Part shown: positions 1 to 64,000 of the stretch, in pieces | Layout of the letters: every line of letters begins with the position of its first letter | How positions within the stretch are numbered: the first letter of the stretch is position 1 | From: Octopus vulgaris | Taxonomy: Eukaryota | Reading direction: 5' to 3' | Assembly: GCA_951406725.2 (NCBI GenBank) | Contig: OX597815.1 | Coordinates: forward strand, 40,982,001-41,046,000 | DNA length: 64,000 bases | Program-made: the position numbers and the translations under genes | Notes under the pieces: model-generated | The model's input: only the letters and a program-made list of their open reading frames with translations | What the model was told of the DNA's origin: nothing | Databases searched by the model: none

Positions 1-2563
1 ATGAAAGGCAAAAATGAATTAAAACACTGCGATTTGCTTCCTTGTGTATGATGTACTGAACAAACATATATCAATACAACAATGATTACAATGATAAATT
101 TTGTATAAAAACTGGATAGTTAATTTTGTATAACAAAAAATTATTATATTTAAAAAAATCGTAAAGTATTCTTACCTGTTTCTTTGATTTTGTTTTTCAC
201 AATTCTTTTGACTAGATTTCGATTATAGCCCATAGATAAAAGAGCCTTAACTGTAGGTGTTTCCATACATGATGCCTTAGATTTACGATTTTTCAACTTG
301 GGAGAGCCTAAAATATAAAAGGAAATTATTAAAATGTTTCTAAAAATGTTCTAAATTTTATTTTTCAATTTAAAGTAATCTTTGACTATTTCCTAGTGTA
401 ATTTTTATCTTTTTGTTTCTGTTCATGCAGCATCATCATTTTCCAAAAAGGGTACACTGGTGCAGTATCTGATTGTTTTCTCAAGGCAGATATGAGGCCT
501 AGTGTGTAAAAGGCTTAGAAATGGGAACTGCATAGATTTGGTTTTTTTTTCCTTGGCTTCAAAACCTAAGTGACTCAACAAAATATATACAAACTTTAAA
601 TTAGCCAATGATAAATTTTGATCACTAATTTTGACACTGAAATATTATCTATATGTTTGCTTTACAAATGATATGTTTTGTCTGATTTAAAGTTCTATAT
701 TTGCCACATATATAATGAAACATATCTTCATTATTTTTATTGAATTTGCTCATCATGCTCTATTCTTGAAAAATGTTAACAGATAAACATGTATACTAGA
801 AAAAAAGAAATGAGTCAATCATGGAAAACGTAATTACTTAATATGCATACTGTAATTATGAAATGATATAATCTTACATGATATTCTTTGTGAAAAACTG
901 TGATGTGATGGTAAAAAAAAATCAATATCTTTTTGCAAATTTAATGAACTTCATTACATATAAATCACCAGAAAATAATTAAACATCTTGCATAATATCA
1001 TTTTTGGCAACTTTGTTGGCACATGCAGAAAGTTTCCTCATGCTTTCTATAATTTTGTGAATGGCTAACTTATACATTCAATTGCTTTTAATTTCTTGTA
1101 ATGTGCTGATGATTTTTTCACAATTTTGTGATATTGCAGCATTTCCTGCTCTCAGTGTCAACTGATAGTTGACATTTGCACAGCTGAGGGAAAATATTTT
1201 GCAAACTGGGCCGCGGATGCATCTCTATTAAATGTAACTTCCATATTGGTAGAAAGATATAGGGACGTTTCCTCTCTTAACCCTAACCCTTATTATAAAA
1301 GATATTTTGATAAGATCTTGTTAATGCTTCAATGATGCTGTCTAGTGATTATTAGAGCTTCTAGTTTAATTTAATTTTTTTATTGTCCAAATTCTTTCAT
1401 TATAAAAAATCATCTGTTTTGTTAAAAATAACATTTTCTTAAATGTAAGAATGTATGAAAATGATTGTATGAACAACATACTTTCCCTTATAAATAGCAA
1501 ATAACTTACTTGAAGTTAGGTTATCTGATGTCCTGTTATCTTCCATATCGTAATATCTACCAATTGCATCAATTTCAGGAGAATCGAAATCTGATCGAAC
1601 TTGTGAAGATTCCTTTAAGAGAAGAATGTAATTTCAACAAATTTATATTCTAGTAATGCTGAGTGTACACAGAAGCATACACTTCTACATATAATTAAGT
1701 GTGGATTAACAAACATTAAGTATATTGTAGCTTGTATTTAACTATATGTTCATGCAGAAGATATCCTTGGACAAACTGCCAAACATTATTATTTTAAATT
1801 GTCTTACCAAAGAATAATTTTCACAAAAAAACTATATCTTTTCAAAGTCATTCTAAATTCAGGTATGTAAGAATTAGATAATACTTTTCTGATGGGCACT
1901 AATACCACCAAAACATGCATAGAGTTGTCACTATAATTACCAAAAAAACTCAGAGAAGACAGTTTTTGTATGTGGAAGGAAGATGCATAGGATCCATAAA
2001 AACTTTAGAGATTCGAGAAATTGATTCTCTCAAATATGCCCTAGTGGTTCATTAGAGGTATATCTTGGGGACCAAATTAGTAGTGGAAGAGGATGTACAG
2101 AGAGTATGATAGCAGAATAAGAATAGGATGGAGGAAATTTAGAGAGCTATTACTTCTGTTGGCTATATCAGGGTTCTGTATCTTCTGAGAGACTTTTGTA
2201 TTGTCTGCATAGCTAGCAAGGGTCGCTACTTCAATAGCTGAGGGCATGTCGGAAAGGGCCATAACAGTGGGCTGTGGAAAACCACTGATTATTATTTGTG
2301 TTTTCTTGCAGGTGGCCCCATTGACCATCTCTACCTGACTTCTATCTTTTAGAAAGTCATGTAGCCATTCTCCAAGTTTTCCAAATATGCCACGATTTTG
2401 GAGCTTGTAACAAATCATACTATGGTTGACTTTATCAAAGGCTTTTGCAAAGTCGAGGTATATCATGTCCACATTTGAGTTGTTGAGCAGCTGCTTTAGC
2501 ACCCAGTCATAATGCTGCAAGAGCTGTGTCAGGCAGCTTCTACCTGGTTGGAAACCATGCTGG
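1..2563 (-). other. Near-identical segmental duplicate of IAP interval 35416-37977, including copies of exon 3 (1510-1612) and exon 4 (176-307); continues beyond the left edge
   Basis: Base-by-base match at offset 35415/35414 with about 6-7 differences seen. Identical ORFs at 423..608 and 35838..36023. Splice sites intact. Confidence 0.93.
2146..2563 (-). mobile_element. Duplicated copy of the CR1 RT fragment, cut by the duplication breakpoint
   Basis: Near-identical to 37560-37977. Similarity stops at gaaaccatgctgg (2563). Confidence 0.85.
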
Positions 2564-3144
2564 CCACTTGGAACCCTTCTCCAACGATGTGAAGATGATT
2601 TAGCAAAACTATTTGGGTAAAAGTGGAAGAGTCCATTGTTAAGTATAACAACACCCGATAGTCTGGTCGATACATGATAATGCCAAAAGAATCTATATGA
2701 ACCGGTTACATTATGCAAACAATATTACAAAGGAAAATAAGAATCACAAGAGAAAATTCTTACAAATTTTAGGCGAAAGAAAGCAACAACTGTAATTTTC
2801 ACAAACTGCACAAAACTATGAGGTATATAGAAACAGTAGTAGACTTGTCCGAGAGTATGCTGAAGTTTCGGAGTACCGGCTGCTTACACAAGCTTTTGAG
2901 TGAATGAAACAGGAAACTTCTTACTTGTTTATATACATACGTAAACACTAATTTTGTGATAGTGGGAAAGTTCACTTCTCTATACATAACTTCGAGAGAG
3001 AAGGTGTGTGAGAGAGAGATAGAGAGAAAGAAATGCGTTACGCTATTATTCTCTCTCTCTCTCAGTCAAGTACGCACTCGAAATAGATATGAGGAAAAAT
3101 TTTTTTTAAATATGTATGTCGTCACAATCTTCCACTCTCACATG

Positions 3145-3182
3145 CACACATACATACAAACTTACACACACACTTACACACA

Positions 3183-3267
<85 letters not shown>

Positions 3268-3268
3268 G
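3145..3268. repeat. (CA)n/(TA)n microsatellite
   Basis: Directly visible. Confidence 0.95.
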
Positions 3269-3365
3269 TATTATTGATATATATATCGTCTTCTAAGAGT
3301 TATACGTTCTTGTCCATGTTGTATTTTTCTACATACCTTAACTTAATATATATATATATATATGT

Positions 3366-3760
3366 AGGAGTGGCTGTGTGGTAAGTAGCTTACTTACGAA
3401 CCGGGTTCAGTCACACTGCGTGGAACCTTGGGCAAGTGTCTTCTACTATAGGGGCCGACCAAAGCCTTGTGAGTGGATTTGGTAGACGGAAACTGAAAGA
3501 AGCCTGTTGTATATATGTATGCGTGTGTGTATGTTTGTGTGTCTGTGTTTGCCCCCCCCCCCCCCCCAACGTCGCTTGACAACCGATGCTGGTGTGTTTA
3601 CGTCCCCGTAACTTAGTGGTTCGGCAAAGGAGACCGATAGAATAAGTACTAGGCTTACAAAAATAAGTCCTGGGGTCGATTTGCTTGACTAAAGGCGGTG
3701 ATCCAGCATGGCCACAGTCAAATGACTGAAACAAGTAAAAGAGTCAAGAGAGTAAAAGTA
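3366..3760 (+). mobile_element. tRNA-derived SINE (family A)
   Basis: Pol III-like head (gtggctgtgtggtaag...gggttcagtc), internal (TG)n, agagta-type tail. Near-identical copies at 14880, 24626 and 53760. Confidence 0.85.
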
Positions 3761-3889
3761 AACCCTCAGGCCTTCAAGCAGGCTATCCACATGCTAGAAA
3801 TAACAGCCAAATCTCACAAAACTGCGACAACATAATATAATCAATCTACACACCTTCTTGCAAAGATTTCGGAAAGGTTTTCTCCTGTC

Positions 3890-4640
3890 CTCACCATTTC
3901 CTCCCAATTTCTTTTGCTCAAAACCCCCGTTTTCGGATACGGATATTCCGGAAAATTACCAAAAATTGGCGTATTGTTAATTTCGTCCTCCACCATTCCC
4001 TCCAATTTCTTCATTTTTGATTTTTTTCCCTAACCCTAACCCTAACTACAAAAATTTTTCGAAATATTCTTCAAAATCATAATCTCCGTATTTTTCCGCA
4101 TATTTTGAAAAAAAAAAAAAATTCTGAAAAAAGTAGCCGTACACAGCGAGGGGACGGAGAAGTGTAATTTTTAGAAAGACTTCCGCCCATTCCCCTACCC
4201 CAATATTCTCCCAAATTTGTTTATTTTGTAATTTTTTTTGCCAAAAATCCCCGTTTTCGGATACGGAGGTTCTGGAAAATTCCCCAAAATCGGCATTGTG
4301 AAATTTTTTCCCCACCTTTCCCCCCCCCCTCAACTTCTTCAATTTTGACTTTTTTTCCCCCAAAACTAACCCTAAAACCCGAACCATAACACTCTTACCC
4401 CAACCCTAATCGTAACCCTAAAACCATAACCCTAAAACCATAACCCTAATCCTAACCCTAAAAACCTAACCCTAACCCTAAAACCTTAACCTTAACCCTA
4501 ACTCTAAAACCGTAACCGTAAGTACAGAAATGTTTCGAAATTTTTGTCCGAATCATGATGTCCGTATTTTCCCGCATTTTTAGTAAAAGAAAATTCTTAA
4601 AAAAAAAAATTTCCAAAGATTTCAGACTCATAATCTCCCT
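3890..4640. repeat. Degenerate direct-repeat block with telomere-like TAACCC arrays
   Basis: cccgttttcggatacgga...ggaaaatt occurs at about 3925 and about 4250. Variant (TAACCC/TAAAACCC) array at 4365-4520. Confidence 0.6.
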
Positions 4641-4644
4641 ATTT

Positions 4645-5080
4645 GGATCTTTTCGGTTTGAACGGCAGCTTTTAACATAAATTCTAGGTAACTAAAAAAT
4701 TTTAAACTTCGTATACTGGTAGAATGTGTTTATAAAACATCATTTTCTCTTGGCTTTCTTGAGAAAATTCTATAGTTTGTAACATATTTCGTCTTTAATT
4801 TCTTGCATTTCGGCAATTTTAACCAATCAATTACCTCCATTGACATAAATAACATTCTGTGCATAATGAATATGTCCCTCCTTTAAGAAGGGACATATTG
4901 GGTTTATTTACATTTATGAAGAAAAAAAGATACCCTTCCTCCCATCCCTAACCCTAACCCTAACTAACCCTAAATGTAAAATAGATTGAAATGCAATAGA
5001 TCGATACTCGGGTCATAATTATGGGTGACAATTTCATATGATACCACTAGAAAAAACTGCCGTTCAAACCAAAAAGATCT
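4645..5080. mobile_element. MITE with about 28-bp GGATC-type TIRs and internal (TAACCC)n
   Basis: 5' ggatcttttcggtttgaacggcag / 3' ctgccgttcaaaccaaaaagatct. Related partial copy at 7131-7506. No TSD recognisable at this copy. Confidence 0.75.
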
Positions 5081-6975
5081 TAAAACAAAACAATGTGAAA
5101 ACATTGCGGGAAATTCCCATATTACTGGGGCTGGTGGGTAATTGAAATCTTGAAAATGCAATTTTTTGAAATCTTATTTGGCATAACTTCAGCGTAAGTA
5201 CCGGAAGTACCGGATACATTTCAAGAAAGTTTTTTTTTTTTATATATGGGGGGTTAGGATTAGGGTTAGGGTTAGGGTTAGGGGTGGGAGAAAAAGGTTT
5301 CTGTTATCTTCAGAAATGTAAACAAAGTCACGTGTGGGATCTTTTCCTTTTGATGGACGGAATTTCTAGTTAACTAAACAATTTGAAACTTCGTATACTG
5401 GTAGAATGTGTCAAAAGAAAACATTATTTTCACTTGGCTTTTTTGAGAAAATTGTAATTTGTAAGTTTAACGTAGTTTAATTCTTCGAATTTTAACCAAT
5501 GAAAAGATCCCACGTGTGTACCTATACCGAAGGATCACCACTTATTTTTCAGAATTGGATTCTCCTTAACCAAAAACGTGGGATTCCATTAAAAAAAATC
5601 AGTATATATATATATACATTTTACCGGAAGTTATGACGTAAAAATCGGATCTTATGAATTTTTCGAAAGTCTCCCTCCCCACCCACTCCCAGGGTCGTCA
5701 GTTCGCATTTTTTTCATATTCGTTTTCCACATAGTTGCTTACGCCCATGAGACTGGTTAATTTTTTTTTCTTTTGTTCCCGGGTGAGGGATTGACTGATT
5801 TCTCTGGCTAATATATGTACAGTATATCACGGGTTTCTGATTTTAATTATTTCTGTAGTAAAATAAGCATTTTCACTCTTAAAAATTAATAAAATAAAAA
5901 ATAAAAATACAGTACAGTACTGCATTGTATGACACATTAATTAAAGTATATTAAAGTATATCCCTAACCCTAACCCTAACTAACCCTAAATGTAAAATAG
6001 ATTGAAATGCAATAGATCGATACTCGGGTCATAATTATGGGTGACAATTTCATATGATACCACTAGAAAAAACTGCCGTTCAAACCAAAAAGATCTTAAA
6101 ACAAAACAATGTGAAAACATTGCGGGAAATTCCCATATTACTGGGGCTGGTGGGTAATTGAAATCTTGAAAATGCAATTTTTTGAAATCTTATTTGGCAT
6201 AACTTCAGCGTAAGTACCGGAAGTACCGGATACATTTCAAGAAAGTTTTTTTTTTTTTATATATGGGGGGTTAGGATTAGGGTTAGGATTAGGGTTAGGG
6301 GTGGGAGAAAAGGGTTTCTGTTATCTTCAGAAATGTAAACAAAGTCACGTGTGGGATCTTTTCCTTTTGATGGACGGAATTTCTAGTTAACTAAACAATT
6401 TGAAACTTCGTATACTGGTAGAATGTGTCAAAAGAAAACATTATTTTCACTTGGCTTTTTTTGAGAAAATTGTAATTTGTAAGTTTAACGTAGTTTAATT
6501 CTTCAAATTTTAACCAATGAAAAGATCCCACGTGTGTACCTATACCGAAGGATCACCACTTATTTTTCAGAATTGGATTCTCCTTAACCAAAAACGTGGG
6601 ATTCCATTAAAAAAAATCAGTATATATATATATATACATTTTACCGGAAGTTATGACGTAAAAATCGGATCTTATGAATTTTTCGAAAGTCTCCCTCCCC
6701 ACCCACTCCCAGGGTCGTCAGTTCGCATTTTTTTCATATTCGTTTTCCACATAGTTGCTTACGCCCATGAGACTGGTTAATTTTTTTTTCTTTTGTTCCC
6801 GGGTGAGGGATTGACTGATTTCTCTGGCTAATATATGTACAGTATATCACGGGTTTCTGATTTTAATTATTTCTGTAGTAAAATAAGCATTTTCACTCTT
6901 AAAAATTAATAAAATAAAAAATAAAAATACAGTACAGTACTGCATTGTATGACACATTAATTAAAGTATATTAAA
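4946..6975. repeat. Tandem duplication, unit about 1016 bp
   Basis: 4946-5961 repeated at 5962-6975 (identical ORFs 4970..5161 and 5986..6177), with few differences. Confidence 0.9.
5337..5510. mobile_element. Short GGATC-ended MITE nested in another MITE, 8-bp TSD CACGTGTG
   Basis: cacgtgtg-GGATCTTTTC...GAAAAGATCC-cacgtgtg. The empty site is seen in the related host element at about 52565 (cacgcatg). Confidence 0.85.
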
Positions 6976-7130
6976 AGAAAATACGTAGTGTACCGTAGAT
7001 GCGTAAACAAAGAATCGCACATACTGTATGGAAAATGAAACTCAGGAGGCGAGTGTGTGGTGTTGTTTTGCATTCATAATAAAATAAATAAATACAAATT
7101 ATAATAATAATAAATATACAGTGCAATAAT

Positions 7131-7506
7131 GGGTAACTAAAAAATTTTAAGCTTCGTATACTGGTAGAATGTGTTTATAAAACATCTTTTTCTCTTGGCT
7201 TTATTGAGAAAATTCTATGGTTTGTAAGATATTTGTTGCTTTTTTTCTTCAATTTCTGCAATTTCAACCAATCACTGATGTCTATTGAGGTAAAAAACAT
7301 TCTGTGCCGTATGAATATGTTCCTCGTTTAAGAAACAGATTGGGTTTATTTACATTTGTGAAGAAAAAAAGATACCCTTCCCCCCATCCCTAACCCTAAC
7401 CCTAAAACAGATTGAAATGCAATAGATCGATACTAGGGTCATAATTATGGGTGACAATTTCATATGGCACCGCTAGAAAAAACTGCCGTTCAAACCGAAA
7501 AGATCC
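7131..7506. mobile_element. 5'-truncated GGATC-family MITE with (TAACCC)n
   Basis: Collinear with 4687-5080; ends ctgccgttcaaaccgaaaagatcc. Confidence 0.75.
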
Positions 7507-9329
7507 CAATACTGTTGCTACTTCACGGATTGTCTCCTATCGCAGTGGATTTTGCAACGTAACACTCGCTATATTTGAGGAATTATTCTACTTCCGAGGT
7601 GACGGAATTGTTACAGCATCAGAAAAAAAAAACAAAAAAAAAATCTTTGCAAGTATGCTTTCCAACTCTTTATGTTCTGAGTTCAAATCCCATTGCAGTT
7701 AACTTTGCTTTTCAGCTTTCCAGGATGAATAAAATAAATTACCTGTCAAGTACTGATGGCGATGTAATCAACTAGTCCCCAGCCCTCAAAATTGCTGACT
7801 TTCAGTTTAAAACAAAAAACATAATTTTTTGCATTGTCAGCTCTAATGGAGTTCACAGGTAGTCAGTGAAACGACTACACCTTAGTCACAGATATGTTTT
7901 TGAGCTGTTCCCAATTAGAGGACAAGGTGGAAGAAATAGTAATAAGAAGACCGAAAAAGAGTTTAGGTCCTCAGCTTTTACTAACTGGTCTGTGGTAATG
8001 ACTCTACAACTGAAACTTGTACTAACAATTCGAGATGAATTGCCTAAAACAATGGTTCTCAACTAGTTTTTGTCTATGGATCATTTTGATTCTTATCTTA
8101 TTCTATGGACCCTTGTTGCCATTCGGTGTTTAAAAAGATCCTATTGTATTTTTATAATTAAATATTGGGAATCGTATAAAAAAACCATGGGGGATTCAGG
8201 GCACTTCAAATTTGGTGGGCCTCTCATCTTGGCAAACTAGTCAATTATAACCTGAAAAGCCATGTATTGCATGTAATGAATTTGATGTGTTAGCAGAGAA
8301 AGGTTAAAATAAACAAAAAAAAAAACAAGTGAAAATATCGCTTTATAGATACACTTTTCAAAATTCAAATTTTTTCTCTCACACATCCATTAGCAGTGTT
8401 TGGCTTTTCATTCACTGTGAAAAAAGTACAATGAAGGAGGGAAGACAAGATAAGATATTTTTCTCTAATGCAAGTTACATATGTTTCAGAATGTAGAATA
8501 TGATAAAATGACAGAAAATTATGAAAAAGGGGAGTATATCATTTTAGTGGCTGCTGCTGTTCCAAAGGCTCAATGAGGTGTTGGGGGAGACAAACATTTA
8601 AAACAGATGGATTAAAAAAAAATTTGTTTTAAAAAAGCCTCTTTTCATTGTTTTGCAATATATGAAAGAAAGGGGAAATCCAGATAAAAACTGAAAATAT
8701 CAACATATATGACAACTATTCTAAAAGTCTGCTTTTCCAGTTTCTTGTAAGGAGTGGTGAGGCACAATGAATAATATTTACTGTATTTCTGACTTAGAGA
8801 AAGATAAAAAAAAATTCTGCTGTGGATGACTTTGCCTTTCGTCTTTATGGAGGTTAATAAAATAAGTACCAGCTGAACACTGGGGTTGATGTAACTGACT
8901 TATTCTCATCTTGTGAAGTTGCTGGCCTTATGACTAAATTTGAAACCAATATTTTGGGAGGAAAATTTCTTCGTAAAAGGAAATTCTTTTATATTTTAGA
9001 TATAAGGCTGTTGAAAACAACACCTGTAGTATTTAATTATGTATTGTACACAGAAATATGGTACATTTTCTGCATTATGTTGTTTGTTTATGTCCCCATA
9101 ACTTAGCTATTGAACAAAAGATTCTGATAGAACAAGTATCAATTTCTACAGTATCAAGTCTAGAAGATTCCCCCCAAGATAGAAAAACCCAGAAGCCTTT
9201 GAAGTGAACCACTTGAGCATTATCTCCAAACTCAAATTCTCTTAGTCCTCTAACCCTTTCCAGTGCAAGCTTCCTTAAGAATTCAAATAGGACTTTACTT
9301 TTATCTGATACAACTAAAATCCTTTATAG

Positions 9330-12158
9330 CATAGATAGCAAGCAGGGTACAAATTGTTGTCCTTAAATGCTCGCAGTTTATGCAACAAAATACATTTGTT
9401 CAACTCCTACGTCAGAAGTATTGACCCTGACTTCATCACTGTCACGGAAACATGGGCACATTCCTTACTCTGTGATGGGGTTTTCAACATTACTGGGTAC
9501 AATCTCTTCTGCAAGGACCGCATTAACCGCCGTAGTGGTGGTGTGATGGTCTACGTTCGTTCAAATTTTTCGGTAATTCCTTGTACTGATTTGAACGAAT
9601 CACAAGAAGAAGTGACGTACGTATGACCATGTCAACACTTCTGCTTGGCGTTGTTTATCGTCCCCCAAATTACCATCAAGACACACAGCTATGCGATATC
9701 CTCCGAGCTGCTGCCAGGAAAACAGCCACTTATGTTTTTATTGCAGGCGATTTCAATCATCCTGAGATCAATTGGGAAACCTTCCATTGGCCACAGAGCG
9801 CAAAGGATTTCGTTGAGCTTGTACTGGATTCAAACTGGTCACAAGTAGTCACCTCTCCAACAAGAGGCGACAACACCTTGGACCTGCTCTTCACCACAAC
9901 TCCTGAAGTGGTTATCAATTATACTACGGAGGAACCTCTAGGCGACTCTGATAATGCTATGATCATCGCCAATCTGGCTCTTGCGGGCAACAACAAAAAC
10001 CTGAACCATCTCCAATCTGCTTCCTTCGATTGGAACCTGTACCACACTGAATTACAGCACCCAAACATGAATTCTACAACTCTGGAGATGTGAATACTAT
10101 ACTCCAGAGTATCCTGGACTCAATATGGACAGCATGTGCAGCATCAGTGCCACGTAAACAGAAAAAGAAGAACTGCCCCAAAAGTGCAATTTGGGAAACT
10201 TCAGCGGTTCGACTTGCCAGGAAGGAATGTCGGACTGCTGAACGGGAATACAAGTTGCATAAATCAGACACCAACAGGAAAAAGCGGAATAAATCTTCCA
10301 ACCATCTCAAGCAAGTGACAAAAAGCAGTGCTTGAATTTGAACAGTGCATAGCAGCCAATCCTGACAGCAAGGTTTTCTGGAAATATGTGCATTCGAAGC
10401 AGAGACCTCACTCTCCAGTGGGCCCTCTTCACAACCCTCACACAAACCAGATCACTGATGATCCCAAGGAATGCACAGAACTCATTGCCGAGTGCTACGC
10501 AAACATATTCACTGTTGAAAATTAAAATGTACCATCTTCACCATCTCTAACAGCAAATTCCATAACAACTATGGAATTTACACCTGCAATGCTGCGATGT
10601 CACCTTCAAAATAAGTGCAACTATGCCTCCCCTGGTCTTGATGGAGTTATATACCTGCTTCTCAAATGTGGCAGGTACTTCCTTTTACACCAGCTTTCTA
10701 TTTTTTTCCAGTACTGTCTCAACAATGGTGCTACTCTGGAGCAGTGGAAAACTGCCAGTGTCATTCCTCTGTTCAAAAAGGGCGACCGCACATCACCTGT
10801 CAACTATCGCCCAGTCAGTCTCACTAGCTGTATTGCAAAACTGATGGAATCGTGTGTCAGAGAAACACTTTGGAACTTCTGGAGCTCTCACAGTCTCATC
10901 CGACCCTCACAATATGGATTTGTCCCTAACTCCAGCTGCAGTGATCAGCTTGTCGAGTTCCTTGAGGACATTACTCAGATCACTGACAGTGGCTCATGGG
11001 TGGATGTTGTCTACCTTGACTTTGCTAAGGCTTTCAACTCTGTGCCACACAAAAGACTTATGGTGAAACTCTCTGCAATGGGTGTGAGGGATGATCTTTT
11101 TTAACTGGTTGAAATCCTTCATTCTCAGCCGAAAGGAGGTAGTCACAGTTCTAGGACAGCATTCTACACCATATGAGATGTCATTGGGTGTACCACAGGG
11201 ATCTGTCCTTGGTCCCCTCTTGTTTGTGGCATACATTAATGACATAGATGCCAATTTAAAGAATGCCACAGTATTGAAATATGCAGACGACATCAAGCTG
11301 TACCTTGAAATCAAGAGGACAGATCCTGTTGTCTACAGCTCTTTTCTGCAATCAGACCTGGACACAATGCAGCAATGGATCTCAGACTGGCAACTGAAAC
11401 TGGCTGTGGACAAGTGTACCATCATGCATTTTGGGAGAAAAAACCCTGCGTCCACATACTCCCTCCACAACACTGATATCAAGAAATCCTCTTGCGAGCG
11501 TGACCTAGGCATCACTGTCAGCAGTGATTTGCGTTGGACAAAGCATATCTCTAAAACTGTCAAGAAGGCCGAGGGTGTCTTGGCATCACTCAGCAAGACT
11601 TTTGTTAGCCGCTCTCCAGCCATCTATTTAAAACTGTATACAGCTATGGTACGACCACACTTGGAATTTGCATCATCAGTTTGGAACCCCTATCTTGCTC
11701 AGAACATTGACCTCCTGGAATCTGTTCAGAGACGTGCAACCAAACGCATACCCTCCATCAGACACCTACCATACTCTGAGCGCCTTGTTTCCCTGGGCAT
11801 GGATTCACTGAAGCTCTGGCGTCTGGCGACGGACTTGGTAAACACCCACAAATTTATCAACCACCTCACCAACAACAACACAGAACACCTTTTTGATCTC
11901 CATGTGTCTAACACACGTGGACATGCCTACAAAGTCAGAAAACAACACAGCTCCCATGACTTTCGGAAAACATTTTTTCACGCTCAGAGTTGCTGAAGCA
12001 TGGAACAAACTGCCTGCGTCAGTTGTTGACTGCCATGACACTGCATCCTTTAAGGCCCTCATGCTTTCCGAAATCCGCCGAAACTAGACCTGATTATACA
12101 TACACTTTAGATGAGTTGTAGTGCACCTGGGCACTGTACACAATGTTTTTATTATTAT
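9330..12158 (+). mobile_element. CR1-clade LINE, near-complete ORF2 (APE endonuclease + RT) with frameshifts and stops
   Basis: LNARSL, VTETW, GVVYRPP, GDFN, LDLLF (APE); YRPVSLTS, VVYLDFAKAF, GVPQGSVLGPLLF, YADD, RPHLEFA (RT), spread over ORFs 9354-12087. Ends in a (TTA)n-like tail. Confidence 0.93.
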
Positions 12159-12599
12159 AGCAAAACATGATAGACATTTTGGAATGGAATTAAACAGAGC
12201 CATAAGAGGTTTCCCTGCTCAAACACATGATAACATTAATAATGAGGTCAGCTACATAGCATTTTAGATATACTACCCAGAGTAGCTAAGAGAAATGCTG
12301 CTGTAACTATTTAAGATCATTTCCAACTTCCAACTTCCTATTTCACATCCATCAACCACTTGGTATGTAGAAAAAGGTGTTGGTAGAAGTTCCTTTCTGT
12401 GTTCTCAGTGCAATCTATGAACACATAAGAGGTGCATTAGTCTCACAGGAAGGTTAACAGAGAAATTGTGTGGCAGATGTGCATATACATCTAATACCTA
12501 TTTTCCTATCTTTGATCTCATTGTTTATATAGACATATTCATATACAAAAGATGTCTAAACTTTTAGTTCTGGCTCTACTTTAGAAAATTATTAAATAG

Positions 12600-13432
12600 C
12601 ACTCCTAATTTTTCTCTTTCTCTAAAAAATCCTGGGTTTGGTTGAAAAAGGATGATTAGAAAAAGAAACAGGGAGCTTTATTAAAGATGCTCAAATCAAA
12701 CACTGCAAATAAACAAATTTTGAAAATATGTGTTTGAGGAGAAGGTGTCAGTAGAGTGTATGGACTTTGGAATGAAATAATGACACGCACTATTGCAGAA
12801 TGCCCCAAGTTGACCCTGAGAGAATATAAGAAATAGAGACATGGTCAAGTTGTAAGCATTTTACACTGGAAGCTTTATCAAAATTTGGGGTTTGAAGCAG
12901 GAAGTACATGATACAATCATCATGTAGAAAGAGTACATGAGGTGGAAACATGCACAATTTTGTAGAATTTTCTAATTCAAACAGACAAAAAAATGGAACA
13001 TAATGATCCACATACAAAGTAACAGACAAGGAAAATTGTATTTGTTTACTGATTAATCTGTCATGTCTATTCGATACCAGGAATTTGATGAAAGCAGATG
13101 AAAAGTCGAAGAAGTATAACTCCCTTAAAACTTGAGATTGTAAAGATTTGGAACCTGATATCTGTCAAAATTGTACCTGTGATAATTGGTACATTAGGGA
13201 CTGTAAAGGATGAAATAAACAAATGGGGAAAGGAGATTGGGGTGGAATGTCCTGTAGAGCTTCTACAGAAGGTTTGTCTCAAAGGAACAGGAAAGGTCAT
13301 TGGAAAGGTTCTGAGCATTTAATGGCTTATTTAAGTCATGGAGATCTTAGGTTAGAGGGAGAAACTCACTATCCATATAAATTCTACCAGGAATAAGACA
13401 AATCCTGAGTCAAGGTAATAATAATAATAATG
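12600..13432 (+). mobile_element. R4/Dong-clade LINE 3' fragment (restriction-like endonuclease, (TAA)n tail)
   Basis: EIVKIWNLISVKIVPVIIGTLG...LQKVCLKGTGKVIGKVL, a decayed CCHC region, and a terminal taataataa run. Confidence 0.7.
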
Positions 13433-13487
13433 ATATAGTAGACAGGGGAAGAGAGAGAGAGAGAGAGTAAGAAGGTGGACAAAACGA

Positions 13488-13720
13488 AGGCGGCGAGCTG
13501 GCAGAATCGTTGGCACACCGGGCGAAATATTTAGCGGTATTTCGTCCGTCTTTACGTTCTCAGTTCAAATTCCACCGTGGTCGACTTTGCCTTTCATCCT
13601 CTCGGGGTCAATTAACTAAGTACCAGTTACGTACTGGTGTCGATGTAATCGACTTAATCCGTTTGTCTGTCCTTGTTTGTCCCCTCTATGTGTAGCCCCT
13701 TGTGGGCAGTAAAGAAATAA
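13488..13720 (+). mobile_element. SINE (family B)
   Basis: ggcgagctggcagaatcg...gttcaaattcc...gtcgactttgcctttcatcc. Related copies at about 7670, 8815, 47340, 52690, 53512 and 61440. Confidence 0.8.
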
Positions 13721-14559
13721 GAAGGTGGGCAAAAAGAAGAGAGGGAGATGACATGCAATTGGATAGATTGTAATGGTCTGGAGCAGACATATGGTGGTAG
13801 AGGAGAGATAATTTGTTGGCTCAGGAGGATGATCAGTGTAAAATATGGGTGGAGAACACAGTATTAAGAATGGAAAATGAATGTCAGTGAAATGGTTTTG
13901 GGTGCTGAGAAGGGTGGGGGAGGGGGGTAAGTGGTATCATGGCAAAGCTGAAACATGCAGTTCTGCTTACATTTAATTAAAATCAAAATACATGGGACCA
14001 AGAGGTATTGCAATCTCAGAGTCGCATTTGGTACATGACCTGACAATCCACATGTATAAATTGCATCGTATTAAGATAGCAACAATGTGCAAATGACTGG
14101 CTTGTTGAATTCTGAGATCAATCAGAATGAAAAACAGAAGGAAACCATACTGAACTGTGAACACAATTGTTCTCAAACACCTGGAAACTAATACTCCCAG
14201 TAATTTTGTTAAGGTTATGTGTTAAGTGCATAATATGAAAACTATCAACCAAAAACAGTACTGGGTGGGGAAATGGGTTTGAAAAAAATTCATAAATTTT
14301 CGAATTTTTATTTTTTTCACTGTGAATGAAAGCTTGCTTTTTTTTTTTAAAGTACATAGTGGAAAAATTCTTTGGACAAAATCGGTCAGGTAGTGGGTAG
14401 CGGTTCATAAATTTTCAATAATTTGATTTCATAAAAAGCTTCCTTCCATCATTTCCAAGGGTGTGATGAAAAACAAATTTGAAAAATCCCCGTCAAAACA
14501 AAGAAAATCCAACTTATGTGGGTGTGCTATTCCAAAAATCCACCAGGGAATTCTCTTGT

Positions 14560-14858
14560 GATAGATACCTGTTGTTTGTTTGTTCCTTCTCGAGCCATGC
14601 CTGGCTCATAAGGGCCGGTTTCCTGGTTTCCGTGGTGTATAGGTTCCCCACCTGGACGGGATGTCGGTCCGTCGCAGGTGAGCTACAAGATGCAGGAGGA
14701 AAGAGTGAGCGAAAGTTGTGGCGAAGGAGTCAGCAGAAGTTCACCGTTACCTTCTAATGGAGCTGCGTGGACCTTAGGTGTTTCGCTCATAAGCACACAC
14801 ATCGCCCGGTCTGAGATTCGAAACCGTGAGTCCGCTGCTCTAACCATTAGGCCATGTG
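14560..14858 (-). mobile_element. tRNA-derived SINE (family C)
   Basis: Minus strand starts tggcctaatggttagagc...ggtttcgaatc (A/B-box-like), followed by a non-tRNA body. Confidence 0.65.
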
Positions 14859-14879
14859 TTTCTTACCACACAGCCAAGG

Positions 14880-15258
14880 TTGGCTGTGTGGTAAGAAGCT
14901 TGCTTCCCAACCATATGGTTCCGGGTTCAGACCCACTTCGTAGCACCATGGGTGTCTTCTACTATAGCTTTGGGCCAACCAAAGCCTTATGAGTGGATTT
15001 GGTCGATGGAAACTGTATATATATATGTGTGTGTGTGTGTGTGTTTGTCCCCCACCACCACCGCCATCACTTGACAACCGATGTTGGTGTGTTTATATCC
15101 CAAAACTTAACGGTTCAGCAAAAGACACCGATAGAACAAGTACTAGGCTTACAAAGAATAAGTCCTGGTGTCAGTTTCTCTGACTAAAGGCGGTGTTCCA
15201 GCATGGCCACAGTCAAATGACTGAAACAAATTAAAGAAAATGAAAAAAATAAAAGAAT
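14880..15258 (+). mobile_element. SINE family A
   Basis: Collinear with 3366-3760. Confidence 0.85.
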
Positions 15259-15488
15259 ATAAATATCAAAAAGCAGTTTTCAAATTTCCCTTTTTATTAT
15301 GCAATAACTGTGCAAATAATATTTCCATAATTCTCAATTTTAATGTGTATTTTGACTAACATACAGCAACAACCATAGATACATATTAATTATAAGAATG
15401 GAATAAACAGATGTGTTTCAAGAGGAACAGCTGGGATTTCATCTAACTGGTTATATGATATATATATATATGATATATATATGATATA

Positions 15489-15541
<53 letters not shown>

Positions 15542-15666
15542 CATACTGGTGTCTGGTGCAGCCATCTGGTTCACCAGACCTCAGTCAAAACGTCCAACCC
15601 ATGCTAGCATGGAAAGCGGACGTTAAACGATGATGATATGTGTATATATATATACACACAAATACA

Positions 15667-16795
15667 TATTTGAACTCTTTGAATGCACTTTCAGCATCAA
15701 TTTGATTAATGAACTCTTTCTCTCGCAGAAAACCATCAAGGTGCTTGAAAAAGTGGTAGTTGGTAGGAAAAAGGTCTGGAGAATAAGCTGGGTGGGGAAG
15801 AACTTTGTAGTGAAGTTCCCTCAACTTCTGGAGCATCATTAGTGAAACATGTGGTCAAGCATTGTCATGAAGAATGATTGACCCTCTTCTGTTGACCAGT
15901 TCAGGACAGGAGTAGCAGTTTTTGTTCGTTTTGGCAATTTTATAGTAATATGTTTCTGCAGTAATGATTTTTCTGGGTTTTAAGAAGTTATAGTGGATGA
16001 GTCCAGCAGTACACCAGCAAATAGTCACCATAACCTTCTTTCTGAAGAACTCAGATTTAGGGAAGGTTTTTCGGTGCTTCATTTTGGTCCAACCACTGTG
16101 AAGAACGTTTTTTACTGTTGTACAGAATCCACTTTTTATCGTAAGTTACAATACAATCGAGAAATGGATTGGTCTGGTTACGGAGAAGAAGCGCCGAGCA
16201 AATTTCATATCTGTGCATTTTCTGATTTTCATTCAAATTGTGTGGTACCCATTTGTTGAGGATTTTTGATTTTCCAATCACATGCAAATGGAAGAAAGGA
16301 AGAACTTTTGGCTGACTTGAAGTTCTTTTGCCAGTTTTCAACTGGTTTTACATGGATCTTTCTCAATGACTGAGGTGGAAACATGCACAATTTTGTAGAA
16401 TTTTCTAATTCAAACAGACAAAAAAAATGGAACATAATGATCCACATACAAAGTAACAGACAAGGAAAATTGTATTTGTTTACTGATTAATCTGTCATGT
16501 CTATTCAATATCAGGATTTTGATGAAAGCAGATGAAAAGTTGAAGAAGTATAATTCCTTAAAACTTTGTCAATGACAGATGGGCATCTATTACACTCATG
16601 ATCTTCAAAGCTCAGACCACCGCTGCAAAATCGTTTAAGCCATTTTCGAGCTGACCTCTCACTGGTCAATTTCTTACCAAACGTTCTGTTGATACTGCAG
16701 GTAGTTTCAGCTACTTTATGTCCTTTTTTGAAGTTGAATAGCAAAATTATTTGAATATCGTGCTTTGAGTGTTCCATTTCAGATGATTGTAACAA
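15667..16795 (-). pseudogene. Decayed mariner (Tc1/mariner, DD34D) transposase
   Basis: WVPHNL, TYDKKWILY, HDNA and HPAYSPDL motifs, plus an N-terminal HTH (ILLFNFKKG...ERSARKWLKRF). Frameshifted and interrupted at 16371-16566. Confidence 0.9.
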
Positions 16796-17025
16796 CTAGG
16801 TCTTTATTGCCCACAGGGGACCAAACATAGAGGGGATGATACAAATGAGGGAATGGGGTCGATAAAACAAATGACTTTTAAAAATTTATATAAATCGGAT
16901 GATAACAAACAAGAACCTCATGCCTCAGCCTCAGCGCATGTCTGTGCATCAATTCACACTGATTTTTATTTTCCCCAAATCAGAACTACTGATGCAAAAA
17001 TAGATAATGATTATGAGCCAGGCTA

Positions 17026-17870
17026 TGTTGTAGGGAAGGACCAGAAGTCCTGTTGGAAGTGGGGCCTGTGGGTCCCACTGGAAGGGCTGTGGTGGGCATG
17101 CAAAGTCAGCGACGCATGAGCAGTCAGTTGGCGGTGAACAGCGCATGAGAGCAGATGTGTTAGACGGTACAGCGGGACAGCGCATGTGGACGTTGAGTGA
17201 ATCTTGTAGATCGAGACACAACACATGGATGTTCAGAATGACCCTTTTCCAGACTGACAGGTAAGACTACTGCAATTCTTTCTTTGCTTCTGTCTTTTTC
17301 CTCCTTCACAACAGAAGCTATTTCAGTTCAAAAAGGAAAAAAAAATGATGGGTTTGGTCCATGTTTCAAATGAGACAGTTAGGCCATTTTGCAGCAAGAG
17401 AGATGTCACTGCTTGACTGCAAAAAATTAAGTTGGTGGCAAAACTCCAAGGTATAGATGACCTAGTGAGTTTCATACCACTGTACCTCAATGTAGAAATG
17501 AGTTGCGACGTCACTGGTGCCAAGTTGTATCAGCCTTTGCCTTTCCCTTGGATAACATCGGTGGCATAGAGAGGGGAGGCTGGTATGTATGGGCGACTGC
17601 TGGTCTTCCATAAACAACCTGGCCTGGACTTATGCCTCAGAGGGTAACTTTCTAGGTACAATCTCATGGTCATTCGTAACCGAAGGGGGTCTCTGACCTC
17701 GGATCGGTGTTAGCACCTTACCTGGAAATAGAGGAGAAGGACCAGTTAAGCCAGAGAAAATAGAAAGCCGGCTGATGGAGGCTTTTATAGAAGGGCCATT
17801 TATGACATATGGTCGATTGGGGAAAGCAAAGTGGACAGGTGAACAGATCGATGTATAGCGTACGCATGAG
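17026..17870 (+). mobile_element. Gypsy-like LTR retrotransposon remnant: LTR (17026-17223), degenerate PBS, gag fragment split by an inserted repeat (about 17490-17700)
   Basis: TGTTGT...ACAACA termini; tggatgttcagaa resembles a TGGTGTCAGAA PBS; peptides LQKIKLVAKLQGIDDLVSFIPLYL and YLEIEEKDQ...KIESRLMEAF resemble retrotransposon gag as I recall it. Confidence 0.5.
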
Positions 17871-18641
17871 GGAAATTCCTCTCTCTCTGTTATATATACA
17901 TAAATATATGGACATAGTAGGTAACAGCTAGCTTTCGGCCACCCTTTTGGACCCTGATGTGTCCACTACTCTGATTAGTTGGTATTAGTGTAATTTGTCT
18001 CTTGCTCTATTGTGCACCAATATGCAACCCAACCAATCGCAGCCTTCAAATAAAGTCATGTGAGACAGTCTCTTCTAAACCTCCGATGAGGTGACTGCTC
18101 CCTATAAAACTCTAGCTTCACATCGAGTTGATGTCTTTTGGTTCAAAATCTTTTAAGGTCTAGCCACTGACCACACAGGACACAGCCAGTTCCAGTGACA
18201 ACACCACAGCAGCCACATAGAGACTGATCAACTTCATCCAGCAGCATTCAGCGACTTCCATCTCTGTTGCCACCATTCATCCTAACGTCAACATCATCTC
18301 TCTACGTACACAGCAACCAGCAACACTCACACAGGTTCCAACACAACACTGTTTGTGAATTGCATGACCATGGTTAGCAGCAAATACAACCTGCGAGAAC
18401 TTCCTGTACCAAGTGACCAGCAGCAGCATCGTAGCCACAACTTCTTGATACAGCATTTCAACTATTGTGTACTTTGACTATGAACTGGTATTTATCATCC
18501 TTGTATCTGAACATTCTTCTAATGTTATATTATAGACTCTTTCAATGCTCTTGACATAACACACATGCATACAGCCATGCCTATGCACACACACACTTTG
18601 TTCTCATGATGGTCTGTCTATTATTATTAACCCTAACCCTA

Positions 18642-20030
18642 ACCAATTTGGAATATTCAGCACAATAACAACTTGAAATCGCTCCACCATGTTATCATGC
18701 AATGATTGTAAATAGTTGCAATATGTAGTTAAATCTTCATCAACCAATTCATCTTTCAAAGAATCAAGTTGTGGAAATTGATGGAATTGACGTTTTGAAA
18801 TGTTAGTCTTATACAACACCAATTTCAAAATGAAGGTAGTGACAAACGGTTTACAATCAACGAGAATTTTTCTGTTTCCTTGAAATATTCAAATCATTTA
18901 ATTTTGTGGATATATCACAAAAGAAAAAAGATATCACACCTTGCAGCCATCAATGAAGTGGATAGTGGAGTATCTTCAAAGAAAGAGATGATTTTATGAA
19001 ACAATTCAACAAAGCATAAAACACAGTTTCCTTTTGACAGCCACCACACTTTGGTATGGTATAAGAGTTTAGTATAGTCCTCATCATTTCTCAGAGTTGA
19101 TGGAAAATTCAATCAGACAAGGGACTGGACTTCAATTTGTTCACAGTCATGATAACTAACTGTAGTGCATCATTCAATCTACTATTCATATTTTTTGCCA
19201 CTAAATGCTGCCGGTGTGCCAAGCAATGGACAGTTAGTATCTGGTGGGAAATTTTGTGCTTTAGGAGAGATGAAAATCCTATCATTGAAGGGACTCCATC
19301 AGATGCACAGGCAAGAATATTGCTGAGTGGGATATTATGTTTAAAAAGAAAAGACTTGAGAGTGTGAAAATAGTTGCACCTTTTGAATCAAGCAGCAATT
19401 TCTCTGTGAACAGCATTTTCTCACAAGGTTGAAGGTCTTCGCTGAAATAACAAATATATACCATCATCAAGCATTAATTGTCCACAACAGTTGACTCATC
19501 CACTTGTATAGAAAATTCAGAACACTGGAGAATATTAATGAGCTGATGTTTGACTTCGTTGGCCATTTCATCCATGCTTCAAGAAATTGTGTTATTACTA
19601 AATGGGATCTTCATAATGATATCGGGTTTTTCGTGCATAACAGTTGACAAAACCTCTTCAATAACTGGGTGAAGTAATGTTTCTCCAATTGTGTGAGACT
19701 TCCCAGACTTAGCAGCAAGCAATGCAATGTTGTTCGATGCAATCATCCTATCATTCTCCTGTTTACTAGTTTCCTGGAGTAGAGTGTTGAATGTTTGTAT
19801 TTGCTTTTTGAAAGAGGAGCTCAGTAGCAAAAAGTATGACAATGGCTTGTCCATCTTGTCAGAATGCTCTGCACCAAAGTGATACTTCAAGCGTGAAGGT
19901 TTCATTGTTCAATGTTTGATGGCAAATAAGGCACATTGGTAACTGACAGTTCTGAGGAGAGCGAATAAATCCAAACGATAAATAATCACAATTGTACTGT
20001 TGACAAATTTTCTTGACTGGAGGCATCAGT
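18642..20030 (-). pseudogene. Decayed hAT (Buster/Charlie, ZBED5/SCAND3-like) transposase
   Basis: CLICH...MKPSRLKYHF, KSHTIGETLL, FSIQVDEST, HCLAHRQHL, LLYHTKVWWLSKG and YLQSLHDNMVERF in several frames. Confidence 0.88.
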
Positions 20031-21087
20031 AAAATAAAAATGTGAAAACGAATTTCTACAGGCAGCGTCAGAAAGGTAGTGTGGTATTCCCAATGAGAAG
20101 AAACCAATATACGTCTCTACTAGAGCAAATACAGATCTAGTTCGTTTGACTTCCAGCATTTCAAAAATTAGAGTTTATCAAAAATTTTTAAATTAGGCAC
20201 ATTAATATAGCTTTCCAAGCTAAACTGCTGGAGTTATTCAACTTTTTGCTGGAGTTATTCAACTTTTTCCAGAAAAATGTTTTTAAAAAGTTATAGAGGT
20301 TTAAAGTTTGATCATTTTCTTCCAGTCAAGAAACACGATTTCAAAGCTGTCCTTTAGTGTGTGACTGCACATTTTGACAACATCCTGAAAATAGCACTTG
20401 TGTTTTGATATGAAACCACAGAATTATGCATGACCTGTAATCCCTCATAACTTTTTTATTTTTCAGAGTTTCCAGAAAATTTTTATGAATTTGAATTCTA
20501 TACATGGAACTTCATGTAATTATGCCAAAATAAAAAAAAAATTGTGGTAGAGTGTAATTTAAGGCTTAGGCCTATTTGGCTGCTATTTTTAGCACACATG
20601 ACAACCATCTCAATGACTGTGACAAAAATATTTGTTAAACAAGTCTGCTTTTTTAATACAAACCGACGTCTCATGCGAGTAGTCAAATCAATGTAAGTGC
20701 ATCCTTATTCTAGGCATGCGTAGATACAAGTAAATGCAGACTTAACTTCTAAAAATTTATTGTCATCCACAGAATGTTCATATTGCTTACCATTTTCTAG
20801 AAATTAGCCCATCACCCACTTTGGGAAGCTAATTAATCTGTCAAATGTAATACCTATTTGCTCACGTTATTTTGAATTATTCAGGTTCACAATATTTGCT
20901 TGTAACTTTGTAACTTTTTTACATACAGATTTGAAATTTTGTCTGTTGGTGCTTTATATACCACTGATTTACTGTTATGTAACTTTAGCTGATCTTGCTG
21001 TGTAAATTTGACTTTTATGAGCAAGTAAATTCAATTAACAGGTGTTAAAGCATTAACATTATGGCTAAATACTAAAATTGAAATTCT

Positions 21088-21831
21088 GGATTTTTACCTT
21101 TTGACCGACAGATTTAAACAATAATTTTTTGTAACTAAACACTTTCAAACTTCGTATACTTGTAGAATGTGTCACATAAAACGTCTTTTACTCTTGGCAT
21201 TGTTGAGAAAATTCTTGATTTTGGAAGTTATTTCTTGTTTAAGTTGTATTTCAGTAATTTCAACCAATCAATGACATATATTCAGCTGAATAAAATTACT
21301 GCTGTTGTTTGTCAACAACAGCTTCCGGCAGAGTATATTTCGTTTGTCACTGTTATTTACGACATATTTCATCTCAATTACGTTTGTATGAATAAACAAG
21401 TGTATCAGAAGCATGTTTACTTCATGGCACCACCATAATCGTTTGTGTTTCATTTTCCCTTTTTTTCTGTAACTCTAACCCTAAAACCTTAACCCTGACC
21501 AAAACCCTAACCCGAAAACCTTAAAGCTAAAACCAGTACAAATGCATGAACGATGTCATAAATAACAGTGACAAACGAAATATACACCGCCGATAGTTGT
21601 TGTTGACAAACAATGGCAGTAATTTTATTCAGCTGAATACACGTCATTGATTGGTTGAAATTACTGAAATACGACAACTTTAACAAGAAATAACTTCCAA
21701 AATACAGAATTTTCTCAACAATGCCAAGAGTAAAAGATTTTTTATGCGACACATTCTACAAGTATACAAAGTTTGAAAATGTTTAGTTACAAAAAATTAT
21801 TGTTTAAATCTATCTTCAAAGGTAAAGATCC
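21088..21831. mobile_element. Foldback MITE with about 280-bp TIRs, central TAACCC-type repeats and an 8-bp TSD (gaaattct/aaaattct)
   Basis: Mirror ORFs 21169..21438(+) and 21507..21752(-). GGATTTTTACC / GGTAAAGATCC ends. Confidence 0.88.
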
Positions 21832-23049
21832 AAAATTCTTAATGCATCTTACCTGTTTGATTTGCCACTAAAATTATCCCAGACGGCAACCAACAAAACT
21901 TTTGCCACTTTTCAAGATGAGGTACATTAGCTTGAATTAATTAAAATACAGGTATACTCAGTACAAGATTTTATTCTTTCGGTAAATATTTTGTACCTTG
22001 ATGTGGAATAATTTTTCTCCAGTTTTTTCAGATGCATTCAATGTATCTGACCTCCATACCCACTGCAAGCCACTTTTTTCCAGAAAAGAAAGGGAGTTTT
22101 GTTGTGTAGGTTTTTTTTTCATTTCCAGGTTATTTTGTATGCTTTCAATGAATCTGACATCGAAATCATGCATAAATGGTTTGTTTTTCTTGAAAAGGAA
22201 AGATTTGGCTGCTATTTCTAGCATGCCCTGCTACCACATAATAATTATTTGTGTTCACACTGAAATATTTACCAACTTCTTTCTTTCCATTTATTTTTTC
22301 CATTTTACGGAAAACAATATTTTCTCAAGCAATAATAAATCTCTGAACGAGATGTAAACAGTAACTGCTCGACAACGTAAAGTATAATAGCCATCTCAAT
22401 ATGGCTAACCATTAAGGGTGGTTATTACTGTAGCTTTTGTCCCAGGAGATCATTGTCTCCAGCTTGCTTTAGGCACACTTTCTGTGCCAGTTGACATCTA
22501 CCTTAGTAAATTTTGTTTTTCTCTCAGTTCTGTGCTTTCTGGAAGAAAAGCCCTCACATTATCTCAAAGCTACAAGAATTCACTATTGTGATTTTCTTAT
22601 CTCTTAAAAAGATTTCATAGAGGAATTAGATTCAAAGGGTTTTGGTTGGTTTAAACACTAAATTGTCAAAAAGTGCCAAAACTATAAAATCAGCTTTTTG
22701 GCTCTTTTGAGGTCTTTAGAATCCCAAAACTATAGTCTTTTTTTTTGCTTAGAGTTAAAAAATGCTGATTTTATAGTTTTAAATTTCAAAGGGCCTAAAA
22801 AAGGCTGATTTCATAGTTTTTGCCCTCTTTTAGGTCTTTAAAGGCCAGAGGAGGATAAAAAAAACTAAAAATATAAAAATAAAAAACTATGAAAAACACG
22901 ATATGTACATAATTTAATTTTTCCTCTTCTTCACCTTGGTTTTGTTGATGAGATTCATGTTGCCCTTCATGAAAATTAACATTCTAGGATGATCAGTTGG
23001 CACTGCTCCTGAATTTATTGCTTCAATAACATTTCTTAAATTCAACCTT

Positions 23050-24520
23050 TAACTGTAATATTTTTCTGATTTCATTTCTTCATATTTTATGTTATCTGCT
23101 TCCAGTATTCCCAAATATTTATGTTACTGTTGTTTCTTAAATGATTTCATTATCAAAATAGTGTATTTTTCAAGCCTGAATTCCATTTCTACATTATTTG
23201 AGAAAATGTGAACAGTATGTACAAGACTTTTATAGCTGTTTCTCATTTTTCACACAAAGCTTTAAATCATCCATAAACAGATGATTTATCTGATGAAACC
23301 CTTTTCCCAGATCATAAGCCATATCTTTTTGTAACATTAGACTGAGCAGTATCATGGCTAATACAAATAGTAATGGAGATAAGCTCTCAGCCTGGAATAC
23401 ACCATGTCTGATGTTCATCTTTGCAACTTTTTGTTTTCCTCCAATCAAGTTAGTGGTCCAATGTTTTATACCTTAATTGCCCAGTTTCTTCATGTTTTCT
23501 GCCACTCCAAACATGCTTATTGTTTTACTTATCCAACTGTGTGACATCATGTTACATTCTTTTTATAATCCAATCATGCTGGATTATTCAATCCCATTAA
23601 TCTCCATCTGCAATTTCTGAATATCCCTTTATCAGCAAACAAGTGATCATTAGTAACTTTATTTCATTCCTGCACCCCGTCTCTTCCACTCAAAGTATAT
23701 TGTTTTCCAAATAATGATAGAACTTTTCTGCCATGATACCAGTCATAAACTTCCAAGTTGTAGGTTGAACATTTGACACCAATTTACCTTTCAAAGAAGC
23801 CTTAATATACAACACTTGTCATCGAAGTAGGAATGTGTCTCTGCTGCAATCCTTTCATGCAACTGTATAAAATTCTTCAGCCAAATAACCTTGTCCTCTA
23901 TCCAGACCAGGTCCTTTCCAATTTAGAGTTTTTTTCAGCATTAGTCTCACTGAATACAGATCATTTTTGCCTTCCTTTCATTTTGGCACACCAGCATGTT
24001 GTCTTTTCACCTGTGTTAATCACTCTACACTTCTGTTATATCTAACTGTATGTTCCCAAACATGCAATTTCTTCTACATCAGGAATCACTTTTGGATGTT
24101 GTTCTCCTATTTCCTCAAAAATCCATCTTCCATTAGATTGAAACAATATATTCTGATTAAAACCTTTACATCTAGCATCATGAGTTTTCAATTTGACTTT
24201 TAATGGCACCACCAAGAATTTTGTGACAATACTTTATGTCCTTTAACCAGCACTGTTCAATCAATTTTCTGATTAATGCTTCATTATTGAGTTCGCCTTT
24301 CATTGTCCTATTTAATTGTACAGATTTTTGCCTCCAATTTGGTAGTTTCTTTTCTTTCAACTGTCTTCCATTTGTATTCTATCATGTCAGCTACAACATT
24401 AGCTGTGGCTATGATTAACTGGTTTGTTTCACTGATGTTCTCTGTTTCAACCAAACTCAAAATGCCATTTACTTTGCCTGTGGCTCTCCTTACTTTTCTT
24501 CTGCCTATATACTAGTTAGC
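23050..24520 (-). mobile_element. R4/Dong-like LINE RT fragments
   Basis: GVFQAESLSPLLFVLAM and INHLFMDDLKL; heavily decayed. Confidence 0.7.
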
Positions 24521-24552
24521 ATTCCATCATTTTTCTCATTTTTCACACATAT

Positions 24553-25239
24553 ATTAGAGATATAATATTTTGAAATAGAACCTGAATATGTTTTGGAACA
24601 ATTGTAAATCTGACGATTGCATATACTCTTTTTTTACTCTTTTTACTTGTTTCAGTCAGTTGACTGCGGCCAGGCTGGAGCACCGCCTTTAGTCGAGCAA
24701 CTCGACCCCGGGACTTATTCATTGTAAGCCCAGTACTTATTTTATCGGTCTCTTTTGCCGAACCGAACCGCTAATTGACGGGGACATAAACACACCAGCA
24801 TCGGTTGTCAAGCAATGCGAGGAGGACAAACACAGACACACAAACACACACGCATATATATATATATACATATATACGACAGGCTTCTTTCAGTTTCCGT
24901 CTACCAAATCCACTCACAAGGCTTTGGTCGGCCCGAGGCTATAGTAGAAGACACTTGCCCAAGGTGCCACGCAGTGGGACTGAACCCGGAACCATGTGGT
25001 TGGTAAGCAAGCTACTTACCACATATGTATTTATATATGTATATACATAGGTATACAGTTGTGTATATGTATATATATTGTAATCTTCCAATACTGAAAC
25101 ACACGTATGTAGTTCCTTCATATTTAATAAATATAAGTATTAACTAAAGTATGATATAATTAACGAAGTATATTATATACCCAGCTGGTAATTTTGGTTA
25201 TATTCTTAAAGTATTATTTCGTGATGTGTAAACTGATAC
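24553..25239. repeat. AT-rich dispersed repeat (possibly a Penelope-type terminal repeat) split by a SINE
   Basis: Matches 28885-29140 directly and 28296-28560 in inverted orientation. Confidence 0.7.
24626..25022 (-). mobile_element. SINE family A
   Basis: Reverse complement of 3366-3760; short catat duplication at the flanks. Confidence 0.85.
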
Positions 25240-26799
25240 AGCATTTCTAGAATCTCCAAATCTTGTCCAACATTTGTTACTCATCCAGTTTCATCTGCTT
25301 CACTATTTACTTCACTAGCATTCTCAGGCACATAGTGTTTTTCTTCATTTCTTACTGTTGCTTCACACCCTTCCTGTTCATTTTCTATTCTTCTCAGAAT
25401 TACTTCAAATTCTGTAATTGAATACAAGTTGCCCTTGCCTGGTCTATCAATAATTGGGCAGATTGATCATGACTACTGAATTTGACATTTTCACTCATTT
25501 TGAGGCAGTATTTATGAGATCTTCGCCATCACTGCTTGGTCCAATGCTTAATCATCATCATTATTATTCTGCTCTTCACCAATTCACTCTCTTTTTGCAC
25601 TGTCACTCAACTGCTCTCTCCTACCTCCAACTTGTGTATTATTTGTTACTCTTCAACCCTATCCTAACAAACCATCAAACACATGCCCATGCCAGTACGA
25701 AACTTAAATGATAAACAATGACACACACACACACATGTAAAATATGTATTTTTAATGAAAGCTTCAAAAATTTCATTGAGAGTAAGCTATACTAAATGCT
25801 AAAAGGAAAATAAGCACAAACTGATCACTAAAACATGATTTTCTTGTTTTGTAAAATGTATTTGTTTTTCAGTAAAACATTTTTGTGTGAAAACAACCCC
25901 TGCATCTTAAAATTTAACATCATCATCATCATCATCATTTAATGCCCATTTTCCAAACTGACATGAGACAGATGGTTTGATAGGATCAGATGAGCTGCAA
26001 GCCTACACTAAGTTCCAGTATCAATTTTGGCATGTTTTCTATGGCTGGATGCCCTTCCTAATGCCAACCACTTTGCAGTAAATGCTGGATGCTTTTTTTT
26101 TCTTGAAACTGGCGCTAACTAATGAAGCTACCAAAATCCATAAAAGAGGAAAAACCTCCGAGATTGAGAGGGATTATATTTGAGAGAGTAGTGGGAGTGG
26201 TTTTATGCTAGATGTTGAAAAGCTAGAGATTGATAGAGGGACAAGCACAGATAGCTTACTATGCAGATAATAAATGGTTACCCTGCATTGTATAGGGGTG
26301 TGTGAAGTAACTGGAAAGAAAATAAAGATGTTGGTGATGAGGTTGACAATGCATAGCCACATGGTACAAAAAGGTGAGTATAAAATAAAATATGGATTGA
26401 GGATTAGGGGAGAAGGAGAATGTACATATTTTCATAAGAGTATAAGAGAAGAGTGACAGATGGTCAGAGATAGTGGTAAAGGTGAATGTAGTGAGCGATA
26501 AACAAAGGTGGTGTTGTGGTTGATGATAAATAATAGGGTGGAGATGGACGGGTGCATGGAAAGAAAGATGAGAGAGATTGAAGTGGTTGAGGAAGGATAG
26601 TAACAAGTGACAGACAGCACAAGTAGGGAAGAGAGGAGTAATACAAACCTGTACATATGTGTATATAAATATAAAAACATTTATCTTGTATGTAAAGGAA
26701 AGAACTTTCTTTAGTGTACAAAATCATGAAATATATAGAAACATGCAAAGTGTGTGTGTGTATTAGGCTGAGTGAAAAGTAAGCAACGTTTTGAAACAC

Positions 26800-28198
26800 G
26801 AAATTCATCACAATATATTGCAACAATGCAGAAATTTTATTCATCAAAGCAAGTACCATTTCAATCAACACATATTTGCCAACAAGGTACAAGTTTGTTT
26901 ATTCCGTTAACATAAAAATCTGGAGTTCTGGAGCTGATGAACTCTTTGAATCACACTTTCAGCATCAATTTAATTTTCAAACTCCTTCTTTCGCAGGAAA
27001 CCATCACGGTGCTTGAAAAAGTGGTAGTCGGTAGGAGAAAGGTCTGAAGAAGAAGCTGGATGGGGAAGAACTCCATAGCTGAGTTCCCTCAACTTCTGGA
27101 GCATCATTAGTGGAGCGTGTGGTCAAGCATTGTCATGAAGAATGTCGACCAGTCTGAGATGGAGGAGAAGCAGATTTTCATTCATTTTGGCAATTTCATG
27201 GCAATATATTTCTGCACTAGCGACTTTTCTGGGTTTTAAGAAATTATAGTGGATGAGTCCAGCAGTACACCAGGAAACAGTCACCATAACCTTCTTTATC
27301 AAGAACTCAGATTTAGGAAAGGTTTTCAGTGTTTCATTTTGGTCCAACTACTGTGAAGAACATTTTTTTATTATTGTACAGAATCCGTTTTTCATTACAA
27401 ATTACAATACAGTCGAAAAATAGATTGGTCTGGTTATGGAGAAGAAGCGACGAACAAATTACATATCTGTGCATTTTCTGATTTTCATTCAAATCGTGTG
27501 GTACCCATTTGTTAAGCTTTTTCGATTTTCCGATTACATGTAAATGGTTGCAGGCAGTTTTTCCGGCTAACTTGAAGTTTTTTTGCCAGTTCTTGAGTGG
27601 TTTTACAAGGATCTTTCTCAATGACAGTTTTTAATTGACTGTCACCGATGTATATATCAATGTTAATTTATTGATCCATTTAGGCAAATCTATGTCTGTA
27701 TCATCAGACAATCGCAAAAATATATTTAAAAAAATTCAAAACTCTGTAAAAATCTGCTACAAATTCTTCACGTATATATATATATATATATATAAAACCA
27801 GGTTGAGTAATAATTTAGCTATGTTTTGAACCGTGAAGAATTTGTACCAGATTTTTACAGAGTTTTGAATTTTTTTAAACATATTCTTGCAATTGTTTGA
27901 TAATATAGACATAGACTTGCCTAAATGGATCAATAAATTAACATTGATATTTTTTTCACCGCTGTTACAATCATCTGAAATGGAACTCACAAAGTGCAAT
28001 ATTCAAGCAATTTTGCTATTCAACTTCTATAAAGGATTAAAGCAGCTGAAACTGCTCTCGATATCAATGAAACATGTGGTGTGGAAATGACCAGTGAGTG
28101 GTCAGTTCAAAAATGGTTTAAACGATTTCGCAATGGTGACCTGAGCCTTGAAGATCGTGAACATAGTAGACACCCATTTGTCATTGGTGACGGTCAAT
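26800..28198. pseudogene. Second decayed mariner; 3' part on minus (26800-27650), 5' HTH part inverted on plus (27958-28198)
   Basis: WVPHDL, HDNA and KKVMVTVSW on minus; MELTKCNIQAILLFNFYKG...KWFKRF on plus. Confidence 0.85.
27655..27949. repeat. Inverted repeat (about 118-bp arms) around (TA)n
   Basis: tatcaatgttaatttattgatccatttaggcaa... and its reverse complement ...ttgcctaaatggatcaataaattaacattgata. Confidence 0.88.
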
Positions 28199-28328
28199 AT
28201 ATATATTCAATTTTTGGGGATTAATTGATATGCGGGTATTCTATTTCAGATAACACAAAAATAACCTAATAAGTATATCTGACAGTAAACTCTTGGTATC
28301 AGTTTGCACATCACAAAATAATACTTAA

Positions 28329-29140
28329 AGGATATAACCAAAATTACCAGCTGGGTATATAATATACTTCATTAATACTTATACATATTAAATATGAAGG
28401 AACTACATGTGTTTCAGTATTGGAAGATTACAATATATATACATATACACAACTGTATACCTATATATATATACATATATAAATACATATATACAATCAT
28501 CAGATTTACAATTATTCTAACATATCTTCAGGTTCTATTCCAAATTATTATATATCTAATTTTACATCCCTTTAAAATTAAGCAATACAATTAAGCATTA
28601 ATGATTAAAAATTATGAATTAAAAATTAAGAATAAAAATTATACTTTGTAATATTAAGAATTAAAATTTATAAATTATACATTATAAATACGAATTAGTA
28701 TATATATCAATCATGTAAAATCAAGCATGTCAAATACAGAATGTGAGATAGAAGACTAAACATCAGAATAAAAATGTCTGTGTTTAAATGTGATATATAA
28801 CAAGAAAAATTCAAATACATATCTTCCCCTTTTTTTTTGCTGGTACTAAAATGGTGATTTGAGGAAAAATTTGAGGGATGTAAAATTAGATATATAATAT
28901 TTTGAAATAGAACCTGAATATGTGTTGGAATAATTGTAAATCTGACGATTGCATATGTGTATTTATATATGTATATATATATAGGTATACAGTTGTGTAT
29001 ATGTATATATATTGTAATCTTCCAATACTGAAACACACGTATGTAGTTCCTTCATATTTAATAAATATAAGTATTAACTAAAGTATGATACAATTAATGA
29101 AGTATATTATATACCTAGCTGGTAATTTTGGTTATATCCT
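28329..29140. repeat. Inverted repeat (about 245-265-bp arms)
   Basis: Mirror ORFs 28394..28594(+) and 28707..29036(-). Confidence 0.88.
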
Positions 29141-29142
29141 GA

Positions 29143-29173
<31 letters not shown>

Positions 29174-29289
29174 GAATGGCATCTAAAACCATATAAACCA
29201 TGCTAATTTAATGCAGCAAGCTTTCCATATCTGAGCAAATAAGGACAACCAGAAGATCATTTCTCTGAATCCTTTTGTAGGCTACTTTG

Positions 29290-29720
29290 ATGATGAAAGA
29301 CAATGATGCTATTGTAATGGCTGATAACTTCAACGGTCATGTTGGGAAGTACTTCAATGGATTTCATGGCATGTATTGAGATTATGGTTTTGGTTCCTGA
29401 AATGAGGAGGGAACAAGGCTGTTGGAGTTCTGTGATGCAAATGACTTGCTGGTCTGTAATACTAACTTCATAATACCTATCAGCCATCTGATCAATCAAT
29501 CTGGGGGTACACAAACCATATTGACCACATTCCCATTGGAAACGGAGAAGAAGATGCTTGTGAATGCAATGTCCCTCCTGGATGAATAATCTACAACTCA
29601 ACATATGTTAGTGGTTAGTGACTTGAGAGACTTAAGACTAGAAGGACTTGAAAACACAAACCAATTTGGAAAAGGTGGTTATGAAAGATTAAGGATCCTG
29701 AAAACAGCCAGATATTTAGA
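29290..29720 (+). mobile_element. RTE-clade LINE endonuclease fragment
   Basis: YGFGS.NEEGTRLLEFCDANDLLVCNTNF read on the plus strand. Confidence 0.65.
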
Positions 29721-30559
29721 GATATCTTTCTTTGTTTTATTATATAATAAAATGTATTCAAAAAGATTATTGCAATAAAATTGTTTCAAAATAGATTTAT
29801 TACAATTTTTATATTTCAATTGTTACAAAATACATAATCTAATATTCAAAATCACATAACTGCATATAGCACAAAGGAGTGAAGAGAGAAGATTAATCTC
29901 TGTGCACAATGAAGACGGGAGTCCGGATGGCTCCTGTGCAAGGACAATCTGAATATAGACAAGTGTTGCAAAAACATATATTTGCAAATGAAATTTATAG
30001 AAAAACATCTATGTAAAAAATTACCTAAATTATAGGTTTTACACAAGCTTATCGAAATTGATCAACATCAATGGAATTTGTAGTTGTGATACCAGTGCCG
30101 GTGGACGTAAGAGAACCATCCGAACGTGGCCGTAGCCAGCGCCGCATCGCCTGGCCTCCGTGCCGGTGTCATGTAACAAACACCATTCGATCGTGGCCAT
30201 TGCCAGCCTCGCCTGGCCTTTTAAGAATTAGTATAACATAGGATCGCTCATGATATAAATATCATGAGTAAATTTTTATAGTTAGTTTATCACAGATGGC
30301 TTGTTTAGCAGTTCTTCATATTTCTTCATATTTGATGGTTGGTAGATATAGGCACAGGTATCACTTTGTGGAAAGAAGTTTGCTTCCTAAGCCCATGGTT
30401 CCAGGTTCACTCCCACTGGATGGCACCTTGACTAAGTTTCGTCTACTATAGCCTGGGCCAACCAAAGCTTTGTGAACGTATTTGGTAGACAAAGACTGAC
30501 AATGGCCTGTTGTATATATATATGTATGTATATTGTGTGTGTGTGTGTATATATATAGT

Positions 30560-31423
30560 GAGAATATAAAAAAACCACCAAAGACGGTGTGTAAACAACA
30601 AACAGATATATTAGTTTTAACGCTCGAGAAGTGAGAAAGTCTTTTATGTTTCAAACCTACGCTCTTCAACAGCAAGGAACACAGAAACAGGGAGAGAAAA
30701 TAAAAAAGGTTGTGGACAGAGATCTATCATGGCGAATACTGGGGAGAGGGGTCACACAGGGGAGATAATAAAGTAGAGGTGATCCCAAAATGAAGGTGCA
30801 CATGCATATGTGAGAGCGTGTAATGTGCATATGGATGGGGGCTGGTGACCTTGACATGTGCATGTGTAGGTGTGTGGATGATGGTGTGGGTGCTGGGAAG
30901 TGGTCAGTGCTAGTGTGTGTGGGGTGGTGTGATGTGGTGGTGTTGGGTGTGGAGATGAGAGTGGAGGAAGCAAAGGTGTGGTGAGGTGGGGGTAGAGATG
31001 GGGTATGGTGGAATGGAATGTATAGGGATGGTGGGGTTGGAATCTATAAGGGTGGGGTAACGAGGAAGGGGGTGACAATGAGGGGAGAAATAGGTAGGAG
31101 TGACGAGAGGAAGTAGGTGTTAAAGGAGAGGTGGGTGGGAGGAAGTAGGTGAGAGGAAGAGAAGAGTGAGTAGGAGGGTTAGATGAAGAGGGAAGGAGAG
31201 TTGAGCCCATGTAGCACAAAGGAGCGAAGAGAGAAGATTAATCCCTGTTCACAATGAAGACGGGAGTCCGGATGGCTCCTGTGCAAGGACAATCTGAACA
31301 CAGACAGGTGTTGTAAAAAATGACCAGTAGAGCAGAAATGGTGCAAGACCAGGGTGCCATTGTTGAGTTTGATGTCTCAGAGGTGTTTTGTGAACCAGTC
31401 AACTAAGTGGCATCCCGTTTGAC
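30560..31423 (-). mobile_element. Penelope-like element 3' fragment (GIY-YIG endonuclease C-terminal part, CT-rich tail)
   Basis: Minus-strand translation QTGCHLVDWFTKHL*DI...HHFCSTGH...RLHCEQGLIFSLRSFVLHGLN follows the pattern of Penelope GIY-YIG C-termini. Confidence 0.72.
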
Positions 31424-31972
31424 TGATGTGCTTGGCATTAGGAAGGACATCTAGCTGTAGAAACTTTGCCAGGCCAGATTGAGCCTGGTGCAGCTTCTGG
31501 CTCACCAGTCCTCAGTAAAACCGTCCAACCCATGCTACCTTAAATGATAATGATGATGATATTCTTAAACATGAATACTACTGACAGTGGATTGGCCAGC
31601 AGGTCAAGACTTTGGAGTTACTGTTAATAATACAGTTGCGAGCCTCGCCTGGTCTCCATGCTGGTGGCACGTAAAAAGCACCATCCAATCGTGGCCATTT
31701 GCCAGCCTCGTCTGGCACCTGTGCAAGTGGCACGTAAAAAGCACCCACTACACTCACGGAGTGGTTGGCATGAGGAAAGGCATCCAGCTGTAGAGACACT
31801 GTCAGATCAGATTGGAGCCTGGTGCAGCCATCTGGTTCACCAGACCTCAGTCAAATTGTCCAGAAACAGGTACAATAATAAAAGAATGAGTATTCATCAG
31901 CATCATCATCATCGTTTAACGTCCGTTTTCCATGCTAGCATGGAAAATGGACGTGGCTGTACTGGATATAAC

Positions 31973-32169
31973 TCAGAAAAATATTTTCACCATGCCATGA
32001 ACCTTTTTCCGACATAAAGGGCAGTTGCTGAGAGCAGGTGCACATGATGCGCAACTGACCAAATGGCCACATGGTAAAAATACCACACTCAATTCTTCAT
32101 CTAAACAGATTTTACAAAGCTTTTGTTCTTTTAGCATAGTATTCTCTGCAATTATATCAGCACTTGCTG
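31973..32169 (-). CDS. IAP coding exon 6: C-terminal RING E3 ligase domain and stop
   Basis: Translated by hand (not in the ORF track): EQKLCKICLDEELSVVFLPCGHLVSCASCAPALSNCPLCRKKVHGMVKIFF*. Typical IAP RING ending in aromatic residues. ttttttatag| acceptor. Confidence 0.95.
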
Positions 32170-35100
32170 CTATAAAAAATAAAAAACAAAAGACAAAAAA
32201 AATAAGCGAACTGAAACATGATAAATTCTGAATATTAAAACAGTATCAGCAGTTACACAAGAAAAATATTCCATTTCATTCACACCAATTCACCCTAGGT
32301 TCCATGTGAACATGTTAGTTACTAATGCATGAACATTTCTCAGAGAGATTTAGAAAATACCTTTTCTTAAGATGTGTTCCAAAACATTATTATTCTTTTA
32401 TTCTTTTATAGGTTTCAGTCCAAAGACTGTGGCCATGCTGGAGCACCGCCATTGTAATCATCTTTCCACTTTCCACCTTTGTCGGAGTGGCGTTTGGTGA
32501 AGAATGGAGTTTGATGCTACTGCCCTCTTTTGAGTTTCTTGCTTAGATATTGGCTCATCTGGGATCTTGGTGAGCCAGATGTCAAGTTCACGTTTGAAAA
32601 CACTTACATCCACTCCATGGAGGCTCCTCAGATCCTTCAGCAGAGAGTCAATAAAAACAAACAAAAAATCTATTTTGGCCCCTTCACAGCATAAAGCTGC
32701 TTCCCTCTCTACAGTTGAAGCTAGGTAGTAATCTTGCAAGTTCCTGGCAACCTCACTAGGCTGGTGCTATATAAAAAAAGATCACCCTGTACACTTTGTA
32801 AAGTGATCGGTGTTAAAAAGTGCATCTAACTATAGAAACCATGCCACAACAGGCACTAGGCCATGATACAGTCCTCCAGGTTGATAGATTTTGTCAAACC
32901 ATTCAACCCATGCCAACATAGAAACTGTATGGTAAAAGAGGATGATATTGTATAGAACATTTAATTTTGTTAATAAGAAAATATGACCAGAAGGTTTAAT
33001 TACTTTAATGTCTCCAACACAAAAACTAGAAAACTTATGATACTGAGATAAATAAGATAATTTAGAAAACATGGGGTAACAAAATTATACACATAACTCA
33101 TCAATAAAGGAAACTAATCCAAACCATTTAGAATATTATTTTCTCCTCTTTCTGATATTGTAAATTGACATTGAGAAGTTACAGAATAGGCTGAAAAGAG
33201 TCAACTGGTTTGCTATGTTGAGCTGAACATTTCTACAAGACTTCATAAAGCTGGTATTTACCTTCAGATTTGAGTAAATGAAATATATTACTATCTTGAG
33301 TAGTATGAGGATTTTAGTCTAATGCTACAAGCTAACAAAATATTTATAAATTGTACAATGTTTTCGCTAATTACACTAATGATCTGTGCCTCATTTTGGT
33401 ATTTATTTAAAGCTAAAGAATCTCTGTCAGTGTCAGGATATGAATTATCAATCCATCATACCATAACAAATATCCAGAGAAGCTAACATAGGCACTTCAA
33501 AGTGGTTGCTCAACCTGCTAGAAATAGCAGTCAAGGCTCCATCAACTCAAAAAGAAAGGACATGTTGAATAATGTAATTCTTGAAAATAAGATGGGACGA
33601 TTATAGCTTGAATGCATTGGGCGAACAACAGCTGTGTCAATTGTGACTGTTTAGTCTAGATGTTTTCCTGGAATATTTACAATTACCATTAACCAAATAT
33701 GTCAATGTACATCAGCTAATAATAGCTGATCAGGGACATGTGTAACAGATCTACATTGAACAGAAAAAAATAGCCATGTAATCTGAAATATGGATATTAT
33801 TCTCAATGCTGAACAGGCAAATATGCATTAAACATAATATACATAGAACAACTTTGTTCAATTGTTTTCATGCATGTTTTTCCATGCTGGCAAGGGTTAG
33901 CTGAAGCTATTGCTTAAGTATCGTTTTTATGGCTAGATACCCTTCCTGTTACTAACCAATAATTGTTTTTCAAGTGAAGAATCTCTTATTTTACAAGTGT
34001 TTGAAGGCCCAAAGTGAATGGATGATTTGTCGACAGGAGAAATGATAACATCACCACTTGCAGTTCTAGGTATTCAGAGAAGTGCAAATGTAAACAAAAG
34101 TACAGATGCCCACACATCCACACATAATTTATGTACATACACATGTATATGCCATTCTCAAAACCATATTCCATTTTTGATTTCTGGTTATTAGAAAGGA
34201 TTACAGAGATTTATTTAAAAACTGAAAATGATATGGTGTTGACAGTTATAAAGTTTTAAAAGTAGATGTTTCCTTTCCTTGTGAGCAATGGCAATCTAGT
34301 GTCAATGTAAAACAACAAAAGAAGGATTACTTAATAACAGCTACTTTACTGTCAGCATTTTAATAGATAGAAGAAGGATCACTTCTTATTTATTAACAAT
34401 CATTTCAAAGTATGTAGAAATAGTAGAGTTATCATTTATTACTTACTAGAAGACATTTCAGCATCATGTTTTTCTCTTGTTTGGTCAGGCTCCTCTTCAT
34501 CACTTACTTCCTCAATATCATCATCATTGCCAGCTTTATAATGAGCATCGTTTTCAATTGCATCAAGTAAATCTGATGCTTGTGAAAAAGAAGATCCTTA
34601 AAAACAAAAAAGGAAAAAAAAACATGAACATACACGTTAGGTTTTGTGTAAAATATATCTAGCATTCAACTACATTCCTATTTGTCCATTACTTTCATAA
34701 TAACACTGCTCCTTTGTTAGGTTTCTATCTGTACTTTGAAGTTGGAAATGCATAAACTAACAGATTTTTAAGAACGGAAATTTTGTTGCACGAATGTATA
34801 ATTTAGTGATTTCATCACTAGAATATTTATCAGAAGTTATCAACCACATTTCATGGCCTCTCATATTTTTAGTTCAAATCAAAATATCAGGATACAATCC
34901 CAATCATGAAAAGCAACTGCTGGTTGAACTCTGGTTCTGACAATTATATTATACTTCTATGTATGCATGTTAGTATTTTTTAGCATTATGCCTCTCATAT
35001 ATTTACAGAGAAGTTGCTGAAATCTTATACATGCTTTACTTTGAACAACTTGATGGCAGGAAACCAGATTATTCAAAGATTAATAATGTATAGTTTGATG

Positions 35101-38097
35101 GTTTACAGTACTGACATTGAATTCTTGCATATAAGCAACTGAATGAATTTTCTGCTAAAAGGCAAATGCTAAATTTTTCAATGAAATATTAAGAAGAAAA
35201 CTCATTTTGGTAGATTAGAATAAACTATGTGATATGGGGTCTGAAGAAGCTACAATCTCCAAAAGGTGATGAAAGTGCATCTGGCAAAATAGCTTGGGAA
35301 AAATTTATATTATTTAAGGATTTTGGGAAACCTAAGAGAAGAAGCAGATAAAGAGAGAATTTAACCAAAGTTATCAGATTGGGTTCTTATAAATTTATAC
35401 TTCAAAGATAACATGATGAAAGGCAAAAATGAATTAAAACACTGCGATTTGCTTCCTTGTGTATGATGTACTGAACAAACATATATCAATACAACAATGA
35501 TTACAATGATAAATTTTGTATAAAAACTGGATAGTTAATTTTGTATAACAAAAAATTATTATATTTAAAAAAATCGTAAAGTATTCTTACCTGTTTCTTT
35601 GATTTTGTTTTTCACAATTCTTTTGACTAGATTTCGATTATAGCCCATAGATAAAAGAGCCTTAACTGTAGGTGTTTCCATACATGATGCCTTAGATTTA
35701 CGATTTTTCAACTTGGGAGAGCCTAAAATATAAAAGGAAATTATTAAAATGTTTCTAAAAATGTTCTAAATTTTATTTTTCAATTTAAAGTAATCTTTGA
35801 CTATTTCCTAGTGTAATTTTTATCTTTTTGTTTCTGTTCATGCAGCATCATCATTTTCCAAAAAGGGTACACTGGTGCAGTATCTGATTGTTTTCTCAAG
35901 GCAGATATGAGGCCTAGTGTGTAAAAGGCTTAGAAATGGGAACTGCATAGATTTGGTTTTTTTTTCCTTGGCTTCAAAACCTAAGTGACTCAACAAAATA
36001 TATACAAACTTTAAATTAGCCAATGATAAATTTTGATCACTAATTTTGACACTGAAATATTATCTATATGTTTGCTTTACAAATGATATGTTTTGTCTGA
36101 TTTAAAGTTCTATATTTGCCACATATATAATGAAACATATCTTCATTATTTTTATTGAATTTGCTCATCATGCTCTATTCTTGAAAAATATTAACAGATA
36201 AACATGTATACTAGAAAAAAAGAAATGAGTCAATCATGGAAAACGTAATTACTTAATATGCATACTGTAATTATGAAATGATATAATCTTACATGATATT
36301 CTTTGTGAAAAACTGTGATGTGATGGTAAAAAAAAATCAATATCTTTTTGCAAATTTAATGAACTTCATTACATATAAATCACCAGAAAATAATTAAACA
36401 TCTTGCATAATATCATTTTTGGCAGCTTTGTTGGCACATGCAGAAAGTTACTCATGCTTTCTATAATTCTGTGAATGGCTAACTTATACATTCAATTGCT
36501 TTTAATTTCTTGTAATGTGCTGATGATTTTTTCACAATTTTGTGATATTGCAGCATTTCCTGCTCTCAGTGTCAACTGATAGTTGACATTTGCACAGCTG
36601 AGGGAAAATATTTTGCAAACTGGGCCGCGGATGCATCTCTATTAAATGTAACTTCCATATTGGTAGAAAGATATAGGGACGTTTCCTCTCTTAACCCTAA
36701 CCCTTATTATAAAAGATATTTTGATAAGATCTTGTTAATGCTTCAATGATGCTGTCTAGTGATTATTAGAGCTTCTAGTTTAATTTAATTTTTTTATTGT
36801 CCAAATTCTTTCATTATAAAAAATCATCTGTTTTGTTAAAAATAACATTTTCTTAAATGTAAGAATGTATGAAAATGATTGTATGAACAACATACTTTCC
36901 CTTATAAATAGCAAATAACTTACTTGAAGTTGGGTTATCTGATGTCCTGTTATCTTCCATATCGTAATATCTACCAATTGCATCAATTTCAGGAGAATCG
37001 AAATCTGATCGAACTTGTGAAGATTCCTTTAAGAGAAGAATGTAATTTCAACAAATTTATATTCTAGTAATGCTGAGTGTACACAGAAGCATACACTTCT
37101 ACATATAATTAAGTGTGGATTAACAAACATTAAGTATATTGTAGCTTGTATTTAACTATATGTTCATGCAGAAGATATCCTTGGACAAACTGCCAAACAT
37201 TATTATTTTAAATTGTCTTACCAAAGAATAATTTTCACAAAAAAACTATATCTTTTCAAAGTCATTCTAAATTCAGGTATGTAAGAATTAGATAATACTT
37301 TTCTGATGGGCACTAATACCACCAAAACATGCATAGAGTTGTCACTATAATTACCAAAAAAACTCAGAGAAGACAGTTTTTGTATGTGGAAGGAAGATGC
37401 ATAGGATCCATAAAAACTTTAGAGATTCGAGAAATTGATTCTCTCAAATATGCCCTAGTGGTTCATTAGAGGTATATCTTGGGGACCAAATTAGTAGTGG
37501 AAGAGGATGTACAGAGAGTGTGATAGCAGAATAAGAATAGGATGGAGGAAATTTAGAGAGCTATTACTTCTGTTGGCTATATCAGGGTTCTGTATCTTCT
37601 GAGAGACTTTTGTATTGTCTGCATAGCTAGCAAGGGTCGCTACTTCAATAGCTGAGGGCATGTCGGAAAGGGCCATAACAGTGGGCTGTGGAAAACCACT
37701 GATTATTATTTGTGTTTTCTTGCAGGTGGCCCCATTGACCATCTCTACCTGACTTCTATCTTTTAGAAAGTCATGTAGCCATTCTCCAAGTTTTCCAAAT
37801 ATGCCACGATTTTGGAGCTTGTAACAAATCATACTATGGTTGACTTTATCAAAGGCTTTTGCAAAGTCGAGGTATATCATGTCCACATTTGAGTTGTTGA
37901 GCAGCTGCTTTAGCACCCAGTCATAATGCTGCAAGAGCTGTGTCAGGCAGCTTCTACCTGGTTGGAAACCATGCTGGGTGTCAGTCAGCAAATCATTCTT
38001 TTCAAGGAATGCAATCAATTTCCTTCGGAATATTTGTTCCATGAATTTGCTGATTGTGTGAGGTCAGAGAGATAGGCCTATAGTTTTTAGCATCTGC

Positions 38098-38164
<67 letters not shown>

Positions 38165-41100
38165 AGGGCTTAGTAAAATTCTCCATTTCTCTGTCTGACA
38201 TAATAAAGGGTGAATTAGCTCCTCACTTCAATGGAGTGGTTGACTTTAGAGACATCTTACTACCATTTCAGACGTTTAGAAAACTGATGCCCAATAGGTT
38301 TTGATGATGATGTTATTACTCTAAACTCTGATATAAATATACAAAATGCTCCTTTAACTCTTGAAATACATGTGTGAATTAACAAGGGTACACTTGAAGC
38401 AGTAAGATTAGTCTAGCTTTTAATAAAGGTTATTTATCAGAAACATGAATTGTAAGTTATTCATTTGTTGTTATTGATGTTATTTTTTATTAACTTACCA
38501 AGTCATCTGAAGATACTCTGTGTTTTACATTTGCTTCTCTGATGTATTTAGGATCTTTTTTTTGTTGTACAAAAGTACATCTTGGAAACCACCGAGCATG
38601 TTCTTCCCATGGAATGTCATCCTCCTCCCAATTACGTAAGCCACCATCACAGCTAAAACAAATTACTGTGTCAGCATTTCCTGCAGACCAATAGAAAATG
38701 AAAAGAAATAAGTAAAACAAATAAAATTGAAAAAGTACTAAGAAAGTCAACTCTGGTGGAACTAGAATTCAAAATGTAAGAAACCACTCTGGAACACAAG
38801 AATAACTGCTTCTGACATAAAGACAAGGCCTGGTATTTTGGGGAAGTCAGTCAATTATATTAACCCCAGTACTCTATTTTATCAACCTTGAAAGGATGAT
38901 TTTGGTAGGAATTGAACTTAGTAGAAAAAGTGCTGGAAGAAAGGCAAGGTATTTTGTCTGATACTCTACCAAATTTCAGATTTCACTCCAGGGCATTGGT
39001 CAGTCTACAGCTATAGTAGAGAGCACCAGCCAACAGAATCCATGCGGTAAAAGTGAATTGTGCACTTGTCTGTCTACCTACCTACAACACATTCATATAC
39101 AAATATACATAGATGCACATAAACACACACATACATATACTTACATGCATACTTAACACATACATGCACAAAAAATACACAAACATAAGTGATTCAACTG
39201 AAAAATAATTTTAAAAAAATAAACATTTTTTATGGAAGTTGTCAAATACTTTCAGTGTTGATATACATTCTCTGAAAGCCCTACAAACCTTTCTTCTTCC
39301 TCCTAGCTATTCTCATAGTCATTGTTTTTATGCCTTCTTTTCCATAATGCTCAAATCTTCTGGTTGCATGTATTCAGATTAGGTTATTTATTTAGTTTTA
39401 ACTATCAGAATAAAGTTAAGCTATAACAGTCTGAGGAAGGTATATAATAACTAGGGCAATTTTTTGCCGAAATGTTAAAATTTATAAAAATATTTGTTTC
39501 AAAGTTTTTTTTTAATCACAAAATCAAAAATGAAATTTCACTAAAAATAATATTTTTTTTTGATCAGATACTGAAAAGAATAAATAAATTAATTGATATA
39601 CATTTTATGTATTGATTAAACCTAAATTTGATATGTTTCTACTAGTTATTAGTGGAGTTGTTGTATTAGACTACCACCTTGGAGCTATTTTTAGTACTCC
39701 CTATGGCTTATTCTACCCTTCAATGTTGAAAATTATTTGATACCATGTGTGTTCAGTCATTTGAACACAAACAAATGTCTAGCAGGTCTGAATAGTTTTT
39801 CTGTGAGACAAATTTCCAACTTTAAGGTACTTTTACCAATATTAGTTATTGGTGAGGGATACGAACCCCTAATGTTGATTGTTTGAATCTTTTTTTCTGA
39901 TTCACGAAACAGGCCTTTTTAAGAATGCAAATATTTATTACCATCCAATTGTAAGTGTATTTACTTACAGTTTTAACTTTTTGCACTTTTTATTTAGGAA
40001 TTTTCAATTTACCATTGAAAGTAAGTACTTTTCCTAGCTATTTTTTTTTCACTATATGTAAATGTACAGTATGCCCGTTGTTCCTCAATAATATTTAAAT
40101 ATATATTTTTTATGCATCATTTAAGTTTGTTGTTAAGTATTATGTAAATTTCTGTCTGAGGTTAATTGAATTGAATCATTTTCCTTCACCATGCATTGCT
40201 GGATCATTTTGAAGTTGATTATGGAGTTCTTTTATCATTGCCTTATCGAGTCGCTTTTTTTCTGGTTCAAGTAATTTTAATTTTGATTATTATGATTTTC
40301 TTATTCTTAACTCAGATTCCAAAGCCAAAAATGAGTGAAAAAGAAAGTGCCCTTGAATCTACAGAGAAATTCTCAAAAGAATTTGTATTTCAGCAGGCTT
40401 ATAAAGATCAATTTTAAAATGTCCCCTATTTCAGGCCAGTAATTTTTGCATTTGAACAAATTAAACCATAAGGTTTCTGAATAGTTTCCCCTCAAGAATA
40501 TATAATCTGTTTGTGAAAGAATATAGTTTGAATCAATACAATCCATTTAAGTCAACAAAGTCTTTGTTTATTAACCTTGGTCAGTGTCTGATACATTTTA
40601 TACATTGCTCAGATCCTTGTTACTTGTTAGTAAACCCTAGCACTACACCATCTCTCTTCTGCTCTTTCTTACACTTTTGCTGTTTCCTACTCTCCCTCCT
40701 TCTCTTGTTTTTCCTCTGACTAGGTAGCACACTTGTTTCTGGGCTCTTTCTTGTACCTCTTTCACTCTGTATTTCTTTTCTCTCTCTCATTGGGTAACCA
40801 TGTACATCCTCTATAGCAAGACACTTATTTCTGCCTCTCTAGTTCTCTATTACACTCTAACCTTTCATCATCTGATACTGGATCACCTCCTCTAATGCTC
40901 CCTCTGTTCTGGCAAGACACCTGCTTCTATCTCTCTGTTTCTTTGTCACCCTCTAACCTTTCATCCTCTGATACAAGTTCCCCTCCTCAAATGCCCAGCC
41001 CCCCCCTCATAATTCCTTGTGTTGTGAGTTACTTGGTTACCCTGCCAGTGCTGGTGCCATGTTAAAAGCATCCAGTCCACACTGTAGCATGGTTGGCATT

Positions 41101-41483
41101 TGGAAGGGCATCCAGTTGTAAAAATCATACCAAAACTAACCTCACCTGTGCTAATGCCATGTAAAAAAGCACTGAGTCCACTCTGCGGAGTGGTTGGTGT
41201 TAGGAAGGGCATCCAGCCATAAAAGCCCTGTCAAAACAGACACAGTAGCCTTGGGTTGTTTTTATACCTGGTCGGCTCCTGTCAACCGTCCTACTCATGC
41301 AGGCATGGAAGATGGATGTTAAATGATGATGATGAGGATTATTTCATTGATGATTAACCCTTTTGTTACCAACCTGGCTGAAACCAGGTCTGGCTCTGTA
41401 GTACTTCATAAGTTTTGAATTAAAATCTTCCACCAAACCTTAGTCACAATTTATGTTCCTAACACAAGCTGAATGATAATTAA

Positions 41484-41517
<34 letters not shown>

Positions 41518-42436
41518 GTTTAGCGTCCGCTTTCCATGCTAGCATGGGTCATTTTACTAAATTCTTAATTATATTTAAAGTAATTGAAAGAAACATAGAG
41601 CATCTCAAAATAAATACAATAACGAAATGGTTAAAGCACATATTTCATCTGATTCTGTAATTGTTCCTTCTTATAACTCATCTTTAGCGGTTTATAACTC
41701 TGGTCTAATAATATGAAAAAATCTGTTTGGATTGAAAGGTATAGGCTCTTTGTGTATCATGGTTGTTTTTTAATAAAAAAAAAATTCCTTAAAAAAAAAA
41801 AGTTCTGTAAATAACAAAGAAAGTTCAGAAGTTTCTGAGATTATCTCATTATTATAATTATATATCATAAGTTCTTGATTTGCTTTTGAAAATTTTGGTT
41901 CGAATACATATTCCATATATCGCTAATAGACTCCAGATTAACTTTATACTACACAAGAAATCAATTTGGTTTGTTTTTTCAACTTGTATAAGTCTGGCAA
42001 GTAATTTGAGCAGCGGCAGTGTTTTGAAATTAAAACAATTATAATATGGAATTAGCTATTCAAAAATGCACAAAAATTGTTAACTTTACTTAAACAATTA
42101 ACCGATTTCACGTTTTATTTTGAATAACTACGTCTTCACGTTGTAATTGTTAATTTATAAATTGTTATGAGTTATTTCCCTTGAGCTGACTAACATTATG
42201 AAATTAAATATTTTTGAAAATATGTGCCAATATAAAACGAATTATTGAAATAGTATGTCTGGTGAATTACAATAGATATAGAAGTTAACATTGTAATCGA
42301 AGCAGGAATAAATAACATAAAAGAAATAAGTAACAAATGAAACTGAATCTTTTATGAGAAAAAGAAAGAACTAGTGAATGATAGAAAATACCTCTGCCAT
42401 TTTAGTCATTTTGTATTTATATTTTAATATTTTATA

Positions 42437-42480
<44 letters not shown>

Positions 42481-45462
42481 TCGTTTTATATTTAACATAT
42501 ATATAATTCCTTTTTATATCCTCTTCAGGCATTCAAGGTGGGGTAGTACCCCTGGTTGGGCAGAGCTAGTAGCACTTCCTAGGAGAAGCTCATCCACCTT
42601 GGTCCCCATCTGGCACCTAGCTCTCACCTGTAGTTGTAGGATGCGCAATAGCCACACCTGGTAAACCACTTCGACTGGCTAACTAAATCAGGTGAGGATA
42701 GTTGAGGGGTCTCAATTCTTCAGTGAGATAGGGGCTTTTCTACCTATGCATGTGAAGACTAGTTCTCGCATAGTGGGCAGAGGAAACCACTAGTAAGGTC
42801 CAATGATCAGGAAGGCAGTACCAGTAGGCGTTGTGGAGCGCCTAGAACATGACAACACACTATGGAGTCCTGGTCATCCACTGCAGCAAGAAGGGTCTCC
42901 AGCTGTAACAGTTCCCAGTGCCACTGGGTCAAGGTTCTTTCTGTTGAGAGAGTGGAATTGTCCCTATGCAATGGCTCTCCTATTTAAAACAACTTCATGC
43001 ATAGGTGTCTGTGCTTCTCAGCCTTACAACTGTCAACCTCAAGTCCTGCAGTAATAGAGGAATGGAGAAAGGGACAGGTGGAGGTAACCACCTGCACATA
43101 AGTGGCTTGTGGATCTGGTCGCTGTTCTTTGTATTGGACAACGGAGAACTTCAGCAGCATCCCATGCAACAGGGCAGCCTTTCTGGGACAGTACTGCTCA
43201 CCCTAGTAAGGGAGAAGCCTAGAAAAGGTTGCCTAAAGAAAGCTTGTACTAAATTCTGGTCAGGTAACTGTGACTGCCAGAATTACCCATTTGCAGTTGG
43301 TTCTAACAAAGGAAATAACCTAATCATTGGTACATGGAACATATATACTCTCATGGATTGAGACAATGTCTCCCGACCTCAGAGAAGAACAGCTCTCATT
43401 GCCAAAGAATTGTCAAGATACAATATTGAAATAGCAGCAATTAGTGAAACTCAACTGGCTGATAGAATCAGGCTGCAGCTACACTTTCTTCTGGAAAGGC
43501 AAAGCCTTATAAGCAGACAGAATACACAGAGTTGGATTCGCCATCAAGTCCAGTCTCTTGAAACAGATTTCCACTGGTGTAAATGAAAGGCTCATGAAAC
43601 TTTGCCTCCTTGTCAGAAACAAACACTTCATCACCATCATGAGCATGAATGCTCCTACAATGACATGCACAAAACAGAAAAGATCAGAGAGCAGTTCTAT
43701 GTCAACCTGGACACTGTGCTACCAACAAGCTTGTAATGCTGGGTGATTTCAACATTAGAGTTGGCAGGGATGAGGGAGCAGTGGAGAGGAGTTATAGGGA
43801 AGCATGGAGTTGGGAAGATGAATAGCAATGGCCTTTTGCTGAGCAAATGCACCAAGCACAACCTACTCATTACAAACACCACCTTCCAACAGGTTGATAA
43901 GTATAAGACATCATGGATGCATCTGTGCTCAAAATAACGACATCTTATTGATTACATTATAACCCCCCCAGCCTGACAGCTTTCAGTGCATTCCATGAAA
44001 TCCTTGTATCCACTTGGGAGGAAGAGTGTATGGCTGCAGAGTTCTGAGATGCCACCATAGTTACACTCTACAAGAACATAATTCTCTACAAGGAGCCAAA
44101 TCAGACTGCAGAACCTACAGGGGCATTCCCTGCTTTCCATTGCTGGAAAAATCCTGGCCCACATCCTCTTCAATAGGCTCATCACCAGCATCTCTGAGAG
44201 CAACTTGCCTGAAGCCCAGAGTGGCTTCCACCCTGGCTGCAGCACTGTAGACATGGCGTTTGCTATGTGTCAAGTCAAGGAGAAATGCATTAAACAATAG
44301 AGGAATTTGTACTGTGTTCACAGACCTGACCAAAATTTTTGACACAGTCAACAGAGAGGCTTTGTGGAGCATCCTAACCAAGCTGGGCTGCCCATACAAG
44401 TTCACCACACTTATAAGACTCTTTCATGACAATATGACTGGTCAAGTTTTTAGCAAGTGACTGCACCAACTCTTTCAACATTTCTAATGGCGTGAAACAG
44501 GGCTGTGTTCTCTAACCCGTGCTGCTCCACTTGTTCTTCATGTGGGTCCTATTTTACACAATGAAAGACTTAGACCTGGGCATATACATCAAATATCGCT
44601 CAGATGGCTCTGCTTTTGATCTCCACCAACTCTCTGCTTGAACCAAGACAGTGGAAAAGCTTATAACTGAAGCCCTATTTGCAGATGACTGTGTCCTTAT
44701 GGCATATAAGAAAAATCACCTGCAGACCATTGTTGATCACTTTGCAGAAGCATCAAGGCTCTTTGGACTGACCATCAGCCTTGGGAAAACAGACATCCTA
44801 GCCCAAGCAGTCTCAAATACAATTCGCCCCTAGCCAAAATGTCACGACTGAGGGGGTCCAGCTTAAGTGCGTGCATGGAAAATTTCAGGTACCTTGGCAG
44901 CACAATTTCAGCTGATGGATCATTGGATGTGAAATATCCAGAATCCACAAGGCCAGCCAAGCACTTAGAAAACTGAAAGTGAAAGTCCACCAGCAGAATG
45001 GCATAAGACTATCGCCAAAGCTGAAGATCTTCGAGATTGTAGTTGTTTCTACACTACTCTATGGATGTCAAACATGGACCTCATACTGTTGGCACATCAA
45101 ACAGCTGGAACAATTTCATACAAAGGCACAGCGCAAGATCATTGGCATTCACTGGCAGGACAATGTGACAAACCAAAATGTACTGGACAGAGCTTGTTCA
45201 ACAAGCATTGAGTCAATGTTTCTCAAGGCTCACACAGAGAACAAATGACAGAAATTTCTGTCATTTGTACACTGTGTAAGTTGAACCTATTTATATAAGT
45301 ATATATATATTTATACATATAAATTCATCATTCATCATCTGAAAATTTCCTCATTTTACATGTATTCTTTTATACATATTTTGTATTTGATGTACTTAAT
45401 ATATTTAACATATCTGATGTGTCTAATTTGCTTATCCTAATAACTGCTTCTCTCTCTCTCTG

Positions 45463-45500
<38 letters not shown>

Positions 45501-48500
45501 TTCAGCAAAATTTAGATTCAAATGAATATGGTACTTAAGTCAGATGCACCAGAATTTTGTACGGTGTTATCCATATAAATTCATGGGGTGATTATAATCA
45601 AAGTAAGCAACAAGAATATCTTCGGTAATTTAGTACGATCGTTTCATGCTACATCATTTACAATGTTTAATAAAATGATGTAGCATGAAACGATCATACC
45701 AAATTACCGAAGATATTCTTGTTGCTTACTTTGATTATATATATATATATGTATGTATGTAAACATAATTTGACTTCACAACATTTACATCTTTCTTTAC
45801 AGCCCTTTGCTATTCTTTGCAATTAGTTAGTTTTCTCCTAAGTAGTCACAATCAGGCTACCTATTTCAGTGAGGTGTCATTTGATGACATCTCAAAATAT
45901 TTTTTATGGTATATAACTGAACATATATGCAGTGGGGTTTCTATATATACATATAATCCATTAAACAGGCTAGATGGCTACTATACAAAGATGCTATGAA
46001 TGCAGGAGCCCTGCTGAAAGTTAGTGAGAAGATCAGGCAAAGATGGCTGTGACTGACTGGTCACTGTGTGCACTACCTTAAACTGGAAGCAGCCAAATTA
46101 GTTTTGTGGAAACCACTTCATGATGATGCAGGAAGAGAAAAACGTTGTCACAAATTTATCAACAGCTTGATTGCAGACACTGGCCTGGAATGTATCCAGG
46201 ACCTTGAGGCAGTAATTTTGCACTGGGAGGTGTGACAGGTGGACCAATGTTTTTCTTTAATATTATCATTAGCTTTCCAATTTTTGATTTCACATTTGCA
46301 GAAAATACAATAGACATTATCTGCAGGCCCCTTGTGATAGAAATCATTAGCTGCCAAATCATTAGGTTTTAATTGGTAAGATGTCGACCACTTAAGAAAA
46401 CTTTTTATCCGATTCAGTTCAGATTTTAATTCCATTTTCATAAAAGATCTTAAATTTGAACATGTCAGACTAAAACGTGCATGTTCTTCATGGACATCAT
46501 CATTTTCTTTCCAGTTGTGCAGTTGGACAGAGCAGTATGCACACTTAACAGCATCTCCATATCCTAAGTAATAAAATCCACTCTTGGCAAGGTCTGTGGG
46601 TGCTACTGGAGTACTTCTTGGATTCCCAGACATAATTCAAGCTCTTCAGTCACTATCAATGGGAAATATCGAAGAGAGATAACTCTGGATAGACTTAGAG
46701 TCATAGCTTTGACTAAAACAATCAACAACATTGACTAAGTTGTTCCATTAGACCACCAGGTCAGAAAGAATTCAGCAATATTAGTGTGTGTGTGTGTATA
46801 CATACACACACACACACACACACATCATCATCATCATCATAATCATCATCTAATATCCATTTTTCTGTGGTTGCATGGGTCAGATGGTATTTATTGATAT
46901 AGATTATCTATGCCTAGACACCCTTCCTGCTGCAAACCCTTACCTGTTTCCAAGCAAGGTAATCCTTCTCATAGCTAGGCATGTTTTTCATGTAAGACTA
47001 GAAATGAACAATGTTGCTTGTATGCTGATGATGCTCATTTACAACCAATATGTGAGGTCTAAATAAGGGTACATACAAATACATGCACGCACACACACAC
47101 ACACAACATGCTTGTTTTGAGTTCTATCTACAAAATCCAGTAAAAAAGTTTTGGTTGGCCTAGGGCTAAAGTAAAAGTCCTAGATCACAGTTGGGAAGCA
47201 AGCTTTTTAACCACAATCATACCTACATCTATATCTATCTATATACATATATAATATCAGTCACATATATAATATATAATGTTGGCATCAAATTTTGGCA
47301 CAAGGCCAGAGATTTAAGGGATGGGGGAGGCAAGTTGATCACATCAACCCCAGTTCTCAACTGGTACTTCTTTTATCGACCTCAAAAGGATGAAAGGCAA
47401 AGTTGACCTTGACGGATTTCAAAAGCAGAACGAACAGACAGGCAAAATGCTGTTAAGTATTTCGCCCAGAATGGTAATGCTTCTGCCAGCTTGCCATCTT
47501 ATATAATATCATAGTCACAACATCAAATTTATTTTACTGAATGGTTTCACTCTGAAAACATACCAGAAATAGAGAGATGGGAATATATAGTTTGGGCTCT
47601 CTGCTACTGGAGGGCTGGGAATAGCACATCATCTGATTTCTGGATCCCAGAGCTGTGTAAAAAAAACAGGAATGAAATTCATGGATGAAAGAACGAAAGA
47701 AACAACCAAAAGAACAGGATTGGCTCTTAAGCCCATCAGAGTTACGTCCCTTGGATCATCCTCGCCGTGTTTTAAGCTAATGACTTGATACCAGCATTCA
47801 AATGGTATATTCTCTATCCCAGTTTATGTGATTTGACAGTTTTTACAGCTGGATGCACTTCCTAATGTCAACCACTTTCATGGAACCAACACTGGTGAAG
47901 TCACCAAGTAACTTTCATGACTAAAGAACTCTCTAAGTGGGAATACAGTAGTGGGAAGGTGACTTTTTGCTAAGTGTTAGGTGGTTAAAGTATGAAATAA
48001 GGGACAGGAATATGTTTCTTGTTGTAAAGGAAATACAAGCCAACCCATCAAAAGCTTGAGATGGATTACTTCTTTTACTTGATATATAAATATGGCTTAA
48101 CCCTTTAGCATTTAAACCGGCCATATCCGGCCAAAAGTATTCTGCCTGTTTTATGTTCAAACTGGCCAGATCTGGTCTCTCACACCAACCCTACAATATC
48201 GTTTTAAAAATTAACAGCTACCTCATAGCTACAAGATAATGCATGATTAGTTCAAAACAATATGGATGAAGAAGCATTAATTTTGGTAGAATAGTGCAAA
48301 CACTAAAGGGTTAATAAATGGTGATGAAAAATTTAAAACATGTATCATGTTTTTATTTTGAAAATAATAAACAAAATAAAACAATTTTAAATTATAATTT
48401 GATCATAAGTTCAAATTTTTCCTAATCATTATATTAGGACCTTGAGAGAAAAAAAAAAGAGAGTTAGGGTATATTTTCTTTGCTTTTCTTAGTTTACCCA

Positions 48501-49692
48501 GCTGTCTCTAGCAATATGTAAAGATCCAATTTTCAAAATCATGCTTTACATGCAGGCATGGAAACAAGAAATAATATTGCAGAAGAGAGTATGAAAAAAA
48601 AAAAAAAAAAAAAAAAAGCAGCAGCAGCTGCCATCGCCGCTGCTAAACATATAAATATTGTGTATACTTACCATTGTGATAAAATCCAGCTTCAGCTAGA
48701 GCTTCAGGGTGTTGTTTTTTATCTTTGGGCCATGAAGAGAATGTTTTAAGGCGTTCACCGTACAAAGAAAGACCTGGATGTATTGGACGGTCAAATATTA
48801 TATCACTCTTAGTTGGTATTGGTATATTATCCACGAAGTCCTCACACAAGAAGGGACAGTTTGGAGAAACTAACCTATGTTTTTCTTTAATATTATCATT
48901 GGCTTTCCAATTTTTGATTTCACATTTGCAAAAAACACAACAGACATTATCTGCAGGCCCCTTGTGGAAGAAACCATTAGCTGCCAAATCATTAGGTTTT
49001 AATGGGTAAGATGTTGACCACTTAAGAAAACTTTTTATCCGATTCAGTTCAGATTTCAAATCCTTTTTAATAAAAGATTTTAAATTTGGACATGTTGGAC
49101 TAAAACACGAATGTTCTTCATGGACATCATCATTTTCTTTCCAGTTGCGCAGTTGGACAGAGCAGTATGCACACTTAACAGCATCTCCATATCCTAAGAA
49201 ATAAAATCCACTCTTGGCAAGGTCTGTGGGTGTTACTGGAGTACTTCTGTTCCAGTTTTTAAAGGTATCCAGTCTTTTTTGCATATCAAGCATTTCATTT
49301 TCATTTAAAGTCTCTTTTTTGGGTATCACTGAATCAGTTTCCAGAATAGTGTTTGGAATATTAACAGCTGCTGCATTTTCACCATCTGTTTCATCATATA
49401 AAAAGACTGGAATACTGTCAAATTTGTATCTACATGGATTTTTATGTTTGAAACTAGAATCTGAAAATTTAACTACACTTTTGCAGGAAAAGCACATTAT
49501 TCTGTCTTCTGTAGTATCATAATAATAACCATTTGTAGCAAGTTCAATAGCTGTTAGCTTTGGATGCATATTCTCAGCAAATGTCAATAATCTTTCAACT
49601 TCATAGCTTAAATTTCCTTCTGGTGTACTGAGATTTTTTAAAAATATTTCCACAGGAGGCAAGAACCTGGCAGTAATAGCTGAACTAGCCAT
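31973..49692 (-). CDS. Inhibitor of apoptosis protein (IAP/BIRC family; XIAP/cIAP/DIAP2-like), 4xBIR-UBA-RING, 594 aa, join(49692-48672,38680-38499,37026-36924,35722-35591,34596-34447,32169-31973)
   Basis: Six exons joined by hand. All introns are GT-AG with compatible phases (1,0,1,1,1). Total 1785 nt = 594 codons + TGA. Contains three Cx2Cx16Hx6C BIR motifs plus one degenerate BIR, an MGY-type UBA and a terminal C3HC4 RING. Orthology to a specific BIRC gene cannot be assigned by eye. Confidence 0.92.
32455..32740 (-). mobile_element. CR1-like LINE 3' fragment in IAP intron 5
   Basis: VDVSVFKRELDIWLTKIPDEP...ASNSILHQ. Confidence 0.6.
34447..34596 (-). CDS. IAP coding exon 5: end of UBA (SFSQASDLLDAI) plus acidic linker
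   Basis: tttttgtttttaag| acceptor, CTA|GTAAGT donor. 150 nt, phase 1-1, open frame. Confidence 0.85.
35591..35722 (-). CDS. IAP coding exon 4: UBA domain N-terminal part
   Basis: METPTVKALLSMGYNRNLVKRIVKNKIKETG resembles the cIAP/XIAP UBA (MGF/MGY loop). ttttatattttag| acceptor, CAG|GTAAGA donor. Confidence 0.9.
36924..37026 (-). CDS. IAP coding exon 3: linker (ESSQVRSDFDSPEIDAIGRYYDMEDNRTSDNPTS)
   Basis: ttcttctcttaaag| acceptor and A|GTAAGT donor. 103 nt, phase 0 to 1, which is the phase change needed to join exon 2 to exon 4. Confidence 0.8.
37560..38097 (-). mobile_element. CR1-clade LINE reverse-transcriptase fragment in IAP intron 2
   Basis: QHGFQPGRSCLTQLL, IYLDFAKAFDKVNH, YADN motifs; decayed. 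Confidence 0.85.
38100..38164. repeat. (TA)n microsatellite
   Basis: Directly visible. Confidence 0.95.
38499..38680 (-). CDS. IAP coding exon 2: C-terminal half of BIR4
   Basis: tctgcag|GA acceptor completes [40 protein letters not shown]. Donor TTG|GTAAGT (phase 0). Confidence 0.95.
41358..41630. mobile_element. piggyBac-like MITE (TTAA TSD) interrupted by a (CAT)n RTE tail
   Basis: ttaa-CCCTTTTGTTA...TAACGAAATGG-ttaa. Confidence 0.6.
42530..45235 (+). mobile_element. RTE (BovB-like) LINE, internally deleted and decayed, antisense in IAP intron 1
   Basis: IGTWNIYTLMD, AAISET, GKHGVGKMNSNG, FTDLTKIFDTVNR, GVKQGCVL, LFADD, FRYLGS and LLYGCQTW. Confidence 0.9.
45593..45738. repeat. Hairpin with about 66-bp arms between (TA)n tracts
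   Basis: tataatcaaagtaagcaacaagaatatcttcggtaattt... / ...aaattaccgaagatattcttgttgcttactttgattata. Confidence 0.88.
46243..46618 (-). pseudogene. Intronic partial copy of IAP exon 1 (BIR2 and most of BIR3)
   Basis: Ungapped match to 48873-49248 with 24 substitutions in about 376 nt. Lies within ORF 46148..46633. No polypyrimidine acceptor. Confidence 0.85.
48101..48310. mobile_element. piggyBac-like MITE, TTAA TSD
   Basis: ttaa-CCCTTTAGCATTT...AAACACTAAAGGG-ttaa. A related inverted copy lies at 63332-63552. Confidence 0.8.
48672..49692 (-). CDS. IAP coding exon 1: ATG, degenerate BIR1, BIR2, BIR3, N-terminal half of BIR4
   Basis: ORF 48643..49692 with RLxTF/RIKSF, GFY/GFF, CAYC-x16-H-x6-C and CVFC-x16-H-x6-C. 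Donor AATG|GTAAGT at 48672/48671 (phase 1). A likely acceptor (tcttttacttttatag) at about 49754 suggests an upstream 5' UTR exon. Confidence 0.95.
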
Positions 49693-52385
49693 TGTAGTAA
49701 TTGTAGTGAATCAGAAAATACGGATTGAATTTCATAAGCAACCAAATGGAAAACTATAAAAGTAAAAGATATATAATATAAATAAAAATTTAAGAACCTT
49801 AAAGCATTAAAACACTTATGGTTGATTATTTTATACATTTTATGTTTAGCCATTTTGATTAGTTTAATATCTATTACACTGAAACTTGTGCTAGACAGGA
49901 TCAAATGCTTTGCTGATGTCAAGCACAACATTATTTTCATTGAATTCCTTAGGGCAAAGAGACTACTGATAAGTAACATAGGAGAACAAGTCCACATTAA
50001 ACCTACTTCTATGAAAAACATACAAATTGTCACTGAAAAAGGAGAGGGCTAGAGGTGATTTTTCATTATAGTCTTCATCAATCTTTGTGATCTCTAGGTA
50101 AGAAACTGTCTCTATAAAAAATATCTTCTGAAGAAAAATTGGCTAGCAGTACCTAAGAATAACAACAAATCACTACCTTAATGAAAGTACACAAGACAAA
50201 TTGTAGGAATGAGTAGTTTGTAAAATCAGAGGAATTTTGAAGTAATCACAACAGCATAAACTCCAATTCAGGTGTTTTGTAAATTGAAGACATGGTTGGC
50301 ATACACATGCTTTCTCAACACCTGCACTAATTCTATGAATAGAGACATGAAACAAATCCTCCAATGGAGTCATGTCAATCGTTTTCAACAGCAAAAAGTA
50401 AGCACAATTAATTTCAAGAGCACAACATCATGCCTTACTTTCCTTAAGCATGAGAAGCACACAGCTGGAGACCTTACACTCATTCCAAATGTCAGACCTA
50501 ACTATCACTGAAGATCTCATGGTAAACACACATCCTTAATAAAGCTAGGTCTGCATCTTAAAGACTGGTCCTTTATTTTAATACCAGAAAATATATCAAA
50601 CCTTAACAATTACTGACCCTCTAAGAAGTTCAAAGGAGACCCACAACAATGAAAACAAACCCCCAAAACATGCAAGTGATTTCATAGTCAACACATCAAA
50701 TGTGCAAAAAGCAGTAAGCAAATAGATGCTGATTACAAAGAATCCCCCCTAACAATGATATCCCATATAAAGTATACGTGTCTCGCTAAGTAGCAAGTAA
50801 TGAGTATTGGGTTTCTTTTTAGTTTCCTTGGACAACCCACTGACTTCAGAATTGAGGGGATATTTACTCAGGTTATGGCATGTTTAATAATTAGGTTTAT
50901 ATCATTTTGGTGAGCAAAGTGACCGTCATTCAGTCAGCATGATAGTCCTTCTGGAATTGAGGAGAAGGATTGTCATACTGAAAACTCATTTCTCACATAC
51001 ATCAACTCTGACTGAGAGCAATGGAAATGTAGAGCTCATCTGGGCTAAATAAGCCCCAGTAAAGTGTGAGCTCACCCTCTAGAAAATTTGGCACTTGTAA
51101 TAAATAAGTAGCATCTTGAATATTGATGTAAGTGATCAAAAAGAGTAGAGGCTAAAATGTGTTTTGACTGTAAATTGTGAAAGACTCAGCAATCAATTTA
51201 CTCAACTCTGAAACCAACAATCTAAGACTCCTCAATAGTTGTAGAATTTAATACATCACTGTTGGAGATGATTCTAGTTAGTAAGGAGAGAATGTTGTCT
51301 ATTAAAGAGGTCAAGCATGAACAGAAAGAAATGGGAGAAATAGAAGAAGCATTTACAGATCCTAGAGTTGTTTGTGTAAGGGGTTCTTTTCTGTTGCTGT
51401 CACAGATTTTTTAATTTTAAGATTAAGTGAAATGTTTCAAATTTGGTATATCGATGCAACTTTTTTTTTTTTACACTGAATCTGACTTTGGTACCTTTTC
51501 GGTTTGGCTCACACTTTTTAATTCTTTTAATTTTGTTCCATTTGATTTCAAATTTGGTGTACCCATGTTGTTTTGTATGCTAATTGTGGAAATGAAATTC
51601 ATTTTTGCCATAAATTAATTAATAAAAAGTTAATTGCTTATAAAGTCTGCAAATGTGGGGTAATTTTAGCATATTGGTGCCTGTTTCCATAGTAAGAAGC
51701 CAAGGTCTAGTCTGTTTTAGCCAATTGAAAGCTACAAACATATTGGTGCCTGCTTCCGCAGTAACAAGCCAATTAAGTCATGTGAAACAGTCGAAGTAAA
51801 TAATAATTGTAAAAGGAAAAAAATCCTCAACGAAATCTTTTTGCGTAAAATGAAAAAAAACCCCAAACTATACGTTAGGGTTTAGGGTTGCACAACATAA
51901 AATCTATGAAACTATGTTGAATGATAACCTGCAATGTACGTTACTCTTCTTATCTCAACGTCATGTACGAGGAAGTTACAGCAGCTGAATTTGACAGTAA
52001 TCAAACTTTCAGTTTTAATCGCTACATTTGAACCTCTGTCGACAAGAAATCATAATATGCGTAAAAATAGGATTTATTTGATATTCAATTTGTTTTTAAA
52101 TTATTAAACTGAAATACAATAATTGTACATGTATTGAAAAATCACCCATATTAATTATACATGATCCTAACGTGAAAGGCATTCGACACACACATATCAG
52201 GACCATGAAACTCATTGAAGAGATAACAGTGGACAGGCAAATATGTGGTTTTCGAGAAGACGCGCCCAACGAAACTTAATTCTGGTAGAGCTGTGTGTGT
52301 ATAGCAGGGCCCTTCACCCAATTTTCTTCTAAGAGAAACACTTTTCTCCCCCCTACCCCCCCCCCCCATATATAAAAAAACAAAC

Positions 52386-52478
52386 AAACACTTTCTTGAA
52401 ATGTATCCGGTACTTATACCGAAGTTACGCCCAGCGTAACTTCGGTATAAGTACCGGATACATTTCAAGAAAGTGTTT
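52386..52478. repeat. Perfect 45-bp-arm palindrome (head-to-head MITE ends)
   Basis: aaacactttcttgaaatgtatccggtacttataccgaagttacgc-cca-gcgtaacttcggtataagtaccggatacatttcaagaaagtgttt. Confidence 0.92.
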
Positions 52479-53759
52479 TTTTTATATATGGGGTGGGGTG
52501 GGGTAAGGGTTTGTGTTCGGGTGGGAGAGAAGGGTTTCTCTTATCTTCAGAAATGTAAACAAAATCACGCATGTACCTATACCGAAGGTTCGCCACATTC
52601 TCCTCCATGCCCTGGGCCCTTGTGGCCAATCGAAGAAATAATAATAATGGTTTCATATTTTGTCACAAGGACAGCAATTTTTGGGGAGGGGATTACATCG
52701 ACCCCAGTGTTACATTGGTACTTAATTTATCGACCCCGAAAGGATTAAAGGCAAAGTCGACCACGGTGGAATTTGAACTCAGAACGTAAAGACGGTATGC
52801 TAACGATTCTGCCAGCTCGCCCGCCTTAATAATGATGGCTTCAAATTTTGGAAGGTTAAGGTGCCCCAGAGCCAAGATATCGTGAGTGTTGTAACTAGTT
52901 CAATCTAAAACGCTGTTGACTAGGGTAAAAAAAAAAAGTTAAAGCTTTGAAGAATGAAAATCAGGAGAGAGGCAATAAAGTGTAGTTGTGCTATTTCCTC
53001 ATGACTAAGAAAAGTGAATCTTTTTCTAATGAAATTTTCAGCAAATACCTTGTAGATTGCCATTATATAGGAATTTAATGTAAAACAAAAAAAAAAGGCT
53101 GTACATGGCCACCAAATATTTTTTTCACATTAAATTACGATATAATCGTAATTTACATCAAAGTGCGAGCAAAAACAGAAAGGATCCAGATTTTGTTATA
53201 CATTCGTTCCAGGAAAATTTTTTAGAAAAATGTTATAGAGGTATTTGTAGAAAATTTCATCAGAAAATATCAATTTTTCTGAAAGTTATGAGGAAAGATA
53301 ATCTGTGGGACACATTTGTGTAAGTATGCCGTGGAAACAAAGTTGACAAGTATGAATTATCCGAAGTTTTTCAAAACAAATTCCGATATAATCGAAGTTT
53401 ACACCGTCTGAAACGTATATGTAAAAGATTTTTATAAAAAAATATTAATTTTTCTGCAAGTTTTTTTTTTCTGGTAACAAAGTTGGATGGCGGGGTACAC
53501 TTGTGTAAATATACCTATTTCTTTACTACCCACAAGGGGCGAAACACAGAGCGGACAAACAAGGACAGACATAGGTATTAAGTCGATTACATCGACCCCA
53601 GTGCGTAACTGGTACTTAATTTATCGACCCCGAAAGGATGAAAGGCAAAGTCGACCTCGGCGGAATTTGAACTCCGTGTAAATATACCGACGAAGAGCTG
53701 GTCATTATTAAGAACGCATTCACAGAAATATGCGTATTTTCGTATATCCACAAATTGAA

Positions 53760-54365
53760 CAGGAGTGGCTACCAACCACATAGTTCCAGGTTCAATCCCA
53801 CTGCGAGGTGCCTTGGGCAAGTGTATCTACTATAGCCTCGGGCCGACCAAAGCCTTGTGAGTGGATTTAGTAAACGGGTACTACTTGAGAATAGTGGTCC
53901 CAGTGCGCGCACTCGCGCATCCGAGCTAGCTAGTCGTGACTAGTCGATCCTAGAACGACTACCTAGCAAAGTAAATAAAACACAAAATAAATAAATTTTT
54001 ACAAAGTAAATAATTTTTGTAGAACAAAGTAAATAAAGCACAAAGTAAATAAGTTTTTAAACAAATTAAATAACACAAAGGATCGACTTTGCACGAGTAC
54101 GCGAGTGCGCGCACCGGGACCACTGTTCTCAAGTAGTACCTAGTAAACGGAAACTGAAGGAAGCCCATCGTATCTATATGTGTATGTGTGACTGTGTTTG
54201 TTCCCCCACCATCGCTTGACAACCGATGCTAGTGTGTCCCCGTAACTTAGCGGTTCGGCAAAAGAGACCGATAGAATAAGTACTAAGCTTACAAAGAATA
54301 AGTCCTGGGGTCGATTTGTTCGACTAAAGGCGGTGCTCCAGCATGCCCGTAGTCAAATGGCTGAA
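53760..54365 (+). mobile_element. SINE family A interrupted by a MITE
   Basis: SINE body resumes exactly after the insertion at 54141. Confidence 0.85.
53877..54140. mobile_element. GGTAC-ended MITE with about 41-bp TIRs, 9-bp TSD TAGTAAACG and internal acaaagtaaataa repeats (Merlin-like)
   Basis: tagtaaacg-GGTACTACTTGAGAA...TTCTCAAGTAGTACC-tagtaaacg. Confidence 0.9.
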
Positions 54366-54553
54366 TTTTTTGTTTTGTTTCTGACGCTGAATTTCAGAGC
54401 AAAGAAATCGGTATCAATTATTGTCATAAACTTGTAAGCAATATTTTGAAAGTACAAAACAACACAAAAATCGCGAAGGCTAATCAAGACATACAACTTC
54501 GGTTTTTTTCTGAAAAGGAAAAAGAAAAAAAAAAACTTCAATTTCAATTTTAC

Positions 54554-54649
54554 CTACCTCTCTGTTTGAATATGAAATGATAGAAAGAAACAATTTTATT
54601 TTTTCACTAGCATTTATACAGTTACTTTCATTTGTAACTGGAATTCCCC
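54554..54649 (-). promoter_or_regulatory. Candidate IAP promoter / first non-coding exon: kappaB site GGGGAATTCC (54640-54649), TATAAA (54613-54618), donor AG|GTAGGT at about 54558
   Basis: Motif order and spacing on the minus strand, about 4.9 kb upstream of the ATG. No transcript data. Confidence 0.3.
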
Positions 54650-54971
54650 TCCGCTTTAAATAGTGTTGATTACAGAAATGCAGCAAAAGTAGGCCGATCT
54701 CCTGGACAAAAGTTTCATTATCTACAAAAGCCAAGGTTTTATTTTTCGGGTTTTTTCCCTCCCACCTTTTACTTGTGGTCATGCTGGGTCACCACCTCGA
54801 GGAATTTTTAGTCGCAGAAAAATCAGCATTTAAAAATTTAATTTTAAAGTCTTGTTTTCTTCTCTCAGCACTTACATATTAATTACAATGAGCTGACCTT
54901 CTGAACTTTATCCGGCCGTTGAAGTTCTAACGAATTATGGCTCCGAAGGCTAGTCATTCAAATGTACTTTC

Positions 54972-55062
54972 GGCGGAGGTAAAGAATACGTACACCACCC
55001 GTTTCCGGCGAACCAAAAACCCTAACCCAAAACGTTGGGTGTACGTATTCTTTACTTTCGCC
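54972..55062. mobile_element. 91-bp GG-ended mini-MITE with 25-bp TIRs and an internal CCCTAACCC
   Basis: ggcggaggtaaagaatacgtacacc / ggtgtacgtattctttactttcgcc; TSD not convincing. Confidence 0.65.
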
Positions 55063-55245
55063 CGCACTTATCATTTTTATGTTTCTACACATTTCTTGAA
55101 GTAAATGCTTTCCTTTTTGTTAGAATTCAGACAATATGTACGTTGAATAGTAAAGATTCTTGTGTTATGTTATTCTATTCTACTATTATTTTCGATTGAA
55201 TATATTTTGTTTACTTAAAAACTGATATTTTAGAAAATAAAAGTT

Positions 55246-55398
55246 AGATCTTTTCCTTTTGAACGGCAGTTTTCAACACAATCTCTAGTTAACTAAACAC
55301 TTTTAAACTTCGGACACATTCTACCAGTATACGAAGTTTAAAAGTGTTTAGTTAACTAGAAATTGTGTTGAAAACTGCCGTTCAAAAGGAAAAGATCC
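55246..55398. mobile_element. Palindromic GGATC-family MITE, 8-bp TSD TAAAAGTT
   Basis: About 67-bp near-perfect arms flanked by taaaagtt on both sides. Confidence 0.9.
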
Positions 55399-55824
55399 TA
55401 AAAGTTTTTTTTTTACAACCGCGATTTCCGTTTTTGTTTACGTGAAATTATAGAATTTTTGTTAAAGATTTGGCTGTTATTTCTAGCATGTTGAGAGACC
55501 TAGGCTTAACTTCATGTGCTGGTTGACAGTCACCTAAAAATGATTCTGGAGTCGATACATTCGGCTAAAAATTCCTCATGGTGGTGCCCCAGCATGGCTA
55601 CAGTCTAATGACTGCAACAAATAAAAAGAAAAATAACCGAAAAATATAACCGTGGGACTTTTGTCTGGATCCCGTATGCAAGTGTGGGACAAAAGCCTCC
55701 TAAGATCTAGTTGTTTTTGTCTGGATCCCGTGTGCATCACCTGCTTTGTTTACTTCTGTTCTTATTGTAACTGATGTCCATGAAAATTCTTTTTTTTTTT
55801 TTATCACAGCAACTAGTTGCACAC

Positions 55825-56060
55825 CACAAGGTTTAACGGAACCTACTGAAGCAAGCCAGCACGCTCGCAGCATTACCATGGGTGATGGTGAAGCTAAGAC
55901 GTTCGGAAAGACAATCGTCCTCACCAGCCTCGCCTGTTACCTCGGAGAGGCGAGCTGCTAATGTTGACAAGAACTTTGCGGTTTGTGGCCCAGTCTCTCT
56001 GAACATCTCAAACACCATAGGTTGGAAAATATAGTTCCCTGTCAGGTCCTGATACTTCAG
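55825..56060 (-). mobile_element. CRE-like (RLE-type) LINE C-terminal fragment
   Basis: FLSTLAARLSEVTGEAGE...LSERLSFTITHGNAASVLAC matches the QRLSxxIQRGNAAxVL pattern. Confidence 0.7.
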
Positions 56061-56364
56061 GGTTTTCTTCCGTTCGGCTATGGAAGCAGTGACTTTACCA
56101 TTAACTGCAGCATCCAGGATGTGGGAGAGAGCAAAGGAGTTGGAGACTGTAGCGTCCTACTTCTAACCCAGGGACAGAGAGTAAGACCATCTGGTCTCTT
56201 TCCATCACTTCTGGATAACCCTGACTGCTTCAGAACTGAGGGGATATTAACTCCTCATAACTTCCAGAAAAATGGATATTTTTTAATGAAATTTTTTATA
56301 AATACGTGTTAGATGATTATATTGGAATTTGTCATGAAAAATAATGCTTTTCTGTGGGTGAGGC

Positions 56365-57190
56365 GATCATCATCATTATCATCGTTTAACGCCCGCTTTC
56401 CATGCTAGCATGGGTTGGACGATTTTGATTGAGGGCTGGCAAACCAGATGGCTGCACCAGGCCCCAATCTTGATCTGGCAGAGTTTCTACAGCTGGATGC
56501 CCTTCCTAACGCCAACCACTCCGAGAGTGTAGTGGGTGCTTTTTATGTGCCACCGGCATGGGGGCTAATCAGGCAGTACTGGCAATGACCTCACTCAAAT
56601 CTTTTTACACATGCTACTGGCACTGGTGCCAGTACGGCGACGTTGGTAACGATCACGCTCGAATGGTGCCCTTTTACGTGCCACCGGCACAGAAGCCTGT
56701 TTGCTGCTCTGGCAACGATCACGCTCAGATAGTGCTCTTGGCACCCTACTAGCACGGGCACAAGTGCCAGTAAGGCAACGCTGGTAATGATCACACTCGA
56801 ATGGTGTCCTTTTATATGTCACTGGCACGGACGCCGGTTAGCCACTCTTTCAACGATCACACTCGTATGGTGCTCTTTGCACCCTGCTAGCACAGATGCC
56901 AGTCATCGAATTTGATTTTGATTTTAATTTCAATTGCCTCAACAGGTCTTCACAAGCAGAGTTTAGTGACCAAAGAAGGAAAAGGTACACATAAGTGGGC
57001 TGGTTATGCTCCTGGCATAGGCCACAGGTTATGGTCTCATTTGGCTTGCCGGGTCTTCTCAAGCACAACATATTTCCAAAAGTCTCGGTCACTAGTCATT
57101 TCCTTGGTGAGGCCTAATGTTTGAAGGTCGTGCTTCACCACTTCATCCCGGTCTTCCTGGGTCTACCTCTTCCACAGGTTCCCTCAACCA
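56365..57190 (-). mobile_element. RTE LINE 3' end with tandem-repeat 3' UTR and (GAT)n tail
   Basis: GTCGRGRPRKT.DEVVKHDL...DRDFWKYVV, then repeated ggcaacgatcacgctc...ttttacgtgccaccggcac units and the ccatgctagcatgg...gatgat end. Related tails at about 15545, 25920, 31425, 41030 and 62280. Confidence 0.75.
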
Positions 57191-59819
57191 CTAGGTTGTG
57201 AAAATGAAAAACAATACAGCAACTGCTGTTTACACCAGATTATCTCCAATTAAGCAGATTGTAGGGACCTTGCTTCGCCCTGCCTGAGATTGGAAACCAA
57301 ATCTACCCACTTGTTACTTGTCAAATCAAGCGGGAAATCCTCTCCGCACCAGATGATTGATAGAGAAACACTTGATCCCCAAGGACCTGTGCTGGTCAAG
57401 GAAAGGTCAATCCTTTGTTTAGGGTTTGACCTACATTACTGACCATAGTCTATATAGCAGAGAACAGTTCCTATCTCTTTTTCTTTTGTGTCAGCTATGA
57501 TCAAGGAGCAACACTCTTTTTTGTGTCAGCACACCAAGGAGCAACATGCCCTTCTGCGTCAGCCATGACCAAGAGCAGCACTTTCCTTTCGGTCATAAGA
57601 AAGACGATGCCACCTTTATCCGTTCTTCCTTTCTAGTCAGCACCATGCATTCCTTGCTCTTTCACTCTCTACTGAGAGACAACCTTTTTCTACACTATTA
57701 ACTACTAACCAGCGAGCCAACCTTGTTATCACTATCACTAGAATTGCTGCTGTATCTAATCAAAAGAGTTTCAGTCGTGACCATCCCATATTTTTTCAGA
57801 TAAAGTAAATTAGGATCATATCATCCCATGTTTTTTTGTTTCTCTTCTTAAAGATGAAAAGAGGCAATATAAGTGATTGGCTGCTATTATTGACTAGTAA
57901 GTCAAGCGACTATGTCAAAGCTCCAATTGTTGGTTCAAACCTTCTCATTGGGATGAAGATCCAGACCAATCCTGCTCAAACAGACATGTAGCACCAGTTC
58001 CACAGGTCTGTTCACCAAACGACTAGACCCTACCTACAGATCTACTGTTTTCCAGTTATTCTATCTGTCCATCCAGCTGAAAACCATACACCATATTGCA
58101 ATATGTGGTAATGAATCGTTGCAGTGCAGTGTGACAGTTATGGACATGATGCACTCCCTCCGCTCTGGTATATTGCTGTATACCTGCAGATTCTAGAGGT
58201 GGCTACAACGTAGAGCAGGTTAGATGATTCTGTTGAGAGCGTGACAGTCCATTGCAGGCAGGGAATTTGTTGAATCGTGAAAGTGTCAAACAGAATGCTT
58301 TGTGGTGCTTCATGCCAGCTCTCTGCTCTCTGAGTTCAAATTGCACCGAGGGCAGCATTGCCTTTTATTCTTTTAGAGTTGATAAATAAAATATTAGTCC
58401 ACTACAGAGATAAACTCTGTTCCCCACCTCTCTCTGGATTCTATCTAATTCAAACCTTGTTACATTGCCTGGCAATTGAGTTTAGGATACAAGTCTGTTT
58501 TGTGGTTAGTGAAGCTGTTGGTGTTGCTCCTATTTGTCCCTTGCCCCTTTCTTTTACAGTGTTGGCATGTTCTTTACAGAGCTGACTGGGGAGAGAAATA
58601 ATATTGTTTAGCCAATGTCATCCCTTTTTGATTACACCCAAGATTAAACAGATACCAGCCATAGCCATGTAGTCTCTTTAAGTTTTGTACATCTACATTA
58701 ATTAATGTGAGCTTTAATGTAATTTGAGTGAGACTTGACTGCTATTTCTAGCGACCATGTAGAAAGGATCCGTTATTGGCCCATAGGAAAGATCGTATTT
58801 TTAGGAGACTGTTGCAGTGTTTTGGGTTGTGGTGTATATAGATGATGTTTTTCTCACAGAGGTGATTTGTTGTCCAATGGCAGGGACTGTGAATATTGAA
58901 TTTAAAGTACTTGTTTGTAGTGTTTTTGGTTTGTTTTGTAGGTGAGTATAAGTTTGCCTAATTGAGGGCTCCATAACAGAGGATTGTACAACCTCTACAT
59001 TAAAAAAAGAAATCGAGCTATCGTCACTTTAAAATTAATTTTTATCAGAATCCGACCAAATGTCATAGGCCTTTCATGAAACTACAGGCTCATTAGGCAA
59101 CCAAGAATACAATACTTCCCAGTGAATGGGACGTCAATCTATTTTAGGGTTTAACCCCCAGCTGGTATTCGTTTTCAGCTAAATGGACTGGAGCAATATG
59201 AAAAGGGGTGTTTGGGATGTTGGACTTACGATACTTGAATGTGCCAAGTAATTTGATAAAAACTTAATAACTATTTTATGAGGGCAATTTATATGGGGTG
59301 ACTTTGCATTAAGGAGGGGAATGTACAATTTCCTGTAATTCAGACTTTCTTATGGTCCCAGCAAACAAAATGGAAAAGACGCCCGAGGGGACGATGAGAT
59401 AGTTAGTTACACTGGAATAGCCACTCTAACTCACAGGGCTTGTACTTGTGGATGGCCATATCTGTCCCAATAGTGGTGAACAGGATTATGGTCCAGAGGC
59501 CGAGAATGTTGGAGGTTTCCACTGCTACAAGCTTGACCATAAACCTGTCAGAGAATGACTGATGCCATGACAGTTTGCTTTTCTCACCCTGATGAGCAGT
59601 AGGGTTTGAGCTGGTAGCTGAACACACCAAGTTGGTGCTGGAGGAGGTGTCACAGTATGTGACACCCCAGATGAGGAGCCTACTGCTACAGAAGGAGAAA
59701 ATTGTTACACTGTCAAGCCTTTTACTATCCCCTCAGTCTAGCCCTGTTGGCTTGAGGTGGAAAGTGGTTGACGCTATGATTGCATGACAGTATCCAAAAG
59801 TATCCACAGGCAAAGTATC

Positions 59820-60196
59820 CACTAACCCTAACCCTAAAATCTTAACCCTAACACTCTAACCCTAAAACCCTAACCCAAAAACCTTAAAACTAAAACCAGT
59901 ACAAACACACGAACGATGTCGTAAATAACACTGACAAACGAAATATACACCACTGATAGTTGTTGTTGACAAACAATAGCTGTAATTTTATTCAGCTGAA
60001 TACACATCATTGATTGGTTGAAATTACCGAAATACTACAACTTTAACGTGAAATAACTTCCTAAATATAAGCTTTTCTCAAAAACGCTAAGAGTAAAAGA
60101 CGTTCTATATGACACATTCTACCAGTGTCTGAAGTTTGAAAGTGTTTAGTTACAAAAAATTATTTTTTAAATCTGTCAGTGAAAAGGTAAAAATCC
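59820..60196. mobile_element. Half copy (TAACCC centre plus right arm) of the 21088-21831 foldback MITE
   Basis: Collinear with 21470-21831; ends ggtaaaaatcc. Confidence 0.8.
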
Positions 60197-62711
60197 AGAA
60201 ATTCCTTACATGTTTATCTAATATATAAACCTTTATAATTCCTGTCAGCAAATGAAAGATGTATAATGGTGAATAAATAATATCAAAAACATTTTCCAAT
60301 ATTTGGGATACTTGAGTCTATTGAAGAAATCCATTATGTAGGTATTAAAATCCATGAGATCCTGATATCAACTGCAAGCTTCTACAAAATCAGTGATATT
60401 GACAGATTCTATTTTAGAAGGAAAGGAGGAAGTGACTTAAGATCATTGCAGATAGCTTTTGCATACCATATAATATCGCAGATAGGACCAACTAAACAAC
60501 AACAGAAATACATCAACTAAGAGATTGAAATTGAATTAAATAACATCCTGAACGTTTTTTGAAGGTTCATCCTTCAAGAAATACTCACTTCCTGATGACT
60601 TCCTATGTGAACCCGTAAGTGCAGGACTATCATTATCTTAGCAAAGACTTGGATGGGGAAACACTCTTTATACCTGAAGTCTGTTCATGGGTATGGCTAA
60701 CATCAACCACTTTGCAGAATGTAGTGGGTGCCTTTTCATGGCACCAGTACAAGTGAGGTCATCAAGTAACTCACAAGACAAAACCCCTCAAATGAGTGGG
60801 GTATAGTATTGAAGGAGGTGAATGTCAGAGAGAGCTACACGTGTCTAGCTGAAGAGGAGATGCATGGCTTTCCCAGCTAGATGGAATTCTTTCAAAGTGC
60901 AAGGTGAATATGAGAAAGAAATAAGGATAGAGGTACAGAAAGGGTAAATGAACAGGTAAATTTGTGAGAGTATGAAAAGAGTGTGACCGATAGCTAGAGA
61001 AGAGGATTGAGGTGGTAAATATACATTGAGGCTATATATTTACTTAAAATATCCTATGCTATTAACTGACAGTATTTTTTTCTTTGTTTCATATTGCTAT
61101 AGCTCAGTTTTATGATATCTAGACACTGGTTCAATATTTCTAAAATTGTTAGTTTGGAGTTTTTGCTGTTTCCATCAAAATTGCTACATAGCTCAAGCAA
61201 AGGTCAAATAATCTTTTGAGCTTGATCAAACTTATTTAAATAGATGCTGCACATATTTCTCAGTTGAATGGTTTACAGACATTCAGTTGTAAAACATTCA
61301 ACTATACACATGTATATAACAACTATATGCATGTAACTGAATTTGTAAAATATCCCAAACTACACAAATTTAGCAATGGATAACTTAAACTCAAACTACT
61401 GATTTCAAACTTTACCACAAAGACAGAAATTTTGAGGAAGTGGGTAAGTTGATTACAATGAGCCCAGTGCTCAACTAGTACTTATTTCATTGACCCCATA
61501 AGGATGAAAGGCAAAGTTGACCTTGACAGAATTTGAACTTAAAACATAAAGACACAAAATGTCTGGCATGTTAAAGATTAACCAGCTCCCGCCTTCAACT
61601 TAAGCTAATAATATTAATCTGTATCCATGTACAAATGCCCTGTTGAAAGTAGGAAACAGATATAATGGTGTAACTGTAGAGGAGATATTTGGCTACCCCT
61701 GTAGGAAAATAAAGGAGAGGAAGGAGAGATAAGTTTAGAGAGAAAGATAGAGAGACAGTCAGAGAGAGAGAGAGAGAAAGAGAGATAAATGGTATCGGTG
61801 ATGCATCAGGAGCTTACCTTCAGGTAATAGTAGTGTTGGCAGGAGGGAGTATAAGTGGTACAGAGGTGATAAAGTGGGGTGTTCCATAAGAGTGTGAAGG
61901 GATATGTTTAGAGATGGGGAAGAGGTGACTGTAGCAAGTGATGGTGAGAGAAATTGGAGTGGCTGATAGGGTGGGAAGGTTTTTTGTTGTTTGGGGGCAT
62001 AGAGAGTGTGCAGATAGGCATGTGAGGGAGTGAGAGGGAGCTTGCAGTGGGCAGTGACCATGGGTGGTGGGATGGGTGAGTGTTGGGTTGCAGGGAAAGT
62101 TTTGGCAGAGGACAGATTGTGTGTGTGTGTGTGTGTGTGTGTGCATGCATGTATGTGTGTGTGTGTGTAAAAAAGAAGAGAGGGGGCATGGCCTGTTTCG
62201 ATTTTACTTAGCTTTACACATCTTATCAAGAACAGCAAATTGTCAGAAGTCTTGATCTCTGTGATGCTCAACATCCAAAGATTGTTTTTCATTGCTTTGT
62301 CCCATGTCTTCCTGGGTCTGCCTCTTCTACAGGTTCCCTTTACAGTTAGAGATCAGTACTTTCTTATGCTGCTTTTCTCATCTGTACATATCACATGACT
62401 ATACCAGTGAAGTCTTCTCTCTTGCGCACTATATACTCTAACCTCTCATTTGGCATGAAGCCACTTCCTGCACTTCCACTCTTTCCCTGTTGAGAGGCCC
62501 TCATGTTGCAAGTTACTTGGCGACTCTGTTGGTGTCAGTGTCACATAAAATTTACCCAGTACACTCTGTAAAGTGGTTGGCATTAGGAAGGATATCCTGT
62601 TGTCTTGCCATAAAAACCATACCAAAGCAGGCAATGAAACCGGATGCAGCTTCTGGCCTTATCAGCTTCTGTCAAACTGTCAACTATGCTAGCATGGAAG
62701 ATGAACATTAA

Positions 62712-62808
62712 ATGATATGATGATGATGATGATGATGATGATGATAACGACAGCGCCGATGCCGACGACAACGATGAGGATGATGATGATGATGATGATG
62801 ATTATGAT
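62712..62808. repeat. (GAT)n microsatellite (RTE-type tail)
   Basis: Directly visible; source of the poly-Met and poly-Ile ORFs. Confidence 0.9.
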
Positions 62809-63331
62809 CGGAGTCAACAAAGTAAGAAAACTTAAAATGAGCACTTCAGGTTTTGCTACCATAGAACAGACTATGGTGGATGAATCTACCAATATTGATA
62901 ATAAAAACGATTGTAAACTATTCTAAGAATGGTGCTAATGGTTATGTAAGGGCACTAATGGTCAAGGACCATGCACATGTATGGGCAGGTCCGACCAAGA
63001 CCTTTATGAGGAAGGCTAGCTGTTCCTCATGCATATATCTCACCTGTCAATGCTACCAATGTTTACCGAAGGGAGAGACCGCTGACTTGGTTAGAAAAAG
63101 TTTTGTTCCAGTATCTTTGCAGGAGTTTCTGTCAGAAGAATGTGAAGAACTGTAACAGATACTGGAAGACAACTTGTCTGATCCTGCTAATTGACTACTC
63201 ATAGGTTGTTACTTTTTTACAACTCAAAACAAATTTTGCAAGCGCCAATTTTATTCAACGCTCTAATGACACCACCAATTTATTTCCATTGTTTGTGGCT
63301 AAGACTAAAGAGATTCTATTCAGTGAATTAA

Positions 63332-63552
63332 CCATTTAGCATTCAGATTACTCTGCCTAATGTATTGCTTTTTTTATTCACATTGTTTTGAATTAATCAT
63401 TTGTTATCATGTAGCTTTGAGATTTCGATGATGTGATTGATTATGTTTAGAATGACTTTGTAGATTAGGTGTGAGAAGCCAGATACAGCCCGTTTGAGCA
63501 TAAAGTAGGAAGAATATTTGGTGCAAATGTGGTCGGTTTAAATGCTAAAGGG
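63332..63552. mobile_element. piggyBac-like MITE
   Basis: ttaa-CCATTTAGCATT...AATGCTAAAGGG-tcaa; related to 48101-48310. Confidence 0.65.
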
Positions 63553-64000
63553 TCAAACTACTGTAGCAGGTGTTTATAGTAGACAGTGGAATTTTTGTTA
63601 CACATGAATAAATATAAACCTAATTTTTGTCTTAACATCACTCATTTTTGCTTCATTTTAAAGCCAAAATCTTGAAAGTAAATTTTCGATGCAACAATAG
63701 TGAGTTTAGATTCTTAAAGTTGTGTTTCATTGATTGGCATAAGAAGAGACAAATCAAATTTGTGAATCCATTTTACAAATATTCTTGAATCAGTTACACC
63801 AACTTTCTGGTCCAGTTATATCACATCAATACTACCTGAAGTTACCCAAGTCGTTTTCTCTTTCATCCAATTCAACAGGCTTCTGTACAAAATGGCTGCA
63901 TGAAATATTTCACTTGACATAATCATTATTTCATATTTCAAACTAGTTCTTGCATCACTGAAGTTAAGCTGAACTCTAGCTTTTCATTCTTCTTTATTTT

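What the first reader, a model, noticed from the sequence alone, without database searches (positions are those of the whole stretch)
1..2563. Very recent BIR-less duplicate of the 3' half of the IAP gene, same strand, about 30 kb downstream
Seen: 1-2563 matches 35416-37977 with only about 6-7 differences, one of them coding (Pro to Leu in exon 3). Exon 3 and exon 4 (UBA) keep their splice sites. The breakpoint falls inside the intron-2 CR1 relic, so every BIR exon is excluded, and the copy runs off the window toward where exon 5 and the RING exon would be. Known: IAP RINGs dimerise and can ubiquitinate partner IAPs. Inference: this is (a) an alternative C-terminal cassette reached by splicing exon 2 (38499, phase 0) to 1612, (b) a nascent BIR-less UBA-RING gene that could act on the parent, or (c) an uncollapsed haplotype.
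Basis: partly seen in the sequence, partly recalled or inferred. Interest (0 to 1): 0.72.

Follow-up and report, generated by a model that had tools for sequence, protein, structure and literature searches.

The report
Promoter-swapped BIR-less IAP gene copy
A recent 35-kb tandem duplication in an octopus cell-death-inhibitor (IAP) gene cluster puts a copy of one gene's first exon and likely promoter in front of the tail exons of its neighbour, which would make a short ubiquitin ligase without the BIR domains, predicted to act on the full-length proteins, although no such transcript has been seen yet.

Summary
The match is real (6 substitutions and 1 indel in 2,563 bp), but it is only the edge of a 35.3-kb head-to-tail tandem duplication in an Octopus IAP cluster. 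Exon 5 and the RING exon are copied to the left of the window. An assembly artefact is unlikely. There is no gap at the 2-bp-microhomology junction, a contig of run X2 bridges it, run X1's contig starts exactly at it, and X1 shows about twice the relative depth. Two other DNA runs show only the normal flank, so the duplication is probably polymorphic. The predicted product is a chimeric mRNA encoding a 170-aa UBA-RING protein from an in-frame Met. That splice was seen in 0 of 4 RNA runs of unknown genotype, so expression is untested. Verdict: a real, very young promoter-swap chimera; a new variant of a known kind.

The parts
2562..37977 (.). Right-hand unit of the 35.3-kb head-to-tail tandem duplication; the left unit is G000:C2:40949263 to window 2563
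   Evidence: 200 substitutions and 49 indels between units; 0.93% over 2562-22000, 0.125% over 22000-37977
2562..2563 (.). Duplication junction with a 2-bp microhomology (GG), joining IAP-B intron 1 to IAP-A intron 2
   Evidence: bridged by X2 record 16 (42 letters left, 377 right), X1 record 8 starts exactly here
2764..2922 (-). Duplicated 5'UTR exon of paralogue IAP-B, identical in both units, without ATG, donor at 2764; upstream end approximate
   Evidence: RNA contigs of X9 and X15 leave at 2764 into IAP-B's ATG exon; contigs end at 2881, 2896, 2922; block found only in this cluster, 5 matches
2923..3140 (-). Likely proximal promoter of IAP-B, duplicated; several substitutions between units from 2925 on (inferred, start site not mapped)
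1613..2763 (-). Predicted chimeric intron, 1,151 bp, GT...AG (200 bp of IAP-B intron 1 plus 950 bp of IAP-A intron 2)
   Evidence: no AATAAA inside, two acceptor-like YAG sites near 2608 and 2237
1510..1612 (-). Copy of IAP-A exon 3; holds the in-frame Met (parent residue 424, G at -3 and +4), a weak out-of-frame upstream ATG and the Pro-to-Leu change at 1518
176..307 (-). Copy of IAP-A exon 4 (UBA), identical to the parent; exons 5 and 6 (RING) follow left of the window
2077..2563 (-). Truncated LINE reverse-transcriptase relic in intron 2, cut by the breakpoint
48672..49692 (-). Parent IAP-A coding exon 1 (BIR domains), not duplicated
38499..38680 (-). Parent IAP-A exon 2 (end of the last BIR), not duplicated
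   Evidence: joined to exon 3 in 4 of 4 RNA runs
36924..37026 (-). Parent exon 3
35591..35722 (-). Parent exon 4 (UBA)
34447..34596 (-). Parent exon 5
31973..32169 (-). Parent exon 6 (RING, stop)

Best explanation
A real, very recent and probably polymorphic 35.3-kb tandem duplication has placed a copy of IAP-B's 5'UTR exon and likely promoter 1.15 kb upstream of a copy of IAP-A exons 3-6, which would give a chimeric mRNA for a predicted 170-aa UBA-RING protein without BIR domains. Shown: the duplication, its junction, intact splice sites and reading frame, and that the exon at 2764 is IAP-B's spliced upstream exon. Inferred: origin by a microhomology-mediated event (2 bp, unrelated repeats on the two sides); firing of the copied promoter; splicing from 2764 to 1612; leaky scanning past one weak upstream ATG to the in-frame Met in exon 3. 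More weakly inferred, by analogy with cIAP1: the RING, identical to the parent's, would dimerise with the RINGs of IAP-A and IAP-B without binding caspases or BIR partners, and so would promote turnover of, or titrate, the full-length IAPs in carriers.
For: Head-to-tail 35.3-kb units with no N gap at the junction; the only gap in 414 kb is 89 kb away. X2 contig bridges the junction; X1 contig starts at its first letter; X5 and X7 contigs run through from the normal flank. Relative contig depth, IAP-A exon 3-6 region over paralogue-B contigs: X1 1.99, X5 0.84, X7 0.85. RNA contigs of 2 studies (X9, X15) splice the 2764 donor to IAP-B's ATG exon. The whole stretch between IAP-A's 3' end and that exon lies inside the unit, so any promoter there is copied. 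Donor, exon and acceptors are intact, and the ORF is open for 170-171 codons. UBA (448-489) and RING (543-587) both lie after residue 424. The RING's closest solved relatives are cIAP2 and cIAP1, with the tail Phe aligned, and that Phe works in trans in the cIAP1 dimer (PMC6349121, passages). In Drosophila yakuba 24 of 76 such chimeras changed expression, against 5 of 66 whole-gene duplicates (PMC5460883, section 7).
Against: No 2764-to-1612 joint in 0 of 4 RNA runs; in X15 and X16 the unspliced contigs pass the breakpoint into the normal flank without a fork. These animals' genotypes are unknown and contigs drop rare forms. The bridging contig has depth only 2.82, and contig depth is a poor copy-number measure. 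The copied promoter differs from the original at several sites. Exon 3 has an AAG acceptor, with two YAG candidates upstream. An out-of-frame ATG upstream of the Met opens a 17-codon ORF ending in exon 3, which could lower translation or trigger decay. The first AG of the RING exon is lost. The RING-only effect on IAP levels is known to me from titles in a reference list and recall; those two papers were not held.
Confidence: 0.6

Rival explanations
1. The duplication is real, but the chimera is silent or without effect: the copied promoter is weak, the transcript is mis-spliced or decayed, or the protein destroys itself. It is then a neutral or slightly harmful copy-number variant on its way to becoming a pseudogene.
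For: No chimeric joint in 4 RNA runs. Upstream out-of-frame ATG and lost first RING acceptor. The coding differences found are two non-synonymous changes and no synonymous one, too few to test selection. Chimeras from tandem duplication sit at lower frequency than whole-gene duplicates in D. yakuba. All 6 octopod proteins found with this RING carry BIR (only 22 candidates, weak).
Against: First exon and donor are identical to the active original, and all downstream splice sites and the frame are open. X1's depth ratio fits a homozygous carrier.
Confidence: 0.3
2. The copied exons serve as an alternative or read-through 3' cassette of IAP-A (exon 2, or a later donor, spliced to 1612).
For: Exon 2 and exon 3 phases match. 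A public automated model, P0007 (867 aa), strings parent and copied exons into one gene.
Against: It needs skipping of four intact exons and the parent's 3' end across 37 kb, and the product would differ by 2-3 residues only. P0007 is a hypothetical prediction that breaks both RINGs. A nearer donor with its own upstream region lies 1.15 kb from the acceptor.
Confidence: 0.05
3. Assembly artefact: two haplotypes placed in tandem.
For: Divergence between the units (0.125-0.93%) is patchy and of allelic size, and some differences occur as alleles in runs without the junction. A real gap and satellite arrays lie 89 kb away.
Against: A contig assembled from the reads of run X2 crosses the same junction; X1, a different sample and study code, breaks exactly there and has about 2x relative depth; no gap at the junction. 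One of the two runs may be the assembled animal.
Confidence: 0.05

Closest known systems
Chimeric genes formed by tandem duplication (Drosophila yakuba; PMC5460883, abstract and section 7 read)
   Same: A tandem duplication that ignores gene borders joins the 5' end of one gene to the 3' end of its neighbour; such variants segregate in populations.
   Different: Here the 5' donor gives only a non-coding exon and both parents are paralogues of one family, so the result is domain loss plus promoter swap. Expression is not shown here.
CHRFAM7A (dup-alpha7; PMC8998457, abstract read)
   Same: Recent partial duplicate of the 3' exons of a gene whose product oligomerises; the truncated subunit co-assembles with and dampens the parent.
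   Different: CHRFAM7A is an expressed, tested receptor subunit. This one is an untested ubiquitin-ligase fragment and looks much younger (0.1% divergence over the gene part).
cIAP1/cIAP2/XIAP/BIRC7-type BIR-UBA-RING IAPs
   Same: The parent has 4 BIR matches, a BIRC2/3-like UBA and a C3HC4 RING; the RING's best solved matches are cIAP2 and cIAP1.
   Different: The predicted product has no BIR, so it is not an IAP by definition. No CARD was detected in the parent, so cIAP1-style autoinhibition may not apply.
Molluscan IAP tandem arrays (PMC8917759, passages read)
   Same: IAP families grow by tandem duplication and shuffle domain architectures.
   Different: That survey pruned proteins lacking BIR domains, so BIR-less offspring like this one were excluded by design.

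Membership tests
IAP (BIRC) family | At least one BIR domain | tested here: not met
   Met by the parent; the copy excludes both BIR exons
IAP-type UBA-RING ligase module | C3HC4 RING with C-terminal aromatic tail residue, preceded by UBA | tested here: met
   Pfam zf-C3HC4_3 and UBA_BIRC2-3 over cut-off; tail Phe aligns with cIAP1/2; copy RING identical to parent
IAP-type UBA-RING ligase module | RING dimerisation and E3 activity | not tested
   No complex prediction was run; it would pass by likeness to solved IAP RING dimers. Activity needs a bench assay.
Tandem-duplication chimeric gene | Head-to-tail duplication present in real DNA | tested here: met
Tandem-duplication chimeric gene | Junction unites the 5' part of one gene with the 3' part of another on the same strand, with usable splice sites | tested here: met
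Tandem-duplication chimeric gene | Chimeric transcript exists | tested here: inconclusive
   0 of 4 RNA runs show the joint; genotypes unknown; contigs only
Truncated dominant-negative paralogue (CHRFAM7A-like) | Keeps the oligomerisation domain, lacks the N-terminal functional domain | tested here: met
Truncated dominant-negative paralogue (CHRFAM7A-like) | Protein is made and lowers the parent's activity | not testable with these tools
   needs proteomics or co-expression
False duplication (uncollapsed haplotype) | No reads across the junction, and single-locus depth | tested here: not met
   X2 bridges the junction; X1 ratio 1.99 against 0.84-0.85

The most novel reading that the evidence does not exclude
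Some octopuses carry, as a segregating variant, a newborn gene that expresses a BIR-less UBA-RING protein from the neighbouring IAP's promoter and acts as a built-in antagonist driving turnover of the cluster's full-length IAPs: a natural RING-only anti-IAP caught at birth, and a route by which tandem IAP arrays spawn their own regulators.
Probability: 0.25. Interest if true: 0.78.

Novelty: new variant of a known kind. Interest (0 to 1): 0.55.

Why it matters
Molluscan IAP surveys count only BIR-bearing genes, so BIR-less offspring of tandem arrays go unseen. This case has a resolved breakpoint, an RNA-defined donor exon, likely carriers and non-carriers, and one diagnostic splice junction. 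It therefore allows a direct test of whether a promoter-swapped truncated paralogue is expressed from birth and whether a RING-only IAP fragment lowers IAP levels in an animal. It also shows that the public 867-aa model P0007 at this locus merges a parent gene with its partial copy.

Tried and rejected
Chimeric splice in RNA: not seen in 4 of the 8 RNA-guess runs that hold the stretch (X9, X15, X16, X20); contigs show presence, not absence. No RNA holder was on record as RNA; the runs laid behave as spliced RNA. A first promoter candidate at window 7584-8184, conserved upstream of paralogues B, C and D and cluster-specific, was not tested with RNA and is not needed. My guess of a donor near 2925 was wrong: the RNA uses 2764. 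Homologous recombination as origin was rejected, because the two breakpoints share only 2 bp and lie in unrelated repeats. The first depth ratio (2.24, 1.26, 0.96) used two control rows not verified as paralogue B and left out one X1 record; it was redone. A search for BIR-less relatives found 6 proteins among 22 candidates, all with BIR; weak. Two look-ups of earlier findings returned nothing. Literature searches for this locus showed no paper on it; (Octopus vulgaris, copy number variation, inhibitor of apoptosis) returned 0 papers. Two primary papers on RING-mediated IAP turnover were not held. No structure or complex prediction was run. No supplements were read.

Full report
Coordinates are window positions; negative values are G000:C2 position minus 40982000.

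OBSERVATION. Self-comparison confirms that 1-2563 equals 35416-37977 at 99.73%, with 6 substitutions and 1 indel. The parent, IAP-A, is a minus-strand six-exon gene (49692 to 31973) for a 594-aa protein. It has four BIR matches, a BIRC2/3-like UBA and a C3HC4 RING, and is nearly identical to a protein named from Octopus sinensis (P0001).

EXTENT. With 200 kb fetched on the left and 150 kb on the right, the match proves to be the edge of a head-to-tail duplication: -32737 to 2563 against 2562 to 37977. The units differ by 200 substitutions and 49 indels, including a 1-kb internal duplication and an 885-bp insertion. Divergence is 0.93% over 2562-22000 and 0.125% over 22000-37977. The copy has exon 5 (Gln to His) and the RING exon, whose first acceptor AG is lost while a second AG three bases on keeps the frame. 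The junction has a 2-bp microhomology. One side is an RT relic, the other a dispersed repeat with at least 38 other matches. Further left lie paralogues B (-38252 to -45589), C and D, all on the minus strand. The only N gap in 414 kb is at -86302.

REAL OR ARTEFACT. Twenty listed runs from 9 studies hold the stretch; I laid 4 DNA runs on it. In X2 a 452-letter contig lies from its first letter across the junction, 42 letters left and 377 right, at depth 2.82. In X1 the contig right of the junction begins exactly at the microhomology, as expected where two left neighbours converge (inference). In X5 and X7 the corresponding contigs come in from 148 and 239 letters further out without a break, so the junction is not seen there. 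As an internal control I divided the depth of 6 of the 8 listed long contigs per run (those over the copied exons; the contig shared with paralogues and the one right of the junction left out) by the depth of contigs whose letters match paralogue B (3, 7 and 5 contigs). The ratios are X1 1.99, X5 0.84 and X7 0.85. An uncollapsed haplotype predicts no excess. The tool warns that contig depth is no copy number, and one of X1 and X2 may be the assembled animal. Even so, three signals agree: the duplication is real DNA, seen in 2 of 4 runs, and so probably polymorphic or confined to one population. The Leu letter was seen only in X2. The copy's letters at 775 and -1397 also occur in X7, so some differences are standing alleles. 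The lost acceptor AG was seen in none of the 4 runs, and in X1 that site is covered only by a paralogue-B contig.

A PROMOTER COMES WITH THE COPY. The ATG exons of B, C and D each begin with a splice acceptor, so they have upstream non-coding exons. A block just inside the left end of the unit is shared by B, C (twice) and D and is found nowhere else in the genome search. I laid 4 RNA-guess runs on 1400-3140. All 4 join exon 3 to exon 2 and exon 4. X9 and X15, from two studies, show an exon with its donor at 2764 whose loose end is the first 30 letters of IAP-B's ATG exon at -38214; X16's contig also ends at 2764. Upstream, contigs stop at 2881, 2896 and 2922, a weak hint of the start site. 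So the left breakpoint lies in IAP-B's intron 1, 200 bp below its 5'UTR exon, and the entire stretch between IAP-A's 3' end and that exon is duplicated. In the new arrangement an identical copy of that exon faces the copied exon 3 across a 1,151-bp GT-AG intron, against 5,678 bp in the native gene.

PREDICTED PRODUCT. The exon has no ATG. Exon 3 holds a weak out-of-frame ATG (17 codons, ended by the stop that the 1518 change creates in that frame; 24 codons in the parent) and then an in-frame ATG with G at -3 and +4. That ATG opens 170 codons with the second RING acceptor, equal to parent residue 424 onward, with UBA and RING whole. The RING's best solved matches are cIAP2 (E 7.7e-20) and cIAP1, with the tail Phe aligned. 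In cIAP1 the RING must dimerise, the tail Phe acts in trans, and BIR3-UBA-CARD restrains dimerisation (PMC6349121, passages). cIAP2 degradation needs cIAP1 and RING dimerisation (PMC3172091, passages). A review states that RINGs mediate homo- and heterodimers that regulate IAP stability (PMC3901146, passages). From this I infer that the short protein would pair with full-length IAPs and speed their turnover or titrate them. That step is an analogy across phyla and is untested.

WHAT IS NOT SHOWN. No run shows the 2764-to-1612 joint (0 of 4). In X15 and X16 the unspliced contigs pass the breakpoint into the normal flank unbroken, which fits non-carriers or a silent copy; I cannot tell which. 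The copied promoter differs at several sites from 2925 on. Exon 3's acceptor is AAG, and a crude scan finds two YAG sites upstream but no AATAAA in the new intron.

COMPARISON AND NOVELTY. The mechanism is known: tandem duplications create chimeras that often change expression (24 of 76 in D. yakuba; PMC5460883, abstract and section 7), and CHRFAM7A is a truncated duplicate that dampens its parent (PMC8998457, abstract). Molluscan IAPs expand in tandem, but the oyster survey removed BIR-less proteins (PMC8917759, passages). Three searches showed no paper on this locus; supplements were not read. The public model P0007 merges parent and copy into one 867-aa protein. The product fails the IAP membership test (no BIR) but works like an IAP RING module by sequence.

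VERDICT. A real young duplication (about 0.95). A transcribed promoter-swap chimera in carriers (about 0.6). A working antagonist (about 0.25). New variant of a known kind; interest 0.55.

Noticed in passing
window 46148-46636: A partial copy of IAP-A's BIR exon (about 94% DNA identity to 48873-49248, open frame of 162 aa) lies in intron 1; probably an older internal duplication.
   Followed up: no
window 4944-6975: A tandem duplicate of about 1 kb (99.3%) is present only in the right-hand unit; the left unit has its own 885-bp insertion near C2:40962624-40963509.
   Followed up: partly
G000:C2:40889700-40912700 (L011-L014): Paralogue C spans the only N gap and satellite arrays, and no RING exon was found for it; the O. 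sinensis-named relative P0010 also ends after exon 2.
   Followed up: partly
G000:C2:40921294-40922683 and 40868166-40868337: The 5'UTR-exon block is itself tandemly duplicated upstream of paralogue C; upstream of D the homologous donor reads GG instead of GT.
   Followed up: partly
P0008: An O. sinensis-named isoform has IAP-A's body with a B-type RING exon; either exon sharing between neighbours or an annotation artefact.
   Followed up: no
window 7584-8184: A second cluster-specific conserved non-coding block upstream of B, C and D, also inside the duplicated unit; possible enhancer or alternative exon.
   Followed up: partly
window 2950-2980: Adjacent GATA-like and kappaB-like motifs (consensus recalled, not tested) just upstream of the 5'UTR exon; the GATA-like site is intact in the copied promoter and altered in the left unit.
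   Followed up: no
window 54860-55000: CpG-rich stretch with a strong donor near 54876; candidate first exon of IAP-A.
   Followed up: no
G000:C2:40769302-40773122: A fifth BIR-bearing paralogue lies beyond the fetched region.
   Followed up: no
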